Virus record (IMG/VR): IMGVR_UViG_3300016725_000002
Coordinates: 1-64,000 of that record
Strand: one strand, 5' to 3'
Source: a virus
Taxonomy: Duplodnaviria; Caudoviricetes
DNA length: 64,000 nucleotides
Part shown: piece after piece, positions 1 to 64,000 of the stretch
Position numbering within the stretch: position 1 is the first letter of the stretch
Layout: every line of letters starts with the position of its first letter
Program-made: the position numbers and the translations under genes
The notes under the pieces: model-generated
The model's database searches: none
Seen by the model: only the letters and a program-made list of their open reading frames with translations
What the model was told of the DNA's origin: nothing

Positions 1-1014
1 TGTCTCCCGTATATTAAATTCTCCATAAACTTTGCAGTCTTTTGGTATTTCTGTAATCTGTGTTTTTTGAATTAATAAATTTCCCATAACTGTTAATCTA
101 TTTGGTAAAGTAGTCGCATTAGTTTCAGAAAGATTTAAATTATGTTTAACAAGTAATCCATCAGGTAATGTTGGTGCTAATTTATTTGGATCATACTCTA
201 AATTATCTACTATGATTTTATCAGGTAAATCTTTATTGTTTTGTAAATAAATTGTATCTAATATTTGATAAGTATTCTTAGTCTTAAATATAATAAATCC
301 ATACCTCTCTAATTCACATTCTTTTAAATTTAATGAAATATATTTAGAATTAACAAAATCTAAAAAGTAAGGTCTATATTTTTCAGCTAATTGTGTATTA
401 TTCTTTCCTTGAACTTGAGGAATTGTTTTATAAGATGTAGAATATTCAACTGTAATATGAGGTATATTCTTTGAATCTCTTAAACTGTAAATACAAGTAT
501 ACCCATCTCTAACTCTTTTCCAATAATCAGCAACGCAATGATTCATATTAGCTCCCTCATAATCGAGAGCTCTTGCACTTAATAGTTTAGCCCAATACAT
601 TCCATCATCATATTTATGTATTATTTTTATCTTACCATCTTCAGATTTATGGCGATTTGCTAAATATTCATCCCAAGCTTTTACTTGTTTAAACACTTCT
701 TCAACTGCCATATTAGAAACATTATTTGTCCGAGTATTTAAATAATCTATTATATGGTCAAGATTAGTTACATCTGATACTATTACTTTGTAAATCTTTT
801 CTTTATCAAATTTTTCAATTAGCCATTTAGGAGCTTCTTTAGGTATACTATTTAATATATTTAATTCTGCTTTATTAATTAACCAATTTGTATAGTTAGA
901 CTTTACCCATTTAACTACGTTAGCATTGGCTGCACGTTTGACTATATTTTCTAAATAATCTTCAGTACGCTTTGTAAAGTATACGTTTCTGCTTGTTATT
1001 TCAATGTATTTCAT
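1..1014 (-). CDS. PcfJ-like domain + LRR-like repeat protein (runs off the window's left edge)
   Basis: Not in the ORF track. My translation from ATG 1014 gives MKYIEITSRNVYF...YEGANMNHCVADYW...IYSLRDSKNIPHITVEY...QVQGKNN, open to position 1. Paralog of the two adjacent ORFs. Confidence 0.85.
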   Translation of the reverse strand, partial: MKYIEITSRNVYFTKRTEDYLENIVKRAANANVVKWVKSNYTNWLINKAELNILNSIPKEAPKWLIEKFDKEKIYKVIVSDVTNLDHIIDYLNTRTNNVSNMAVEEVFKQVKAWDEYLANRHKSEDGKIKIIHKYDDGMYWAKLLSARALDYEGANMNHCVADYWKRVRDGYTCIYSLRDSKNIPHITVEYSTSYKTIPQVQGKNNTQLAEKYRPYFLDFVNSKYISLNLKECELERYGFIIFKTKNTYQILDTIYLQNNKDLPDKIIVDNLEYDPNKLAPTLPDGLLVKHNLNLSETNATTLPNRLTVMGNLLIQKTQITEIPKDCKVYGEFNIRET

Positions 1015-1021
1015 ATGGCCC

Positions 1022-3154
1022 CTATAATAATTTTATTGGAATAGTTTTTGGTGCATCAATTAGATAATCACAATCTCGTGTTGTTTCAATTATATTTATT
1101 TTTGTACCTCTATGAATCCATAATCGTTTATTCCTCATTTTTGTAACTACTAAACTATTAGTAACTAAATCTCTTGGGATTTCTGTTATATACCCACCTG
1201 AAATACTAATATAGTTATCAGCTACTAAACCTTTTGGCATATCTAAACCTGTATTAGTTAATGATAAGAATTTAACATGCATATTATCTGGTAACTCACA
1301 TACAGGACAATTACTAATATCAATTGTTGCACCTTCAAACTTATTAAAGGGTTTAAGAATTTCACTAAAAATAAGTTCTAATTTATTTACTTTTAATGTA
1401 TCAGGCATATAAATTTTAGAGTTATTAATAATTAATTGATTTGCTTTAAATGTACTTGGAAACGTAACATTATTTTTATAAAGAGATAAAATACTAACAG
1501 CAAGATCATTTGGAATTTGGTTAAGATTTTTACAAAAGGATATTTCTAATTCAGAAACTTTTAATTTTTTAGGTAGTTGTTTAATTGGAGCATTTTTTAT
1601 TCTAATTCTTTTACATGATAAATTATCGGGTAAGGTAGTTAACTCACAATCATGAGCCTTTAGTTGTTTAATCTTTGCTCCATTAGGAATTTCAAGTATT
1701 TTGGTATTAGAAATATCTAAATCCTCTATTTCTAAATCACTAGGTAATTTAGTTACATTTGTTAAACCAAGATCTAATCTTTTACATTTAATTTTATTAG
1801 GTAGTTGACTTACACTAGTTGAACTTAAATCTAAATCTTTTTTATTATCAATATCTAAGTTTAATTTAGTTATCTTACTTCCACTTAAATTTAAGTTACC
1901 ATCAACTTTAAAATCTTTAGGTATTTCTTCAATTGAAGTTACTGCTAAATCACAATCACCCTTAATTACAGTATTTTTACCAACAGAGGTACATTTACTA
2001 TATTTAAGTATTGCATTACCTAAAACTGTTAAGTTATCAGGAAGTGGTTCTTCATCATAATATGCAAAAAAGTTTCCTTTAATGGTAGTATTATTAGAAA
2101 TAGTACATTCTGATTCTCGTATATCTAAATGTTGATTAAATACCATATTTGGAGGGAATTTAATTTTTGTATCTCGTATAAGAACATTACCTTTTACTTG
2201 CACAGTATTAGGAAAATCATTAACTACACAACTATCAATAGTTAGATTTCCACCAACTTTTAAATTAGCAGGAAATGATTTAAATTTGCAACCCATAAGT
2301 ATTAAATTATGTTTTATAGTTAAATCATCAGGAAAAGTTAATTCATCATAATTGAAATCTATATCTAGTGAATCAATTACGATACCAGAAGGTAAATTAT
2401 TTATATTAAATAATTTTGTTTTTCCTTTAACTTTTATAAATATGTATCCTGAATCTTGAAGATTACTAGGTAAAATCTTTAAGGAAGTATTAACAAAATT
2501 TAGAAAGAGTTTGTCATATTTTAATGGTAATTTTGTATTTCCCTTAGCTCTAACCTGTACGATAGTTTTATTTGGAACTGAATATTCAACTGTAACATGA
2601 GGTATATTCTTCTTATCTCGTAAGCTGTAAATATTTGTATTACCAGAAGATACTTTAGTCCAATAACCGCCTACACAATGGCCCATATTATCACCTTCAT
2701 ATTTCAATGAAGGTTCGTTCAATAACTGAACCCATTTATACCCAGAAGAATATTCTTTTATTATTTTTATTTCACCATCTTTATTATTCTTTTTCTGTTT
2801 TAATTCTTCATCCCAAGCATCAACCTGCTTAAACACTTCAGTTACAGACATATTAGCAACATTATGTGTTAATGTATTGAGATAATCAATTACATGACTT
2901 AAATTATTTAAATTTGGGCGAGAAACTTCAAAAATGTCTTCCTTACCGAATTTATCAACTAACCATTTAGGTGAATTTTTAGGTAACTGACGCATTTTAA
3001 ACAATCTAGCTTTGTTTGTCAGCCAGCTACGATAATTGGATTTTATCCATTTAGCCACGTTGGCATTAGCTGCTCTATCTATCATTTCCTTTAAATATTC
3101 TTCAACGTCCGGATTAAAATAGACATTTCTTGAAAGTATTTCTATATATTTCAT
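1022..3154 (-). CDS. PcfJ-like domain + LRR/beta-solenoid repeat protein
   Basis: EGDNMGHCVGGY...IYSLRD...PHVTVEY...QVRAKGN PcfJ-type motif; C-terminal ~20-aa LPxxLxV/LxLxxT repeats. Confidence 0.85.
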   Translation of the reverse strand: MKYIEILSRNVYFNPDVEEYLKEMIDRAANANVAKWIKSNYRSWLTNKARLFKMRQLPKNSPKWLVDKFGKEDIFEVSRPNLNNLSHVIDYLNTLTHNVANMSVTEVFKQVDAWDEELKQKKNNKDGEIKIIKEYSSGYKWVQLLNEPSLKYEGDNMGHCVGGYWTKVSSGNTNIYSLRDKKNIPHVTVEYSVPNKTIVQVRAKGNTKLPLKYDKLFLNFVNTSLKILPSNLQDSGYIFIKVKGKTKLFNINNLPSGIVIDSLDIDFNYDELTFPDDLTIKHNLILMGCKFKSFPANLKVGGNLTIDSCVVNDFPNTVQVKGNVLIRDTKIKFPPNMVFNQHLDIRESECTISNNTTIKGNFFAYYDEEPLPDNLTVLGNAILKYSKCTSVGKNTVIKGDCDLAVTSIEEIPKDFKVDGNLNLSGSKITKLNLDIDNKKDLDLSSTSVSQLPNKIKCKRLDLGLTNVTKLPSDLEIEDLDISNTKILEIPNGAKIKQLKAHDCELTTLPDNLSCKRIRIKNAPIKQLPKKLKVSELEISFCKNLNQIPNDLAVSILSLYKNNVTFPSTFKANQLIINNSKIYMPDTLKVNKLELIFSEILKPFNKFEGATIDISNCPVCELPDNMHVKFLSLTNTGLDMPKGLVADNYISISGGYITEIPRDLVTNSLVVTKMRNKRLWIHRGTKINIIETTRDCDYLIDAPKTIPIKLL

Positions 3155-3162
3155 GCTGCTCC

Positions 3163-5325
3163 TTATACAATTTCGATTTTTACACTACTTAAATTTGTTA
3201 TTAAACTCATATAATCTTCATTTCTTACTCGTATAAGTTTAATCTTTACATCCTTAGGTATAGTTAATGGTTTAGTTAATTTAGTTAGATATAATAAATA
3301 AGCTTCCATATCATTTGGAATTTCTGTAATTGGAACATTTATTAAAACAATATTTTTCGCTTTTAAATTACTAGGTAACTTTTTTAAAGTTACCTTTTCT
3401 AATTCTAATGTAGTTAAGGATAAATCATTTGGTAATGAATTTAGTGTACTATAACGTATAATTACTGATTTACAATCAACTAAAATGTCAGGAGCTTTAG
3501 AAATTTTACAATTACTAATTGTAACTAATTTAGCAGATAAATTATTTGGTAATTTTAAATCAGTTAAATCTTCTAAGTTAAGTGTATGAGTTTTAAATGT
3601 GGTTGGAAATTCTATAGCACCTTCATATACTTGTAAGGATTTAACTTTTAAATCTTGCGGTATATGTGTAATTTTACATGATTCTATATATAACTCAGAT
3701 ACTTCTAATTCTTTTGGCAAAGTTTTCATAGGTAAATTTTTTAGTGTAATTCCTGCACATTTAATACCATCTGGTAATTTAGATAATTTACTGTTGCTAC
3801 ATAAAAGTTCTCTAAATTTAGTTTCATTAGATATTTCAGGAATTTTTGTATTATTTATACTTAATATATTAGTAGATAATTTTGGTAAAGTTGTAATAGG
3901 TGTATCTGAGACATTTAGACGTTTGCATGTAAGGTTATCAGGAAGTTGTTTAATATTAATACTTTGAAAATCTAAATTAGCATTTTTACCAAATTTTGGT
4001 TCAATTGTTTTTATTGAACCCCTATAAATGCTTAAAGTTCCAACTTTAAATGTACTAGGTAACACATTCACTTCTAACTCAGAAAATTCGCAGACTTTAG
4101 TTATTGTAACATTTTTACCTATTCTTTTTATTCTAGTATTAAAGTCTGCACAACCATTAACTGTTAAATTATCAGGTATAGATTCAACTTTTTTATTAGT
4201 TATAATTAAATCTCCATTAATTGTAACATTCTCTGATATAATCACATTGTATAAATCAGCCGTATTATAAGTTGCATAATTTGGAGGTATAACAATATTA
4301 TTTGACGGAGAACATATTATTTTAAGTAAACCCCGTACTATTAAATCTTTTGGAATTTCAGTAATTTTACAGAATTTAATTTTTAAATTTCCGTTAACAA
4401 CTAACTTATTAGGTAATTTAGTTATATTAATATTCTCAAGAATTAAATTATGTAAAACTGTCAAATTATCTGGTAGTATTAATTCTCTATCATTATCTTC
4501 ATTATCATTATCATCGTCATCCCATTCAGAAAAATTAATTGTATCAATAGTTGAATTTTCAGGTATATTATACATACTACATATTTCAGGTTTTCCATTT
4601 CTTGTTATAAAAGTATATCCAGAGTCTTCTACGCTACTTTTGTTAAGCTTAAAATAAGTATTAGCAAAATGCAAAAACATTTTATCATATTTTAAAGTTA
4701 GCTTTGTATTTCCTTTACCCCGAACCTGCTGTATTATATTTTTCTTCGGTTCATACTCAACTGTAACATGAGGTATATTCTTAGCATCGCGCAGACTATA
4801 AATAACTGTTTTACCAGATTTAACAGCATTCCAATAACCACCAACACAATGGTTCATTTTAGAACCTTCATATTTTAATGAACGCTCGTCAAGCAATTGA
4901 ACCCATTTATATCCATCAGAATATTCATGTATTACTTTTGTTTTTCCATCCGTAGATTCTTTTTGCTTCTTTAGTTTCTTATCCCAATCTTCTACTTGTT
5001 TAAACACTTCAGTTACAGACATATTAGAAACATTATCAGTACGAGTATTTAAATAATCTATTATATGACTTAATTTATTTAAATAATGAAGCGGAATAGT
5101 AAAAATTGGTTCCTTTTTATATTTGTCTTGCAACCATTTAGGTGCATCATTAGGTAATTGACTTAAAGGAAGAAGTTCAGCCTTGTTTGTTAACCAATTA
5201 CGATAATTAGAGGTTAGCCATTTAACAACATTAGAGTTATCACATTTTAACTTCATTTCATGAAGAAATTTTTCATTATCTTTAGAGAAATATACATTTC
5301 TCGCAGTTATTTCTACATATTTCAT
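3163..5325 (-). CDS. PcfJ-like domain + LRR/beta-solenoid repeat protein
   Basis: EGSKMNHCVGGY...IYSLRD...PHVTVEY motif; LPDNLTV-type repeats; GGGAG RBS. Confidence 0.85.
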   Translation of the reverse strand: MKYVEITARNVYFSKDNEKFLHEMKLKCDNSNVVKWLTSNYRNWLTNKAELLPLSQLPNDAPKWLQDKYKKEPIFTIPLHYLNKLSHIIDYLNTRTDNVSNMSVTEVFKQVEDWDKKLKKQKESTDGKTKVIHEYSDGYKWVQLLDERSLKYEGSKMNHCVGGYWNAVKSGKTVIYSLRDAKNIPHVTVEYEPKKNIIQQVRGKGNTKLTLKYDKMFLHFANTYFKLNKSSVEDSGYTFITRNGKPEICSMYNIPENSTIDTINFSEWDDDDNDNEDNDRELILPDNLTVLHNLILENINITKLPNKLVVNGNLKIKFCKITEIPKDLIVRGLLKIICSPSNNIVIPPNYATYNTADLYNVIISENVTINGDLIITNKKVESIPDNLTVNGCADFNTRIKRIGKNVTITKVCEFSELEVNVLPSTFKVGTLSIYRGSIKTIEPKFGKNANLDFQSINIKQLPDNLTCKRLNVSDTPITTLPKLSTNILSINNTKIPEISNETKFRELLCSNSKLSKLPDGIKCAGITLKNLPMKTLPKELEVSELYIESCKITHIPQDLKVKSLQVYEGAIEFPTTFKTHTLNLEDLTDLKLPNNLSAKLVTISNCKISKAPDILVDCKSVIIRYSTLNSLPNDLSLTTLELEKVTLKKLPSNLKAKNIVLINVPITEIPNDMEAYLLYLTKLTKPLTIPKDVKIKLIRVRNEDYMSLITNLSSVKIEIV

Positions 5326-5339
5326 TTATACTCCCTTAA

Positions 5340-5648
5340 TTATAATATTGATGGGATAGTAATTTCTCTAGCAGGTATATGAGTAATAGTAACACAGCAT
5401 TGTACTGTTGAATCAACTGCAATAACAGTAAATGTTCTAATAAATACATTATAAGGAGCTTCTTTATTTGGAATATATTTACCATAAGGACTATGAAAAT
5501 TAGCTTCATTAAATGTTCCTATAGTAAAAATGGGACTCCTGACTATTTCTAATTCAGGAGTCCCACTATCAGGAAAATACGAAGATACGATTGAGCGTAT
5601 GTACGCATTCTCCTGTTCTTCAGTTAAATTATAGGAGTTCATCCGCAA
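5340..5648 (-). CDS. hypothetical protein
   Basis: Fills the gap in a minus-strand operon and overlaps the upstream stop; the start may be ATG 5642. Confidence 0.55.
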   Translation of the reverse strand: MRMNSYNLTEEQENAYIRSIVSSYFPDSGTPELEIVRSPIFTIGTFNEANFHSPYGKYIPNKEAPYNVFIRTFTVIAVDSTVQCCVTITHIPAREITIPSIL

Positions 5649-5982
5649 TCTTATTTAAGCATAATGTAATAAATTGTGTAGACTGTTTATCTGAATTAGA
5701 TAATGATATTTTAGGAGTACGAGAACCTTCACCTTCACCATTACCTGTAGGTGCAGATAAAGTAAAGATAATGTCCCCATAACCATTTAATTTAAAATCA
5801 TACAAAGGAACAAAGGGTAAAGTTTCATCATACTGCTTATCCACTTCTTCAATGGACTTGGCATGTTTCTTCAACATTTTATAAAACTTGCTGTCACCAT
5901 CAAACTTCTGTACATTTGAAACGCCATCTTCGGCTGCAACCATAGCTAGTTTGGCAACAGTTGCCGGGACAATAACTTTCAT
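5629..5982 (-). CDS. hypothetical protein with KVIVPATVAKLA leader
   Basis: AAGGAG RBS; N-terminus shared with 6002..6514. Confidence 0.75.
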   Translation of the reverse strand: MKVIVPATVAKLAMVAAEDGVSNVQKFDGDSKFYKMLKKHAKSIEEVDKQYDETLPFVPLYDFKLNGYGDIIFTLSAPTGNGEGEGSRTPKISLSNSDKQSTQFITLCLNKIADELL

Positions 5983-6001
5983 GTTTGACTCCTTTTTGAA
6001 G

Positions 6002-6514
6002 TTAATCTAACGTAATAAATAAATTAAATTTAGCAACAAATCCATTAACTCGCTTCATATTAGTTTTTGTACCGGGTTTAGGAAGCATTAATTTATTAAC
6101 AGCTTTAATAGGCTTCTGAAGTTTAGCAATATTAATCTTACTCAATTGTTTAGTTACCTCATCTGCTGATTTAGTAGTAGATAACACAACAGTTACTTCA
6201 AAGTAACAAGACTTTAAAGGAGATTTAGATGAAGCTTCTCTATTAGAAGTTTTATTTGGCATAGTAGTTGTTTTAAACTGTACTGTTATATCTTCTATTT
6301 TAACTTCTTTATTAGTCATAATAGCTTTTCTAAGATTAGTAACATTTGTTTTTACTGCATTAGATATTTCTTTAATCTTAGCTGCAACATCATTCATTTT
6401 AATCTGAGTATATGTATTCGCAAATATATCAAGATTTAAGTTAATTGCACTAGTAACTTCAACTTTTTCAGCAGCTAATTTAGCAACTGAAGCTGGAACC
6501 ATAATTTTAGCCAT
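6002..6514 (-). CDS. basic hypothetical protein with KIMVPASVAKLA leader
   Basis: AAGGAG RBS inside the upstream gene; shared leader; contains VEVTS. Confidence 0.75.
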   Translation of the reverse strand: MAKIMVPASVAKLAAEKVEVTSAINLNLDIFANTYTQIKMNDVAAKIKEISNAVKTNVTNLRKAIMTNKEVKIEDITVQFKTTTMPNKTSNREASSKSPLKSCYFEVTVVLSTTKSADEVTKQLSKINIAKLQKPIKAVNKLMLPKPGTKTNMKRVNGFVAKFNLFITLD

Positions 6515-6932
6515 GTTTTGCTCCTTTGTGTGGGGTAGAAGTTTTAGGATGTGATATTTTATGTGAAGTAGGTGACTTCATTTTCATACCGTGACCCGCT
6601 CGCTTTTCAGGTTTATCATTATCCTCTTCATTATTTTGATGAATTTTGCTAAGTTTATGTTTAATCTTTAACTTATCTTTAATACTTGTTTTCTTAGGGC
6701 CACCACCAGGTACACCAGCAGTGACAGTTCCAGTATCACCATATAATTTTCTACGAGTTTTCCATGATTTAAGAGCACGTTTAATACGTTCGCTCTTACT
6801 CATACTTTTAGCACCCTTTTTAGCCGCTTTAGATCTTGCAGAATGTCCAGATTTCTTAGCATTCTTTTTACGAAGCGCAGCTTCTTTCTTTAATTCAGCA
6901 GCAGTCTTCTTCTTTATAGGGTTCTTTTGCAT
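6507..6932 (-). CDS. Lys-rich histone H1-like/DNA-condensing protein (AT-rich paralog)
   Basis: Very basic; shares SKAAKKGAKSMSKSERxKRAxKxWKTRxKLYG with 7568..7975; AGGAGG RBS. Confidence 0.75.
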   Translation of the reverse strand: MQKNPIKKKTAAELKKEAALRKKNAKKSGHSARSKAAKKGAKSMSKSERIKRALKSWKTRRKLYGDTGTVTAGVPGGGPKKTSIKDKLKIKHKLSKIHQNNEEDNDKPEKRAGHGMKMKSPTSHKISHPKTSTPHKGAKHG

Positions 6933-7091
6933 AAGTTCCTCCTAGATTTTTTACTTTTCTTCCAATCTTTTTTAGCTCGTTCTTGTTTCTTTCTCATGGG
7001 TTTCCTACCTTAGTAAAGGGTTAATACTTCTCTAGCTGCATCAATAATTTTTTCATTTTATTTCTCCTTATTAAGTATATACTTAAACTGC

Positions 7092-7259
7092 TTACTTTTG
7101 CTTAACTGTATTAAGAAGAGGTCTGATTGATATATTATATTTACCTTGTTTATTCTTAAATACAGATAAATACCAATTTTTTGGTGTATATGGTAAATCT
7201 TTAAATGGAGAAATATAAGTTGTACTAGTTGTTATTCCGCCAGTATTATTAGCACTCAT
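7092..7259 (-). CDS. small hypothetical protein (55 aa, MSANNTGGITT...)
   Basis: Own translation; GGAGG RBS; ATG directly follows the upstream TAA. Confidence 0.55.
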   Translation of the reverse strand: MSANNTGGITTSTTYISPFKDLPYTPKNWYLSVFKNKQGKYNISIRPLLNTVKQK

Positions 7260-7478
7260 TTAATCCTCCAAAGTTTCAAGTATTTTAAAGGGTAATGGTG
7301 AATCTGGAAAGAAAGGGGCAACTAAATTCATATGAATAAGATAGCATAATTCAAATAATAAAGTATGAAACATATTTATTCCAATAACACGATATACATA
7401 ATCTTCTGCATCTTCAATTGAACAATAGCAAGTGGCAAAGTAAAATTTAACTTTATATTCAGCCCAATTTGGTATCAT
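7260..7478 (-). CDS. hypothetical protein
   Basis: AAGGAG RBS; lies after a terminator. Confidence 0.6.
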   Translation of the reverse strand: MIPNWAEYKVKFYFATCYCSIEDAEDYVYRVIGINMFHTLLFELCYLIHMNLVAPFFPDSPLPFKILETLED

Positions 7479-7494
7479 TATATCTCCTTAATAT

Positions 7495-7540
7495 AAAAAA
7501 GCAGGGTAGGTAAAGCATAGTTACTTTACCTACCCTGCTT
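7495..7540 (-). terminator. Rho-independent terminator after the H1-like gene
   Basis: 15-bp perfect stem GCAGGGTAGGTAAAG/CTTTACCTACCCTGC followed by T6 on the minus strand. Confidence 0.85.
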
Positions 7541-7567
7541 TACTGCTTTCGCGGCGCCCAGAGTGGA

Positions 7568-7975
7568 CTACTTCTTGGTGGTCTTTTTCTTGGCCGGGGC
7601 CTTCTTCGCAGGCTTCTTGGCGGCAGCAGGCTTCTTGGCGGCAGCAGGCTTCTTGGCGGCAGCAGGCTTCTTGGCCGCAGGTTTCTTAGCGGCAGGCTTC
7701 TTGGCAGCGGGCTTGGCGGGGTTCTTCGCTTCACCCTTGCCGCCGTCAACACGACCAGACGCGCCGTACAGCTTTTTGCGGGTCTTCCACGCCTTTTCAG
7801 CGCGCTTGGAGCGTTCGCTCTTGCTCATGCTTTTCGCGCCCTTTTTGGCGGCTTTGGACTTGGTCTTGTGTTCAGGAGATTTGGCGTTCTTCGCCTTGGT
7901 CTTCTTTTCCTTAGCCACATCGGCCTTCGTTTTCTTGACGGCCTTCTTCTTGGGAGCAGCTTTCTTTTCAGCCAT
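7568..7975 (-). CDS. histone H1-like (AAKKP-repeat, Hc1/AlgP-like composition) DNA-binding protein
   Basis: K/A/P-rich; KKPAA(A) repeats; GAGG RBS; GC content far above the flanks. Confidence 0.85.
   Translation of the reverse strand: MAEKKAAPKKKAVKKTKADVAKEKKTKAKNAKSPEHKTKSKAAKKGAKSMSKSERSKRAEKAWKTRKKLYGASGRVDGGKGEAKNPAKPAAKKPAAKKPAAKKPAAAKKPAAAKKPAAAKKPAKKAPAKKKTTKK
7608..7674. repeat. 18-nt tandem repeat GGCTTCTTGGCGGCAGCA (3+ copies) encoding AAAKKP
   Basis: Read directly from the sequence. Confidence 0.9.
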
Positions 7976-8091
7976 GATGCTAACCTCGTTGAAGTTAAAT
8001 ATTGCGATAGATTAAAACTATCGTGAAACGGTTGTTGCCGTTTTTGTATATACTTAAACTGTATAAAAATGTAAAAAAGTGTTCATATTTT

Positions 8092-8589
8092 TTATGAATT
8101 TGAGTTAGAAAGTAATTTACTACTAAGCATAAGCAATTTATTTGCTTGATTTGGCTGCATTCCTGCTGCTCCGACCATAGAAGCGCATATTCCAGATAAT
8201 ATAAGCTTATTTGATTCTATAACATCTGTAGTTGTAGCAGCGTTTGATGCCACTGTCTGCATACGCTGTACAGCCCTTAATAAGAAAGAGTTCATATCAA
8301 CCTTAGTTGTATTACGGACGCTTTCTATAGTAGTTTTCTTTAGCTGTTTTCGTATCTTTTTAACTTGTTCTGGTGTTATTTTAAAGTTTTTATCTACTTT
8401 AACTATCTTATATAGAGAATCACTAGGTATTATATAGTATTCATCTAGTATATCTTGTACAAGTATATCTTCTTTTGTAATCTGTATAACAGTAACAACC
8501 TCATATTTATCTAATATTATATCAGGTAATATACATTTTGTATCTTTTAAAAGTTTTATACTTGTACCTATATTCATATTAATAACCAA
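8092..8589 (-). CDS. hypothetical protein
   Basis: 165-aa ORF overlapping the upstream stop. Confidence 0.65.
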   Translation of the reverse strand: MVINMNIGTSIKLLKDTKCILPDIILDKYEVVTVIQITKEDILVQDILDEYYIIPSDSLYKIVKVDKNFKITPEQVKKIRKQLKKTTIESVRNTTKVDMNSFLLRAVQRMQTVASNAATTTDVIESNKLILSGICASMVGAAGMQPNQANKLLMLSSKLLSNSNS

Positions 8590-9058
8590 AGGTGAAGATC
8601 ACACTGATACCTTTGGAATCCTCACCTAAGTTTTCTATACTAACAAATAAGTTATTAGGTACTTGGTTCATATCATGATAAAAGAATAAAGGTTCTTGAG
8701 ATACATAACTAGAAATTTCATTTCCAAATTCTTGCTGTATAATTATATTACGAGGATGTGGATTTTTATTATCGGCTTTATATACATCCTGTTCACACAA
8801 AGTTACTTTAACTTTACTACTAAATGATCTAACACGAACCGCACATAATGTACCTTGCATATCTATAGGAAGAGGAATAGAATATACACTTTCACCAGCA
8901 GCAAGATTAACAAATACTTCTAGATGTGAACGTCTATAGTCACATGAAGTTAATCCTAAATTTTTTACCTGCCAATTTTTATTTGTAGTAGCATTGGATT
9001 CAGTATAAGAAGAAGTAGGAGTTGCTGGTTGATTAAATTTATTGTCCATTGTTCCCAT
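8579..9058 (-). CDS. hypothetical beta-rich protein
   Basis: AAGGAG RBS; coupled to the o-spanin gene. Confidence 0.7.
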   Translation of the reverse strand: MGTMDNKFNQPATPTSSYTESNATTNKNWQVKNLGLTSCDYRRSHLEVFVNLAAGESVYSIPLPIDMQGTLCAVRVRSFSSKVKVTLCEQDVYKADNKNPHPRNIIIQQEFGNEISSYVSQEPLFFYHDMNQVPNNLFVSIENLGEDSKGISVIFTFGY

Positions 9059-9320
9059 TAGTTTTCTCCTTTGGTTCAGCTTGTATATCGTATTTATCCA
9101 AAGCTCTATTTAGCAAAGCATTATTATCTTTTAATCTAATAATATTTTCAGTTAATCTATCGACATTATCATTGGAACCTATATGCTGATTTGGGTCTAG
9201 TTCAAGAAGATTGGGTGGGCCGGGTCTTTGAATTTTGTGTGTGCCATACGATGGATAATACTTTACATTTGAACAACCAAATAAACTACTTAGTATTAGG
9301 AGAAGAAGCAGGTTTCGCAT
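9039..9320 (-). CDS. o-spanin (Rz1-like lipoprotein)
   Basis: Signal peptide with lipobox SLFG-C, Pro-rich segment and C-terminal helix; overlaps the 3' end of the i-spanin candidate. Confidence 0.75.
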   Translation of the reverse strand: MRNLLLLLILSSLFGCSNVKYYPSYGTHKIQRPGPPNLLELDPNQHIGSNDNVDRLTENIIRLKDNNALLNRALDKYDIQAEPKEKTNGNNGQ

Positions 9321-9711
9321 TGTTTAGCTCCTTATTTATTTCCTGAATATAACGTGTACTTGTTTCCATATCAACTACAGTTGGTTCGGAAGACACTGGG
9401 ACAGATTTAGCATTACGGTATCTGTCTACACGTTTATCACAATCACTGCGTATAGTTTCAACTTTAGTATTTAATGTTTTTACATCATTTTCATATGAAG
9501 TAATTATTCCATCCGTTTTTAATTTAAAATCATTTGTATCTACAACAACTTTTTCTAATTGAGATTTAGCATCAGCTAAACTAGCAGTTAAATCTTTAAT
9601 TTCTCCAAGACTATTATGATATAGCCAACCAACAACACCTAAAGCTACAAGTAAGCCTACTACAATATAATTTTTAAAATTAGTAAATAAAGTGGAAACA
9701 AATGAAAACAT
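9286..9711 (-). CDS. i-spanin (Rz-like)
   Basis: Single N-terminal TM (YIVVGLLVALGVVGWLY) followed by a coiled coil, directly upstream of and overlapping the lipoprotein gene. Confidence 0.75.
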   Translation of the reverse strand: MFSFVSTLFTNFKNYIVVGLLVALGVVGWLYHNSLGEIKDLTASLADAKSQLEKVVVDTNDFKLKTDGIITSYENDVKTLNTKVETIRSDCDKRVDRYRNAKSVPVSSEPTVVDMETSTRYIQEINKELNNAKPASSPNTK

Positions 9712-10002
9712 TTATTCACCATCAGATTTAAAGAAATTATATATTCCTGTACAGACTTTACCAACAGTAGGAGCAATTAAATTTATAGTATCAATAATAG
9801 AAGATATTTTGCTATCATTTTTTGCTTTCACTGCTTCCTTTAATTCATCAATTGCAGCTAAAACTTGCTTATTATCTGTTAACCCTTTTACTTTATCAAG
9901 GTCATTAAGAGTTTTATTAATTACATTATTATCATTGTAAGATATTTTAGATTCTATATTTGTATCTCTACCCGAAGAAATACTTCCTATATGAGTTGTC
10001 AT
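9712..10002 (-). CDS. small helical protein with N-terminal amyloid-like motif (lysis cassette)
   Basis: GAAGGAG RBS; N-terminal THIGSISSGRDTNI; amphipathic C-terminal helices; stop abuts the spanin ATG. Confidence 0.75.
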   Translation of the reverse strand: MTTHIGSISSGRDTNIESKISYNDNNVINKTLNDLDKVKGLTDNKQVLAAIDELKEAVKAKNDSKISSIIDTINLIAPTVGKVCTGIYNFFKSDGE

Positions 10003-10016
10003 GGTTTGGCTCCTTC

Positions 10017-10511
10017 TTATTTTATATTTGTATCTTTATCAGATTTAACACTACCAACAACAGTAATATTATTAGGATTATTATATTTTATATCTTTTAA
10101 TGACGATAAAATTTCATTAATCGCAGCGATATTTTCATTATCTGAAGAGTTCATACATATTAGAGTTGTGCAAAGTCTTTCAAGTACATGAGAAATAACT
10201 TTTAAACTGTTTGTAGTATCAGCGACTACAGGATCAAGTCCAAATAATTTTAATTTTATTTCAGAACATAATTGATAGATATTAGCAACTACCTTTACAA
10301 ATTTTTCCTGTTTCTCAATTAATTGTTTTTGGTAGGTTATTTTTTCTTGTTCAAGACGAATTTTTTCTTGTTCAAGTTGACACCTATTATTTTCAATACG
10401 AATTTTCTTTTCTTGAGCCGCTAATAATCGTGCAATCATTTCCTGAGTACCTTGCAGTGATTCAGGAAATGAAACAGACTCCATATCTTTATCTTCGTCT
10501 TGGTTACTCAT
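10017..10511 (-). CDS. coiled-coil protein with C-terminal amyloid-like motif
   Basis: LEQEKI repeats; ends NITVVGSVKSDKDTNIK. ATG 10511 (GGAAGG RBS) preferred over TTG 10523. Confidence 0.75.
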   Translation of the reverse strand: MSNQDEDKDMESVSFPESLQGTQEMIARLLAAQEKKIRIENNRCQLEQEKIRLEQEKITYQKQLIEKQEKFVKVVANIYQLCSEIKLKLFGLDPVVADTTNSLKVISHVLERLCTTLICMNSSDNENIAAINEILSSLKDIKYNNPNNITVVGSVKSDKDTNIK

Positions 10512-10541
10512 ACTACCTTCCAACGCAAAAGATAGGCCCCT

Positions 10542-11567
10542 TTATTTTGAAGCTACTTTCATTTGCTTTAATTGTTTAAAATTTCGTATTTCTCTATCAT
10601 ATAATTGTTGAGATGCTTGATTTTCTATTTCCATAAATTTTAATAATGCCGTATGCATTTCTTTTACTTCCTTACGGGTTTGTTCTGATTGTTCTAAATT
10701 TAAATGAATAGTTAATATGAAGTTAACAATATTTGAAATAAGCTGAATTATATTTTTATCTACAGTTTTGATTAAATCCGGATTATAAATACTAAAACTT
10801 ATTATTCCATATACATCATTTTTATAAAATATTGGGGCTATTATTTTAGCAACAACATTAGTTGTTACCCATCTATTTTTTAATACTGGATTCTTAATAT
10901 TATCTTGATATAAAATATAATAAGGATAATCTACAATATATGGTTTGTATTCATCATATGAAATAATTGCACCAACATCCTGGGGATAATCTACATTCTC
11001 TTTCCAAAGGGAAGTTAATTTTAATTCGGTATCAGATATTTTCCTATAAAAGCATGCGCAGTTAGAATGTAGAACTTTAGCTGTAAATTTTAGAACTGTT
11101 TCAATATCAATTGATAATGTAGTTTTGGACATGTAACTATCAAATATTTGAATTAAACTAGTTAACCTTTGTTCAGATGATTCACCTTCATTATTTAATT
11201 TAGGTGAACCTATACAGTACCAATTTCCATCATTGTTTAAAAATATGGCACATTCTAAATATCTAGTTTTTGCATTATTCAAATATAATTTGGGAATATA
11301 TTTATATTGTTTTATTTTAAATAAATCTAGTGTTTTATTATGCAATACTATATTTTTAAGCACTGCTTCTTTTAGAAAATCTTTAGCTAATTTGTTTTTA
11401 TATAATATTTTCATATTAGAGTTAAATGTAAAAATAATAAAAGGAAATGAATCTAATAAAGATTTCTGTAAATTAATATATTTAAAGGAGTTTTTGGTTT
11501 TGACTGAAACAATTAAGATTGAAACTAATAGTAGTAAAAATAATATACGAATGTCTGATATAATCAT
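10542..11567 (-). CDS. membrane-anchored PAS + GAF sensor-like protein with no output domain
   Basis: N-terminal TM; LLDSFPFIIFTFN...ILYKNKLA is PAS-like; IETVL...IIAPIFYKNDVYGIISF...IIQLISNIV is GAF-like; C-terminal coiled coil. Confidence 0.65.
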   Translation of the reverse strand: MIISDIRILFLLLLVSILIVSVKTKNSFKYINLQKSLLDSFPFIIFTFNSNMKILYKNKLAKDFLKEAVLKNIVLHNKTLDLFKIKQYKYIPKLYLNNAKTRYLECAIFLNNDGNWYCIGSPKLNNEGESSEQRLTSLIQIFDSYMSKTTLSIDIETVLKFTAKVLHSNCACFYRKISDTELKLTSLWKENVDYPQDVGAIISYDEYKPYIVDYPYYILYQDNIKNPVLKNRWVTTNVVAKIIAPIFYKNDVYGIISFSIYNPDLIKTVDKNIIQLISNIVNFILTIHLNLEQSEQTRKEVKEMHTALLKFMEIENQASQQLYDREIRNFKQLKQMKVASK

Positions 11568-11579
11568 AAAACTCTCCTG

Positions 11580-12329
11580 CTATGAAGCGCACACCAATGT
11601 ACCTTTGGCATCTCTGTTAGAAACAACTTGAGTTGAGATATCAATTGTACTGGTGTTCACAGCTATAACTTTAACCAAGCGGCCTAGTTCCAAGTTTGTG
11701 ATGGCCGGGATTACTATACCTGTTGAGAGTAATGTCTTGTCTGTTAAAGATTGAAGTTTTTCTGCTAATGCTGCTATTAATGCTAAAATATATGGATGTG
11801 ATGTTGGATCTAAATTATGAGTTTCAATTGCATCAGCTAACTTCTTAGCCCAACTTGGATGGGCATTAGGATCATTATTATGGTCAAATATTTCTTGAGC
11901 CTGTGTATATTTAAATACAAGTAAATCAACCATATCAAGATTCTGAACAGCAATTTGCAGCCTTAATTTAACTGTACCAGAGGGATCATATATTGCATCA
12001 CCTTTTGATTGACCAATAGCCAATAAAAAGGGTTTGTTATTTTCATCTAAAGCTGTAATATAAACTTCTCGTATATAATTTGGATCTACAGTAGCATTAG
12101 GAGGGATAGTACATAAAAATTCAATTGTGTGAACATCAATAACAATTCTTCCGCTTATTTCAGCAGAAAACCAAGTATTATTCATAGAATCATAAGTTCT
12201 AGTAGCTAATAAATCACCAATAGTATCACTTACTGCAAAACCTGTAGGATAAATGTGCCAGCCACCATTAGAAGCAGCTTCAATGCATTTCATTAATCCT
12301 TCATTGGTTATTAAACCAGCAATTGCCAT
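11580..12329 (-). CDS. tail fibre/baseplate-attachment protein (DUF3751-like N-terminus)
   Basis: ITNEGL...IREVYI...LLAIG N-terminus and HNxDPxAHP repeats typical of fibre-proximal domains. Confidence 0.65.
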   Translation of the reverse strand: MAIAGLITNEGLMKCIEAASNGGWHIYPTGFAVSDTIGDLLATRTYDSMNNTWFSAEISGRIVIDVHTIEFLCTIPPNATVDPNYIREVYITALDENNKPFLLAIGQSKGDAIYDPSGTVKLRLQIAVQNLDMVDLLVFKYTQAQEIFDHNNDPNAHPSWAKKLADAIETHNLDPTSHPYILALIAALAEKLQSLTDKTLLSTGIVIPAITNLELGRLVKVIAVNTSTIDISTQVVSNRDAKGTLVCAS

Positions 12330-12343
12330 ATGTATCTCCTTGC

Positions 12344-13111
12344 TTAACTAAGCAGTAATTTTGGTGCAGAATCAATTACTAAATAATTAGCACCATCATT
12401 TATTAATTTAAATGTACATCCTGGTGCTAAGGATAAGTTAGATATATCATTTAATAATGTCATTTCACCCCTAACATTTATCATTTTATCACCATTATTA
12501 TAAATCTCACAGTTCCATCCTTCTTTTTCCATGTTTGGAACCGTGATGGTTATTTCGTTTGTACATGAAATAACATTATTTAACATATCTATTGTTAATC
12601 TAAAATCAGAGGTTTTATATTGAAGTTTTGTATAAAAAACACACAATGATGGATCTATAGCCGTAAAAGTTAATTCTAAATTAGAGCTACCATCCCAAGG
12701 GTCAGATTCAGTAACACAACCTGTAGATTTAACTTTAATTGCAGTTTTTAATTTACCTGTTGTATCTGAGTAAGAAATACTACCATCAATGTTTAAGTTC
12801 TTTGCAGAACATATAAGTAAATATCCAGTATTCACATCATTTAATTTTGTGTCATCTTGTACAAAATAAACTAAATTTTGATTAACTACAACTATATCAC
12901 CATTTTGAACATCCTGAATTGTAAGTGCAACTTGTTCTTCTGCACTAGCCACATGCTTAACTGTGCATGTAGTAAAATCAGGCATACGGTCTTTTGTAAA
13001 TTTACCGCTAGTAATATTAGATGCATCTAAATCAGGTATAATACTTAATGATAGCTTATCTCCAAAGCCGTTATTAACAAATAGTTTTCTAAGTAGTTTT
13101 GGTAATGCCAT
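12344..13111 (-). CDS. tail fibre-related protein
   Basis: IPDLDASNITSGKF..DRMP fibre repeat; tail gene context. Confidence 0.6.
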   Translation of the reverse strand: MALPKLLRKLFVNNGFGDKLSLSIIPDLDASNITSGKFTKDRMPDFTTCTVKHVASAEEQVALTIQDVQNGDIVVVNQNLVYFVQDDTKLNDVNTGYLLICSAKNLNIDGSISYSDTTGKLKTAIKVKSTGCVTESDPWDGSSNLELTFTAIDPSLCVFYTKLQYKTSDFRLTIDMLNNVISCTNEITITVPNMEKEGWNCEIYNNGDKMINVRGEMTLLNDISNLSLAPGCTFKLINDGANYLVIDSAPKLLLS

Positions 13112-13120
13112 ATGCTTCCT

Positions 13121-14362
13121 TTAAATAAGAAGTTCTATATCAAAAGTATTAGGTATTGTATCTTTAAAATATATTATATTTGAATAATATCCATCTGCAA
13201 CTGATGGATCTTCAGTATATGTTTCAGAGTTACAAAGAACCCCATTTATATATACTTTTAACATTCCGCTACCTTTTTTATATTTAGGACAGAGAACTGC
13301 TGAATCAGCAACAACTCCATCTAATTTCATTCTTGTAAATGATAAAGTTAATTGAGCCCAAGCCAAACTTGATTGTGGCTGTTGTACTACAGAATTAGGC
13401 CCATTTGCCTGTTTAGCCATATAAACATTACCATCATAGATGACTAATTGGTTAGTAACATAGTCATCGAATATATTATAAACTGGTATACTTCCGTTGA
13501 AATAGCTTGAATATGTCAAGTTAGCTTTATTCATACCTATATAACTAATAGTATTTAGCCTTCCACCTAGATTTACTTTCCAAGTTTTATCCGTTGAAAA
13601 ATAAATCAACTCAACTTTTGCACCAGACATATTTATTAGAAAGCTATTTGAGGTATTATCAATGGGATAATAACTAGAAATAGATATTTTATTAATATCT
13701 GCATAACCAGAACCATCAAAAATAGTAATTTTATCACCATTAGATAAATACATTTTAGGTAATGTTATATTAATTTGTTTAGCTACTGTATTGCAGAATA
13801 TTATATCAGCTACGGCTGCTTCATAATCATCTGCTATATTAACAATATTACCTTTAGTATTATTGATTAATTCTATTAAATATGGGTGAGCCGCAATACT
13901 TGCATCATGCTGAGCTATATCTTTAGCTGCTGAATTAGTGTATTTAAATGTAGATAGAATATCAAAACTAGCAATATTAACAATTAACTTTATACTAATC
14001 CTATTACCCGTAATATAAGTAATACCAGAAGTTTGACCTAAACATAATAAAAATTCTTTATTATCTTTATCAAGTGCAAATAAATAAATTTCTTTAATAA
14101 CTACGTCTGCATTATATGCATCTTCAGTTAAATCACAATAAAAAGCTAAAGTATTAGCATCAATTTTTTCAACAACTGAAATACCACCTTGAAACCACAT
14201 TGGATTTGCACTAGTTCTTGAAGATGAAAAAATTCCAGCTACGTTTGAAACACCAAAGGTAGTAGGTTGAATATAAAAGCCAGTATTATTAGCTGCCTCC
14301 TGGCTTTTTTCTAAACCTATACTAGTTAAGGTACATTGAATTGTACTTGATACGTCTGACAT
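13121..14362 (-). CDS. tail fibre protein (DUF3751-like N-terminus)
   Basis: N-terminus paralogous to 11580..12329 (PTxFxVS, IKEIYLFALD, HD..IAAHP); ITLP...GDKITIFDGSG fibre module. Confidence 0.65.
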   Translation of the reverse strand: MSDVSSTIQCTLTSIGLEKSQEAANNTGFYIQPTTFGVSNVAGIFSSSRTSANPMWFQGGISVVEKIDANTLAFYCDLTEDAYNADVVIKEIYLFALDKDNKEFLLCLGQTSGITYITGNRISIKLIVNIASFDILSTFKYTNSAAKDIAQHDASIAAHPYLIELINNTKGNIVNIADDYEAAVADIIFCNTVAKQINITLPKMYLSNGDKITIFDGSGYADINKISISSYYPIDNTSNSFLINMSGAKVELIYFSTDKTWKVNLGGRLNTISYIGMNKANLTYSSYFNGSIPVYNIFDDYVTNQLVIYDGNVYMAKQANGPNSVVQQPQSSLAWAQLTLSFTRMKLDGVVADSAVLCPKYKKGSGMLKVYINGVLCNSETYTEDPSVADGYYSNIIYFKDTIPNTFDIELLI

Positions 14363-14370
14363 GCTTCCTC

Positions 14371-15582
14371 CTAAATAGATTTAGATGTTTTAGCTGTTAA
14401 ATATGTTGTAGCAGTACCAAAAGATCTACTAATATTTGTAATAGTTGTATCCATAGAACAAGATAATTCAATATCAATAAAACCACCAAAAACATAAAAT
14501 TGCATATAATTATCTATCACCATTTCAGAAGGTAATTCAATATCAATAAAACCCGCAGAACTTGCAAGTACAGGAGCAATTGAAACTTCAGCAGGTAATT
14601 CAATATCAATAAAACCACCTAAAATAATTGCAAGTTGTGCAATATTCATCTTATATGTTATTTCAAAATTTTCAATGACAGGATATACGTAATTACGAAT
14701 AAAGTTCTTTAAATTAGTCATCATATTTAATGCTACTTTATCTATATCTACTTCAATCGCCAAATCAAAAGTATGAGGTGTACCTTGAGGTGCTTTTTCC
14801 CACCATTCAACCATGTTATATTTTATACCTATCATATTAAATACCACTTCTAAGCCAGATAAAGATCCTTTCAAATCATTAATTACACTGATATATTTTA
14901 CTAAGGTTTCTAATTCATGGCGAGTTAATGATAAAACATCTGCTACATATTTAAACCCTTCTTCCGCAACAATTTCTTTTAAAGATTTTGTTCGTACTTT
15001 TGTTATATCTTTATATTTTTGTACAAAGTCATCAAAATAAATTTTTTCATGAAGAATTAAATAATCCATCATTAATACAAATTCATAAAAGGTTTCTTCT
15101 TTTAATCTTTCAGCAGGTAAATAATAACCAATACTTAGATAACATTCCCAAGTAACTGTATTATCAATTTGATATGCACCCGCAACTTTAGGCCAATCAT
15201 AATCAAGTAAAATACTAGTTAACTGAAATACATATTGTACATCATCAATAGTAACATATGTTCCATCTTCATTAAATACATATGATCCAACTGTATATAT
15301 TGTAGAGGATTGCCATTTTCGTATATTTGTAGAAGTAACTTCATCAAGTTTAACTGCATTCCAAACTAAAACATTATCATAACAATTTCCAGTTATTGCC
15401 CAAGTAGGTTCAATTGTACCAGATTTACCAGAGGTAGAACTCTGACTTCTACCACTGACAACACATTTATAAAAATAACCAGGACGTTTATCTTTTAAAT
15501 ATACATAATCACCTACTTCATAAATAGTATCACTAGCCCATTGTCCTTTATATGATATGAGTTCATCTAATGAATCAGCCAT
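14371..15582 (-). CDS. baseplate wedge protein (P2 gpI/T4 gp7-like) with N-terminal Trp-rich repeats
   Basis: LKGSLSGLEVVF...VEWWEK..PHTFDL resembles tail protein I; W..xT.Y.VG repeats. Confidence 0.65.
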   Translation of the reverse strand: MADSLDELISYKGQWASDTIYEVGDYVYLKDKRPGYFYKCVVSGRSQSSTSGKSGTIEPTWAITGNCYDNVLVWNAVKLDEVTSTNIRKWQSSTIYTVGSYVFNEDGTYVTIDDVQYVFQLTSILLDYDWPKVAGAYQIDNTVTWECYLSIGYYLPAERLKEETFYEFVLMMDYLILHEKIYFDDFVQKYKDITKVRTKSLKEIVAEEGFKYVADVLSLTRHELETLVKYISVINDLKGSLSGLEVVFNMIGIKYNMVEWWEKAPQGTPHTFDLAIEVDIDKVALNMMTNLKNFIRNYVYPVIENFEITYKMNIAQLAIILGGFIDIELPAEVSIAPVLASSAGFIDIELPSEMVIDNYMQFYVFGGFIDIELSCSMDTTITNISRSFGTATTYLTAKTSKSI

Positions 15583-16489
15583 TTACTATACCTGCAAAAC
15601 TGAAATAGTTTACTCCATCACAAATTAATAATACTGTATCTAAGTTAGAAGAAAGAACTGTTGTAGTTTCATCATCAATTAAACTAGTTCCATTAGATGT
15701 AGTAATAGAAACTACCTCTGTATCTGAAACAAAGTTTCGTCTAATATAGACAGAGAAACCTTTAACTATAGGTAAGGTAATAATTACAGGCGCAGTTACT
15801 AAAAGAAAATCATTATCCATTATATTTAATGCATCTGATTGAGTAGTTATTGTTCTAAAGTTTTTAGTTACTTTACCTTCCAAAATTATATAATTAGTTC
15901 CATCAAAAACAGCATGAATACTAGAATACGGTAAAATTATGATACTAGATTTACCATCAAAAGTAACTGTATTATCTATACAATTAAGAGTGCTTACATC
16001 TGTACTACTATTCTTTATATAGAAATGAAAACCATTATCTACTAATTTTGGGGCTGAAATAATACAACTAGAAGTTATATTAATACATTTTCCATTATCG
16101 TGTGGTTCTATAATTGTATTAGCAGTGATAGCAGAAACGGCATTAAATGGATTAGTATCTACATTATCAATTGATATAAAACCAAGTGAAGTATTAACAA
16201 TAATAGAAGAATATTTAGGAGGTATTATACAAGAGGTATTAACTAATTTTATAGATACATCGGACATATTTTTAATATAGAAAAAGAAACCAACTGGAAC
16301 AGTTGAATCCATTGTTAATACAATATCATCAAGGATAATTAACATTGTATTTCTATGTGTCAGAGATACAGTAGTATTATCACTTATTTCATATGAAGTA
16401 ATGAAAGGAGTTTTAAAATAAGTAATAATACGCTGAAAGAAATCTAAATTTAATCTTTGTCCGGGTGTAACGGTAAGATCTGTTGCCAT
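15575..16489 (-). CDS. tail fibre-associated repeat protein
   Basis: Three GF.FYIKN...DGxNY repeats; baseplate context. Confidence 0.55.
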   Translation of the reverse strand: MATDLTVTPGQRLNLDFFQRIITYFKTPFITSYEISDNTTVSLTHRNTMLIILDDIVLTMDSTVPVGFFFYIKNMSDVSIKLVNTSCIIPPKYSSIIVNTSLGFISIDNVDTNPFNAVSAITANTIIEPHDNGKCINITSSCIISAPKLVDNGFHFYIKNSSTDVSTLNCIDNTVTFDGKSSIIILPYSSIHAVFDGTNYIILEGKVTKNFRTITTQSDALNIMDNDFLLVTAPVIITLPIVKGFSVYIRRNFVSDTEVVSITTSNGTSLIDDETTTVLSSNLDTVLLICDGVNYFSFAGIVNG

Positions 16490-16499
16490 TTAACTATCC

Positions 16500-19370
16500 T
16501 CACTTCTTAGTATATTTTTCATAATCAAAGGTATAATTAAACATATAGTATTCATTCCATCCAAGCATTACAGCAGTTTTCTTTGGATCTACACAAGTCC
16601 AATATATTCTACCATCCAGTACGCTTGAACCTACTTTGGTAGGCCACTTAGGTTCAGAATAATCAACTTTAATACATTTAGCATAAACTGTACAATTAGT
16701 TATTGTTGTAGGTAAAACGCAATAACCAACTGGATAAACAGTATCCGGTTGCCAGTATTCAGGAATAACTGTACCTAATTCATATAGAGGACGAATTTCC
16801 CATGTTAATTTTTTATCAACAAAGGTATCACCAACTTGAACATTGGCTTCATCCCATTCGGGTTCATCATAACCACTATATGATCTATCTGTCCATTGGC
16901 TATATCCATAGCCACCAGTTTCAATTCTATTTGCTACATATACATATCCATTAGCCGTAGGTGGTTGAACCACATCTTTTATTCTATATAATGTACCAGC
17001 GGCCCATGTCTTAGTTTTAGTATCACCTGTAAAGGTAACACGAGCCACAACAACATAACTTAAATCTTCTATTGCATGCTCAAAAGTTTGAGCATCTACA
17101 TATGTATTTAACACTCGCTGATAATAGTTTAAGATTGTAAATATATCAGAATTAATTGTAGTAGCATTTACAACAATATTAGTAGTTATATCAATATAGA
17201 TTGATTGCATAACAATAACTGGATCATCAATTACACAAGGAGATACGCCGTATTGACGATACTTAGTTAATGCATCTAATGTATTATTTTTTACATATTT
17301 TACTGCATCTACTTTATCATAGCATTCCCATTCTACTTCATTATCGTAAATAGAATCACATATAGCGCAAGTCCATGCGGGTTCAGTAGAACCGGATTTA
17401 CCAGCTTTAATACATTTATAAAAATATCCATTATCAACTACGGGTGTTACAAATGTACCTAAAGTAAATTCGTGATCCTGCTTCCAATATTCAGATTCAT
17501 AACCATCAAAGTAAATGGATTCAACGCAAGTCCAAATAACTGCATTATCTGTTACACTCTGACCAATTGTAGTCGGCCAACATGGTTCTGTATTACATTT
17601 TTGTACTTCAAAATATATATAAGGATTAGAGGTAATAATTATATCACCTACATAGTATTCGGTATTAGCTACCCAAGTTTGAGTTATAGCTTCATTACCT
17701 TTATACTTAGCAACCCAAACAAGTTGGTTATCAACTACCTTAGGAACCGGAGCGTATTCACCATCTGTTCCTTGAGTAAGTGTAATATCAGAAGGAACCC
17801 AAGTAGGAGTTGTTGTTCCACTCTTACCCTTCTTTCTTAAACCACCATAACCTGAAGTAGTTGCTTTATAGATATATCCATTACCAGAAGTGGGTATTAC
17901 TTCACTACCATTTTCATAATAAGTATCAGGCATCCAAACTTTATTTGTATGATCTTTAATATAGGTTAATTCTACAACAGCAGGAATGGGGTCAAATCCA
18001 TTAGTATCAACACAATTAGTCATTAACATTTGGAAGATTTTACGATAATCTTCTCTACCACGAATTACATAACGTGTTTCATTATATAATGGAGCATTTT
18101 TCTTTATTTCTTTTAGACTTTCAATATCCTGAAAAGTATTTTCAACAGAATAGCTATTAATCGTACCAACATCTAAAGCTAGGCTATCAGCAGAATAAGT
18201 CAAATCATCTAATTCAACATATGTTAATTGAAGTGTACTACCTGTATTATAATAGTATTGAGAATATTCATATGTAGCAGAACATATCCATTGTAAATTA
18301 CCATCATTAATTTTTTCATTTACAGATATAGGCCACACAGGTTCTATAGCACCACTAATATTTACACCACCAGTTATATCTTTAAAATAAAGCTGCTTTG
18401 TTAAACGTCCAATGCACTTCCATTTTAATGAAAGGCCATCAGAGGTAGTTGTATCTACTACTTCATTCCAAACAGGTTCTTTACTATTTGAAGTACCTTC
18501 TGCAATACATTCATACATTATAGGTAAGGCATCTGTAGGACTAACTTTACAAACATGCTGACCCACATAATAATGGAAAGTAGGACGCCAGTCGTAAGTA
18601 GGAAGAACATAATCTAAGAAAGTATACTTTGTATATTGATTCCATTTATTAGGTTGGTATCTATTTAAATACCTAACATCTATACCACCAAGAGGATTAG
18701 ATAATACTACAAATTTATCATTAATCAAATCATATAACACATTACTTGTAGGAACAATTGTACCATCTAATTTTAACATAATATCATTACTGATTTTATC
18801 AGAAACAAATCTAAAGTCATAAGTACGAGCATCTGTAACAGTTACACTAGTAACTTTTAATACACCTAATACTACTGTTATGGTAATTTCAGTTCCATAT
18901 TGTAAATCATAGTCATCAAGAGAAATAATATCATAGTTACCAACGGTTCCAATAATATCAAATTTATTTACTGTTACTGTAGTAGTAGGTGTAATAGTTA
19001 ATGAGAGCTTAACATTATTACCACGAAATGTACTATATCCAAGAGTTTGAGCAATACCAATTGAAGAATCTATTAAGCGAGCCTCAGATAAATATGATTC
19101 TCGTCTTGCAACGATAGAAGAATAAGAGTTAAATTCACTAAAACCCGCAGCTAATTCTATTAATGTAGAACCAATACTACCAGCATAAAAGTCTTTAAAG
19201 TTATCACTTGTATCCTTACCTAAAACATACGCTTTAGCTTCATCAAATAATGCTAGATATGAAGTTTGTTCACGGTCAAATATGTATAAATCTTCACCAG
19301 TATAGGTATCATTTCTATTTGAGGGTGAAGTATTACCTAGATTTAAACTAGTTGCTGGATATGTTGCCAT
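16500..19370 (-). CDS. baseplate wedge protein (T4 gp6/P2 gpJ-like) with inserted Trp-rich modules
   Basis: FKDFYAGSIGSTLIEL...RESYLSEAR..SS..IAQTLGY and ESLKEIKKNAP.....R....EDY gp6 motifs. Confidence 0.8.
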   Translation of the reverse strand: MATYPATSLNLGNTSPSNRNDTYTGEDLYIFDREQTSYLALFDEAKAYVLGKDTSDNFKDFYAGSIGSTLIELAAGFSEFNSYSSIVARRESYLSEARLIDSSIGIAQTLGYSTFRGNNVKLSLTITPTTTVTVNKFDIIGTVGNYDIISLDDYDLQYGTEITITVVLGVLKVTSVTVTDARTYDFRFVSDKISNDIMLKLDGTIVPTSNVLYDLINDKFVVLSNPLGGIDVRYLNRYQPNKWNQYTKYTFLDYVLPTYDWRPTFHYYVGQHVCKVSPTDALPIMYECIAEGTSNSKEPVWNEVVDTTTSDGLSLKWKCIGRLTKQLYFKDITGGVNISGAIEPVWPISVNEKINDGNLQWICSATYEYSQYYYNTGSTLQLTYVELDDLTYSADSLALDVGTINSYSVENTFQDIESLKEIKKNAPLYNETRYVIRGREDYRKIFQMLMTNCVDTNGFDPIPAVVELTYIKDHTNKVWMPDTYYENGSEVIPTSGNGYIYKATTSGYGGLRKKGKSGTTTPTWVPSDITLTQGTDGEYAPVPKVVDNQLVWVAKYKGNEAITQTWVANTEYYVGDIIITSNPYIYFEVQKCNTEPCWPTTIGQSVTDNAVIWTCVESIYFDGYESEYWKQDHEFTLGTFVTPVVDNGYFYKCIKAGKSGSTEPAWTCAICDSIYDNEVEWECYDKVDAVKYVKNNTLDALTKYRQYGVSPCVIDDPVIVMQSIYIDITTNIVVNATTINSDIFTILNYYQRVLNTYVDAQTFEHAIEDLSYVVVARVTFTGDTKTKTWAAGTLYRIKDVVQPPTANGYVYVANRIETGGYGYSQWTDRSYSGYDEPEWDEANVQVGDTFVDKKLTWEIRPLYELGTVIPEYWQPDTVYPVGYCVLPTTITNCTVYAKCIKVDYSEPKWPTKVGSSVLDGRIYWTCVDPKKTAVMLGWNEYYMFNYTFDYEKYTKK

Positions 19371-19382
19371 GCTATTTCCTCA

Positions 19383-21008
19383 TTACATTTGACTAATTTT
19401 TTTAATATTAGGATATAATTCTTTACATTCCTTGGCATATTTAGTACCTAAATGTTCTAAATGAATATTTAATGGGAGAAGCATTTTTATTTGTTCAAGT
19501 GAATGTCTAGGCATTAATACCGTCTTCGCCTTTAATTTTTTAGGAATACAATATACGTTCGTATCACTTGGTGGATATGTTATATTAGAAGATAAATAAA
19601 GTTCGTCACATGTACCTATGCAATCAAAAATAGCAGTAGACTGTAAAATTTGAACATTATTACAAATAAGCGTATTTGGTGCTTCATTAAATCTATCATT
19701 TGCTGTATTAAAAACATAGCGTGGTGTATCTGTAACTATTGTTACTCCCTTACATTTATTTAATTCAATCCTACCTTTACAATCACAAATAATTTTTCTA
19801 TCATTTAAATTATCCAGTAGTATTGTTTCTGCTTTAATTTTATTAACTACTACACCATAATGTGTGTTAGTTAGACGTACTTCATCACACTCTATAAGTT
19901 GACAATATACAGTACCTGAAATATCAAGTTTTTTACCTTTAATACCTTTACATTCCATACTAGTACCACTAACGGTCTCTAATTTTTCGCAATTAAAATA
20001 CTCAACTTCAACTAAAGTATTTCCTAAGAAGGCGACATCAATTGTTAGTTCTTTACCTTTTATTATACAATTTCTAGCTTTTAAGCTTTTAATCTTACAA
20101 TTCTTTAAATCATATACAGGTCTATTAGTATTACCTTTACCAAGTAATATTAGTTTTTTAATTTCTAATGAATCTGGAAATTCTAGTGATTCTTCAAGAC
20201 TTAAATATGAAATCTTTTTAATATTTGGCAGTTTAGTTTGAAAAGTATCTTTCGTTACATAATCATCTTCTAACTTAATTAACTTTAAATCAAATATTAC
20301 ATCCTCAACTATTCTTTCATGTTTAATATAGTTGTTATTTAGTATCTCAAGAATATATTTTATATATTTAGTTGGAGGTGTATTATTCTTACCTTGAATT
20401 TGTTCAATGGATTTATATGCTAAATCTAGTTCAATCGTAACATGGGGTTTATTTTCTTTATCTCGTATGCTATAAATGGCTGTTGTACCTTGTTTAACAT
20501 CTTTCCAATAATCACCAACGCAATGGTTCATGTTTGAACCTTCGTAACGTAAACCATCTTTATCTAGTATTTGTACTAGTTTAAATCCATCAGTATACTG
20601 ATGGATTACTTTAATTTCTCCAGATTTATCTATCTTCTTACTGAAAGACTTTTCCCACTTTTGTAATTTTGACAAAAATTGAGGATAAGACATACGAGTT
20701 AAATCAGAAGTTTCGGGTAAAGTATTTAGGTAGTCAGCAAAGTGATTCAATTGATTTCTATCTAATTTATCAATGGTGTATACTTCATTATCAGAATCAA
20801 GTGATTTTTTAACCCAAGCGGGTAATGATGCAGTATAATGCGTTATTTGTTCTACATCAGAATATTCATTAATTAAGTATCTACGATATACAGTATCAAT
20901 CCAATGCTTAGCATTCGCATTTCTACATTTACTTTTAAATTCATCAAGTTGTTTAACAATCTTAGGTGATATAAATACATTTCGTGCTAAAAGTTCAACG
21001 TATCTCAT
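19383..21008 (-). CDS. PcfJ-like domain + repeat protein
   Basis: EGSNMNHCVGDY...IYSIRD...PHVTIE...QIQGKNN. Confidence 0.85.
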   Translation of the reverse strand: MRYVELLARNVFISPKIVKQLDEFKSKCRNANAKHWIDTVYRRYLINEYSDVEQITHYTASLPAWVKKSLDSDNEVYTIDKLDRNQLNHFADYLNTLPETSDLTRMSYPQFLSKLQKWEKSFSKKIDKSGEIKVIHQYTDGFKLVQILDKDGLRYEGSNMNHCVGDYWKDVKQGTTAIYSIRDKENKPHVTIELDLAYKSIEQIQGKNNTPPTKYIKYILEILNNNYIKHERIVEDVIFDLKLIKLEDDYVTKDTFQTKLPNIKKISYLSLEESLEFPDSLEIKKLILLGKGNTNRPVYDLKNCKIKSLKARNCIIKGKELTIDVAFLGNTLVEVEYFNCEKLETVSGTSMECKGIKGKKLDISGTVYCQLIECDEVRLTNTHYGVVVNKIKAETILLDNLNDRKIICDCKGRIELNKCKGVTIVTDTPRYVFNTANDRFNEAPNTLICNNVQILQSTAIFDCIGTCDELYLSSNITYPPSDTNVYCIPKKLKAKTVLMPRHSLEQIKMLLPLNIHLEHLGTKYAKECKELYPNIKKISQM

Positions 21009-22591
21009 TCCTTCTCCTTAATCTCAATATTTGGGTATAGTTTTTTACATTGAGTCACATCTTGTGTGATTATGCTTTTTACTTTTAAATTTCGAGATTT
21101 CATTATTCTCTTTATAATATTTAGTGGTATTCCATCAAAATTAATAGTAGCTACAGTTAGATTCGGGAGTGACTCAAGACCTAATCGTACTGTAAAGTGT
21201 TTAATTATTCCATCAAAACTAATTTTATCTTCACTAATTACTTTAGCTATATTATTACCCTTAAATTTTATATTATTACAATTATATATCTTAACGGAGT
21301 TAATTATATTAAAGGAGAGGGAAATTTTAGAACAAGACATTAATTCTAGTTTTTCACATTTAACTTTGCTCTCAAATGATTTTACATGCGATAATACTAA
21401 ATTATCACCCTCAAAGTTTTTACATGAAAATTTATGTATATTTTCAAAACTCTGATAAACAATATCAATATGCTTAGATTCAATTGAATTACAATTTAAA
21501 CATCCTGCCATCTCAAAGAAATTACCTTTAAGTTTATCTGCAATAATGTAGCTATTAAACGCTTCAAATTCAGTAAAAGAGAGTTCTGTAAATTTAATAG
21601 TTGATTTAGAAATATCTATTCTATTTACGATTACTTTATCTGTAAATGTAACATTAGCATTATCAATTTCAAGTGTTTTAATTGTACAGTTTGGGAGGGT
21701 AAAATTATTTGGTTCACCAAACGGACTACGAATCTTTAATTTATTAATAGTAACGCCCGGAGCAAAATCAAGTTGCGAATTAATAGTTACATAATCAATA
21801 TGTTTAGCGGTTGATATAAGTTTTGAATATTCTTCTTTTGTTACATACTTATTATCTATATTAAAAACTAAACCTGATATGTCAGCGAGAATTATTTTCT
21901 TAAAAGGGATATATTTATTATTCAATACTTCTAAAATATAGGATACATACTTTGTCGGTATTTTATTGCTATTACCTTTAGTTTGTTCGATTGTTTTATC
22001 TGTATTATCAAACTCAAACGTAACATGTGGAATATTAGCAGCATCGCGTATACTATATATTTTAGTGTTACCCGATTCTATTTCAGGGCCATAACTGCCA
22101 ACACAATGGTTCATTTTAGAACCTTCGTAATCAAGCGCAGCTTCATCTAATAGTTCAACTAAAGTATAATTATCACTTAATTTATGGACTAATCTTGTTG
22201 TACCCACACCTTCAGCTTCCTTAATGAATGAATCTTCCCAAACGTAAAGCTTATCAAGAAATTGGTCAAAAGACATGCGAGTTAAATCTTTAGTGCTTGA
22301 AAGTGTATTTAGAAAATCAGAATAATGATGTAATCTATCAGCACTTAATTCACGCAGGCCAAGCACTTCTTTTCCAGATTCCAAGGAATCCTTAACCCAA
22401 CTAGGCATTGAAGGTTTGTATTTATAAATTGGTTCAACTTGAGCATATTCATTGATTAAAAATCGGCGATAAACAGTATCAACCCAGCGTTTAGCATTTT
22501 CGTTATTGCAGTTATCTCTAAATTCTTTGATTAACTTTGTTTCTTCTGGGGTAATATATACGTTTCTTGCTAGTATTTCAACATATTTCAT
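21005..22591 (-). CDS. PcfJ-like domain + repeat protein
   Basis: EGSKMNHCVGSY...IYSIRD...PHVTFE; GAGGAG RBS. Confidence 0.85.
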   Translation of the reverse strand: MKYVEILARNVYITPEETKLIKEFRDNCNNENAKRWVDTVYRRFLINEYAQVEPIYKYKPSMPSWVKDSLESGKEVLGLRELSADRLHHYSDFLNTLSSTKDLTRMSFDQFLDKLYVWEDSFIKEAEGVGTTRLVHKLSDNYTLVELLDEAALDYEGSKMNHCVGSYGPEIESGNTKIYSIRDAANIPHVTFEFDNTDKTIEQTKGNSNKIPTKYVSYILEVLNNKYIPFKKIILADISGLVFNIDNKYVTKEEYSKLISTAKHIDYVTINSQLDFAPGVTINKLKIRSPFGEPNNFTLPNCTIKTLEIDNANVTFTDKVIVNRIDISKSTIKFTELSFTEFEAFNSYIIADKLKGNFFEMAGCLNCNSIESKHIDIVYQSFENIHKFSCKNFEGDNLVLSHVKSFESKVKCEKLELMSCSKISLSFNIINSVKIYNCNNIKFKGNNIAKVISEDKISFDGIIKHFTVRLGLESLPNLTVATINFDGIPLNIIKRIMKSRNLKVKSIITQDVTQCKKLYPNIEIKEKE

Positions 22592-22609
22592 GTAGATACT
22601 CCTCTATAT

Positions 22610-22616
22610 TAAACTG
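22610..22616 (-). promoter_or_regulatory. CAGTTTA putative phage promoter motif
   Basis: Just downstream of a terminator and 19 nt before the ATG. Same 7-mer is intergenic at 7084, 8055, 28849, 54958 and 55101. Confidence 0.55.
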
Positions 22617-22624
22617 GTTTAATG

Positions 22625-22669
22625 CAACAAAAGCTCCTACATACCAAATATATGTAGGAGCTTTTGTTG
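22625..22669. terminator. 19-bp perfect hairpin, probable terminator
   Basis: CAACAAAAGCTCCTACATA-7nt-TATGTAGGAGCTTTTGTTG. Confidence 0.75.
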
Positions 22670-22739
22670 TGCCGAGATAAACAATTTCGTTTAATGTTCA
22701 TCAACAACGTATTTCATTGTCTTCTCTTTTTATTGAAGG

Positions 22740-22901
22740 TTAACTTGATTTAATCCAAAGGTATGCAGCACCTACAGCACTTAGAATCAATATTCCGATA
22801 GCACTTGCGGCTATAATCAAAGTTTGAAATAAATATCTATCTAACTTTTTATAAAACCGTTTAATTTCTTCAAATTCCTCTGAGTTATTAGTCACTGGCA
22901 T
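22740..22901 (-). CDS. small single-TM membrane protein (53 aa)
   Basis: Own translation MPVTNNSEEFEEIKRFYKKLDRYLFQTLIIAASAIGILILSAVGAAYLWIKSS; overlaps the gp25-like stop. Confidence 0.55.
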   Translation of the reverse strand: MPVTNNSEEFEEIKRFYKKLDRYLFQTLIIAASAIGILILSAVGAAYLWIKSS

Positions 22902-23352
22902 ACATTGTGTTTAATGCTGATTTAAATTTAGATAAAATTCCACTATATTCTATAGTTGTGTCAGTTAATCCAACTAGATTAAATACATAATAAAATTCAT
23001 ATGATTGACTATCAGGTCTACCGATAACATAAGATTTGGATAAATCAAGTTCTGCACGAGTTTCCCAAACACTAACTGCTGTATATACTTCTAATAATAA
23101 TTTTTGAGCAGTAATATCATCTATTATTTCAAATAAATAATCGCTAGTGTTAACTCCATATTCAGGAAGATTTATTCTTTCACCTTTTTCAGTAGTCAAT
23201 AAGTTAACTAAACTTACACCTATTGCATCTACGTTAATTGCAAGTAAGTCTTTACTTACATCGGGTGCAATATCAGCATATTTAATATAAACAGAGTTAA
23301 CACTAAATTTTGGCGCAATACTAACAACAGTCAATGTACCTGAAATGTTCAT
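22888..23352 (-). CDS. baseplate wedge/sheath initiator (T4 gp25/GPW-like)
   Basis: AI..SLVNLLTT.KGER...PEYG....YLFE...WETR gp25 signature. Confidence 0.85.
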   Translation of the reverse strand: MNISGTLTVVSIAPKFSVNSVYIKYADIAPDVSKDLLAINVDAIGVSLVNLLTTEKGERINLPEYGVNTSDYLFEIIDDITAQKLLLEVYTAVSVWETRAELDLSKSYVIGRPDSQSYEFYYVFNLVGLTDTTIEYSGILSKFKSALNTMYASD

Positions 23353-24008
23353 ACTAATTTTTCCACTAGTATATCTACTGAATCCTTAATCTCTTCTTTT
23401 AAATATGTAACAAATTTAGATTCAATTACTGGAGTTGATGTATTTTCTAAATCTAACCTAATTGTATTTATAATAGATTTAAACTTCCTCTTAATTGCTT
23501 CATCAATATTTTCATGATCTATTAAACGAGAAAGGGTAAATAATTGAGTTATTACATCAGATAAATTATCATAAGTTACATCAGATAATATTTCTTTAGC
23601 ATTTTTTGCATGAGTATATAAAGTAGAATTAGGTAAATACTTTTCAATTGTATTATATATTGCATCTAATTTAGTTGTATCAATATTAATCTTAGTTTCC
23701 ATTTCGGGGTTAGCTTTTAGATAATCAAGAATATTTAATACAATATGGTTTGAATCATCTGTTATCGTATTCAATATTTCTGTTGGATATTTAGAATAGA
23801 TAGTATAATACCGATACATTTGATTTATTCGATAAACTAAATCAATTAATCCTTTACAATAACTAAGTTGTAGGGTATTCATCGTTGGTAGATTAGTATA
23901 AATAGAAGTAACTTGCTGTTCAGTTATTAAACCTAAATCTTGCAATACATATAAACTATTAGATAATGAATCTAATATATTCATATCTACTTTTTCTTGT
24001 ACGGACAT
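23349..24008 (-). CDS. hypothetical helical protein
   Basis: Coupled ORF between the gp5-like and gp25-like genes. Confidence 0.65.
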   Translation of the reverse strand: MSVQEKVDMNILDSLSNSLYVLQDLGLITEQQVTSIYTNLPTMNTLQLSYCKGLIDLVYRINQMYRYYTIYSKYPTEILNTITDDSNHIVLNILDYLKANPEMETKINIDTTKLDAIYNTIEKYLPNSTLYTHAKNAKEILSDVTYDNLSDVITQLFTLSRLIDHENIDEAIKRKFKSIINTIRLDLENTSTPVIESKFVTYLKEEIKDSVDILVEKLV

Positions 24009-25513
24009 GACGTATCCAATTCCTCCTTACTCATATCAGTCTGGTCAATTAAACCAGCATTGGAGATAAGAGTATCAAAAATATTCGTTACATCTTTCTT
24101 TTGTTCAGCCATTGTATTTTTTATATCATCTGATACATCATCTAAAGCCTTGGTCATATTATTAAGATTTTGAGATATAATATCTCTATTTTCATCTGGT
24201 ATATCTTTCATTTTATTTAAATCAGTTTTTAATGCTTCTAATTCATCTCGTAATTTTAATAATGCATCTCTAGCTTTATTATATTCAGCATCAGTTATTT
24301 CACCTGCTGCATGTTTTTGATCTAATTCCGCAAGTAATGAATCAATTGCAGAAATAATATTATTGATTTTATTGATTAAGTCATCAACACCTGAATTGAT
24401 TTCATCATCAAGGGTTGTATCAAGTATTTCTGAAGCTGCATTGTTAGTTAATTCTGTTTTATTTTTATCAATACTATTAGTTAATTGATTAGTAGAATAA
24501 TCAATATCAGCTAAAGCACTAGTTTTATTATTTGTAGTCTGCGTAGTTAAATTACTGTAAGCTAATGACGGATAAGTCTGACCAATATAATAATTAACAT
24601 TACTAATATTTCCTAAACTTCCCATTCCTAAAATATTTAATAAGCTACTTAATCCATATGCACCTGAACCAAATAATGTATAAGCTAACCCAACCATGCT
24701 GAGAACTACAGCCATCATTTTCATACAATCTGTAACATTTTTAGTTAACCCACCAAGCAATGAAGTCATCTTTGAAATTTGTGCAACTACAGATTTAAAT
24801 TTTTTCTCAATTTCACTATTAGATAAACCCAAGTTACATTCAGGTAATAAACTTAATACTTTATTTACTTCTTTCTTTACAACTTGAACAACTTCATTTG
24901 CAGCCGAATCTAATTTAGCTAAGGCACTGCGTTGCATTTGAAATAATTGACTAGTTAATGAATTTATATCTGTTTTCAATAATAAAGACATTACGCCACA
25001 GCAAGCTAATCCTATTGCTCCCATAGCTAATGCTGAATTAGTTAAAGATAATCCACTATTACGAAACAATGAAGTAGTTACTGCTGCACCTGTAATCATT
25101 AAAGACGGAGCTGAAGATAATACTGAAACATTATTTCCAGCTAATGCCGAAATAGTACCAATTCGTAATGCAGAAGAAGCCAAGGAACTTGAAGAATTAA
25201 ATCTATTTGATATTACAGCAGCTAAGGCTAATTGGGTTGGACTAACAGAAGTTAAACCGTTAACACCACCAAGTAAAGTAGATGAAGAATTTGAACCTAA
25301 ACCTTGGATTCTATCCATAGGACGTGACATTGATGCTAATGTACCTAAATATGTATTACTATCAATTTTACTTTGTAATGGATTCATATTTGTATTTAAT
25401 CTTGTTGAAACAGTTGGAGTATTTAATAAATTATTAATTTGAGTACGAGTTAATGGAGATGAATTTATATCTCTTGCATTCTGTGAAGTTTGAAATGGTA
25501 TAGTTAAACCCAT
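23987..25513 (-). CDS. hypothetical virion protein (Ser/Thr/Asn-rich, hydrophobic segments, coiled coil)
   Basis: 508-aa ORF right after the gp5-like gene; two hydrophobic stretches. Confidence 0.7.
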   Translation of the reverse strand: MGLTIPFQTSQNARDINSSPLTRTQINNLLNTPTVSTRLNTNMNPLQSKIDSNTYLGTLASMSRPMDRIQGLGSNSSSTLLGGVNGLTSVSPTQLALAAVISNRFNSSSSLASSALRIGTISALAGNNVSVLSSAPSLMITGAAVTTSLFRNSGLSLTNSALAMGAIGLACCGVMSLLLKTDINSLTSQLFQMQRSALAKLDSAANEVVQVVKKEVNKVLSLLPECNLGLSNSEIEKKFKSVVAQISKMTSLLGGLTKNVTDCMKMMAVVLSMVGLAYTLFGSGAYGLSSLLNILGMGSLGNISNVNYYIGQTYPSLAYSNLTTQTTNNKTSALADIDYSTNQLTNSIDKNKTELTNNAASEILDTTLDDEINSGVDDLINKINNIISAIDSLLAELDQKHAAGEITDAEYNKARDALLKLRDELEALKTDLNKMKDIPDENRDIISQNLNNMTKALDDVSDDIKNTMAEQKKDVTNIFDTLISNAGLIDQTDMSKEELDTSCPYKKK

Positions 25514-25514
25514 A

Positions 25515-26360
25515 TTATTCCTTCTTTGTACCCTTCATTGCATTTGCATATTCAGTAACACCTTCTTTTGAAGCTGTTCCTTTTGCATCAATGACGGATT
25601 TAAGTTGGTTTAAATCAGATAATAATGAATTTAAATTAGATATTGCAGAATCCAACACACTTTTAGCAGAGGAAGCTGTACCATAAGTAACTCCATCCTG
25701 CAAATAAGTATGTGTACCTTGTAATGCAATACCACCGCCACCCTTTAAACCTATGGTACTAGCAGCATCGACTCCAAATTCTCTACCCACAGTTATACCA
25801 AAATCACTACCTGTTAATATTGCAAATAAATCTGCAATTGAAAATATACATTGACCACCAATCTTTAATACAAGATTTTTTGGAATATTAATGTATACAT
25901 TGCCATTCTTATCTGTTCGTACATAACGACCACTTGAATGTCTATCTTCAATCCAACCTTCTGTATCATCTTTACGAGTCCAAGAACCATCTTCTTTAAT
26001 TTCACCTTCTACATTTGGATAGTTATTTGCAAACAATCTATGAATTTGAGCATCTGTAACTTCATCAGTATGGTCACTGTATACAGGAGTGTATATATCA
26101 TTATTAGGAAATGAAATACTTACAGTTGAATATAGCTTAGGTACAGAAAAAGAACCAATATTAGCTCGTCTTCCTGTACCTCCACTACCACCCGCAGGTG
26201 ATGCCCAAGGCAATCCATCCGGGTCAACACCTTCAAATAATCCCTCAATCTTTACTTTAACTCGGCGAAGCATAAGAGGGTCTTTATTATCAATCACTAT
26301 ACCTTTTAATGGTTTATCAAGTTGATTTATTGGAGAGCTACAGGTTATACTTGCGTCCAT
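25515..26360 (-). CDS. baseplate central spike (T4 gp5/gpV OB-fold, no lysozyme domain)
   Basis: GIVIDNKDPLMLRRVKVKI...LPWA...VP...V.I.F.NNDI..PV; HSSG motif and beta-helix repeats. Confidence 0.85.
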   Translation of the reverse strand: MDASITCSSPINQLDKPLKGIVIDNKDPLMLRRVKVKIEGLFEGVDPDGLPWASPAGGSGGTGRRANIGSFSVPKLYSTVSISFPNNDIYTPVYSDHTDEVTDAQIHRLFANNYPNVEGEIKEDGSWTRKDDTEGWIEDRHSSGRYVRTDKNGNVYINIPKNLVLKIGGQCIFSIADLFAILTGSDFGITVGREFGVDAASTIGLKGGGGIALQGTHTYLQDGVTYGTASSAKSVLDSAISNLNSLLSDLNQLKSVIDAKGTASKEGVTEYANAMKGTKKE

Positions 26361-26369
26361 AGATTGTCC

Positions 26370-26951
26370 TTATACAATACAAGCAGGTTGTGTAGGCCAA
26401 ATAATCGTATCTAAATCAAGTGTTTCATAGTTTAATGATTCAGGAAAATCTCGTAGTAGTTGAGCGTACATTGCACATTCAATTATTTGACTGTCAGTTA
26501 ATGTTGTTGCTATATTATAGTCTTTTTGATTTCTATGTCTATCTAATACATTGACTACTTCTTTTAATTTTATATCTCGTATGCCAATGACTTGTATTTT
26601 TAATTCTTCAACTGTTAATGGTGGTTTTGCAGGTCGAGTTGTTACTGCATCAACTGGAATTGTCCCCGGCGTGAGCATTGTCCTTGGTGGAGAATAATAT
26701 GTATCTCCAAGTTCAGGAAGCCAAAATTCAGTAGCATTAACTACAACACCATCTAAATGAACTCTATTTCTATGATCCTCAACATAATCCCAGCTAGTTC
26801 CATTCCAAACAGATACATAATCATCTTTAACTGGTAAGGGTTTAATTAAAGTACAGCCCAAACAATCTGTTATATATTCTCCATTAACAAGTTGTGCTTC
26901 ACGAAAACCAATATCTTCAAAAGTTACTAAATCAAAGCAATACAAAATCAT
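26370..26951 (-). CDS. tail fibre assembly chaperone (Tfa-like)
   Basis: WNGTSWDYVEDHR and YAQLLRDFP...WPTQP motifs; follows a fibre gene. Confidence 0.8.
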   Translation of the reverse strand: MILYCFDLVTFEDIGFREAQLVNGEYITDCLGCTLIKPLPVKDDYVSVWNGTSWDYVEDHRNRVHLDGVVVNATEFWLPELGDTYYSPPRTMLTPGTIPVDAVTTRPAKPPLTVEELKIQVIGIRDIKLKEVVNVLDRHRNQKDYNIATTLTDSQIIECAMYAQLLRDFPESLNYETLDLDTIIWPTQPACIV

Positions 26952-26986
26952 AGCAATACAAAATCATAGCAATACAAAATCATAGC
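26936..26986. repeat. 16-nt tandem repeat x3 (minus strand ATGATTTTGTATTGCT) spanning the fibre stop and chaperone start
   Basis: Read directly from the sequence. Confidence 0.9.
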
Positions 26987-27663
26987 CTTCCCTTTGAAAT
27001 TTGTTTAGTTGAAAAACCTAAATATCCAATTACTGGATAACGAATACTATCGGGTCTAAACTCTGTATCGGTATTAACATACTTAGATGCATCAAAAACT
27101 AATTTATAATTCTTATTTGAACTTCCATCCCATCCACCTGTTAAAAAAGAATTTTGAGTACGTTGAACAGTAGAAAATACACCAGTTGTATCTGTAAAAG
27201 CATATGCTGAATCAAATCCACCATATGCACTACCGACAAGCATTGTAAAGGAACCATAAATATTCTTCATTGCTCCATCTTGATAAATACCGGGTTCAGA
27301 AGATGAAGCACATGCTCTTAGAAATTCCTTAGTTATACACGGTGTATATAATCCAGATTTATCCGTAGATAATCTAAACTTACCGCGATATTTACTTAGG
27401 TTATCTGTGGAGGAAGAGAGGGAGATAACCATATCTTTAAAACCATTTGAATCATATTTTTCTTTAAACTCTGGCCAATCTGTAAAACTAATAAAACTTC
27501 CATCAAATCTAATAAAATTATCAGGGATTGTTATACCGGTATAATAGATTGGTAAACCAATGTTGACTTTTCGTAGACGTTCCAATTCGTCCAATGTCAT
27601 TTCTGGAGATATATCATCATGAGCTAAATCTTTTATCTGGCATGTCATTATTCTTGTTAACAC
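26980..27663 (-). CDS. tail fibre/collar-domain protein
   Basis: IG.PI...IPDNFIRFDG....DWPE, FLR...G.YQ..A.KNI.G, FDASK....EFRP collar/tip motifs; GTG start with GGAGG. Confidence 0.8.
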   Translation of the reverse strand: MLTRIMTCQIKDLAHDDISPEMTLDELERLRKVNIGLPIYYTGITIPDNFIRFDGSFISFTDWPEFKEKYDSNGFKDMVISLSSSTDNLSKYRGKFRLSTDKSGLYTPCITKEFLRACASSSEPGIYQDGAMKNIYGSFTMLVGSAYGGFDSAYAFTDTTGVFSTVQRTQNSFLTGGWDGSSNKNYKLVFDASKYVNTDTEFRPDSIRYPVIGYLGFSTKQISKGRL

Positions 27664-27700
27664 TCTTCCTCCACATATTTAATAAGTTAATAACCCAATA

Positions 27701-28819
27701 TTAAAACATGAATCTATTCTGTCGTCTTTGACGTTTATTATTTAAATGAGCAATATACTTTGCTTCTGTAGAATCAACAGATTCATTCTTGATTGCGTTA
27801 TTAATTATAGTAGTTTCTTCAGGAGTAGGAATAAACAATAAGTCAGGGTTAATAGTCCATTCTTTAGCATATATATCACGAACAACGTATCTACCACCAG
27901 CCATTTTAGTAGCTATCTTACATAGTACGAACTTTTGATTTTTACCTAGGAATTTACAAGGAGTATATTTAGCAAAGCTAGTTAAACGATTTCCAGAGTC
28001 TTGAAGGTCTTTAATTTGCTGGCGTTTATCCTGCTCTTGTTTAGTTAATATTGCACCACCATCCAATGGTGTATATTCTATATTTTTCATACGGGCATTA
28101 AATAATGCGTCAAACTGATAAGATTTGAATGGTACTTGTTCAACTTCATAAACGTATTGCTTACCCATAGCTCTAACTAAACAAGCACGAACCATAGCTT
28201 CATTGTTAAATAGTTTAGGAGCTATCGCATATTCAAATTTATTTAAGCGGGATAGGAATTTTAAGTTATAGTAATTCCTAGTATTTTCACCCATATCTTT
28301 TGCTAATCTAATTAGCGGAGTTGATAACTTATTACCAAAACACTTCTTATTCAATATTGCGTATAATTCCTTAAGATATGTTTCCCAATTCTTTAGAGAG
28401 AATTGAGCTTTGATTTTTATGGTATCAACATCTACTTTAGCATTTGATTCTTTAGTGGGTTTAACAGATTTTGTATCTTTCACAGGTTTAGTTGGTTTAA
28501 CTGGCTTTACTTCTTTAATAGGTTTAGTGGGCTTTATTTCTTTCTTTACTGGTTTAACTGGTTTGATAACTGCTGTAAAATCCTTTATTTTAGCCAATGG
28601 GATGGGAGATTTACGTTTTTTATCTACACCAATACCAAGAATACGTTTACTTTTAATTGGTAAAGTTAATGTATCATCGTCATCAAATTTTATAGATATT
28701 TTATCAGCAGCAACCCTAGAAACAGTTCCTAAGAAAGCTTCATCTTCATCAAATTTAATTAAAATACGCATTCCTTTCTTCCACTGAGTAGCAACAGCTA
28801 CAACTTCCACATATTTCAT
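27701..28819 (-). CDS. Tudor/SH3-like + KPVK linker + degenerate SprT-like protein
   Basis: GMRI.IKF....FLGTV......IKFDD (Tudor-like); LY..LN..CFGNKL (SprT-like N-terminus); LVRAMGKQY where HExxH is expected. Confidence 0.6.
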   Translation of the reverse strand: MKYVEVVAVATQWKKGMRILIKFDEDEAFLGTVSRVAADKISIKFDDDDTLTLPIKSKRILGIGVDKKRKSPIPLAKIKDFTAVIKPVKPVKKEIKPTKPIKEVKPVKPTKPVKDTKSVKPTKESNAKVDVDTIKIKAQFSLKNWETYLKELYAILNKKCFGNKLSTPLIRLAKDMGENTRNYYNLKFLSRLNKFEYAIAPKLFNNEAMVRACLVRAMGKQYVYEVEQVPFKSYQFDALFNARMKNIEYTPLDGGAILTKQEQDKRQQIKDLQDSGNRLTSFAKYTPCKFLGKNQKFVLCKIATKMAGGRYVVRDIYAKEWTINPDLLFIPTPEETTIINNAIKNESVDSTEAKYIAHLNNKRQRRQNRFMF

Positions 28820-28856
28820 GTGTTTCTCTCCTAAGTATAGTATATTATTAAACTGA

Positions 28857-29498
28857 CTAAGAGTAACAAGTAACTAAGCCACTACATTTACACATTTTAG
28901 ATAGAATACTACAAATTACTGCATGAGATGAGGTTAAATTGACTAGTTTTTGTATTGTATTATACGCAGGCATTTGAATATTTGGTAATAATAATAACTC
29001 ATTAAATATATCTATATTTTTATAGGGTGTAACCATATATCTATCATAATATACATTAAATTTAATAGTAGAATACATAGTCATATAATTATATATTGTT
29101 TCTAATTGGTCATCTAAGGCTACAATTGAATATATTTTATTATCTTGTGGTACATAAGTAAAATCTGTTATATGACGCTCATATTTTATACCTTTTTCAT
29201 AAATATCCATATTATTAGTACAGATAATATGTTGCTTGTTATATTTAAAAATTAAATCGTAAATAAATTCTATATCTTCAGTATCAAGAATGGAAAATTC
29301 ACCACCTAAAATAACAAAAAAGTCAATGGTAGAAGTTTCAAAAGTTTCAATTAATTTTTCTCTATTTAAAGTAGTTTTGATTTTATCATGAACTTGAGGA
29401 CAATGAAAACAATGTTTATTACAATTATTGTTTATTTGAAGAATTAAAGATTCTTTATCACATCGGCATTTAAAATTACATCCGAATTTACATGACAT
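28857..29498 (-). CDS. short radical SAM protein with Cys-rich termini
   Basis: CNKHCFHC and GGE motifs; true start probably ATG 29498 (GGAGG RBS, MSCKFGCNFKCRC). Confidence 0.8.
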   Translation of the reverse strand: MSCKFGCNFKCRCDKESLILQINNNCNKHCFHCPQVHDKIKTTLNREKLIETFETSTIDFFVILGGEFSILDTEDIEFIYDLIFKYNKQHIICTNNMDIYEKGIKYERHITDFTYVPQDNKIYSIVALDDQLETIYNYMTMYSTIKFNVYYDRYMVTPYKNIDIFNELLLLPNIQMPAYNTIQKLVNLTSSHAVICSILSKMCKCSGLVTCYS

Positions 29499-30142
29499 CC
29501 TTCCTCCAAATAACATTGTAGTTCTAAAGAACAACTACAAGAGGTATTTAAAAGCTTACAAATAAAGCTATGCATATTAGGTTTATTCAATAATTTCTTT
29601 ATTATTCCATATCCTTGCATTTTTATATTTGGTAATTGAAGTATCCTAAATAGTGTTTCTTTGTTTACATAATCAGTCTTTTGTATTCTATCATAAAATA
29701 AATAAAACCTAATATTTGAGTAGAAATGTATATAATCATATATTGTTGTTAATTGTGAATCCAATGCTACAATTGAATAATCTTCTCCAACTTTAGGAAT
29801 AGTGTTAAAATCTGTAATATGTCTGTTAAATTTAATACCGGGAAATTCTATATCCATATTATTAGTACAAATAACATGAGTTTTATTATATTTAATTAAA
29901 ACATTAAAAATAAATTCTTGTTCTTCTTTTGTTAATAATGAAAATTCTCCACCCATTATAGTTAAGGTTTTAGTACAATATTTTACCACATATTCAAAAA
30001 TATATTTAAGTAGATACGTATTTGTCGTTGAATGCGACTGAGTACAATTAAAACATGCTAGATTGCATTTATTATTTATTCTAAGTAATATACTCGGAGT
30101 AAAACAACTACATTCATAATTACATTCAAATTTACAAGACAT
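29444..30142 (-). CDS. short radical SAM protein with Cys-rich termini (tandem paralog)
   Basis: CNLACFNC, GGEFSLL; MSCKFECNYECSC N-terminus. Confidence 0.8.
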   Translation of the reverse strand: MSCKFECNYECSCFTPSILLRINNKCNLACFNCTQSHSTTNTYLLKYIFEYVVKYCTKTLTIMGGEFSLLTKEEQEFIFNVLIKYNKTHVICTNNMDIEFPGIKFNRHITDFNTIPKVGEDYSIVALDSQLTTIYDYIHFYSNIRFYLFYDRIQKTDYVNKETLFRILQLPNIKMQGYGIIKKLLNKPNMHSFICKLLNTSCSCSLELQCYLEEGCHVNSDVILNADVIKNL

Positions 30143-31478
30143 TTATTTTTAATGTTTCAGGAATTATTAATTCAGGATTATTATGTTTCAAATTTGTAAT
30201 TTTACAAGATTCAGAAATAGTTTTTATTGGAGTATCGGTCATATCAAGTGTAGTGACAGTAAGATTTTCAGGTAATTCAAGAATATTACAACCCGTAATA
30301 TTTAATTCATCAAAAGTTAAATTGTTATCCAACTTAGTTATATTACTATTGCTTATATCTAGGATCTTAGCCTTTAAGGTTGTAGGTAAATACTTTATAT
30401 CTGTATTAGCAGCAATTAATTTATATACATTTAAATTAAGAGGAAGCTTTTTAACATCTGTATTTGAAATATTCAAACATCCAGAGAGAGTTAAATTATT
30501 TGGCAAAATACTTAATTTACTATCAGATGCATCAACTTGTTCTGTAACAAATATTCCATCTAAATTCTTTATTAAACATTTTTTCATATACAGAGTAGTA
30601 ACATACAAATTAGTTGGAAGATTTTCTAAGTTACTGTTACTTATATCAAGTATCCCCTTTACTGTTACGTTATCTGGAAAATAATCAAGTTTACAATTAG
30701 CTAAATCTAATGCTTCAAAAGTTGCACTATTAGGAATATATACTTTATCTTCTGGTTCAAATTTAACACTAGGTAAAGTTAAAATCAATTTACGAGGTAA
30801 TGAAGTAATATTATAACAAATTCCATTATGTACTGTTAGGTTTACTTTGAGTAAGTTTACTAAATTTATAGATTCATATAATTTTAAATCAATGAAATCC
30901 TGAATAAATGGTAAATATTGAACAGTAGCTACATCTTTATATACTATATTCAAAATAATTTTATCTTGAACTAATATAATTGCAATTGGATTTTCTTGTA
31001 TATCTCGCAGACTATATAATTTACTTTTAGAAACAAGTGAATTAAATGTAGTTAATGGAAATTTTAAGATTTTTGCATCTCTGGCTCTTGAACGAGTCCC
31101 TTGTAAATCAACCCAATAATGACCATTTTTGTATCGTTTAATTATTTCTATTTTATCATCTTTAAAAGGTTTAGCTAATTCCAATCCACTAATTACATCG
31201 TCTACAGATAATTTAGAAATATCTTGGATTTTATCTTGGTCGTTTAACCATTTAATCATTTCTTTCCAAAGTTCTTCATTATAACTTCGTATACTGTATT
31301 CTTCATTAGTTTTATTTATTAATTTAACTTCTTGGTAAGATTCTTGTAAATATACACGAAATATATTATTAATCCAATCCCTAACTTTAGGACGAGCATT
31401 CATGGATAATTCTTGAATCATAAGTTCATCATCTTCACTGAAAATAACAGTTCTTGAAGCTATGAATACATATCTCAT
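30132..31478 (-). CDS. degenerate PcfJ-like + LRR protein
   Basis: YKNGHYWVDL...LYSLRD...P retained but EG..M.HCVG lost; clear LRRs. Confidence 0.75.
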   Translation of the reverse strand: MRYVFIASRTVIFSEDDELMIQELSMNARPKVRDWINNIFRVYLQESYQEVKLINKTNEEYSIRSYNEELWKEMIKWLNDQDKIQDISKLSVDDVISGLELAKPFKDDKIEIIKRYKNGHYWVDLQGTRSRARDAKILKFPLTTFNSLVSKSKLYSLRDIQENPIAIILVQDKIILNIVYKDVATVQYLPFIQDFIDLKLYESINLVNLLKVNLTVHNGICYNITSLPRKLILTLPSVKFEPEDKVYIPNSATFEALDLANCKLDYFPDNVTVKGILDISNSNLENLPTNLYVTTLYMKKCLIKNLDGIFVTEQVDASDSKLSILPNNLTLSGCLNISNTDVKKLPLNLNVYKLIAANTDIKYLPTTLKAKILDISNSNITKLDNNLTFDELNITGCNILELPENLTVTTLDMTDTPIKTISESCKITNLKHNNPELIIPETLKINVL

Positions 31479-31480
31479 GT

Positions 31481-31615
31481 TTACTCCTCAATTTCAATAT
31501 TTTCTATATTTTTCCCAAAATCAAATTTAGTTTGACTCTTGTCTATCACTAAAGTTTTACATTTTATTTCTGGAATTACTTTTAATTTTAAATTTGAAAT
31601 TTCAACATATTTCAT
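31481..31615 (-). pseudogene. collapsed PcfJ-LRR paralog remnant (44 aa)
   Basis: Own translation MKYVEISNLKLKVIPEIKCKTLVIDKSQTKFDFGKNIENIEIEE: family leader joined directly to a terminal repeat; AGGAG RBS and ATGA overlap. Confidence 0.6.
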
Positions 31616-32811
31616 TTCTTCTCCTGTATTTTTATATTGTTTACTGATAATTTAGGACAATTATTTATTGTTGGGAATAAAATTTTTCCATTAAGCTGTT
31701 TGATATCTAAACAAGATTCAAGTTTTAGTGTATTACAATTACATGTTAATTCCGTTAAATTGCAACTAGATATTGATACAACTTCCGCATTTAATGAAAC
31801 CTTATTGGGTATTAAACATTGATTTAATTCCAGTATATTAATATTCTTAGGTAGTTTTGGAAGTTTACAAAACTCTGCATACATTGCCCGTGTTATATTA
31901 CATTCAATCGTTAAATCACTATTAGATGTTTCAAGAACATGTATAATGCAATCTTTTAAGGTAACAGTACAATAATTAACTTCTAAATATTTTATTGTAA
32001 TATTCTTTGGTAATGTAATATTATCAGAATAATAAAATTCAGATATTATATCAGTATTAGACAATTTCATTAAAGATTTAACTTTTTTATTTATTATAAC
32101 CATATAATTAGCGTTTAAATTACGGATATTATAGTTTTTAACATTTAAACTATTAAGAAATAATACAACCATATCTACATATTTTGGATTAATTGGTTGA
32201 TTGCTATTACCTCGAATTTGTGTGATATTTTTATTACGATATTCAACTGTAACTAAAGGTTTAGTATTATGACGTAAACTATAAATCTTACATTTATTAG
32301 ATGCAACATCTTCATAATAACCACCTACACAGTGATTCATTAATTTACCTTCACGCTTTAATGAGCGTCTACCTGTAATCTCTACCCAAGTATATTCTCC
32401 AATTATCATAATTTCAGTTATGCCATCTTCTTCATCTTTAGCGTTTTTAAATGAGTGTTCCCATTCAGATAATTTCTTTACAAATTGGTCAAAAGACATA
32501 CGAGTTAAATCTTTTGTTGATGAAAGCGTATTAAGAAAGTCAGCGTAATGAAGAAGTTCATCCAATTTTATATCAGATAATATTAATACTTCTTTGCCTT
32601 GATTGATATTATCATTAACCCATTTAGGGTATACTGATGAAGTCTTTCTAATTGGAGATGCATCATAATAGCCAATAATAAAACGTCTAAATACTGTATC
32701 TACCCAATGTTTAGCATTTTGATTTGTGCAAGCATCTTTAAATTGTGCTAATTTCTGTTGAAAAGAATTAGGAATATAAACATTTCGTGAAACTATTTCA
32801 ATATACTTCAT
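31612..32811 (-). CDS. PcfJ-like domain + repeat protein
   Basis: MKYIEIVSRNVYI (start 32811 by homology); EGKLMNHCVGGY...IYSLR...QIRGNSN. Confidence 0.85.
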   Translation of the reverse strand: MKYIEIVSRNVYIPNSFQQKLAQFKDACTNQNAKHWVDTVFRRFIIGYYDASPIRKTSSVYPKWVNDNINQGKEVLILSDIKLDELLHYADFLNTLSSTKDLTRMSFDQFVKKLSEWEHSFKNAKDEEDGITEIMIIGEYTWVEITGRRSLKREGKLMNHCVGGYYEDVASNKCKIYSLRHNTKPLVTVEYRNKNITQIRGNSNQPINPKYVDMVVLFLNSLNVKNYNIRNLNANYMVIINKKVKSLMKLSNTDIISEFYYSDNITLPKNITIKYLEVNYCTVTLKDCIIHVLETSNSDLTIECNITRAMYAEFCKLPKLPKNINILELNQCLIPNKVSLNAEVVSISSCNLTELTCNCNTLKLESCLDIKQLNGKILFPTINNCPKLSVNNIKIQEKK

Positions 32812-33166
32812 CTGACTCATAACAATAAGCTACGGGATGTTTAGTTCTATCATTTCCTTTTAAACACCTACAAGTTTGTAATATTTTTTCATCAAAATTT
32901 TTGATAGTTCCATGACCTTTAGCTATGCTATTTATGTAATGTTGTGCTTCTTCAAAAGAACTACAAATTTTTGCATTACACTTTACAAAAATAGGTGAAT
33001 GAATCCTAGACGAACATTTACAAGTTCTGCCCATATTTCCATCTATATCTAAAATAGTTCCATGTCCACCATGATTATCTTTTAAATACTGAATGCATTG
33101 AGAAAAAGTATTAAAAACTGGAATATCACTAACTGAAGTGTCTGAAGAAATCAGAGTGTATTTCAT
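32798..33166 (-). CDS. small protein with duplicated GHGTI...TCxC...H unit (possible metal binding)
   Basis: Two internal repeats visible in the translation; AAGGA RBS. Confidence 0.7.
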   Translation of the reverse strand: MKYTLISSDTSVSDIPVFNTFSQCIQYLKDNHGGHGTILDIDGNMGRTCKCSSRIHSPIFVKCNAKICSSFEEAQHYINSIAKGHGTIKNFDEKILQTCRCLKGNDRTKHPVAYCYESDEVY

Positions 33167-33182
33167 TGTTGGTTTCCTTATT

Positions 33183-33220
33183 AAAAAAGGCTAGTGGAAA
33201 AATATCCACTAGCCTTTTTT
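33183..33220. terminator. bidirectional-type terminator ending the radical SAM operon
   Basis: A6-GGCTAGTGGA-6nt-TCCACTAGCC-T6. Confidence 0.85.
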
Positions 33221-33228
33221 AAACTAGA

Positions 33229-34059
33229 CTATTTAAATTGAGTCTGAAAAGTTGTAAATAATGTATTAGCTGCATCAATAGTTGTAGTAGCATCCAAATT
33301 AGTTAAGAAAGTCTTATATAATGAATAATATTTATTATATATTGATAATTTATCTAATGCTTCTAAATACAAAGAAAGAGTATCTAACAAAGCAGCATCA
33401 TTTTTATTAACTATTTCTAAGTATTTATCTTCCCTATTTTCTTCAGTAACAATGAAACCTGCGGCAGCAAGCTTATTGTTATTTATTACGAAATCAAAAA
33501 AGTAATAAGACATAGAATCATCTAGTCTAGTTTTTGTTAACTCAAGAGCTTTATTCTTTAAATATACTTTTAATACCTGCAAATCTGTTAAATTTTCATC
33601 ACTAATAATAAGAATATCATCCTGTGATAATATAGCGGATCCGCTATCTTTTAAGGTAACTTTACTAACTGCCATCTCCATATCTTTAGTAGATAAATAA
33701 TCGAACATTGCTTTAGTTACCATAACAAATAAATTAGGGTTCCAAGTTTCGATACTTGATACAGATCTAACGCCAATAATATATCTAACTGAATTTCTAT
33801 CGCTAATAGGAGCTAAATAAATTGTATATAATGTATTTGCACCATCCACAGTATATGTATAATCTGTCACATTTTCAAGTATCTTTGAAGTATCAGTAAC
33901 TTCAACCTTACCGGAAATTATTAAATCTGTAAGAACACAATAAATAGACTTAGTAACTTCAATGTCATTTTTACCTAAAGTATATGTATCTTCTTTAGTT
34001 GAAAGAGATTCAATTATATTTTTAGAATCAGTTGTCGCGTAAGTAGCAATGTATTTCAT
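33229..34059 (-). CDS. hypothetical protein, last gene of the radical SAM operon
   Basis: 276-aa ORF with AAGGAG RBS. Confidence 0.75.
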   Translation of the reverse strand: MKYIATYATTDSKNIIESLSTKEDTYTLGKNDIEVTKSIYCVLTDLIISGKVEVTDTSKILENVTDYTYTVDGANTLYTIYLAPISDRNSVRYIIGVRSVSSIETWNPNLFVMVTKAMFDYLSTKDMEMAVSKVTLKDSGSAILSQDDILIISDENLTDLQVLKVYLKNKALELTKTRLDDSMSYYFFDFVINNNKLAAAGFIVTEENREDKYLEIVNKNDAALLDTLSLYLEALDKLSIYNKYYSLYKTFLTNLDATTTIDAANTLFTTFQTQFK

Positions 34060-34071
34060 GGTTTGTTCTCC

Positions 34072-35142
34072 TTAGTTCTGGTTTAATTTGTGTTGTAAAA
34101 AATGATTAACTTGTTTAGAATACTTTAGGTAAAAGTTAGAAGCATATTCATAACAAATTTTGTATAATTCACAAATACAATTAATAGGTTTACTCTCTTT
34201 AAAGTTTCCATATTCAAGTTGTGAATAGTTGCAGCCCATATTACATTCAAGTTTTATTGAACATGTTGCACAATGTTTATTATAAACTGGATGAAACATA
34301 CTAGATATTTTCTCAATTAATGAACCGTTGATTTTTTGTTCTTTATAGTTACCTAGTTTAAATACATTATTAGAAGCAAATCTAGCACAAGGAAAAATAT
34401 CTCCATTCTCTTGAATACTTACTCCATGAGTACCAGAAAAACAAGTGAATGGACGTTTACCTTTAGTATTACCCATAATGCAATCTAATAAATATAATGA
34501 ATATATACCGGGAATGGGTACGTTGCCAGTTTTATCTACATACTTTTCAATAATTTCATTTATAATATCTAACTGCTGTTTAAATATTAAAATATCTCCA
34601 AATTGCCAAATATTATCTCTTACTAATGAAAAATCAGGATATAATATTCCTTTTTCTAGGAAGAACTCAAAATTTTTACTAAATGATGAAATGTTGAGTG
34701 GAGAAAGCATACACTTAACTCCACGCATTTTCATTGTTTCTAATAATGAAAGAGGAAATACATCAATTGTTTTATTTACTCTTGTATTAGCATAAGGTCC
34801 ATCATAACTAATACCATATGAAATATTTAACTCGTCCAATTCCTGTATATATTTAGGAAGTAAATAACCATTAGTTTGAACATGATGTGGAAAAGATGGA
34901 GTATATTTTGTTATACTTTTAATTACCTTCATATTCAAAAGTGGTTCTCCTCCAAAGAAAGCAATTTCTGTTTCCTTTGAAAAAGAATTATATTTTCCAA
35001 GTTCAGCGCGTATTTCAGGTAAATAATTTAATGCTTGTTTAAAGCTTTTTAAAGTTAAAGATTTGGTTTTAGTTTGATTTATATAGCAGTAAGTACAATT
35101 TAAGTTACAGGCATTTGTAACTATTGTTTCTAACTGAAACAT
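34072..35142 (-). CDS. radical SAM/SPASM protein (anSME/peptide maturase-like)
   Basis: CNLNCTYC, FFGGEPLL, TNG; C..G......G.IFPC and CATC....EC.MGC SPASM cysteines. Confidence 0.9.
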   Translation of the reverse strand: MFQLETIVTNACNLNCTYCYINQTKTKSLTLKSFKQALNYLPEIRAELGKYNSFSKETEIAFFGGEPLLNMKVIKSITKYTPSFPHHVQTNGYLLPKYIQELDELNISYGISYDGPYANTRVNKTIDVFPLSLLETMKMRGVKCMLSPLNISSFSKNFEFFLEKGILYPDFSLVRDNIWQFGDILIFKQQLDIINEIIEKYVDKTGNVPIPGIYSLYLLDCIMGNTKGKRPFTCFSGTHGVSIQENGDIFPCARFASNNVFKLGNYKEQKINGSLIEKISSMFHPVYNKHCATCSIKLECNMGCNYSQLEYGNFKESKPINCICELYKICYEYASNFYLKYSKQVNHFLQHKLNQN

Positions 35143-35441
35143 TACTTTTTAAGTTTTTCTTGAACATTCTTGATAATTGAATCAACGGATTCAGCAACAT
35201 CTTCGGGGATTTCAACATTGTCATCACCAAATTTTGCAGCCTGGGCTTCATTAAAAGCATTGACATAATCTGCATTTCGGGAAAGCATTAAATTAAGTAC
35301 ACCAGCCATAGCGGCACTACCAAAAGAATCATAGTTGCTTAATTCCTGAATATTTTTACCAAGATTTTCAATCAATTTATTAAATTTCTTAGTAGCTAAA
35401 ATACGTTCTTTTTCTTCTATTGAAACAATCTTCTTTTCCAT
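35142..35441 (-). CDS. hypothetical helical protein
   Basis: AAGGAG RBS; lies between two radical SAM genes. Confidence 0.7.
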   Translation of the reverse strand: MEKKIVSIEEKERILATKKFNKLIENLGKNIQELSNYDSFGSAAMAGVLNLMLSRNADYVNAFNEAQAAKFGDDNVEIPEDVAESVDSIIKNVQEKLKK

Positions 35442-35452
35442 TTGCGTTCTCC

Positions 35453-36277
35453 TTAGAAATGGTCGAATAATTTTAAAGTAACCATATCTTCAACGACATT
35501 CTCACTGCCAGGTATACCGTAATTTTTCTTAGTAAATAGAGATCTATTGCATTTTTTACATATTGCACACGCATGCTCACATATTGAGATACGATAGCAT
35601 TTATATAAATATAAACTGGTTTTAGTTAATTGTTGTTTAACTTTTGACAGTTCTTCTCTTCCAATTTCATCCATTAAACCTTGATAATCATAGTTAACTC
35701 TAATCTTCTTTTTATTATTATGTATTAGATTCTTATCTTTATTAGGATAAAATAGTTCTAACATTGTTACTATTTCTTCTAAAGAAGTTTTAACTGTTTT
35801 GGTTGTAATTGTAAAACTCAAACCGAATGGTATATCTAATGAGTTAAGCAAATTTAAGTTATCTTGAACTATTGTAGAATTTGGAGTACGAACATTTTGA
35901 TATGAACCATCATAACTAACATCTAACGATACATGAACTGAATTACTAGTTAATATTTTCTTTAAATTAGAAAGATTCTTTTTAATTAGTGTTCCATTGG
36001 AAATGATGTTTATTGCAATATTCTTTCCAAGAGTTTGTGCAGTTTTTTCACAAAAATTATAAATATACATTATCTTTTTCATTTCCAATAAAGGTTCACC
36101 ACCCATTAAACATAATGTACTATTATTTGATTTCTCAACTTCTATAAGAGTATTTAAATACTTATCAATTTCTTCATAGTTAATGATACGTTTTTCACGT
36201 TCTTTACCTTGTTGCTCATAACAATAAGGACAATGAAGATTACATTGATTAGTTAAATAAAGTACATTAACATTCAT
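35453..36277 (-). CDS. radical SAM protein
   Basis: CNLHCPYC, GGEPLL, SNG, SYDG; C-terminal CEHACAICKKC. Confidence 0.9.
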   Translation of the reverse strand: MNVNVLYLTNQCNLHCPYCYEQQGKEREKRIINYEEIDKYLNTLIEVEKSNNSTLCLMGGEPLLEMKKIMYIYNFCEKTAQTLGKNIAINIISNGTLIKKNLSNLKKILTSNSVHVSLDVSYDGSYQNVRTPNSTIVQDNLNLLNSLDIPFGLSFTITTKTVKTSLEEIVTMLELFYPNKDKNLIHNNKKKIRVNYDYQGLMDEIGREELSKVKQQLTKTSLYLYKCYRISICEHACAICKKCNRSLFTKKNYGIPGSENVVEDMVTLKLFDHF

Positions 36278-36596
36278 TCTTATGCTCTAATGAATGTAAT
36301 CTTAAACTTAATGCTTGAATAGATAATTGTTGAAATTTTATTAAATCTACAAGTATAGGAATTAATTGCGTTGAGTCAATAAAATATTCAGATGAAGTTA
36401 GCTGTTTTAACATTTTAAATGATGAAAATTCATGTTCAAATTCCTTTAAATCAAATGTAATTGTTTTCTGCCCAAACTGATCTACATGTAATACACTAGA
36501 TAAATTTAACACTTTATTCATTAATTCTGTTATTTGAAGTTTATCATTAATTTCTTTTAATTTTTGTAAATTATTTAAATCTGATAACTTATCCAT
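36267..36596 (-). CDS. stand-alone peptidase S74-like (tail-spike intramolecular chaperone) domain
   Basis: IDSTQLIPILVDLIKFQQLSIQAL...LE matches the S74 C-terminal VDY..LIP.LV.AIKEQQ..I..L pattern. Confidence 0.55.
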   Translation of the reverse strand: MDKLSDLNNLQKLKEINDKLQITELMNKVLNLSSVLHVDQFGQKTITFDLKEFEHEFSSFKMLKQLTSSEYFIDSTQLIPILVDLIKFQQLSIQALSLRLHSLEHKNEC

Positions 36597-37404
36597 CTTT
36601 ACCTCCTAAAATACGAATGATTTCATCATTTGAATCTAAGTATCTATTAGTTAGTTTATTAACTACTAGATCACTAAATCTATAATATGAACCATCTTTT
36701 ACCTTAGCATTATTAATATAATTAATACGCTTCTTATAGAAGTAACATTCATGAAATAACCGTGGATGTGGATCAAAGTATGCGGAATGATAATATACAT
36801 ATTCATCAAATTGTTCAAATAGATTATTTACATGTTGTTCCTGTTTAACAAAATAGGGTTTATTAAAACTAGCTGCATAATTATTTGCATTTAAGTTATC
36901 AATATCACCGGGACAATTTAAGTATAAAGCTTCTTTAACATTAGATAATGGTTTAAAAAATTCAAATGCAAACTTCATTATATACTTTTCATCACAGTAT
37001 GCAAATGGCATTTCAGTAAAATATGTTACATTGTATTTACTTTTATCTAACATAACATGTGTAGAATCAGTTAACTCTGTAACTATTGTTATATGTTTCG
37101 CTCTTAATAAACCATGGATGTGTGTAATAGTTCCCCAATCTAATATTACAACTTCATCAAACTCTTGTTTTATTAGTTCAATCTTTGGTACTATTTTTAT
37201 TTTATCACTTAGATCATATGGATAGTTATAACGGTTATTAATCAAATATAATAAATGTTGCTTATAATCTTGTATACTATAATGAGGAATATCTAGTAAG
37301 ACTAAGTAAACAGGAGAAGTTAAATTAGCTACCATGAAATATTCTAAAGCATCAATAACACTACCTGTTACTTTATTATGGGTCATTTGAAAGATTACGT
37401 TCAT
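36589..37404 (-). CDS. putative glycosyltransferase-like (GT-B) protein
   Basis: N-terminal strand + TGS..DALEY; C-terminal FDEYVY....FDPHPRL..EC..Y.K resembles the GT-B donor-binding loop. Weak. Confidence 0.4.
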   Translation of the reverse strand: MNVIFQMTHNKVTGSVIDALEYFMVANLTSPVYLVLLDIPHYSIQDYKQHLLYLINNRYNYPYDLSDKIKIVPKIELIKQEFDEVVILDWGTITHIHGLLRAKHITIVTELTDSTHVMLDKSKYNVTYFTEMPFAYCDEKYIMKFAFEFFKPLSNVKEALYLNCPGDIDNLNANNYAASFNKPYFVKQEQHVNNLFEQFDEYVYYHSAYFDPHPRLFHECYFYKKRINYINNAKVKDGSYYRFSDLVVNKLTNRYLDSNDEIIRILGGKDG

Positions 37405-37604
37405 TTCTTTTTATCTAAATATTCCTGATATTCTTGTTTAAATGTAGATAATAAACATCGCCTCGCTATTTCTGCATGAGTTATATTTTTATCAGATTGC
37501 TCACTTTCATCAAGTGCTTTACGTCTTAAAAATGTAATAAAGGTTTTCGGTAGTTTTAAATTATATGTAGCTGTATCTTGTAAGTAACTATCATATTTAC
37601 CCAT
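37401..37604 (-). CDS. ribbon-helix-helix-like DNA-binding protein
   Basis: TYNLKLP....FLRRKA...ITHAEIARRCL strand-helix-helix pattern; GAGGAG RBS. Confidence 0.6.
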   Translation of the reverse strand: MGKYDSYLQDTATYNLKLPKTFITFLRRKALDESEQSDKNITHAEIARRCLLSTFKQEYQEYLDKKK

Positions 37605-37615
37605 GTTTCTTCTCC

Positions 37616-38530
37616 TCAGATATTGAGTATTTTACAATAGAATGAATAGTTTTGACCTGAGTATAAATCCATAAATACATTAGAACTAATACAATTCAAA
37701 CACATTTCAGTATCAGTATTAGGAAAGATATTTGTATTTTGAAGAATATTTTTAAGATTAACTTCTGTTAATTCAATTTTACTACTTTGCATTGAAACAC
37801 AACATCTATGAATTGAATTAGTGGGAATATTAATCATTGTCTTTGTCATAATCTGTTGGCACTTTAATTGTAAGTTATTTACAAACTGTTTTTTATTTAA
37901 AAGTTTAATTATAAATTTAAGCCTTAACTTGATAAAATCAAACACATTGTTCCTATCTTTAATTATATTATATATTGTTATAAAATCTTGTTCATTCATA
38001 AAGTTAAGATCAGTCCTTCTAGGTTGAAGGAAATGAGGCAAGAACATACAATTGGGATTGTTATCCAACAATGTGGCAAATTGTTGGATATTTTGTTTAT
38101 GTACAACAACGGTATATTGAATAGGAATACTAGTATCATTGTAATATTCAAAAGATTTATTCTCAATTTCAGGCATAACATGATAAAGTATATATCGTAT
38201 TTTATCTTCATATTGTTTATGAAATCCATTCTTCATGAACAAACCATTAGTAGTAATACTATATTTATCAGATACATTTGAGTTAAAGATTAAGTCTAAT
38301 ATATTTGAATCAATTAATCCTATTTCACCACCTTCCAATAAAATTTCAGTATTTTTACGATATTCTTGTAAGTTATTTAACATTGTTATTACAGAAAGTA
38401 ATTGCTCTTCAGTACAAGTAACAGGATTAACAATTGAAGGATGATCGCAGTAAGTACAACGCCATTGGCATTTTTGGGTTAAAGATATCCAAAGGTAATT
38501 ACTAAATGAAAAACAATTGGAATAATCCAT
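37616..38530 (-). CDS. radical SAM protein (GGEIGL subfamily, twitch-like C-terminus)
   Basis: CQWRCTYC; close paralog of 49453..50412. Confidence 0.9.
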   Translation of the reverse strand: MDYSNCFSFSNYLWISLTQKCQWRCTYCDHPSIVNPVTCTEEQLLSVITMLNNLQEYRKNTEILLEGGEIGLIDSNILDLIFNSNVSDKYSITTNGLFMKNGFHKQYEDKIRYILYHVMPEIENKSFEYYNDTSIPIQYTVVVHKQNIQQFATLLDNNPNCMFLPHFLQPRRTDLNFMNEQDFITIYNIIKDRNNVFDFIKLRLKFIIKLLNKKQFVNNLQLKCQQIMTKTMINIPTNSIHRCCVSMQSSKIELTEVNLKNILQNTNIFPNTDTEMCLNCISSNVFMDLYSGQNYSFYCKILNI

Positions 38531-39322
38531 TTAACCTCCAAATAACTGCTTTAATTTTAATCGTTGCTGCAAATATTGAGAATGCAATGCGTATAATCCA
38601 AAACAATTTCTAAAACAATAAGAACAATTTTCAGTATTCTTAGCAAATATACTAGTTGTTAATACTGCTACTAGATTTTCATAAGTTAATGGAATTTGAA
38701 TGTAAGAATTATAACAACTACACATTGCAATTGTATGTCTAGTTAAATTAATTGTTATATATGGTGTATAATTTCTACATACCATTCTATCTTTTTCAAT
38801 TATAGAAATATCTGGTTTAACCAGATTGGGATAAGGCAAGTCAAGCATTGAATAATCAAACTGTTTTGTTAATGGATCGCCTTCAAGATATATTGCATCA
38901 TATACTTCTGAAGTATATCTATTTGAATCTTGAATACTAGAAAATATTGTCCATATCTTAGCCTTTCCTGCATATTGTTTAGCTAAATATTCATCTTCTG
39001 GTATTGCAATATGTAATGAAGTTGGTAAATCAATAGAATATTTTAATATATCACCAGTTGTGGATAACATAGATATAGGTAATTTATCAAGAATATATTG
39101 TAATTTGTTTTCAGTACATAATCCAGGTTCACCAATACCGCCGAGTATAAATTCATGAGGAATATTTAATTTATCGTGTATTGTTAATAACAGTTGAATT
39201 GATTCATCTAATTTATTATCTAATTCGATTTGTCGTCTATCATCATAATTAGGTAAATTACAGTAGTCACAAAAACAGAATTTATTACACTTCTCACATA
39301 TAGTTATTTCAAATGTAATCAT
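38531..39322 (-). CDS. divergent radical SAM protein
   Basis: Atypical CEKCNKFCFCDYC, GIGEPGL; LTYENL...CSYC C-terminus. Confidence 0.75.
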   Translation of the reverse strand: MITFEITICEKCNKFCFCDYCNLPNYDDRRQIELDNKLDESIQLLLTIHDKLNIPHEFILGGIGEPGLCTENKLQYILDKLPISMLSTTGDILKYSIDLPTSLHIAIPEDEYLAKQYAGKAKIWTIFSSIQDSNRYTSEVYDAIYLEGDPLTKQFDYSMLDLPYPNLVKPDISIIEKDRMVCRNYTPYITINLTRHTIAMCSCYNSYIQIPLTYENLVAVLTTSIFAKNTENCSYCFRNCFGLYALHSQYLQQRLKLKQLFGG

Positions 39323-40191
39323 GCATCATCTCCATAATTGAGTTGATAATAATAATGACATCCTTCACAATACTTTGGTAATTCATCTAAATTGAATAAT
39401 TTATTTGTATATAAAGATATTAAGTTGTGCTGATTAATTTCTTGTGTAATACTTTTATTAAAGAGATTACCACATTGATATATAACTTTACGCTCTACAT
39501 CAATAGCACAAGTATAATAAGAATTAGCACATTGTAATCTTTGTTCATTATATTTTTGAGGATTTAAAATACAATCTAGCACTTCATTACACTTTAATTG
39601 ATACATATGATTTGGATACATATTAATAAAGGAACGTATATCCTGTACTAAATCAGTTACTTTTATTGAATCTACTTTATTATTAACTATTTTGAACTCT
39701 GAAAATGTACTTAGATAATTAGTTTCATCAGGATGATGTAATAAATATGCTAATATATTCTTGGTTAATATAACCAAATTACGCTGGTTCTTCACATAAT
39801 CCATATTATAAAACTTCAACAATTCTGTTTCAGTTGCATCATAAATTAGATGTTCGTTATACCAAAGTTTTGGTCTATCACATATAGTTATTCTTTTTCT
39901 AACTAATCCATTAGATAAGATTTGAAATCTAGTTACATTAGGATAGCTATAAACTAGATTCATTGCATCAACTAAATTGGTTGCTAACCCAGGCTCACCA
40001 CCTGAAAATTCAACAAACATAGGTATATGTAATTTAGCGTATGTTGTTAACACTTGTTCTATTAACTTAATATCAATTGTATAACTCTTATTATTTATAT
40101 GAACATTGTTTTCATATACTGGATAGTTACAATATGAACAATGCTGATTACAATTATGCGAAAGAATAAACTCAAGAAAGATTGGTTTCAT
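39319..40191 (-). CDS. radical SAM protein (GGEPGL subfamily)
   Basis: CNQHCSYC, SNGLVR, EHLI; start reassigned to ATG 40191 (MKPIFLE, AAGGA RBS). Confidence 0.9.
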   Translation of the reverse strand: MKPIFLEFILSHNCNQHCSYCNYPVYENNVHINNKSYTIDIKLIEQVLTTYAKLHIPMFVEFSGGEPGLATNLVDAMNLVYSYPNVTRFQILSNGLVRKRITICDRPKLWYNEHLIYDATETELLKFYNMDYVKNQRNLVILTKNILAYLLHHPDETNYLSTFSEFKIVNNKVDSIKVTDLVQDIRSFINMYPNHMYQLKCNEVLDCILNPQKYNEQRLQCANSYYTCAIDVERKVIYQCGNLFNKSITQEINQHNLISLYTNKLFNLDELPKYCEGCHYYYQLNYGDDA

Positions 40192-41767
40192 AATAGATTT
40201 CCTTAAATTTACTCCATACAGTTTGTTTATCTCCATATTTTTCATATAATGCAAATACAATATTAATTCTATTATCAAAACAAATAAGTTTATCAAAGTT
40301 CTTTATAAAACTAGTTCCATAGTTTTTCAATCTATTAAAGATGTTAACCATTCCAGATTTTTCTAAATATTGAAATAAATTATACTTTGTATCTAAAGTT
40401 ATCTGAAATTTTTCAGGGTTTCTATGAAATTCACAATCATAATATAGAATAAATAAATTATATATAATTGTATTAATAACATCTTCATTGAAGTTTTCTT
40501 GAATCCAAGTTAATGAATCTTCAAATTCTGTAACAGAAGCATAAGGCATATTGCCAATAAAATTAGTACAAATGAACATATTATGTTCATGTAGAATCAT
40601 AATTTTTTCTTGAATCTCTTTTAGTGTAATATATTTTTGAATATACTTAAGATGTTCATCATTAGCAGATTCAATACCAACATTAACTGCTTTTACACCT
40701 ATCTCCTGCATTAATGCTACTTTTTCTTCAGTAATATCTTTTAATCTAGCACCTACAAACAAGTTTAGTTTTAAATTATTTCTACTAATGAAATTTGCTA
40801 AAGGATCAAGTATTCTAAAATTAGACACACTTGGGTCTAATAACATACATGAATTGAAACCAACATCTGTAAATGATTTAAAACCCACTAATGATTTTTC
40901 AATATCTCCAACAGAGTGTTCAGTTGTTCCCTTAGCACTATTTGTACAAAAAGCACAAACTCCATTACAATAATGAGATTTACTTAAATTATAAATAAAG
41001 GTTTTTATATTTGTGTCAAAACCTACAATATGTTTTAAATTACAATCATATAAAGAGTCATTCATTTTTTCATTAAACGTATAATCTTGAAGTTCTGAAA
41101 CAAAGTTAACATCTAATTTTTGAAAATTAACATTAGTATCAAATTGATTTAGGTTCTTTCCTAATACTATTTTAAACTTTGAGAATTTATCTAATTCTTC
41201 TTTACATATATCTTCAAAAAACTCACCACCAATAAAGATATTAGTTGTTTTAGTATAAATAGTTTCAAGGATACTTTTATTATATGTAAGTATATTCATC
41301 CCAGCTTCTGATTGTTTAGAAATACTATAGTACACTTCACTATGCTCTTCAATTGTAGAGTCTATAATTGTATAAATATATTGCATCATTTCATCTACTT
41401 GTTCTTGACTGGAAAATGAATAACAATTCGTTTTATTAAGAATTAATGTATCTAAATCAAGTATAATATCAGGCTTAAAAAAGTTAGCTAAAATATAAAT
41501 GTTATAAGGAAATACTTTATCAATATAATTAGGTTTAAATATTTCAGTATTACGATTTACTAAATTAATTGCATCATCTCTATTTAAATCACTAAATATA
41601 AGACGGCGTTTAGTATAGAAATGAGCAGGTTCAATATTAATATTTATATCATTTTGTTCACCCTTAACTATTATTCGTTTATTTTGAGTATAAATAATCT
41701 TGTTATCAATTGTTAATGGGTATTTTCTAGCAAAGGCTGTTGTTAACCCATTAATTAAAATCTTCAT
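40172..41767 (-). CDS. cobalamin-binding-type (class B-like) radical SAM protein
   Basis: N-terminal DLD...YYS...IFIGG, CNGVCAFC, GIESAN, NFI..MP. Confidence 0.8.
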   Translation of the reverse strand: MKILINGLTTAFARKYPLTIDNKIIYTQNKRIIVKGEQNDININIEPAHFYTKRRLIFSDLNRDDAINLVNRNTEIFKPNYIDKVFPYNIYILANFFKPDIILDLDTLILNKTNCYSFSSQEQVDEMMQYIYTIIDSTIEEHSEVYYSISKQSEAGMNILTYNKSILETIYTKTTNIFIGGEFFEDICKEELDKFSKFKIVLGKNLNQFDTNVNFQKLDVNFVSELQDYTFNEKMNDSLYDCNLKHIVGFDTNIKTFIYNLSKSHYCNGVCAFCTNSAKGTTEHSVGDIEKSLVGFKSFTDVGFNSCMLLDPSVSNFRILDPLANFISRNNLKLNLFVGARLKDITEEKVALMQEIGVKAVNVGIESANDEHLKYIQKYITLKEIQEKIMILHEHNMFICTNFIGNMPYASVTEFEDSLTWIQENFNEDVINTIIYNLFILYYDCEFHRNPEKFQITLDTKYNLFQYLEKSGMVNIFNRLKNYGTSFIKNFDKLICFDNRINIVFALYEKYGDKQTVWSKFKEIYYETNLS

Positions 41768-42595
41768 TTAAACCTCATAGTAATAACAATTATTACATAT
41801 ATCAGAAATAGTAAATAGTTCTCTTTTGTATAATGAAATTAGATTAGGTCGTGTAATTGGTACTGACTCTGTATTTACAATGTTAGCACTACATTTAAGA
41901 ATAAGTTTTCTATCAATATCTAATGCAGCAGCCTCATGAGTTGTATTACAACGTAATTGAGCATCCTTAGCTACAGAAGAATCTTGTTTAAAATGTAAAG
42001 CTTTAAATGCTTCAACTGCATCCAATCCCTCAATATTATTATCAAGAGTATAGAAAGTTTGAAGATCATCAAAGTATTGTTCTACTGAATCATTATCTGA
42101 TTTAGGATTAAATATTTTAAAATATGTATTGCTCTCTTTTAATTGTAAATATAATGCTCTATTATTTAGCAAAGCTTTAGTTGTTTTATTAGTCATTACA
42201 ACTATATTTAGATGATTACTATTTTCTTTTGATAATAAAGGCATATCATAAAATTTATTAAGTGTAGTTGATACATCTGAAATCAAGTGTTCATTATATT
42301 TCTTATCAACTAAAAATTCAATTCCATATTTCTTTCGCACTAAACCATTAGAAATAATTTGAATACTTTGTGTATTACGGTAAGAATTAATTAAATTACA
42401 ACATTCAACTAAATTGGTTGCTAACCCAGGTTCACCACCAATTAAGATGATATTTAATTTTGTAAATATAAATGAATCTAAAATATACTTAATATAATCT
42501 AAATCAATTTCATACTCAATATTTTGTGAATTTCTATAGTAACAATAATAGCAAGATTGATTACATTTATGTGAAAGTATTAATTCGAGATGCAT
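41768..42595 (-). CDS. radical SAM protein (GGEPGL subfamily)
   Basis: CNQSCYYC; C-terminal CNNCYY. Confidence 0.9.
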   Translation of the reverse strand: MHLELILSHKCNQSCYYCYYRNSQNIEYEIDLDYIKYILDSFIFTKLNIILIGGEPGLATNLVECCNLINSYRNTQSIQIISNGLVRKKYGIEFLVDKKYNEHLISDVSTTLNKFYDMPLLSKENSNHLNIVVMTNKTTKALLNNRALYLQLKESNTYFKIFNPKSDNDSVEQYFDDLQTFYTLDNNIEGLDAVEAFKALHFKQDSSVAKDAQLRCNTTHEAAALDIDRKLILKCSANIVNTESVPITRPNLISLYKRELFTISDICNNCYYYEV

Positions 42596-44268
42596 ATATC
42601 TCTCACTATCTTATTTTCTTGGATATGCTTTTCATATATCTTTTTATATCTTTTCCACACTTCTTCTTTTGTTTTAAACATATCATACAAGGCGTAAACA
42701 ACTTGATAATGATAATCTACGTTATGGACTTTATCAATTACATTTGCAAAATCAGCCATATCTCTACACTTCTTTTCTAAGACTGCTCCAAAAGAATTTA
42801 ATCTATTATCTTCTGAGTAAAATATTTTATTTTTGATTTGCATAGTTTTAATTTCATGTTCATGTGGATGTGATGCAAGTGGAGCGTTAGGATATAAATG
42901 TAATGCATTAATAATAATACTATTTATTACTCCATCACCTAAATTAGAACAATAATCATAAACATATTGCGATTCATTTTCTATAGCGTAAGGCATACTG
43001 ATAATAAAATTAGTATTTATAAATATATCATTCTTATGTAATAAATTTAACTTATCTGGTAGGGTATCAATATTAATCTTCTTATTGATAACTCGTAAAA
43101 CTTCTTTATTAATACTTTCTACACCTAAATTAGCAATAACTATATTACATTCTCTCATACCTTGTGCAATGTCTGCATCTACATCGCGTACACGAACACC
43201 TGCATATGAATATAACTTAATATTATGCTGTTGGATATAATTACAATACATATCAAATAGATATTTGCTAGTAATAGCACAATCTGTAAAACATACAGCA
43301 TTATATCCATTATCAGTGAATGACTTTAATCCATCCAAGGCTTTAGTTATTTTCGTTTTATCTGGTTTAGAATTTTTAGAAGTAAAATCACAAAATGCAC
43401 ATTTCTCTCTACATTCTCTACTTAATTCTAATGAATATATGAAACATTTAATAAACTTATCATTAAATTTAGGTGAAGCATCTTCAGGTATACCGGAGTT
43501 AGTAAATAAATCATTAACATAGTTGTAATGACTAGGCTGTTCAATTTTTTCATCAAACATGTATGTTTCTGAATTTGGAGTATACACCCAATGATTAATA
43601 TATTGAGATTGACCATTGAACTTGAAATTTTCTAAATTCATTCCCCTAACAATAGGCCAACGTGAACTAATATCATGATAAGCAGATGTATATTGTCCTG
43701 AATTTCCACCAATATAAATATCTGTAGTGATAGTTGAAATATAATCTAAAAGCAAATAGTTATAATAAGTACAATGTTCCATAACTTGTGGACGTTGCAT
43801 TAAACTAAAAAATACAATATCATTCTTGTTTACTTCTTCTTTAATCTTCTGTTTTGCTAATGTCATTAATTCATCAAGGTTTTCTTGACTAGTGGCTGAC
43901 ATATTTTTATTATAATTGATTAGGTATGAATCTAAATCAATAATTTTCATATCATAATCTTTCTTAAAATAATTGTAAATTACAAATGGGCCATAGGATA
44001 CATATGAATTAACATGATACGGATTAAATTCATGACAAGATATTTCAAAAGCTTGTTGAGCATTTTCTATATCGTTGGTATAACCATCAAAAATAATATC
44101 CTTAAAAATATGAGATTGCATATTAGTATATTTAATATCTAAAGGTTTTTCAGTATTAATACATGTAAAATTAACCTTATGATATGGTATGTACCATTTA
44201 TCAAATCTGCCAGTTAAACGCTTATGAAAGGTATTAATTAATCCATTGATAACTACGATTCTTTTCAT
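42580..44268 (-). CDS. cobalamin-binding-type radical SAM protein
   Basis: IIDLD...FFS...IYIGG, SRECREKCAFC, GVES....L..INK, NFIISMP. Confidence 0.85.
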   Translation of the reverse strand: MKRIVVINGLINTFHKRLTGRFDKWYIPYHKVNFTCINTEKPLDIKYTNMQSHIFKDIIFDGYTNDIENAQQAFEISCHEFNPYHVNSYVSYGPFVIYNYFKKDYDMKIIDLDSYLINYNKNMSATSQENLDELMTLAKQKIKEEVNKNDIVFFSLMQRPQVMEHCTYYNYLLLDYISTITTDIYIGGNSGQYTSAYHDISSRWPIVRGMNLENFKFNGQSQYINHWVYTPNSETYMFDEKIEQPSHYNYVNDLFTNSGIPEDASPKFNDKFIKCFIYSLELSRECREKCAFCDFTSKNSKPDKTKITKALDGLKSFTDNGYNAVCFTDCAITSKYLFDMYCNYIQQHNIKLYSYAGVRVRDVDADIAQGMRECNIVIANLGVESINKEVLRVINKKINIDTLPDKLNLLHKNDIFINTNFIISMPYAIENESQYVYDYCSNLGDGVINSIIINALHLYPNAPLASHPHEHEIKTMQIKNKIFYSEDNRLNSFGAVLEKKCRDMADFANVIDKVHNVDYHYQVVYALYDMFKTKEEVWKRYKKIYEKHIQENKIVRDICISN

Positions 44269-44277
44269 AATTCTCCT

Positions 44278-45975
44278 TTAAAGTTGATTAAAGTTCATAT
44301 CAGGATATGATGAACGTAATTTTTCCATTATCAATTTAATATTTCCATTGTAGTATTTATGTAAAACATATATCAAATTATACTGAATAAAAAATGTAGG
44401 GCGTAATACATTATATAAATATGAAACATTGTCAGAAGAACTAAATGAATCTTCACATACTAAATTCATTGTTTCATCAAAAGTTTTGCCTGGAATTTTA
44501 AATATATAAGTATTAGGAATAGACATAATTTTATGTTTTTTCTTTACATTATAGGATAGTTCAGAAGGATATAATACATATGGGTAATAATAAATAATAT
44601 TAAATATATCTCTTCCGCCACTATCTTTAATGAACTGCCTCATATATTTAAGTTCATCTTTTTCAAAGTTAGGAATACCTAAAATAATGTTGATTATATT
44701 AAAGATACCTTTACTTGAAAGATAAGCTAAATGCTCTGCTGCTTTTTCAAGTGTAAAACCTTTACCAATATATTCAAGTCGTTCATTTGAAGTAGCTGTT
44801 TCCACACCAATACTAGCAAGTATACAACCTGCTTCTGAAATCATATCTGTAACATGAGTTGAAATATTACGAAGGTTCAAGCCACATAACCATTTTAAAT
44901 CTAAATTATTCTTTACAATATAGTTGCATAAATATTCTAAATATTGCAAGTTGCTATTAATACTTGGATCTAAGCATAACATAAAATTATAACCTGCATC
45001 ATAATATTGTTGAATCTGTTGACAACTCAAATCAAAATCTCGCTTATCTGTAATCAAACCGTTCTTACAAGTATTTAATAATTTCATATGAGAAGAATTT
45101 AAACAAAAAATACATTTATTAGAACAGTACATTGAAGTTACATATTCAAAACTTTTACAAGTCTTTTGTTCAAACTCAGGTGTACAATCAAGTGTAACAT
45201 CACATTTATTTAGTATGTCTTTAAATGTATAAGAGTCTTGCTGGTTAATTAAATTTTGAGAATATTTCAATGGTGAAAATATATTGTTTTCTGGTAAGTC
45301 AATCACTTCAGAAGTATCATTTAAATCAAGATAATCTAAGTTTCTACCTAAAACTAATGAAGTATTATTTATTGCATGTGGTTTATCTACTTTGCATGCC
45401 AATCCATGACCACCAATAAGAAACCTATCATGTTTAATGCTATTAGCAAGTTGAAAAGCATGGGAGGTTATTCTATAACCAATTAATTCCATTTTTAAAT
45501 CTGAAATCTTATTAGTTGAGAAAAATATGTAATTATATTGTTTATCCATGTAAGGTTTAAATAAAGAATCAATATATGCATATACTTTCTCATAATCTAA
45601 CACATCAAGGACATTAGCGTAATATTCATTCAATAGTTTTTCATCAATATCTAATACTTCATACTGAATATTGTTTAGTATACAATAGTTAATTAAATAT
45701 GTTTTCTTTAATGAATTATAATTAAACTTTGCACTATGTCTAACTTGAATATCATTTATTTCTTTATCAATATCCGTTGTATCATTGACATAAGGATAAA
45801 CCATTGTATCTAAATCTTTTACGAATAAACGTGACTTTTTATAATGTAATGTAGGATTACGCAATAAATCAAAGTTCATGCTAAGATAACTGTGAATATA
45901 ATCATGAAATACATAATCTCTATGACAAAACTTACTAGAAATATAGGTATTAAAAATTAACAAAGCAGTCTTCAT
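44278..45975 (-). CDS. cobalamin-binding-type radical SAM protein
   Basis: FFS...FLIGG, CSNKCIFC, AGC....GVET...L..IGKG, ILGIP. Confidence 0.85.
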   Translation of the reverse strand: MKTALLIFNTYISSKFCHRDYVFHDYIHSYLSMNFDLLRNPTLHYKKSRLFVKDLDTMVYPYVNDTTDIDKEINDIQVRHSAKFNYNSLKKTYLINYCILNNIQYEVLDIDEKLLNEYYANVLDVLDYEKVYAYIDSLFKPYMDKQYNYIFFSTNKISDLKMELIGYRITSHAFQLANSIKHDRFLIGGHGLACKVDKPHAINNTSLVLGRNLDYLDLNDTSEVIDLPENNIFSPLKYSQNLINQQDSYTFKDILNKCDVTLDCTPEFEQKTCKSFEYVTSMYCSNKCIFCLNSSHMKLLNTCKNGLITDKRDFDLSCQQIQQYYDAGYNFMLCLDPSINSNLQYLEYLCNYIVKNNLDLKWLCGLNLRNISTHVTDMISEAGCILASIGVETATSNERLEYIGKGFTLEKAAEHLAYLSSKGIFNIINIILGIPNFEKDELKYMRQFIKDSGGRDIFNIIYYYPYVLYPSELSYNVKKKHKIMSIPNTYIFKIPGKTFDETMNLVCEDSFSSSDNVSYLYNVLRPTFFIQYNLIYVLHKYYNGNIKLIMEKLRSSYPDMNFNQL

Positions 45976-47558
45976 AATTCGCTCCCTGAAAAACCCACTA
46001 GTTCTTTAGTTTTAAGAAACTCCGAATAATATCTCCACACAATTCTTTTTTCAGTATACTTTGCATATAATGCAAAGATATAGTTAATATAACTATCCAA
46101 CTTGTTAAATCTATCAACATATTTTTTGTAAGTTTGCATAGTAATACTCAGTCTATTTAAATTATTATACTGCTTACTTATTTCTTCTAAATATAAATTG
46201 TAATTTTTATGAGATGCAACTTTTATATGAAATTTAGTAGGATCATCATAAAAATGAATTCCTTTATATAAACTAAATATACTATGTTGTACTCCATTTA
46301 TAAGGCCATCTTCATAGGAATCAAGTAGATTAATTAAGTCTTGAACTTCAGTTTTTCTTGCATAAGGCATATTAAATATAAAATTAGTTTGAATAAATAT
46401 ATTATTTTGGTGAAGAGCAGTTAATTTTTCTTCAATCTGAGTTAGAGTTAAATTCTTACGAATATACTTTAAATGTTCATTGTTGCTTGCTTCAATTCCA
46501 ACATTAACTGCTTTTACTCCTAATTCTCGTAAAGCAACAGCTTTATCTTTAGATATATCTTTTAAACATGTTCCACAAAATATGGACATTTTAATATTAT
46601 TCTTCATAATATAATTATATACATTATCAAATGTATATGGATCAAGTAAGTTAGGATCAATTAGTATTACACCATTAAAACCATTCTCATAATAAGATTT
46701 TAAATTATCACATGATTTAGAATAATCTTGTTTTTTAAACTTTTTAACTACACAAGAATTACTACAAAAAGCACATCTACCAGTACATGTAGTATACCCA
46801 GAAATATGGTAGACTAAAGTACGCATTTTAATATCACCAAAAGTTTCTATATATTTATTATCTAATAAATTGGTATAGTTGTCATGAAATTGCAAATATT
46901 CTTCAAAGTTTCCATCATCTAAATTAAGTAGTTTAGATTTTCTAAATTTAGTTAAATTTGAACCTTTAACTAAATTAAAAGATTTAAGTTTAACCATAGG
47001 TAAAGAATTATTTACACCCATATCATTAACACCAGTACCACCAACATATAAATTTTTAGTTTTAGATCGTATTTTATCTAATAATTTTAAATTCCAATAA
47101 CAATTCATTTGTACACAGAAAGAATGCCTAGTATAACTATATAAAACTTCATCCGTTGATTTTATATCATCAAGGGCTAAATTAACTGCTTCCATTTTAT
47201 CATTAAAAGAACCTGTAGTAGTTAAAAATATTTCATCTAAATCAATAAATTTATCAGGCTTGAAATAGCTATTTAATAAATAACTAGTATAATAAAGGAT
47301 ATTACTTGTATAATCCAAATTTGTAATAAATGGAAAATTATCAAAAACTTCTTGAATTTCGTCTTGAGATAAATTTGAATATACATAACAAAATTCCTCA
47401 ATTACTTGTTTGTAATATAAAGTAAAATTAAACTTTTCAACACTTGATTTTTTATCAAATATCCAACCATCATGTGTAAAATAAATTAAAATATCCTTAT
47501 ATTTAGCAGGATATGATATACGAGTTGAATAAGTTAAACCTTGAATAAATATTAACAT
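45972..47558 (-). CDS. cobalamin-binding-type radical SAM protein
   Basis: CTGRCAFC; GVKAVNVGIE..N.EHLKYI shared with 40172..41767. Confidence 0.8.
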   Translation of the reverse strand: MLIFIQGLTYSTRISYPAKYKDILIYFTHDGWIFDKKSSVEKFNFTLYYKQVIEEFCYVYSNLSQDEIQEVFDNFPFITNLDYTSNILYYTSYLLNSYFKPDKFIDLDEIFLTTTGSFNDKMEAVNLALDDIKSTDEVLYSYTRHSFCVQMNCYWNLKLLDKIRSKTKNLYVGGTGVNDMGVNNSLPMVKLKSFNLVKGSNLTKFRKSKLLNLDDGNFEEYLQFHDNYTNLLDNKYIETFGDIKMRTLVYHISGYTTCTGRCAFCSNSCVVKKFKKQDYSKSCDNLKSYYENGFNGVILIDPNLLDPYTFDNVYNYIMKNNIKMSIFCGTCLKDISKDKAVALRELGVKAVNVGIEASNNEHLKYIRKNLTLTQIEEKLTALHQNNIFIQTNFIFNMPYARKTEVQDLINLLDSYEDGLINGVQHSIFSLYKGIHFYDDPTKFHIKVASHKNYNLYLEEISKQYNNLNRLSITMQTYKKYVDRFNKLDSYINYIFALYAKYTEKRIVWRYYSEFLKTKELVGFSGSEL

Positions 47559-48386
47559 TTATTCTTCAACATCATAATAATAACATTTTTCACATAGGGA
47601 ACTAAAATTAAATAACTTTTTATTCAGTAATGCAATTAGATTATCTGAATTAATCTCATAGGATTTACTTAAAATAGGATTACCACCACATTGTAAAATT
47701 GAGTTTGAATCTAAATCCAAGGTTGCACTAGTATGAGATAGACAACAACTTCTTTTATTTTCGATATGTAAATTTGAATCTCTATAGGAAGCTAACTGTT
47801 TTAATTCCCTAATTAAACCATATTTTATATAAAAGGAATATAGAGAATCATAATAAGTATTAAGATCAATAAAATTATTATTCTTTTTATTTAAAATTTT
47901 AAATTCAGAAAATTCTAGTAATTCAGTTGCTAATTCAGTATTATTTAATAATGATTCTGTGGTATGTTTTGTCATTATTACTATATTTTTATTTGTTTTT
48001 GATGAAACAAAAGGCATATCATAAAATTTAATAATTTTATTTTTATAAATTTCAAGTATTAAATGTTCTTCATACCGTATATCTGAAGTAAAATCAAAAT
48101 TCTGCCGAACCAATCCATTTGAAACAATATTTAAATCATTTTTATTTTTCAAGTTTGGTAGAGATAAAAAGTAATCAACTAATTGAGGTAAATTATTACA
48201 TAACCCAGGTTCACCACCACTTAAACACACTGAAATATCTTTAAATATGATAAAAAATTTCATTATATATTTGATATAATCTAAATCTACTTCATAAGAA
48301 TTTTTATTGTGATGATGTAAGTAACAATAATAACAATTTTTATTACAGTTATTAGATAGCATAAATTCTAAGTGAAATTTATGCAT
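47559..48386 (-). CDS. radical SAM protein (GGEPGL subfamily)
   Basis: CNKNCYYC; paralog of 41768..42595. Confidence 0.9.
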   Translation of the reverse strand: MHKFHLEFMLSNNCNKNCYYCYLHHHNKNSYEVDLDYIKYIMKFFIIFKDISVCLSGGEPGLCNNLPQLVDYFLSLPNLKNKNDLNIVSNGLVRQNFDFTSDIRYEEHLILEIYKNKIIKFYDMPFVSSKTNKNIVIMTKHTTESLLNNTELATELLEFSEFKILNKKNNNFIDLNTYYDSLYSFYIKYGLIRELKQLASYRDSNLHIENKRSCCLSHTSATLDLDSNSILQCGGNPILSKSYEINSDNLIALLNKKLFNFSSLCEKCYYYDVEE

Positions 48387-49472
48387 TTATTTTTCTCGTA
48401 CAATGTCCAGTGTAAAACAATGAAAACCTCCACCAAATAAACGTCTATGTCTATGTTGAACAGGAATTGGTTCAAATCCTTCATTACTTAACGTATCACA
48501 AAGTTCAGGGAATAAAGAGTTGCACATAATACGTTTTCCATCAATGCTTAATACATTTATATCAATGAACGGGCCAGCTAAACGTAAATCATCAAAACCA
48601 TATGCAGGAAAATGATTATCATTTGATACAGGAGCATACACTAATTTCCAATCTTTTAAGAAATCAGGAAGAATATCACGAATAAATGTATTTCGTACTA
48701 ATAAAGTACCTTCACATAAAGGAACAATATAACTGTCTAAATGATTATCCGTTATGGAACGTACAATATGAAAATGGTATTCAGGAAATTGACGAATCAA
48801 CCACTCTGCACCTAGTCTATGATTATGTGTACTAACATTAACAATAATATCTTTTCCAAATCTAACTAGCTGTGCAGCATCAATCATCATTTCATGACCT
48901 AAACCAAAATTCAATTCTATTGGATCTAATTTTTGTGTATTTTCAATTGGAAATGTTTCAGCAATACTTTCAGTATCGAATGATGAATCTAACATCATAG
49001 GTTTAGGCATTTCAAACCACTGACAATCACCACGAGAAAAGAAATCATAGAAAACAGGTTTAAGTAAATCATTTTCAAAATATCTATATCTAACTTGTGG
49101 TGCTAATTCAACAATACGATTACCTAGAATAACTACTTGGTCACGAATATTAAGTGCAGGAATCATTGTGCTTTTATAATAAGGTGTTTTATATGGAACA
49201 GGAGCAGATAAAGTTTTAGGACGATGCACTATAATACCAAGTGATTCTAATACATTTTTCATATTTTCAACATCTTCAGTTAATTCTTGTAAATATTGTT
49301 TCTTTACTTGAAATTTATTTTCATTATCTCGTCTACTATATACTTCAGAATAATGTTCAGCATAAAATAATTTAAATGATAGTTCTAAAGCAGGTAATTG
49401 AAAGTTTAATGGTGAACCTAAAACTACTTCTTTTAAAGGCGACCATTCATTGTTAGAATAAACCGTATTCAT
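48387..49472 (-). CDS. amidinotransferase (glycine/inosamine-phosphate amidinotransferase, StrB1-like)
   Basis: NEWSPLKEVVLG, RD, RYFE, DAA, HLDS and GGGFHCFTLD motifs, including the Asp/His/Cys catalytic residues. Confidence 0.9.
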   Translation of the reverse strand: MNTVYSNNEWSPLKEVVLGSPLNFQLPALELSFKLFYAEHYSEVYSRRDNENKFQVKKQYLQELTEDVENMKNVLESLGIIVHRPKTLSAPVPYKTPYYKSTMIPALNIRDQVVILGNRIVELAPQVRYRYFENDLLKPVFYDFFSRGDCQWFEMPKPMMLDSSFDTESIAETFPIENTQKLDPIELNFGLGHEMMIDAAQLVRFGKDIIVNVSTHNHRLGAEWLIRQFPEYHFHIVRSITDNHLDSYIVPLCEGTLLVRNTFIRDILPDFLKDWKLVYAPVSNDNHFPAYGFDDLRLAGPFIDINVLSIDGKRIMCNSLFPELCDTLSNEGFEPIPVQHRHRRLFGGGFHCFTLDIVREK

Positions 49473-50412
49473 TAATCCCTCTCCTTCTCATATCAAACAA
49501 CACACGGCGATAATTCAATTCATTATTAGGGTTCATGTAATGAGAGTTATATAACCAAACAAAGTTTGCTATACAGTTGTTGCAAGTTTCATCATGAAAA
49601 GGATAAATAGGTTCATTATATAATACTTTTTTAAGATTCTCATAGGTTAACTCAACAGAGTTAGTATTCATACTAATGCAACATCTATGAATCTTTCGTA
49701 GAGGTAAATTAATAATAATTTTATTGTAAATATTACAACATGCAAATCTAAAGGTTCGCAGCGTATCAGGTTTATCTGTATATTCAATTATTTCTTTAAC
49801 TCGGTTTTTCATATGATCTTCAATATTTGGTTTGTCACACATAATATCATAAATTTGTTGAAAATCTTCTTTACTCATAAAGTCTAAGCCGGGAACTCTA
49901 GGTTGTAAGAAATGAGGTAAAAATGTTTTATCTAAATTAGCTGAAAGAAAAGAATCAAGATATTTTATATTATGTTTATGAACTACCATTGTATAAAGTA
50001 CATGAATAGATGGGTCAAAAGTATAATCTGGGAAAGTTGTTTCTTCATTTAATTCGGTAACTGTATGATAAAGTATATGATGGATCTTATCCTTATATCT
50101 ATCATGATAATTACGCTGCATAAACAGTCCATTAGTTGTAATTGTATATGTTTCACTTAAATTAGCATTAAATACTTCATCCAAATAATCTTGAGAAAGT
50201 AATCCAATCTCTCCACCCTCAAGAGATACTTCAATATTAGCGTTACCTTTAATTTCATTAAACATTTCTACAAATTCACGATAATAACTTAAATCAACGG
50301 TAGTAGGATTAACAATTGAAGGATGGTCACAATACCAACAACGCCATTGACATTTTTGAGTTAAAGATATCCATACCCATCTATCAAAATCAACATAATC
50401 TCGCTTTTTCAT
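49453..50412 (-). CDS. radical SAM protein (GGEIGL subfamily)
   Basis: CQWRCWYC; IHRCC...LTYENL...CNNC. Confidence 0.9.
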   Translation of the reverse strand: MKKRDYVDFDRWVWISLTQKCQWRCWYCDHPSIVNPTTVDLSYYREFVEMFNEIKGNANIEVSLEGGEIGLLSQDYLDEVFNANLSETYTITTNGLFMQRNYHDRYKDKIHHILYHTVTELNEETTFPDYTFDPSIHVLYTMVVHKHNIKYLDSFLSANLDKTFLPHFLQPRVPGLDFMSKEDFQQIYDIMCDKPNIEDHMKNRVKEIIEYTDKPDTLRTFRFACCNIYNKIIINLPLRKIHRCCISMNTNSVELTYENLKKVLYNEPIYPFHDETCNNCIANFVWLYNSHYMNPNNELNYRRVLFDMRRRGINEYGLF

Positions 50413-50421
50413 ATTGCTCCT

Positions 50422-51381
50422 TTATAATACCTTTCTACTCAATAGAAAGTCTTCTTCTGGTGGAAAACAGAAAGGAAGTTTACATATTTGATTTTTAAAA
50501 TCATAATATGGATTAGTTAATACATTGCCTAATGGTTTTTGATTGTAAAAATCTTCATCGTAACGACAACAAGGATAAATATTAAAGTTATCTAATACTG
50601 AAATATATTTATTTCCTGCTTCACAAATTAACATCTTATATCGTGTATAGTCATTAATATTAGAATCATTAAATTGCAAATCATATTTATCATGTATTTC
50701 ACTTGTTCCATTATTAAATGTATACTTAAATAACAAATCTTTTCCACTTATTTTTCTAGCTTTGTTAAATAACTCAGACATGTACCATGAGTATTCGGTT
50801 TCACCGGGTAAAATGCTATATATTGTTCTAGGTAATATTCTAAACTCAGGTATATTAACTGAATTGAAATATTCAAAGGCTTTAAATGATAATTCATCAT
50901 CTTCGCCAGTAAACATACATTTAACTTCTACAGTAGCACCAGCATTTAAGAGTATCGTAATCTTTTGGTCTAATTGTTTGATATTAGTAATATGTGGATG
51001 AAAACTAGTTAATACACGCAATTTGCTATTACAACTAGCTATTAACTCTTGAAGATAAGATATATCTCGATATAAATTAGTATAGAGTTTAACATTGTAT
51101 TTATAATTATTTATTGCATGTAAAAAATGAGGATGAGTTAATGGTTCACCACCATAAATAGCTATCCAAGATTTATCCGTTGAGATATTATTGAAATAAG
51201 TTGTTGCAACTGTTAACTGATCTTTAGTTGAAAATTCATTTGTATTCTTACAACTATAAATACAATATCTACAGTTAAATGTACAATTTTTAGTTATTCC
51301 CCAACCAATATATCGGTCACAGGGTTCAATCATATAGTTATCTTGGTATTCAATTCTACTTATATCTCGCAATCTTTTCAT
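50422..51381 (-). CDS. radical SAM protein with twitch-like domain
   Basis: CTFNCRYC, GGEPLTHP, SFHP; CEAG...IYPCC...LGNV...C....C. Confidence 0.9.
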   Translation of the reverse strand: MKRLRDISRIEYQDNYMIEPCDRYIGWGITKNCTFNCRYCIYSCKNTNEFSTKDQLTVATTYFNNISTDKSWIAIYGGEPLTHPHFLHAINNYKYNVKLYTNLYRDISYLQELIASCNSKLRVLTSFHPHITNIKQLDQKITILLNAGATVEVKCMFTGEDDELSFKAFEYFNSVNIPEFRILPRTIYSILPGETEYSWYMSELFNKARKISGKDLLFKYTFNNGTSEIHDKYDLQFNDSNINDYTRYKMLICEAGNKYISVLDNFNIYPCCRYDEDFYNQKPLGNVLTNPYYDFKNQICKLPFCFPPEEDFLLSRKVL

Positions 51382-52250
51382 AAAGTTTTTGCGTTCCTTA
51401 TTTTAGTATTTAAAATATTAGTTAAGTTCTTTTCAGCACACCATGCAAAACAGGATTTACAGTATTCATTGTCACCAAACATATTAGAATGGGGTGTTAA
51501 TATTTTAATTAAATTATCTTCAGTTAAATCAATTGAATTATTTGATCTGCCAGAACATTGAGCTATTTTATTTTCAGGTAACACAATACTAACTGTTTGA
51601 TTTAAGGTGGCGCATGCTTTTCTACTCATATCTAAAGATGGTATAGCTGCTATTTTTCGTTCTATATCTTCAATACATGCAGCAGTAATATTCTGGTATT
51701 GTTTAGCACATTCTAACAAATAAGTATAACAAGTTTTAAGCTGCATTTCTGTTATGTCTAAAGATAATGGAAAGTCAAATCCTAAATAATCAATAGGCAT
51801 ATGTTTATTTTTCTGTAGAAATTCTTCAATATAGTATGCGCAATTAAACACCTTTCCATAACTTACATTAGCAACACATTCATTTACTCCATCATGCATA
51901 TGACAGAAGATGTGACTACTTTCATATCGTTTATGATAATTACGTTTTAGATATTCACCATTTGTTGAAATTATAGGTTTGATATTCCAGTTACTCAAAT
52001 AATAAAAAACCATATGAAGAAGTCTTTCGTCTAATAAACCAATCTCTCCACCAACCAAACATACAGAGCATTTTTCAATTAGTTGAACAGTATTACAAAT
52101 ATACGGCAAATGCTGATGGAGTTGTTGTTCTGTAACATGGTTATATGAAGGGAATGTTCCGAATGTACAATGAGTACATTTCCAATTACATTGCGTTGTT
52201 AACACTAATTCAATCTGCTGGTCAATGTTTGTGTATATCACCAAAACCAC
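51378..52250 (-). CDS. radical SAM protein (GGEIGL subfamily)
   Basis: CNWKCTHC, ISTNGE. Confidence 0.9.
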   Translation of the reverse strand: MVLVIYTNIDQQIELVLTTQCNWKCTHCTFGTFPSYNHVTEQQLHQHLPYICNTVQLIEKCSVCLVGGEIGLLDERLLHMVFYYLSNWNIKPIISTNGEYLKRNYHKRYESSHIFCHMHDGVNECVANVSYGKVFNCAYYIEEFLQKNKHMPIDYLGFDFPLSLDITEMQLKTCYTYLLECAKQYQNITAACIEDIERKIAAIPSLDMSRKACATLNQTVSIVLPENKIAQCSGRSNNSIDLTEDNLIKILTPHSNMFGDNEYCKSCFAWCAEKNLTNILNTKIRNAKTL

Positions 52251-53089
52251 CCATAGTCCCTGTTTATGAAACTTTTGTTTAGGCGTGCATTGACAACTTT
52301 GTCTGTTTTGTGTGCGTCCATATCATAATAATAACAAGCATCGCACATCTTATTATATTTAAATAATGTTCCTCTTAATAAGCTACGCAGGTTTTCTGCG
52401 GTAACGGCATAACTCTCTGATTCTTTAAAAAAGGAACATTGATTAATTTGTTTATTATACAGTGTAATAGATGGCATATGTGAATATGTTGAACATAATA
52501 TTCTATTGGTATCACATGCATGTTGTAATACAGATACTGCATATTTATCTTGTCTATCAGAATAAAATTTAATATATTTATTTAACTCTTTAACTTGAAC
52601 AGTATAATTTAGTAACATCTTATACACAGTATTTTGTGGTAGATACTTCATTAATTCAGGGGAAAGACTATTTAACACATTATCAGTCAATACTAAAATA
52701 TTAGCACATTTTTCTGTTACAAAAGGAAGTTGTGTATTATACTGAATAGCACCATCTACTATATCTTGAATAAGATGTTCACAATATAGTCTAAATTTAA
52801 CACAAGATACTAAATCATAATAGTGATCTCTAAATAAACCATTAGACATAACTTGAAAATAATTCACATATTTATTATCTATTACTTTACGCAATAATTG
52901 GGGCATATTTGAAATTAAACCTGTTTCTCCACCAGAAATTTCAAGATATAGCGGAACAGCTAAAGAGTTAAGTATATATTCAACATAATCAACATCTATT
53001 TCAATTAAATCTGTACTATTTTTTATAAAGTCACAGTAATAACAATTGCTGTTACACTTATTATGGGTTATTAAGCTTAGGAAAAACAT
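52238..53089 (-). CDS. radical SAM protein
   Basis: CNSNCYYC, GGETGL, SNGLFR, EHLI, TAENL...CDACYY. Confidence 0.9.
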   Translation of the reverse strand: MFFLSLITHNKCNSNCYYCDFIKNSTDLIEIDVDYVEYILNSLAVPLYLEISGGETGLISNMPQLLRKVIDNKYVNYFQVMSNGLFRDHYYDLVSCVKFRLYCEHLIQDIVDGAIQYNTQLPFVTEKCANILVLTDNVLNSLSPELMKYLPQNTVYKMLLNYTVQVKELNKYIKFYSDRQDKYAVSVLQHACDTNRILCSTYSHMPSITLYNKQINQCSFFKESESYAVTAENLRSLLRGTLFKYNKMCDACYYYDMDAHKTDKVVNARLNKSFINRDYGWFW

Positions 53090-54048
53090 AAGGAATGTTG
53101 GATAAACTTTATTGTATTTTCATCTAATTCATTATAATTCGGCAAGTATAAAATATCAGGAGTATATTTTGCATGATATACTATACAACTTTTAAAGAAA
53201 AAGTCTCCTTCAAAATCAAAAGAGGTAATAGTTTTATAATTATCATCGGAGGTTAAGTCTACTTTTCGCTTAACAAATTTGTTAAATTTAGCAATAGTAG
53301 CAGAAGCATTACATGCAATACATAATCTACTTGGTGAGGTTTGATCTTCCGCATGAATAACATTAAAAGGTAAGGATTCATATACACGTTGACGTTCTGC
53401 AATAATAGATGAATAATCATAAGTAATAAGTCGTTCTAACGCTAGTGTATTCATTTGTAAATTTAAACCTAACGCAAATGATTTATTACCTCTATGGAAA
53501 TTACCTTGAAACTGACATTCCATGAATCTTTCTAATAATGCAGGGTTGTTTATTATGCCACAACCACCTTCACCTAAATCAATAGTTTTCTTTTCAGAAA
53601 AACTTAAACATGAAATATCACCAATACCAAATGTATTAAAATCAGGCATAGTTGAACCAAGTGAATTACATGAATCTTCAATTAATACAATATTTCGCGC
53701 ATCACATAGTTCTCGGATTCGTAATATATCTCTATCAAGAATACCTAAATGGTAAACATAAATGATAGCACTAACTGCATAATTATCTACTAATTCTTTC
53801 ACACTGTCATAAGACATACATAAAGTATTAGGATTCACATCGGCAACCGCAATATTCAGTTTCATAAACCTAGCTACATTAAACCAAGCATGATAGCCAT
53901 AATTCGGGCCAATAACTAAACTACCTAATGGGGCATCACAACTATATAATGCACACATTAATGCAGATGTACCACTATTAGTAAAGACAACCGGAGATGT
54001 TGTCTTTGTTGCAGTATTGATTATAGATGCAGCTTGTTGTTCTAGCAC
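53077..54048 (-). CDS. DegT/DnrJ/EryC1/StrS family PLP aminotransferase
   Basis: NSGTSAL, IEDSC.SLG, SFSEKK...GEGG with the PLP lysine; TTG start with AGGAGG. Confidence 0.85.
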   Translation of the reverse strand: MLEQQAASIINTATKTTSPVVFTNSGTSALMCALYSCDAPLGSLVIGPNYGYHAWFNVARFMKLNIAVADVNPNTLCMSYDSVKELVDNYAVSAIIYVYHLGILDRDILRIRELCDARNIVLIEDSCNSLGSTMPDFNTFGIGDISCLSFSEKKTIDLGEGGCGIINNPALLERFMECQFQGNFHRGNKSFALGLNLQMNTLALERLITYDYSSIIAERQRVYESLPFNVIHAEDQTSPSRLCIACNASATIAKFNKFVKRKVDLTSDDNYKTITSFDFEGDFFFKSCIVYHAKYTPDILYLPNYNELDENTIKFIQHSLCFS

Positions 54049-54923
54049 AATAACCTCCTAAGTTGTTGTTTAACTAACAGTAACTTTGTAATCTCATGTT
54101 TATCAAAGCTAAAACAATTTCTTACACATTTTGAACAATTATTATTTACTGTATCGTATACTGAAAAATTAGTCAAAAGTTTTACCAAGTTCTCTTTCGT
54201 TAAGGGTAAAGTAATATGTCTATTTTTAACACTACAGAGGCATAAACAATTATGAGTAAAATCAACTGTTATAATACGTCCACTTTTAGCACAACCCTCT
54301 TGGTACTTTAATAATTCTTGATATGGTAGAATATTATTTGGGCAGTTATCATATAGTGTAGGGTGTTGTTGTTTAATATACTGTCTACTAGCAATAATAG
54401 TGTTATACTTTTCTTCCGTTAACTCTTCATCTAAAGGTAGTTCAAAGTCTAAGTATTTTAGTTGATATTGTTGTGTAATTGTATCTATTGCTTCTGTAGA
54501 ATAATGTGTAATTACTGCACCTGGTATTACATCAACGGTTGATTGAGTTGTTGAGTCGATATTTAAATCTGGTGTAATATGATAATGAACCTGTCCAATA
54601 TACGAAGAGAATTTAGTATGATAATTATGTTTAATGAACTCTCCATTAGTTGATATAGTAATATTCTGCTGATTTAAAGTAGTGAAGAATTGATTAAGCT
54701 TATCATATGATAACAAACCTATTTCTCCACCTTGAGCCAACATATGAATACGAAAATGTTGAGAGATAGTATTTATAAGATTGGATACCATTTTAATATT
54801 CTGTATAGTTAACTCATTAAATTCAATCTCGTCATTTAGTCGATAACGAGAAGCATAATTACAATAGCTACAATCCCAATTACATCTATCTATTAGTTGA
54901 AACTCCATATATAGATCAGTCAT
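54042..54923 (-). CDS. radical SAM protein (GGEIGL subfamily), first gene of the operon
   Basis: CNWDCSYC, ISTNGE, LTKENL...CSKC; GGGAG RBS. Confidence 0.9.
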   Translation of the reverse strand: MTDLYMEFQLIDRCNWDCSYCNYASRYRLNDEIEFNELTIQNIKMVSNLINTISQHFRIHMLAQGGEIGLLSYDKLNQFFTTLNQQNITISTNGEFIKHNYHTKFSSYIGQVHYHITPDLNIDSTTQSTVDVIPGAVITHYSTEAIDTITQQYQLKYLDFELPLDEELTEEKYNTIIASRQYIKQQHPTLYDNCPNNILPYQELLKYQEGCAKSGRIITVDFTHNCLCLCSVKNRHITLPLTKENLVKLLTNFSVYDTVNNNCSKCVRNCFSFDKHEITKLLLVKQQLRRLLC

Positions 54924-54955
54924 ATTTCTCCCTGTAAACCAGTTTGTTGGTTTAG

Positions 54956-54970
54956 TATAAACTGTTTATA
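54956..54970 (-). promoter_or_regulatory. CAGTTTA promoter motif within the palindrome TATAAAC-T-GTTTATA upstream of the radical SAM operon
   Basis: Perfect 7-1-7 inverted repeat between a terminator and the first operon gene. Confidence 0.5.
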
Positions 54971-54980
54971 GCATAAATGC

Positions 54981-55015
54981 AAAAAAAAACCCTACAGTCG
55001 TTAAACTGTAGGGTT
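54981..55015 (-). terminator. Rho-independent terminator
   Basis: AACCCTACAGT/ACTGTAGGGTT stem followed by a T9 run on the minus strand. Confidence 0.85.
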
Positions 55016-55107
55016 AAGTTGAAGGGGAGTTTCCTCCCCTTCTATATCCCACGTTGAAGGAGCCAAACAACGTGGGGAAATTGTTTATATCGTTCAAATA
55101 TAAACTG
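54981..55107 (-). ncRNA. putative trans-acting sRNA (stacked hairpins, anti-SD loop)
   Basis: CAGTTTA motif at 55101-55107; 9-bp stem with loop UUUGGCUCCUU; 9-bp stem with GAAA tetraloop; terminator. Confidence 0.55.
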
Positions 55108-55122
55108 TATTATCGCATTGGT

Positions 55123-55488
55123 TTATGACTCACTTTTTACAAAACTTGGTACAGTCGGCCAAGGTGTATTTGAACCACCTCCATCCCAAGGAGAACCAGA
55201 TATATTAGGTAGTTGGCGTAATTGTTCTATATATTTAAGTAACTCTATATACTGGTCATCTGTTATTGTAGTAGAAACATTAATTAACTTCTGCTGTTCA
55301 TGGCGTTGTGTCATCCAAATAACTTTATCCAACTCAGTATCGCGTAAATTACGCAGTTGTTGAAGTAAATCTAGTGTATTTAATATAGGTTCGACATATT
55401 CTACACTATAATATTCATCTACTGTGCATTCAGATGCATCTTTTACAGCTCTACACCCTCTATTATCAAGTCGGACTGCATAACTCAT
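55123..55488 (-). CDS. tail fibre assembly chaperone
   Basis: LR..RD..L......RH..Q......TTITD.QY.EL..Y...LR..P...WPT.P; similar to the C-terminus of 26370..26951. Confidence 0.8.
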   Translation of the reverse strand: MSYAVRLDNRGCRAVKDASECTVDEYYSVEYVEPILNTLDLLQQLRNLRDTELDKVIWMTQRHEQQKLINVSTTITDDQYIELLKYIEQLRQLPNISGSPWDGGGSNTPWPTVPSFVKSES

Positions 55489-56294
55489 TAGTTATCCTCC
55501 CAACCAATAACTCTAACTCGTGCATTAGCACCTTCAGTTGCAGCATAAATGTAACGGTTTTCTAGTAATATAGAAACAGGTATAGTAGAATAATTATTAT
55601 AGTTAGTTACACATTCTATCATTGTGGTATTTGAATTAGACTTCCAGCCATTATAAGTTGCATTATTATTAGGTGCAAGAATACAAGAATGTGAGGAACG
55701 ATATGTTACGGCTAGTAGTATCTTATTAGCTGTTGGTGGTATAAAAGCATCAACAGCTACAGCAGACAAAGTTAATGCATTACCATTATTAGTTGTACCA
55801 ACTATACCTGAAATAATAATTGGATATTCAGTAAGATTAGAACTAGCTACAACACCATATTGTGCTATATTATCCCAAATATTAATAGGTAATGGATATC
55901 TATTACCAGTTGTATCTGTTTTAAACCAACCTAATCGTGCAAAATATGCAAATCCCGTAGGAAGTGTAGGAGTAGTGCTAGATGCAGATATTAATAATTC
56001 AGCAACCGCAGTTGTTGCATTATATACAACATATACTGCATACCAAGTAGAACCTAAAATAGTACCAGTATCTAATCCTTTAATGCCAGAAACATTAGTA
56101 TTAGCTGTTAGAGATAAATTAGGTAAGGAAACATAGCTAGTACGCGATGTATTTCCTAATACTACTTCATCTGCAGTAACTGTTATTGCTGTACTTAAAC
56201 CTGTTGTACGCATGCGTACATTTCTACTTAATCCACTAACTGTAGGAATATCCGGAGCAACTAGTATTTCATTAACCCGTGTCAACTTTCCCAT
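55488..56294 (-). CDS. tail fibre/virion structural protein
   Basis: GLDTGT....TWYAVY...S.S...PTLPTGF...ARLGW module seen in phage fibre proteins; followed by a chaperone. Confidence 0.7.
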   Translation of the reverse strand: MGKLTRVNEILVAPDIPTVSGLSRNVRMRTTGLSTAITVTADEVVLGNTSRTSYVSLPNLSLTANTNVSGIKGLDTGTILGSTWYAVYVVYNATTAVAELLISASSTTPTLPTGFAYFARLGWFKTDTTGNRYPLPINIWDNIAQYGVVASSNLTEYPIIISGIVGTTNNGNALTLSAVAVDAFIPPTANKILLAVTYRSSHSCILAPNNNATYNGWKSNSNTTMIECVTNYNNYSTIPVSILLENRYIYAATEGANARVRVIGWEDN

Positions 56295-56300
56295 GCATTT

Positions 56301-58046
56301 TTACCCCTTTAATTCCTTTATTAATCGTTGAAGCTCATGTGATTGAGTTAATAATTCAGAAACAGCTTTACTAGCATGGCCCATAGAAGTTGAAGTTTCC
56401 TCAGATATATTTGCTACTTGTTCAATTGCATGACTAATCTCTTCACTTGCAGCAGATTGTTCTTCACTTGCAGTTGCAATAGATTGAATCTGTGTATTAA
56501 CGTCATGCGTATATTGAAGTATGCTAGTTAATGCTTTACCAGATTCATTAGAGTAATTAGCTGTTTTATCAATTGCAGATGCAATTTCATCTACATTAAC
56601 TATATTTTTACGGGTGCTCTGTTGAATTGCATTAATTGAAGAGTTAACTTCTTTAGTAGCTGTCATAGTCTTTTCAGCTAGTTTACGAACTTCATCTGCA
56701 ACCACTGCGAAACCACGGCCAGCATCTCCAGCACGCGCAGCTTCAATAGCAGCATTAAGAGCAAGCAAGTTTGTTTGGTCAGCAATATCTGAAATGACAT
56801 CTATAATTTGGTTAATTTCATCAGCTTGTTTACCTAATATATCCATATCTTGTTTAATAACACTAGATTGTTGTTTAATATTATCAATAGCAGAAACAGT
56901 AGTATTAACTACAACATTTCCTTGTTCAGCTAAATCCTTAGTTTGTGTTGAAGCGGTTGCCGCCTGTTGCGCATTACGAGCAACTTCTAGCACGGTAGCA
57001 TTCATTTCTTCCATTGCAGTAGCAGTTTCACGAACACGGCTAGATTGTTCTTCTGCACCACGACTAGATTGTTCAATCTGAGCTGATAAAGATTCAGAAG
57101 CAACATTTAATACAGAAACAATAGATTCAAGACGATTAGCTGCTTCTATCATGCCTTCACTTTTTGCTAATTCAGCATGTTTAGTTGCTTCTTCAGCAAG
57201 TTGTGTAGCTTTCTTAGCAGATGAAGCTTCAGCTTTAGCTTGGTTGCTTTTATCTTCAGCTTCTCGTATTTTCTCTTTTAAATTAGATACCATTTTAATT
57301 AACACACTATAAACACCACCCGCAGTATCAACAGATTTAAAAGTTAAATCAAGATTACCATCTGCAATTTCAGTAGCAATATAATACAAATAATTAGGAT
57401 CTTCACCTAATTGACGTTTAACACTTCTAATAATAAAGAAAGATATAATAGCAGCAACAATCATACTACACGTCAACAGCACAATTACAAATGTCTTACC
57501 CTTTATAGCAGCTTGTTCTGCTAAATTAGAAGAAATAATACTTCCAGTATCATTAATAGTAATTAACTTTGCTAACGTATTAGATGCTTCATTATATATC
57601 TTTAATGAATTAACAGTTACCTGTGGATGAGCTTCATCTACTTTGTTAGCAACAAGCAATTCTTCCACTTTTGTTTGGGCAGTTACGTAATCTGTCCAAA
57701 CTTGTAGGAAATGATTAAAGGCTTCCTTCTCTTCCGGTTCAGAGATTAAACCTTTGTATTTGTCAATTGCTGCATTTATATCCTTAGTATTTTGTTGTAT
57801 CAATGAAGTATAATATTGCTTCTCTTGTTCACCATTAACTACCATTCTAGCTAATTCATAACGGCGATAACTATTAATGCGTGTATTTATTTCTCCAATA
57901 ATTTTGATTGAAGGAAGCCAGTTCTTTATTATTTCTTGAGTATTCTGGTTAATTGAGTTCATTTCTATTAATGATAATGCTCCTGTTATTACTGCAAATG
58001 AGGACAGAATAACAGAAAGTAATATTAATTTTATGGACAGTTTCAT
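56301..58046 (-). CDS. mcp: methyl-accepting chemotaxis protein (4HB sensor, 2 TM, MCP signal domain)
   Basis: [40 protein letters not shown]; NWLPSI 4HB motif; [15 protein letters not shown]...[20 protein letters not shown] typical of Desulfovibrio MCPs. Confidence 0.95.
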
Positions 58047-58063
58047 GTGTTCTCCTCGCCATC

Positions 58064-59209
58064 CTAGAATGACCTGTTATGTGCGTCACGATTCAGCAAT
58101 AAATGGGTATAAAACATATCATTTACAATTGTTCTACTTATTTTAGTAACAAAATATTTACCACTATAGTTAGCATCTAATTCATTACCATTAACACCTG
58201 GGCATTGTAAATTAACTAAATCCCATATCTTAATGGGGAAGAATGTACTAATAACGCTAACTTGGCACGTTTCCATGCCAAGCAAGGCACAACCATAATC
58301 ATAGTTGGCCTTACCCATATATGATTTAGGGTCATTAGACATTGAGCATTTAACAGGTTGAAGAGTTTTACGCTCAATATTTTTAGCCTTAGCTGCATCA
58401 TTATTAGTAAAATAAAACTTTACATCTGGTCTATGTAAAGTACGAATCCCACTGTCTTGTGAAACAATAGGTGTATCCATTCCATAACCAGCAATACTAT
58501 TCATCATACCTGTATTTGATACAAAATGTGGAATAGTCATTATTTGTAATTCTTTACTATTTTGAGGTTTATTCATTGAAAGTGTATATATTGCTTCTTG
58601 TTGTGATTGCTTACATGGATCAACTATGCGGTATTTACCGCTACTAGTTATACCCACGTTTACATAACTTTGAGGTAGAAAACAGTGACTAACTACATAA
58701 TCAAGAAACTTTTTATCAGTAGTATTACTTTGTATCCAAGGTTGTACTTCTTTACTAGTAGTCATTAAATTTGTATCCACTGTAAAGTATTTAGATGCTA
58801 CTTTTTGTAGCACTTCAGTGCCAGCACAAGGAGCAACACTCGTTAAAAATGGTGTTTGAGTAAATGCAGGAGCATAATATACACCAGTTGCGGAATAAAG
58901 TTTTAAACTATTTCCTAAATCTGTTACAGTTGGGTGTATTATTTGAAGTTTACTTTCTATCTTTTCAGGACTATTACGAGAGGTACTTAACACTATTGGT
59001 ATATGTTTATTCTCATTCCATTCATTTTGTAAGTCTTTACCTGCAATAAAGCTAATACGCCATGTAGGTAATAAGTTACCTGTTTCTTCAATTAAGATAA
59101 ACTCGTTAAACTTTGTAATGGTACTACAGTTCTTATTTTCAGTTAATGTCAGTTGTAATACATATTGATGGTCTACACCAAAGTATTGCTGTTGGCTTCT
59201 TTCGCCCAT
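58064..59209 (-). CDS. baseplate hub (T4 gp27/late control D-like)
   Basis: WIQSN.TD..FL and [12 protein letters not shown]....Y.....L.RD; size and position fit. Confidence 0.65.
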
Positions 59210-59213
59210 AATA

Positions 59214-59990
59214 TTACCTTAATGTAAACCACTTTTGGTATTCATCATATGAGAGTAATTTGTTACTTTGAAGTTGTATAGATCCCTGTGCAAAGAGTGG
59301 TACACCTAATGGATCGCATTCTTTAGATACCTCAAATGAACTATTTTGAAGTAATAAGTTAGTAGCAGTACACCATTTACCTATACGCAATATACAAGTT
59401 CCTTTTAATGCACCTTGAGAGATACCAAAAGGATTAGTAACATGTTCTTCAACTTGCTGAAGTGGTTCATACCCCATAGGTGAATTAAGAATACCTAAAG
59501 CATCTGAAGCCCCATTAGTTAATCCACTTAATACAGAACCGAAAGCTCCTTTTTCACCATCAGAAGCCTTCATAGGTAAACATCTAGCATTTAATGCAAT
59601 TACAGGTGTTAATGGGTTACAATTAGGATCTCCAGTTCTTGTATTTACGAATAATAAGTTTAAGTTGAAAGTAGGCTTTTCAGAACCTGTCCAATAACTT
59701 AAAGTTGTAATTGCAGGTCTGCGAGATATACCTTTAGCATTCATTATCATATCTGCAAGTTTACCAACTTTAGCACCTTTATCTCCAAGTAAACTTCCAC
59801 CCAATTCACCTAAGTTAACTGGCCCATCATACAAATCAGACCAAGAAGCAGCCGTTCCTAATCCTACATTTTCATCAATTAAAAAAGCTTTAATAATATT
59901 AGGGCCGTAGTTACCATCGCCCGCAAACATTAATACTACTTGAGTATTAGGGGCATTAATAATTCTATCAATTTCATAATTAGCATCCAT
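59214..59990 (-). CDS. putative baseplate tail-tube cap/initiator (gp48/gp54-like)
   Basis: Follows the tube gene; W.GS.KP.F.L.L.F...L.IG.W...G.PL tube-fold-like pattern. Confidence 0.5.
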   Translation of the reverse strand: MDANYEIDRIINAPNTQVVLMFAGDGNYGPNIIKAFLIDENVGLGTAASWSDLYDGPVNLGELGGSLLGDKGAKVGKLADMIMNAKGISRRPAITTLSYWTGSEKPTFNLNLLFVNTRTGDPNCNPLTPVIALNARCLPMKASDGEKGAFGSVLSGLTNGASDALGILNSPMGYEPLQQVEEHVTNPFGISQGALKGTCILRIGKWCTATNLLLQNSSFEVSKECDPLGVPLFAQGSIQLQSNKLLSYDEYQKWFTLR

Positions 59991-60009
59991 AATCTTGTCC
60001 TCCTATACT

Positions 60010-60044
60010 AAAAATAGGCTCGTAACCGAAATTACGAGCCTATT
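60010..60044 (-). terminator. terminator after the tail tube gene
   Basis: AATAGGCTCGTAA/TTACGAGCCTATT stem with a T-run. Confidence 0.8.
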
Positions 60045-60047
60045 ACG

Positions 60048-60584
60048 TTACACTTTTTCTTTGTTGAAATAGTCGTATGCAATGGAAAGAGCGGGTTTTA
60101 ACGGGTCAGCCGTAGCTGCATCTGCATCACCCTTTGTTGCTCCACCCAACTGACAGCCATATAACGTAAACTTATAATAAGGTTTATCTTGGTTATCAAG
60201 TAAATATAATATCATTGTACATTCAATATTTTTCTTATAATCAGTAGTACCCGGTGAACCATTCTTAGATGCCCAACCTGCTTCCTGCCAATCACCGAGG
60301 AATTGCAAGCAATAACCATCTGTTGTTTCATTAAGTGTTAATGTAATAGGAGAGTTATATGTACCAATACCTTGCTGGCGTACTTTATTACCACGAATTT
60401 GAATTTCCGTAGTTTCAATTTCCAATTCAGGTATTGACATTGATTCAGCACGAAAGTTGATATTATCAGTATCATAACTTCCAGTTAATGCAGAAGGAAA
60501 GGAAGAAAAAGCAACTGCCCATCTGAATGTTTGGGAAAAGTTGCCTAAAGAACGTAAATTTTCAACTGTTGGTCTATACGCCAT
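60048..60584 (-). CDS. tail tube protein (T4 gp19-like)
   Basis: RW.V.F...P...S.P......I..RG..V...G......TLT..E...W...LD.......L.GC...YDYF; start ATG 60584 with AAGGAG; downstream of the sheath. Confidence 0.85.
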   Translation of the reverse strand: MAYRPTVENLRSLGNFSQTFRWAVAFSSFPSALTGSYDTDNINFRAESMSIPELEIETTEIQIRGNKVRQQGIGTYNSPITLTLNETTDGYCLQFLGDWQEAGWASKNGSPGTTDYKKNIECTMILYLLDNQDKPYYKFTLYGCQLGGATKGDADAATADPLKPALSIAYDYFNKEKV

Positions 60585-60594
60585 ATTTTTCTCC

Positions 60595-60942
60595 TTAAAC
60601 AACCATGGGTATTTTTGTTAATTTAACTTTATACTTAGAGGCTAACTTACGAATGACAGGATAGATTTCTTCAGGAAAAGAAGTATTTCTATCAACTGTA
60701 ATTTTAATATCCTTAACGTGTTCACCATTATCATATTCTGAAACGGTATACACAGTATTAAGTTTATCTTCATTATAATGAACTTTAGTAATAGCTAACT
60801 TGCAACTTGATAACTGGGGAGAAAATTCCCCTAAAATAACAGAACCTCTAGTAGCTAAATATATGCATTCAGCAGGAAGAGATACTTTTATGTATGCTCC
60901 TGCTGTCACTTCTTGTTTTGTAGTGACTTCAACTAGCTTCAT
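60595..60942 (-). CDS. hypothetical protein with VEVT/EVTA leader
   Basis: AAGGAG RBS; MKLVEVTTKQEVTAG. Confidence 0.7.
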   Translation of the reverse strand: MKLVEVTTKQEVTAGAYIKVSLPAECIYLATRGSVILGEFSPQLSSCKLAITKVHYNEDKLNTVYTVSEYDNGEHVKDIKITVDRNTSFPEEIYPVIRKLASKYKVKLTKIPMVV

Positions 60943-60966
60943 AAGCTTCTCCTTAATAAAAGTAAA

Positions 60967-61066
60967 TGGGTTAGGGTAGATAGTTAGGGCTATCTACCCA
61001 AAGGGAGCTACCCTCTGTCCCCAAATTTGGTTAAACTGTAATGCTGAAGGATGCGCCTGTTTTTGT
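60967..61066 (-). repeat. copy 1 of a ~100-bp direct repeat: orphan sheath 3' end (TKTGASFSITV*) + 58-nt structured element
   Basis: Aligns with 62804..62903; identical core TTGGGGACAGAGGGTAGCTCCCTTTGGG...CCCTAACCCA. Confidence 0.9.
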
Positions 61067-62770
61067 TTAAACTACACATTGTTTTATTACCTCACAATTA
61101 TTTATTTCTTTAATTAGCTTCTTTTCAACTTTAGCAGTAATATGCTTCGGTTTACCTACAGAAGCATTATAATTTTGAGTTACTTTTTCTAAGTTATATC
61201 TGCAATTATTCCAAGTAATACTATCTTTATGATTAACAACATGTCTATCTTTCATTGTCATATTTAAGATATATCTATGAAATCGAATTGCATCTTTATT
61301 GGAAATAACGTAGTTTCCGTCACGCAATTGCCATTTAAATGCAAAGGCTTGTTTTAAATCCTTATAATCAAATATAAAGAATCCTTTAGTGCAATACATT
61401 TTCACTACTTTGTTACCTCTAAATGAGATAACATCATAGGATTGCTTTTTGCTATATTTCATATTTTGTATGGCATCAATTAACGATTCTGATAACTTCC
61501 AAGAATCTTTATGTTTTATAAACTCTTGTTTAGTAATTTTATACTTTTTACACACTTCTTTCATATTATTTAATGGATAAAATAATGGAAATTTATCCAT
61601 TATTGCGGTTACGGCTTTATTATATAAATAAGCTGATTTAACTCTAAGTAATGGATCATCTCTTCCAGAGCAAATCTTAATATACTTCAAATTAGACCAT
61701 TTAACATTAAATCCACAAGTAATATATTGTTTAGTACCACGTTTATTGCTTATAAATAACCCATAAATTCCTAACTTTGTTTCCTGTAAGAAGAAACAGT
61801 TTGCTGAAATATCAGCGTAGCTAGTAATTTTGATGGGTTTACACTTTAGTTGTTTTGCATAATATTCTACATCTAACTTTTCATTAATATCATCTCCATA
61901 TTTATCAATAAGGTAGTTTTTAATACATATTGCGGCCATTAAAGTTTTTGGACGTAATTCAATTAGCTGCCCATTAGAAGTTTGAAATCTTAATCTGTAT
62001 CCTCTGGTTTTACCAATACTAAGATCAGTAATGCCAGCAATACCTGTGTTAGATCGTGATTTAATATTCTTTGAATTGTGACTTATAGTTACACTTCGTA
62101 AATTATTACGAGTATTATCTAGTTTATTTTGATTACGGTGGTCAACAACATAACCTGATTTTACAGGTAAAACTAACTGATGAAGGAACCCAAGTTTTGG
62201 GTTATATGCATATCCTCTAGTAGCTAAACTCCAACGATACCCTTTTACAATATTTAAATCCTCAATAGAAACATAAGTGCATCCAACTTGCTCGCTTTGG
62301 CGGTTAAGAAGCTGCACTTTAACTTTATCTCCTAATATTTTTAGCCTACTAGGCTTCAATTTATTTGGAGTACAGTCATCCAAATCTAAGGAATCTAAGT
62401 TAGATAAAAATTTAGGTTGTTTTATATGGTGTGGTTTGAAATTTTGAGGATTAACACCAATAGGTAGCAACATTAAATTTTTACGTCTAAAATCAAGTTT
62501 ATTATTATTACGAAATGCTACATAATATCCATTAACATATTTTACAAGTGTTTGTTGTAATAATGTTCTATCTGTATATTTATTAGAGTTAGATATAAAT
62601 ACCCTTAAATCTGTTTTATTTAATCTCCAACGATATTTCTTTATTTTATCATAATCTTGTTTATCAAGTAATATCTCATTAAATTTATTGTTATATTTAT
62701 CTACTATATGTAAATGTACACCCATTCCATCTATGTGATATGGGTTTGGCTGAAAGCAATGTGTTTTCAT
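61067..62770 (-). mobile_element. free-standing HNH homing endonuclease gene with three HNH-type modules
   Basis: VAFRNNNKLDFRRKNL (degenerate), VVDHRNQNKLDNTRNNLR, VVNHKDSITWNNCRYNL; SNTGIAG and AYLYNKA are AP2-like. Confidence 0.85.
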
Positions 62771-62803
62771 GTTACTTCCAATTAGAGTTGGAGTTTTTGG
62801 TTT

Positions 62804-62903
62804 TGGGTTAGGGAAAGCATCTCTAACTACTTTCCCAAAGGGAGCTACCCTCTGTCCCCAAGTTTTATTAAACAGTAATACTGAATGAGGATCCGGTTTT
62901 TGT
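62804..62903 (-). repeat. copy 2 of the direct repeat: functional sheath 3' end (TKTGSSFSITV*) + 58-nt structured element
   Basis: See copy 1. Confidence 0.9.
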
Positions 62904-64000
62904 TATCACGATTTTGCCAAAAATATATTCCACGGACTTTGTAGGCTGTATAAATACCCAAACATTCATAATATAGTTATCAATGTCTTCAGCAGAGTTG
63001 TTGGTATCATCACACACAATCTTGTATGTGTAAACACCACGGCGACTCTGAATATTCTTCATATAACTATCAAGACCAACTGTAACCAAGTCACGGGTTA
63101 TCTGGTCATTAAGTTCAAATAAGAAATCATCCAAAAATTCTTTAATTGCAGGTTCAATAACTATTAATAGCATACGAACATTCACTCTATCAAGAGCGGT
63201 TGCCTTACGATATAATGTCTTATTACCCCAAATTCTTATGCCCTTGGTAAGACTGAAAGAGATAGGGTTAATTGAGTTATTATATAATTCATCCTCTTCA
63301 CCTTCTTCCCAAACTTTGGAAAGACCAAGGACGTTTAATACACCGCGGGTGTTACCAGCAACAGGATACCAAGCTTCCTGATATTCTGCGGTATGGCTCA
63401 TATTTGCAGCCACATGACCCACAGGGGCAACATAGATCTCACGATTATTGAATTTATCATAAATTTTAAGGTGAGGAGAATACATTGCTGCATAGCTTGT
63501 ATTCGCCATTAACACCTCATTTCTATAATCAATTACGTCCTGCATAGCATTGCTTGAAAGTTCATCAGAAAGACGTGAAGAGAGCAGCCCAATACTGAAC
63601 TGACGAGATTCACACAAACTGATAATAGCCTGCTGGTATGCAGCAACAGTATAACCACCATCTATAATGACGTTACAAGTATAACGGCGCACGTTAGCTA
63701 GTTTCTGAATAGCTAAAATCATTGCACCTGTAGTAACAGCAGAGCCATTGCTACCATTAGCTAACTTCAAAAGAGTAGTTTGATTAGCTGGATAAATATT
63801 CTCATTAACATTTGTATTATTGATTACTCCAATGTAATTACTACGTTTAACTACATCGTCACAATAGATGCTAACTTGTGAATCGTCAACTGCATCCTGA
63901 TGACGTGACATTAACCAATTTTCAACATTATCAAATGTTCCATCTTCAAGCTTTTTAAATACAGAAACTTTAAAGCTATTAGCAACACCTAAAGTACGAG
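62868..64000 (-). CDS. tail sheath protein (T4 gp18-like), 5' part outside the window
   Basis: WYPVAGNTRG, LY...INPI....G..IWGNKT......LDRVNVR.L...IE, FLFELND..TR, CD.TN....ID, IQPTKS.EYI; the frame stays open upstream of 63911 to the edge. Confidence 0.95.
   Translation of the reverse strand, partial: RTLGVANSFKVSVFKKLEDGTFDNVENWLMSRHQDAVDDSQVSIYCDDVVKRSNYIGVINNTNVNENIYPANQTTLLKLANGSNGSAVTTGAMILAIQKLANVRRYTCNVIIDGGYTVAAYQQAIISLCESRQFSIGLLSSRLSDELSSNAMQDVIDYRNEVLMANTSYAAMYSPHLKIYDKFNNREIYVAPVGHVAANMSHTAEYQEAWYPVAGNTRGVLNVLGLSKVWEEGEEDELYNNSINPISFSLTKGIRIWGNKTLYRKATALDRVNVRMLLIVIEPAIKEFLDDFLFELNDQITRDLVTVGLDSYMKNIQSRRGVYTYKIVCDDTNNSAEDIDNYIMNVWVFIQPTKSVEYIFGKIVITKTGSSFSITV

Follow-up and report, generated by a model that had tools for sequence, protein, structure and literature searches.

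Two small adjacent late genes of an AT-rich giant phage share a conserved end-to-start motif and may encode a cognate protein module beside the spanins

To our knowledge, all amyloid-signalling systems described so far were recognised by a pair of terminal motifs in adjacent genes, and those that we know of (fungal HET-S/NWD2, bacterial Bell/NLR and E. coli Bab/Agp) serve cell death or immunity of the host and have large sensors at their core. The BASS motifs of bacteria are enriched in N, G, V and I and depleted in L and P (10.1101/2020.01.06.895854). Bab/Agp, the BASS11 pair of E. coli, is an abortive-infection system in which phage infection triggers templating and membrane damage (10.1101/2024.11.07.622273). 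Bab is a helical protein of 109 aa whose Bell-type domain has a hydrophobic helix at the N-terminus, and it carries a C-terminal motif of ~20 aa that includes I-G-S-V. Agp is a 1094-aa sensor of the TPR-GreA/B-PIN type with its motif at residues 2-25, and the BASS11 consensus has an I-G-S-V start, four Gly and a central conserved Asn (10.1101/2024.11.07.622273). This pair is the closest case to the two phage genes described here, termed gpA and gpB, with which it shares adjacent collinear genes, a motif of ~20 aa, a small helical protein and a proposed output through a membrane-targeting helix. Compared by eye and over that stretch only, I87-G88-S89-V90 of Bab resembles VVGSV and HIGSI of the phage motifs, which likewise have an invariant N. 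Unlike Bab/Agp, gpA and gpB have no Agp- or Bab-type domains, and they lie in the late operon of a lytic-type giant phage and not in a defence island.

The BASS1-10 Bell/NLR pairs of filamentous bacteria (10.1101/2020.01.06.895854) and fungal HET-S/NWD2 (HRAM, sigma and PP motifs) also resemble the phage locus: a motif of at least 15 aa is shared without gaps, the genes nearly abut (about 0-14 nt apart), the linkers are Pro-rich or of low complexity and an oligomerising partner is proposed to nucleate the fold. However, gpA and gpB lack the NB-ARC/NACHT NTPase and the Bell or HeLo domain of these systems, and, unlike in the Bell/NLR pairs, their motif has 19 residues with two conserved Gly and is absent from bacterial termini in a scan of 596 Gb. 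A sequence-only reading of the locus had recognized in it the hallmark of amyloid signalling. That likeness extends to a motif shared between a C-terminus and an N-terminus, to collinear near-abutting genes, to the linkers and to an N/G/V/I-rich, L/P-poor composition, but the polarity is inverted and the typical domains are missing. In all four lineages in which the locus was found, a gapless motif is common to the C-terminal region of the upstream protein and to the N-terminus encoded by the adjacent collinear gene; it is conserved across the homologous pairs, and its place is on a flexible linker, away from the globular domains. The partner with the N-terminal motif is not an oligomerising receptor, gpB and its homologues being helical proteins of 86-98 aa with no NTPase or repeat domains. 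In known pairs it is the small effector that carries the C-terminal motif, whereas here the effector-like gpB carries the N-terminal one, and the arrangement is regarded as inverted because oligomerisation would have to come from the coiled coil of gpA.

The window, meaning the whole stretch of DNA that was analysed, makes up the initial 64 kb of an IMG/VR viral contig of 161,660 bp and about 29% GC, which is regarded as a fragment of a giant-phage genome since CheckV puts its completeness at 59%. Nearly all genes of the contig are carried on the minus strand. Within the window, a Tail_P2_I baseplate gene and three fibre-like genes are followed by p341, gpA, gpB, the i-spanin gene and the o-spanin gene (Table 1), and the block from p341 to the o-spanin is tight and of the same order in all four lineages. 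The contigs of the distant homologues have baseplate and fibre genes, a gene for a TM-anchored protein of ~320-367 aa, gpA, a gene of 86-98 aa and i-spanin-like and o-spanin-like genes. The start of the i-spanin gene abuts the gpB stop codon (TAAATG). An i-spanin with an N-terminal TM segment and a coiled coil is common to the four lineages, as is an overlapping o-spanin in which the lipobox and a C-terminal block (DKYEIQ) are kept, and these are the features of two-component spanins. The locus belongs to giant phages of a rare clade, AT-rich and spanin-bearing (Gram-negative-infecting).

Table 1. Features of the gpA/gpB locus, with positions in the window.
Feature	Position	Strand	Description
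Intrinsic terminator	7498..7541	-	Strong, 20-bp stem; closes the long late operon holding gpA and gpB
o-spanin	9039..9320	-	Lipoprotein, lipobox LFGC; overlaps end of i-spanin gene
i-spanin	9286..9711	-	N-terminal TM segment and coiled coil; phrog_739 Rz-like, E=4.6e-5
gpB, 96 aa	9712..10002	-	Motif, variable Asn-rich linker, helical hairpin, C-terminal amphipathic helix
gpB C-terminal helix LIAPTVGKVCTGIYNFFKS	9724..9786	-	Amphipathic, small-residue-rich; candidate membrane-binding segment
gpB-side motif THIGSISSGRDTNIESKIS, residues 3-21	9940..9996	-	Most conserved segment of the family
gpA-gpB spacer, 14 nt	10003..10016	-	Shine-Dalgarno GAAGGAG, 7 nt before gpB ATG
gpA, 164 aa	10017..10511	-	ORF; ATG agrees with homologues P0003 and P0004
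gpA-side motif TVVGSVKSDKDTNIK, residues 150-164	10020..10064	-	Short version of the 19-residue motif of relatives
p341, 341 aa	10542..11567	-	Conserved upstream partner; N-terminal TM anchor, then K/R residues

Both ORFs and both peptide strings were confirmed on the minus strand, where the C-terminal end of gpA reads ...KYNNPNNITVVGSVKSDKDTNIK and gpB starts with MTTHIGSISSGRDTNIE (over a longer stretch, MTTHIGSISSGRDTNIESKISYNDNNVINK). As had been claimed, TVVGSVKSDKDTNIK of gpA and the start of gpB are identical at 8 of 15 residues, with conservative V/I and K/R changes in addition. The accompanying statement that the DNA is more diverged proved to be wrong, as the two copies are identical at 32 of 45 nt, including an exact run of 12 nt (GATACAAATATA). 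A further likeness seen between NNPNNI and NDNNVIN also fell away, these being parts of an N-rich variable linker that is not conserved in relatives. When the C-terminal 30 aa of each protein were compared with the N-terminal 30 aa encoded by the following gene on the same strand (ungapped, BLOSUM62), gpA-gpB had the top score among the 177 adjacent pairs of the 161-kb contig, 45 against 33 for the runner-up (mean 16.4, sd 4.7). Random pairings of C-termini with N-termini reach this score at P ~3e-5 to 1e-4, and composition-preserving shuffles of the gpA and gpB termini at P ~2e-4 to 1e-3. These P values are weak if taken alone, because very many windows were scanned. A chance likeness between two termini of low complexity, in a genome that is AT-rich, would draw on just this, as about one in 1,000-5,000 composition-matched shuffles attains the score; it is effectively refuted by the presence of the motif on both sides in four lineages, by reciprocal detection and by a profile-profile match, as set out below.

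Word-indexed searches returned only close relatives of 80-99% identity. An exhaustive HMMER search with a gpA profile additionally identified three distant homologues, P0007, P0008 and P0009 (E 4e-10 to 2e-6), at 28-33% identity, and immediately downstream of each lies a gpB homologue, with both motifs retained. On the gpA side the three motifs read ...IKVVGSVNAGNDANIESNIKK..., ...KVIGSVNAERDANIDSN... and ...KIIGSINAEQDVNVESNV..., while the gpB homologues start with MGTFYGNISGGRDINIESNV, MSNLHIGNITSGRDTNIQSNV and MSNLNIGNINSGRDTNVQSNV. The motif is taken to span 19 columns because it is seen at this length in the distant gpA homologues and their downstream proteins, the consensus being hhGS[VI]xAxxDxN[IV]xSN[VI] for gpA and hhG[SN]IxxGRDxN[IV]xSN[VI] for gpB. 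It was the only match between the gpA and gpB family alignments in hhalign (P=2.4e-6). In 3,029 six-frame ORFs, an HMM built from the gpA motif alone detected all five gpB N-termini as its next-best matches (E 1.8e-5 to 4e-3), and one built from the gpB motif recovered those of the three distant gpA homologues (E 7e-4 to 8e-3, 3,029 ORFs). In such one-sided HMM searches, neither the 161 kb nor the related loci yielded a third copy of the motif. Between lineages, the gpB motif is 61-72% identical, compared with 17-31% elsewhere in the protein; for gpA the values are 31-56% and 27-31%. The co-conservation in homologous gene pairs for which the sequence-only reading had called is thus borne out by three further lineages. 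A chance match can be excluded since the motif has been kept in both genes in four lineages at ~30% identity, and the sequence evidence supports a shared motif that has been conserved and selected in two adjacent, cognate genes.

No relatives were found by related-locus searches in viral and metagenome collections or by blastn and tblastn against deposited phages. Searches of Pfam, PHROGs, NCBIfam and PADLOC with gpA, gpB, p341 and the distant homologues gave sub-threshold noise only, and in the same four collections no STAND/NLR, TPR, Bell, HeLo or enzymatic death domain was above threshold. The matches to Goodbye (E 0.01) and to EAD11 (E 0.04) are at chance level, as is one to TCAD2 in ESM Atlas (0.86). 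PDB sequence and profile searches gave nothing for gpA, gpB or p159.

The AF2 model of gpA has an acidic N-terminus, a long helix of ~70 residues (19-90) and two shorter helices (99-120 and 125-143). It is followed by a tail (143-164) which carries the motif and is of low confidence (pLDDT < 50). Foldseek with this model found no match at E <= 0.001 in PDB and BFVD, the hits being generic helical bundles, and ESM Atlas gave no usable gpA match. Despite the low-confidence model, the tail is invariant among close relatives and its last 28 codons have 7 synonymous and 0 non-synonymous differences between the window and the related locus L002, as against 51 and 22 for the whole gene, which indicates that this part of gpA is under purifying selection. 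In the window the gpA motif stops after N-I-K, short of the 19 columns of relatives, and is preceded by a Pro-containing linker (NNPNNI, with QIPVPQI in relatives). In the distant lineages the motif is followed by a further 20-40 aa, acidic and variable, so that it is not strictly terminal.

The gpB homologues compared were P0001, P0002 and P0010-P0012. Residues G6, G11, R12, D13, N15 and S18 of the motif are invariant among them, and the Asn/Gly-rich linker behind it varies in length. The ESM Atlas model of gpB is helical (pLDDT 0.66), and the nearest Atlas clusters are unnamed small proteins (0.90-0.91). The amphipathic C-terminus that had been proposed from the sequence is indeed a conserved, small-residue-rich helix, which is also Lys-rich and has LGSSAATLGKVVFGLVKVFL as its counterpart in a relative. 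Its hydrophobic moment is ~0.5 and its Kyte-Doolittle maximum over 19 residues is 0.6-1.5, below the TM threshold, and it is inferred to act at the membrane. No TM segment was found in gpA or gpB (19-residue maxima of 1.13 and 1.24 against a threshold of 1.6; homologues 0.6-1.5) and neither has a signal peptide, so both proteins are expected to be cytoplasmic. Spacing between the two genes ranges from -8 to +14 nt across the four lineages. An origin by splitting of one gene or by readthrough was considered and rejected: the gpA stop codon and the gpB RBS are kept in the related loci L002-L004 and the frames differ in L012, and for these reasons gpA and gpB are treated as two genes.

The motif consists of N (17%), I (13.5%), S (13%), V (10%) and G (10%), with L and P at 1.4% or less, and alternates between polar and aliphatic residues around conserved Gly, Asp and Asn. 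The copies sit on flexible linkers, Pro-rich in gpA and Asn/Gly-rich in gpB, outside the helical domains. A back-translated pattern of the gpB motif was scanned against viral, genome (185,579 species genomes, 596 Gb) and metagenome collections and gave 0, 7 and 8 matches, respectively; these are at chance level, internal, and none is at a protein terminus. Several of them fall inside beta-helix proteins such as hexapeptide transferases, which suggests that the motif is a sequence of the beta-solenoid-rung type and not a widespread bacterial terminal motif. For example, GRDVNIQSNV of left-handed beta-helix (LbH) transferases (loci L017 and L022) resembles the string G..[IV]..GRD.N[IV].SN[IV] of the motif. 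One LbH rung has 18 residues, the phage motif having 19. However, gpA and gpB differ from LbH and other beta-solenoid proteins, such as the HET-s solenoid, in that each has a single rung, with no Hexapep Pfam match and a periodicity that is only partly hexad.

Two other explanations touch on these properties. In one, gpA and gpB are virion or assembly proteins in which a trimeric coiled-coil gpA is joined head-to-tail to gpB through a shared rung resembling that of a beta-helix, as at the joint of a fibre or whisker. The rung-like motif and the long coiled coil of gpA would suit this, and so would the position of the genes in a late operon after the Tail_P2_I baseplate gene and three fibre-like genes. 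Yet the TM-anchored p341 stands between the pair and the fibre genes, translation of gpA and gpB is coupled to that of the spanins, the C-terminal helix of gpB is amphipathic and of membrane type and there is no structural match in PHROGs or Pfam for either protein, all of which makes a fibre joint quite unlikely. In the other, the phage proteins are counter-defence decoys which mimic a host amyloid-signalling motif and thereby cap or divert an abortive-infection pathway. Animal-virus RHIM proteins act as decoys of this kind. The composition of the phage motif is BASS-like and amyloid-based abortive infection does exist in bacteria (10.1101/2024.11.07.622273), but the pattern scan of 185,579 species genomes gave no such N- or C-terminal bacterial motif (about 7 chance-level internal matches), the genes are placed in a late operon and a decoy does not need two cognate copies. 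A decoy function is accordingly considered very improbable.

The explanation favoured overall is that gpA and gpB form a cognate two-protein module which would be coupled through the shared motif of ~19 residues. As to how such a module might work, a cooperative stacked (amyloid-like) assembly that is nucleated by oligomeric gpA and acts on gpB is given a probability of roughly 0.4. In this scheme, gpA would oligomerise by its 70-residue coiled-coil helix, which would cluster the motif copies. The clustered motifs would then fold cooperatively into a stacked beta-arch, with one beta-solenoid-like rung contributed by each, and this stack would recruit and template the N-terminal motif of gpB. 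Concentration of gpB in turn may release its amphipathic C-terminal helix, or align it, at the cytoplasmic membrane's inner face.

The strongest competitor of stacked assembly, although in itself rather unlikely, is a finite and static gpA-gpB hetero-complex of fixed stoichiometry, in which the motifs pair as complementary beta-strands or hairpins (beta-augmentation) with no templating, switch or amyloid. It is another form of the same pairing between motifs, and such a complex could serve lysis or some other function. Across lineages the gpB side always has GRD and the gpA side always has GS[VI]xA..D, and same-side conservation is greater than cross-side similarity; private signatures of this sort are expected of the two halves of an interface. 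The motif is also fairly charged (K, D, R), with two positions at which an in-register stack would bring like charges together, and such residues suit long in-register stacks poorly. The lack of visible cognate covariation in the four lineages has likewise been counted for a static complex: the similarity sum of cognate motifs is 142 against a permutation mean of 136.5, with 4 of 24 permutations as high, a comparison that is limited to four lineages. One co-change is suggestive, L013 having N-V on both sides where N-I is found elsewhere. Against a static complex, both sides share one 19-column register and have their key residues (G, D, N, [IV], S, N) in common, which would be more in keeping with like-on-like stacking, and the linkers and terminal placement resemble those of signalling motifs. 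Prediction of a gpA+gpB complex gave an ipSAE of 0.00 in two runs, which had no controls and count neither way.

The gene directly upstream of gpA has to be considered with the pair. The bulk of p341 is placed in the cytoplasm because K/R residues follow its N-terminal TM segment, and the remainder has a body that looks PAS/GAF-like, another hydrophobic stretch and, at the C-terminus, a long helix. The PAS/GAF likeness is by eye and from one weak PDB profile match (3p01, GAF, E=0.03); Pfam searches of the contig with GAF, GAF_2 and PAS_9 were negative, and the AF2 model of p341 (pLDDT 36.6) is unusable. If stacked assembly takes place, p341 as a membrane-anchored, PAS/GAF-like protein could possibly control the gpA nucleator. 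A conserved p341 next to the pair would also fit an explanation by which both motifs are docking peptides for one third partner, be it p341, the cytoplasmic end of the i-spanin or a host protein, and either compete for it or are recruited together. There are two copies per genome and both are on disordered termini, as docking peptides might be; but 19 conserved residues of alternating hydrophobic and polar character are long for a linear docking motif and the adjacency and end-to-start layout of the genes would be left unexplained, and we judge this to be improbable.

Setting or triggering the membrane step of lysis would be the likeliest role of the gpA/gpB module, since it is co-translated with the membrane-anchored, sensor-like p341 upstream and the spanins downstream. 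The link to lysis is one of synteny, in a long late operon to which baseplate and fibre genes belong as well. The two genes had been described as part of a lysis cassette, and the spanins do adjoin them with tight translational spacing, but there is no endolysin in the cassette. The endolysin families PF00959, PF01510, PF01464 and PF13539 are absent from the 161-kb fragment, which represents 59% of a complete genome, while a search with PF05838 is uninformative, returning nothing in the fragment and nothing in any control genome either. As no endolysin was found and 41% of the genome is missing, the name lysis cassette rests on the spanins and on translational coupling. With the lambda S105/S107 and T4 T/RI/RIII proteins, gpA and gpB have in common that they are small, putatively membrane-acting and adjoin spanins in a late operon. 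However, they differ from these holins and antiholins in having no TM segment, no holin or antiholin family match and no endolysin nearby.

The sequence-only reading had gone further and proposed that the pair is an amyloid-triggered substitute for a holin, noting that no canonical holin is visible next to the spanins. This absence holds: in each of the four lineages, the neighbourhood of the spanins has no classic small multi-TM holin. PHROGs and Pfam gave no holin or antiholin match for gpA or gpB, and the small TM proteins elsewhere in the contig have no holin PHROG match. What had been overlooked is p341, conserved and TM-anchored, as the immediate upstream neighbour, and the fragment lacks 41% of the genome. 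The T4 holin gene also follows tail-fibre genes, and its product T has one TM segment and a large soluble domain, as does p341. For a holin substitute, the stacked gpB assembly would have to drive the amphipathic helix into the membrane and so do the job of a holin or of a holin trigger. Taken in full, this proposal is regarded as unlikely.

In the present locus, the signature of paired motifs is conserved in two very small proteins for which the libraries searched gave no family, in a phage late operon by the spanins, with no sensor NTPase or recognisable holin nearby. Should the motif be a static interface only, it would still be a clean, conserved protein-protein joint in giant-phage genes that are otherwise unannotatable. 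If it does template, phages would own a minimal version of the amyloid switch and, with it, a new way to time membrane disruption, and the pair would offer a very small two-part system for experiments, of about 260 aa in total. If the holin-type reading were true as well, gpA and gpB would be the first virus-encoded amyloid-signalling pair that serves the virus's own programme and not host defence.

The gene directly upstream of gpA, the longer of the two motif-sharing genes, encodes a 341-aa protein (p341) belonging to a conserved family, with an N-terminal transmembrane anchor followed by a body and then another hydrophobic stretch. The C-terminal part is a helix of coiled-coil-like character, and there is no output domain. 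By its sequence, the body resembles a PAS domain (LDSLPFVIF..N.K..YKN..A) and then a GAF domain (..KIIAPI.Y.N.VYGI.SFSI); independent evidence for this is limited to one weak profile match in the PDB, to 3p01 (E 0.03). This protein may be a sensor or a holin-like partner of the gpA/gpB pair.

Features of the late operon, of related loci and of the whole contig (G000)
Feature	Position	Strand	Remarks
p341	10542-11567	-	directly upstream of gpA; family of 320-367 aa, conserved
p341 homologues	L010:3938-5041, L012:718-1683, L013:4030-4998
p159, 159 aa	8579-9058	-	beta-rich; just after the o-spanin
p159 homologues	L012:3112-3597, L013:6403-6885
three tandem paralogues (138, 133, 135 aa)	L012:3599-4857		after p159 homologue
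135-aa extremely basic protein	7568-7975	-	last gene of late operon
terminator, perfect 20-bp stem	7498-7541	-	after 135-aa basic protein gene
candidate small TM proteins	G000 22740-22901, 134636-134950, 149218-149894, 158800-159117

The motif of gpB is almost identical to the string G..[VL]IGRDVNIQSNVY[IL]P found inside hexapeptide-repeat transferases (left-handed beta-helix proteins) of archaea and bacteria (L017, 3024-3067; L022, 13409-13452), a likeness which hints that the phage motif takes up a beta-helix-rung conformation. The ribosome-binding site of gpB (10004-10016) is also a perfect 13-nt complement to an intergenic hairpin loop (55056-55068). However, this is likely due to chance, as the window has 292 inverted exact 13-mer pairs of the same kind and the target is altered in the closest relatives, being GAAGGAGCAAAC in L003 and AAAGGAGTGGGC in L002.

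The basic protein closing the late operon possesses AKKPAA(A)KKPAA repeats, resembling the tail of histone H1 or AlgP.

With regard to lysis, none of five common endolysin families (PF00959, PF01510, PF01464, PF05838 and PF13539) was matched in the 161,660-bp contig, PF05838 also being without a match in any control genome, and no holin PHROG was matched among its small transmembrane proteins. The lysis enzymes of the phage are either novel or encoded by the 41% of the genome that the contig lacks.

Following the p159 homologue of the related locus L012, all three tandem paralogues share the start MDK[NS]IEL[IV]VK; the corresponding position in the window is occupied by one unrelated gene (161-165 aa). 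The p159 protein itself, for which family and PDB searches gave no match, is the best conserved of the neighbourhood, with 44-46% identity in distant lineages compared to approximately 30% for gpA, gpB and p341, and could be a lysis protein or a structural one that has escaped recognition.

Follow-up and report, generated by a model that had tools for sequence, protein, structure and literature searches.

A candidate structured minus-strand RNA with an anti-Shine-Dalgarno-like loop downstream of the tail-fibre genes of an uncultured phage

The window, the whole 64,000-bp stretch of DNA analyzed here, makes up the first 64 kb of a virus record of 161,660 bp, which has a G+C content of 30% and an estimated completeness (CheckV-type) of 59%. 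It contains phage genes for tail sheath, tail tube, baseplate and fibre, nearly all of its genes are on the minus strand, and a scan for tRNA and tmRNA genes found none. A metagenomic contig of 233,379 bp (ENA ERZ27250305, contig k141_22416) is 100% identical to the window across the 12.6 kb compared and ends within a cluster of radical-SAM genes; the phage is therefore probably an uncultured jumbo myovirus with a real genome larger than 233 kb, of which the 161-kb record is probably a fragment. Known phages are distant relatives (protein identity ≤36%), and GenBank phages searched at the nucleotide level with 2.3 kb of DNA surrounding the locus described below give zero matches.

A full-length methyl-accepting chemotaxis protein gene (56301-58046, minus strand; 4HB_MCP and MCPsignal domains, E = 2e-46) lies inside the tail-fibre module, and its closest atlas clusters are bacterial (Thermodesulfobacteriota, Pseudomonadota). 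A 567-aa ORF (61067-62770, minus strand) that carries an HNH endonuclease domain is located between a sheath gene and the genes for the tube. That sheath gene (62868-63911, minus strand) is matched by sheath profiles in their C-terminal part only, and the gap following the HNH ORF (60943-61066) is G+C-rich and structured, carries a CAGTTTA site and has no Rfam match. The region 60943-63911 on the minus strand may be a homing-endonuclease or intron-like insertion.

The locus of interest is a 199-nt gap between the tail-fibre module and a long operon of radical-SAM genes. A preliminary description of this DNA had read a CAGTTTA motif, two hairpins and a terminator in 55107-54981 on the minus strand, all of which are present there. 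The features of the gap and its flanks are as follows.

55123-55488, minus strand: tail-fibre assembly chaperone gene (Pfam Phage_tail_APC, phrog_188/8716)
55101-55116, minus strand: P1, conserved promoter-like block GCGATAATACAGTTTA, with CAGTTTA at 55107-55101; begins 6 nt past the chaperone stop codon
54981-55094, minus strand: predicted sRNA body of about 100-115 nt, from the fold and covariance model R1
55048-55076, minus strand: hairpin 1, a 9-bp stem (arms 55076-55068 and 55056-55048) with the 11-nt loop UUUGGCUCCUU at 55067-55057
55068-55056, minus strand: the 13-mer formed by the loop and its closing pair, part of hairpin 1
55021-55042, minus strand: hairpin 2, GC-rich, GAAGGGGAG-GAAA-CUCCCCUUC
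54981-55015, minus strand: intrinsic terminator (stem-loop 55015-54988), with a 12-bp stem, a UAAC loop and 9 U
54924-54980, minus strand: P2, a second CAGTTTA promoter-like site (CAGTTTA at 54964-54958), with the 5' UTR and Shine-Dalgarno sequence (SD) of the next gene
54042-54923: first gene of the long radical-SAM operon, the downstream flank of the gap

The 5' end of the RNA would lie a few nucleotides past P1 and its 3' end within the U-tract of the terminator. A 151-nt stretch has a predicted folding energy of -62.5 kcal/mol, far below that of shuffled sequences (z = -9.1), and in a second test the three-hairpin fold is again more stable than shuffles (z = -7.6). The loop of hairpin 1 is predicted to be single-stranded and would take 0.2 kcal/mol to open. 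A search with covariance model R1 finds the unit as a single copy in the 161-kb record. No Rfam family matches it at its gathering threshold, the best score being ≤25.7 bits against thresholds of 39-93 bits; the sub-threshold matches include ncr1575, RAGATH-23, the SR6 antitoxin and NsiR1. An Rfam search of the whole window likewise yields zero matches at gathering score, and nothing close at the permissive thresholds that were also tried.

Relatives of the unit were reached through the flanking proteins. Scans of IMG/VR with these proteins and three DNA patterns yield no relative, and scans of metagenome and genome contigs with loop-free patterns return only unrelated chance matches (four loci). 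The comparison includes five DNA variants with four distinct sequences from three phage lineages: the window, L003 (JGI 3300045340), L008 (JGI 3300045375), L009 (ENA ERZ22666167) and L075 (ENA ERZ22679812). A sixth source, P0001 (ENA ERZ22666135), is a gene call that reads through the gap: the gene caller lengthened the first radical-SAM gene by 58 codons across the whole non-coding unit. This extension is an annotation artefact, and through it the RNA sequence is partly readable from a protein record. The first residues of P0001, MKTNFPTLFGSFNVGYK, are those obtained by translating hairpin 1 of L009 and L075, and for hairpin 1 the read-through gives the same peptide, NFPTLFGSFNVGY.

The three-hairpin fold is common to all variants. 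In a model-guided alignment 99.1% of the pair cells are standard, and five pairs show compensatory double changes (two in hairpin 1, three in the terminator), relative to 0-1 in slid-partner controls; these counts rest on three lineages with four distinct sequences, and the statistics are correspondingly thin. The three terminator pairs are altered on both sides in L009 and L075, and the terminator U-tract ranges from 6 to 9 U across the variants. The stem of hairpin 2 is kept despite indels and its pairs never vary, while its loop is not conserved; in relatives it has a 10-bp stem and a UGU loop. The 11-nt loop of hairpin 1, by comparison, is identical in the five DNA variants and in the P0001 protein read-through. 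Two pairs of hairpin 1 have become U·G and G·U in L003 and L008, changes that would be mismatches if read on the plus strand, and covariance model R1 scores four variants at 97-116 bits in the minus-strand sense versus 20-31 bits on the opposite strand. Both observations argue that the functional molecule is the minus-strand RNA. From P1 through hairpin 1, 69 of 74 positions (93%) are identical between the window and L009/L075, compared with about 70-73% in the flanking DNA, and only one base of the P1 block varies across the five variants.

A small protein-coding gene would keep its reading frame among relatives, and no conserved frame crosses the unit in the variants compared. Two candidate frames were considered and rejected: one, a TTG ORF running across the hairpins on the minus strand, is frame-shifted by a 1-nt indel in L003 and L008 and has stop codons in the window, and the other, a plus-strand 18-codon GTG ORF behind an RBS-like reverse complement, differs in both frame and peptide in L003. 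Taken together, covariation, extreme conservation, a promoter-like motif and a terminator bear out the structured minus-strand element that had been proposed, and a structured non-coding RNA unit with an exposed anti-SD-like loop, predicted to be discrete, is well supported by these comparative data.

The genes downstream of the unit differ between lineages. The 17.3-kb radical-SAM block (37605-54923) is present in the window, in L003, in L069 and in the P0001 contig, and is missing from L008 (520-730), L009 (1087-1290) and L075 (1-200), where a 67-aa gene (37401-37604 in the window) directly follows the RNA unit and P2. The unit is thus kept with or without the 17-kb cluster and is independent of it. 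The cluster itself reads as a cassette-like insertion or deletion placed exactly between the promoter-like site and the first gene of an older operon.

The CAGTTTA motif recurs throughout the record in a strongly strand-biased manner, with 29 copies on the minus strand and 2 on the plus strand. Thirteen of the 29 fall in non-coding DNA, which makes up 5% of the total and would be expected to hold 1.4 (~9-fold enrichment), and most of these lie 15-85 nt ahead of an SD and ATG. CAGTTTA(W) is a candidate consensus for phage-specific promoters. Some of the conserved copies are intragenic, such as that at 13479, which is also found in L004 and L076. Another conserved copy, at 8055 and shared with L004, precedes with a 75-nt leader the gene at 7568-7975 (minus strand), which is G+C-rich within this 30% G+C genome and codes for a lysine/alanine/proline-repeat protein (KKPAAAKKPAA...) resembling histone H1 or AlgP. 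The motif may serve the phage as its own promoter or regulatory element, probably a late one, and P1 is a candidate promoter by motif analogy only. P2 is conserved in relatives, where it stands ahead of a different gene, the 67-aa gene. A further CAGTTTA copy inside the terminator hairpin was considered as a functional site and rejected; it is lost in L009 and L075 and is therefore probably incidental. Since no terminator separates the chaperone stop codon (55123) from the RNA unit, the unit is also the 3' UTR of the fibre operon.

The preliminary description had proposed that the exposed loop is antisense to the RBS of a gene in the lysis region, 45 kb away. The genes and the site concerned are the following.

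9712-10002, minus strand: ORF for a 96-aa hydrophilic protein with no Pfam match and a weak PHROG match, directly upstream of the candidate i-spanin
10004-10016, minus strand: proposed target GAAGGAGCCAAAC, which covers the SD and spacer ahead of ORF 9712-10002 and ends 1 nt before the ATG
9286-9711: candidate i-spanin (weak phrog_739 match and N-terminal membrane segment)
9039-9320: candidate o-spanin (weak phrog_456 match and lipobox LFGC)

The stop codon of ORF 9712-10002 abuts the i-spanin start codon (TAAATG). No holin or endolysin is recognized near the ORF, and no membrane segment or toxin-like feature is found in its 96-aa product.

The complementarity is as described. The 13-mer of loop plus closing pair, GTTTGGCTCCTTC, is found at one site per strand in the 161,660-bp record, 10004 (plus) and 55056 (minus), and is an exact complement to 10004-10016. 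This site also ranks first when the loop is scanned against the genome for duplexes (-22.9 kcal/mol), followed by the o-spanin RBS (-18.9) and an RBS at 5982 (-18.7). When accessibility is taken into account across all start regions, ORF 9712-10002 is again first (-18.1 kcal/mol), its start region being predicted to open at a cost of 1.2 kcal/mol, and a radical-SAM gene at 73369-74472 is next (-16.0). The RBS of the latter, a radical-SAM/SPASM gene outside the window, is AAAGGAGCCAAUAUG (74473-74490) and pairs over 10 bp with the loop proper. The top-ranked targets of the loop are all start regions. That the loop is just the complement of the phage's consensus start region was considered and rejected, as GGAG usually continues with AA or GA, and 3 times with CC. 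By chance, 2.15% of all 13-mers in this genome have a distant same-strand reverse complement, as do 7 of the 280 that contain CTCCTT (2.5%). Allowing for neighbouring windows and shorter matches (p about 0.02-0.05), the 13-nt match is nominally unusual and not overwhelming.

Comparison of the target region in relatives reveals that the pairing is not kept. Four variants were available, with identities to the window of 98.9% (L005), 97.9% (L077), about 87% (L076) and about 77-83% (L004), and the spacers fall into three alleles.

Window and L005: target spacer GAAGGAGCCAAACC, duplex with the loop -22.9 kcal/mol
L076 and L077: target spacer GAAGGAGC-AAACC, duplex with the loop -15.8 kcal/mol
L004: target spacer AAAGGAGTGGGC, duplex with the loop -11.5 kcal/mol

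L077 has a 1-nt deletion in the spacer despite its 97.9% identity to the window. In the two other lineages (B and C) the RNA and target variants are linked by sample and by similar divergence from the window, not by a shared contig, which is the main caveat of this comparison: L076 comes from the same sample as the RNA variant L008, and L004 from the same sample as L075, with the same two-sample occurrence. The loop is invariant while the spacer differs in both of these lineages, and thus there is no co-variation. Co-conservation of loop and target had been named beforehand among the comparisons that could count against the lysis proposal, and as far as these linkages allow, the proposal does not survive it: one loop faces three spacer alleles with no compensating change. 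The duplex with the o-spanin RBS falls from -18.9 to -6.5 kcal/mol in L004, and the start region of ORF 9712-10002 is among the least conserved of 11 compared. No target of the loop was found to be conserved across the three lineages, and a scan of JGI metagenomes with the protein encoded upstream of the target found nothing. The RBS in the lysis region is thus weakly supported as a specific target.

These observations bear on several readings of the locus. The original proposal of a dedicated trans-antisense RNA that would repress ORF 9712-10002 together with the spanins coupled to it in translation, and would thereby time lysis or act like a type I antitoxin, draws on the exact loop-RBS complement that ranks first genome-wide, on the predicted accessibility of the target start region (1.2 kcal/mol), on the o-spanin RBS as second-best raw duplex (-18.9 kcal/mol) and on the TAAATG junction with the i-spanin gene. 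It is now quite improbable. A dedicated repressor is at odds with the pairing energies of one loop with three target alleles (-22.9, -15.8 and -11.5 kcal/mol), including the deletion in L077, with the weak o-spanin duplex of L004 and with a target start region that is poorly conserved, and the lysis timer is not supported, since relatives do not keep the pairing. Type I toxin-antitoxin systems pair a small hydrophobic, membrane-active toxin peptide with an overlapping or adjacent antitoxin gene, whereas here the product is hydrophilic, without membrane segment or toxin features, no holin or endolysin is identified nearby and the RNA is encoded 45 kb from its target; the antitoxin-like version fails. 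A cis-acting leader for the downstream operon, working by put-type processive antitermination or as an attenuator that controls terminator read-through, is very unlikely. In HK022 put RNA, two stem-loops in the nascent transcript make the polymerase read through downstream terminators, and the order found here of promoter-like site, two conserved hairpins, terminator and genes, always upstream of an operon start, is similar. The resemblance is in layout only: the conserved P2 immediately after the terminator would make read-through needless, no alternative antiterminator pairing to a terminator arm can be seen, L009 and L075 have a different terminator sequence with an unchanged hairpin 1, and the downstream genes vary between lineages.

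A reading that has to be taken more seriously, although it too is unlikely, is that the tail-fibre operon ends in this unit as its 3' UTR and terminator stack, with hairpins that stabilize the 3' end or bind a protein of phage or host through the loop, no pairing in trans and a 13-nt match due to chance. Upstream transcripts must cross the unit to reach the terminator at 55015-54988, a 13-mer match of this kind is expected by chance at about 2.5% per 13-nt window, and the proposed target lacks co-conservation. An invariant loop on a covarying stem is moreover typical of protein-recognized hairpins such as the MS2 operator and lambda boxB, and in this respect hairpin 1 fits a protein-binding hairpin equally well. 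However, a 3'-end stabilizer would not need the P1 block and a 24-nt single-stranded leader, which are conserved like the hairpins (93%), and the motif class of P1 otherwise stands ahead of gene starts.

The reading that we prefer, with a probability of about 0.5, is that of a late-expressed phage sRNA whose invariant, anti-SD-like loop serves as a seed for SD regions in mRNAs of the phage and/or the host, with a strain-specific 13-bp pairing to ORF 9712-10002. On this reading, a conserved structured RNA of about 100-115 nt would be produced from the minus strand between the chaperone gene and the next operon, probably from its own phage promoter-like site of the CAGTTTA class, P1, and would end at a strong intrinsic terminator also used by the upstream tail-fibre transcript, a layout that would correspond to a 'type I' 3'-UTR-embedded sRNA. 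The loop of hairpin 1, with GCUCCUU plus UUUG, would most likely pair with the SD and spacer of selected mRNAs of phage and/or host and block 30S binding. Its best phage partners in the sequenced strain are predicted to be the RBS of ORF 9712-10002 (13 bp) and that of the radical-SAM gene 73369-74472 (10 bp). As a strain-specific pairing, the former would not be the conserved function and would be at best a recently gained or tunable target. What is observed directly is the fold with its conservation, strand and single copy, the complementarity, and a target that is not co-conserved with the loop; from these we infer P1-driven transcription, the positions of the RNA ends, the mode of pairing and any influence on translation. 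A more speculative and rather improbable extension is that the anti-SD loop acts as a broad translational regulator in this jumbo-phage lineage, in host shut-off or late-gene timing, with RBS spacers drifting in and out of extended pairing and so tuning the lysis module strain by strain.

The preferred sRNA resembles several known systems in part. Of what is generally expected of a trans-acting sRNA, a conserved structure with an accessible, conserved seed is found here, and complementarity of seed and target that is kept or co-varies is not found for ORF 9712-10002; as for its own 5' and 3' ends, the locus offers a promoter-like motif and a terminator. Type I 3'-UTR-embedded sRNAs of enterobacteria (the DapZ and MicL class) have an internal promoter, a terminator shared with the upstream mRNA, an SD-region seed and a long U-tail, and the present unit is similar in its promoter-like site at a gene end, shared terminator, short SD-region seed and long U-tail. 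Unlike the candidate, whose promoter, ends and any chaperone dependence are predictions, members of that class are host-encoded, Hfq-dependent and experimentally mapped. The pyrimidine-rich, anti-SD-like motif in a hairpin loop also recalls sRNAs of the RsaE/RoxS and RNAIII type, which pair with SDs through C/U-rich loops; these occur in Gram-positive hosts, carry UCCC motifs and often have several such loops, and the Rfam search gives no homology to them.

Among phage RNAs, a close parallel is the c4 antisense RNA of phages P1 and P7, a small structured RNA whose loops are complementary to sequences around an RBS and which blocks translation (PMC12197685). Both RNAs are phage-encoded and structured with an exposed loop complementary to an RBS region, a pairing that is predicted in the present case. 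c4 arises by processing of the very operon transcript on which it acts, its role in temperate phages being to control an antirepressor for immunity, whereas the candidate is apparently a separate unit in the structural-gene region, 45 kb from its candidate target and in a different transcription unit; processing from, and action on, its own operon transcript are not seen. It has no sequence or Rfam similarity to c4, and its target pairing is not conserved. RNA-seq has also revealed intergenic sRNA candidates in virulent and jumbo phages, such as misc_4 of phiR1-37, for which trans targets are predicted but no function is proven (PMC12197685). Their discovery came from expression and lacked comparative evidence on structure, while the candidate described here is known from comparative structure alone. 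Phage sRNAs, including loop-to-RBS repressors such as c4, are thus already established (PMC12197685), and the present candidate stands out by its comparative support. The negative result for the lysis region matters in its own right: a perfect 13-nt loop-RBS match would by itself suggest a lysis timer, and the relatives do not back it. Few sRNAs of virulent or jumbo phages have an assigned function, and this candidate is unusually well defined by its promoter-like motif, covarying structure and invariant loop across lineages that are ~70-90% identical. It thus offers a clean subject for testing whether anti-SD seed RNAs of large lytic phages act on the translation of the phages themselves or of their hosts.
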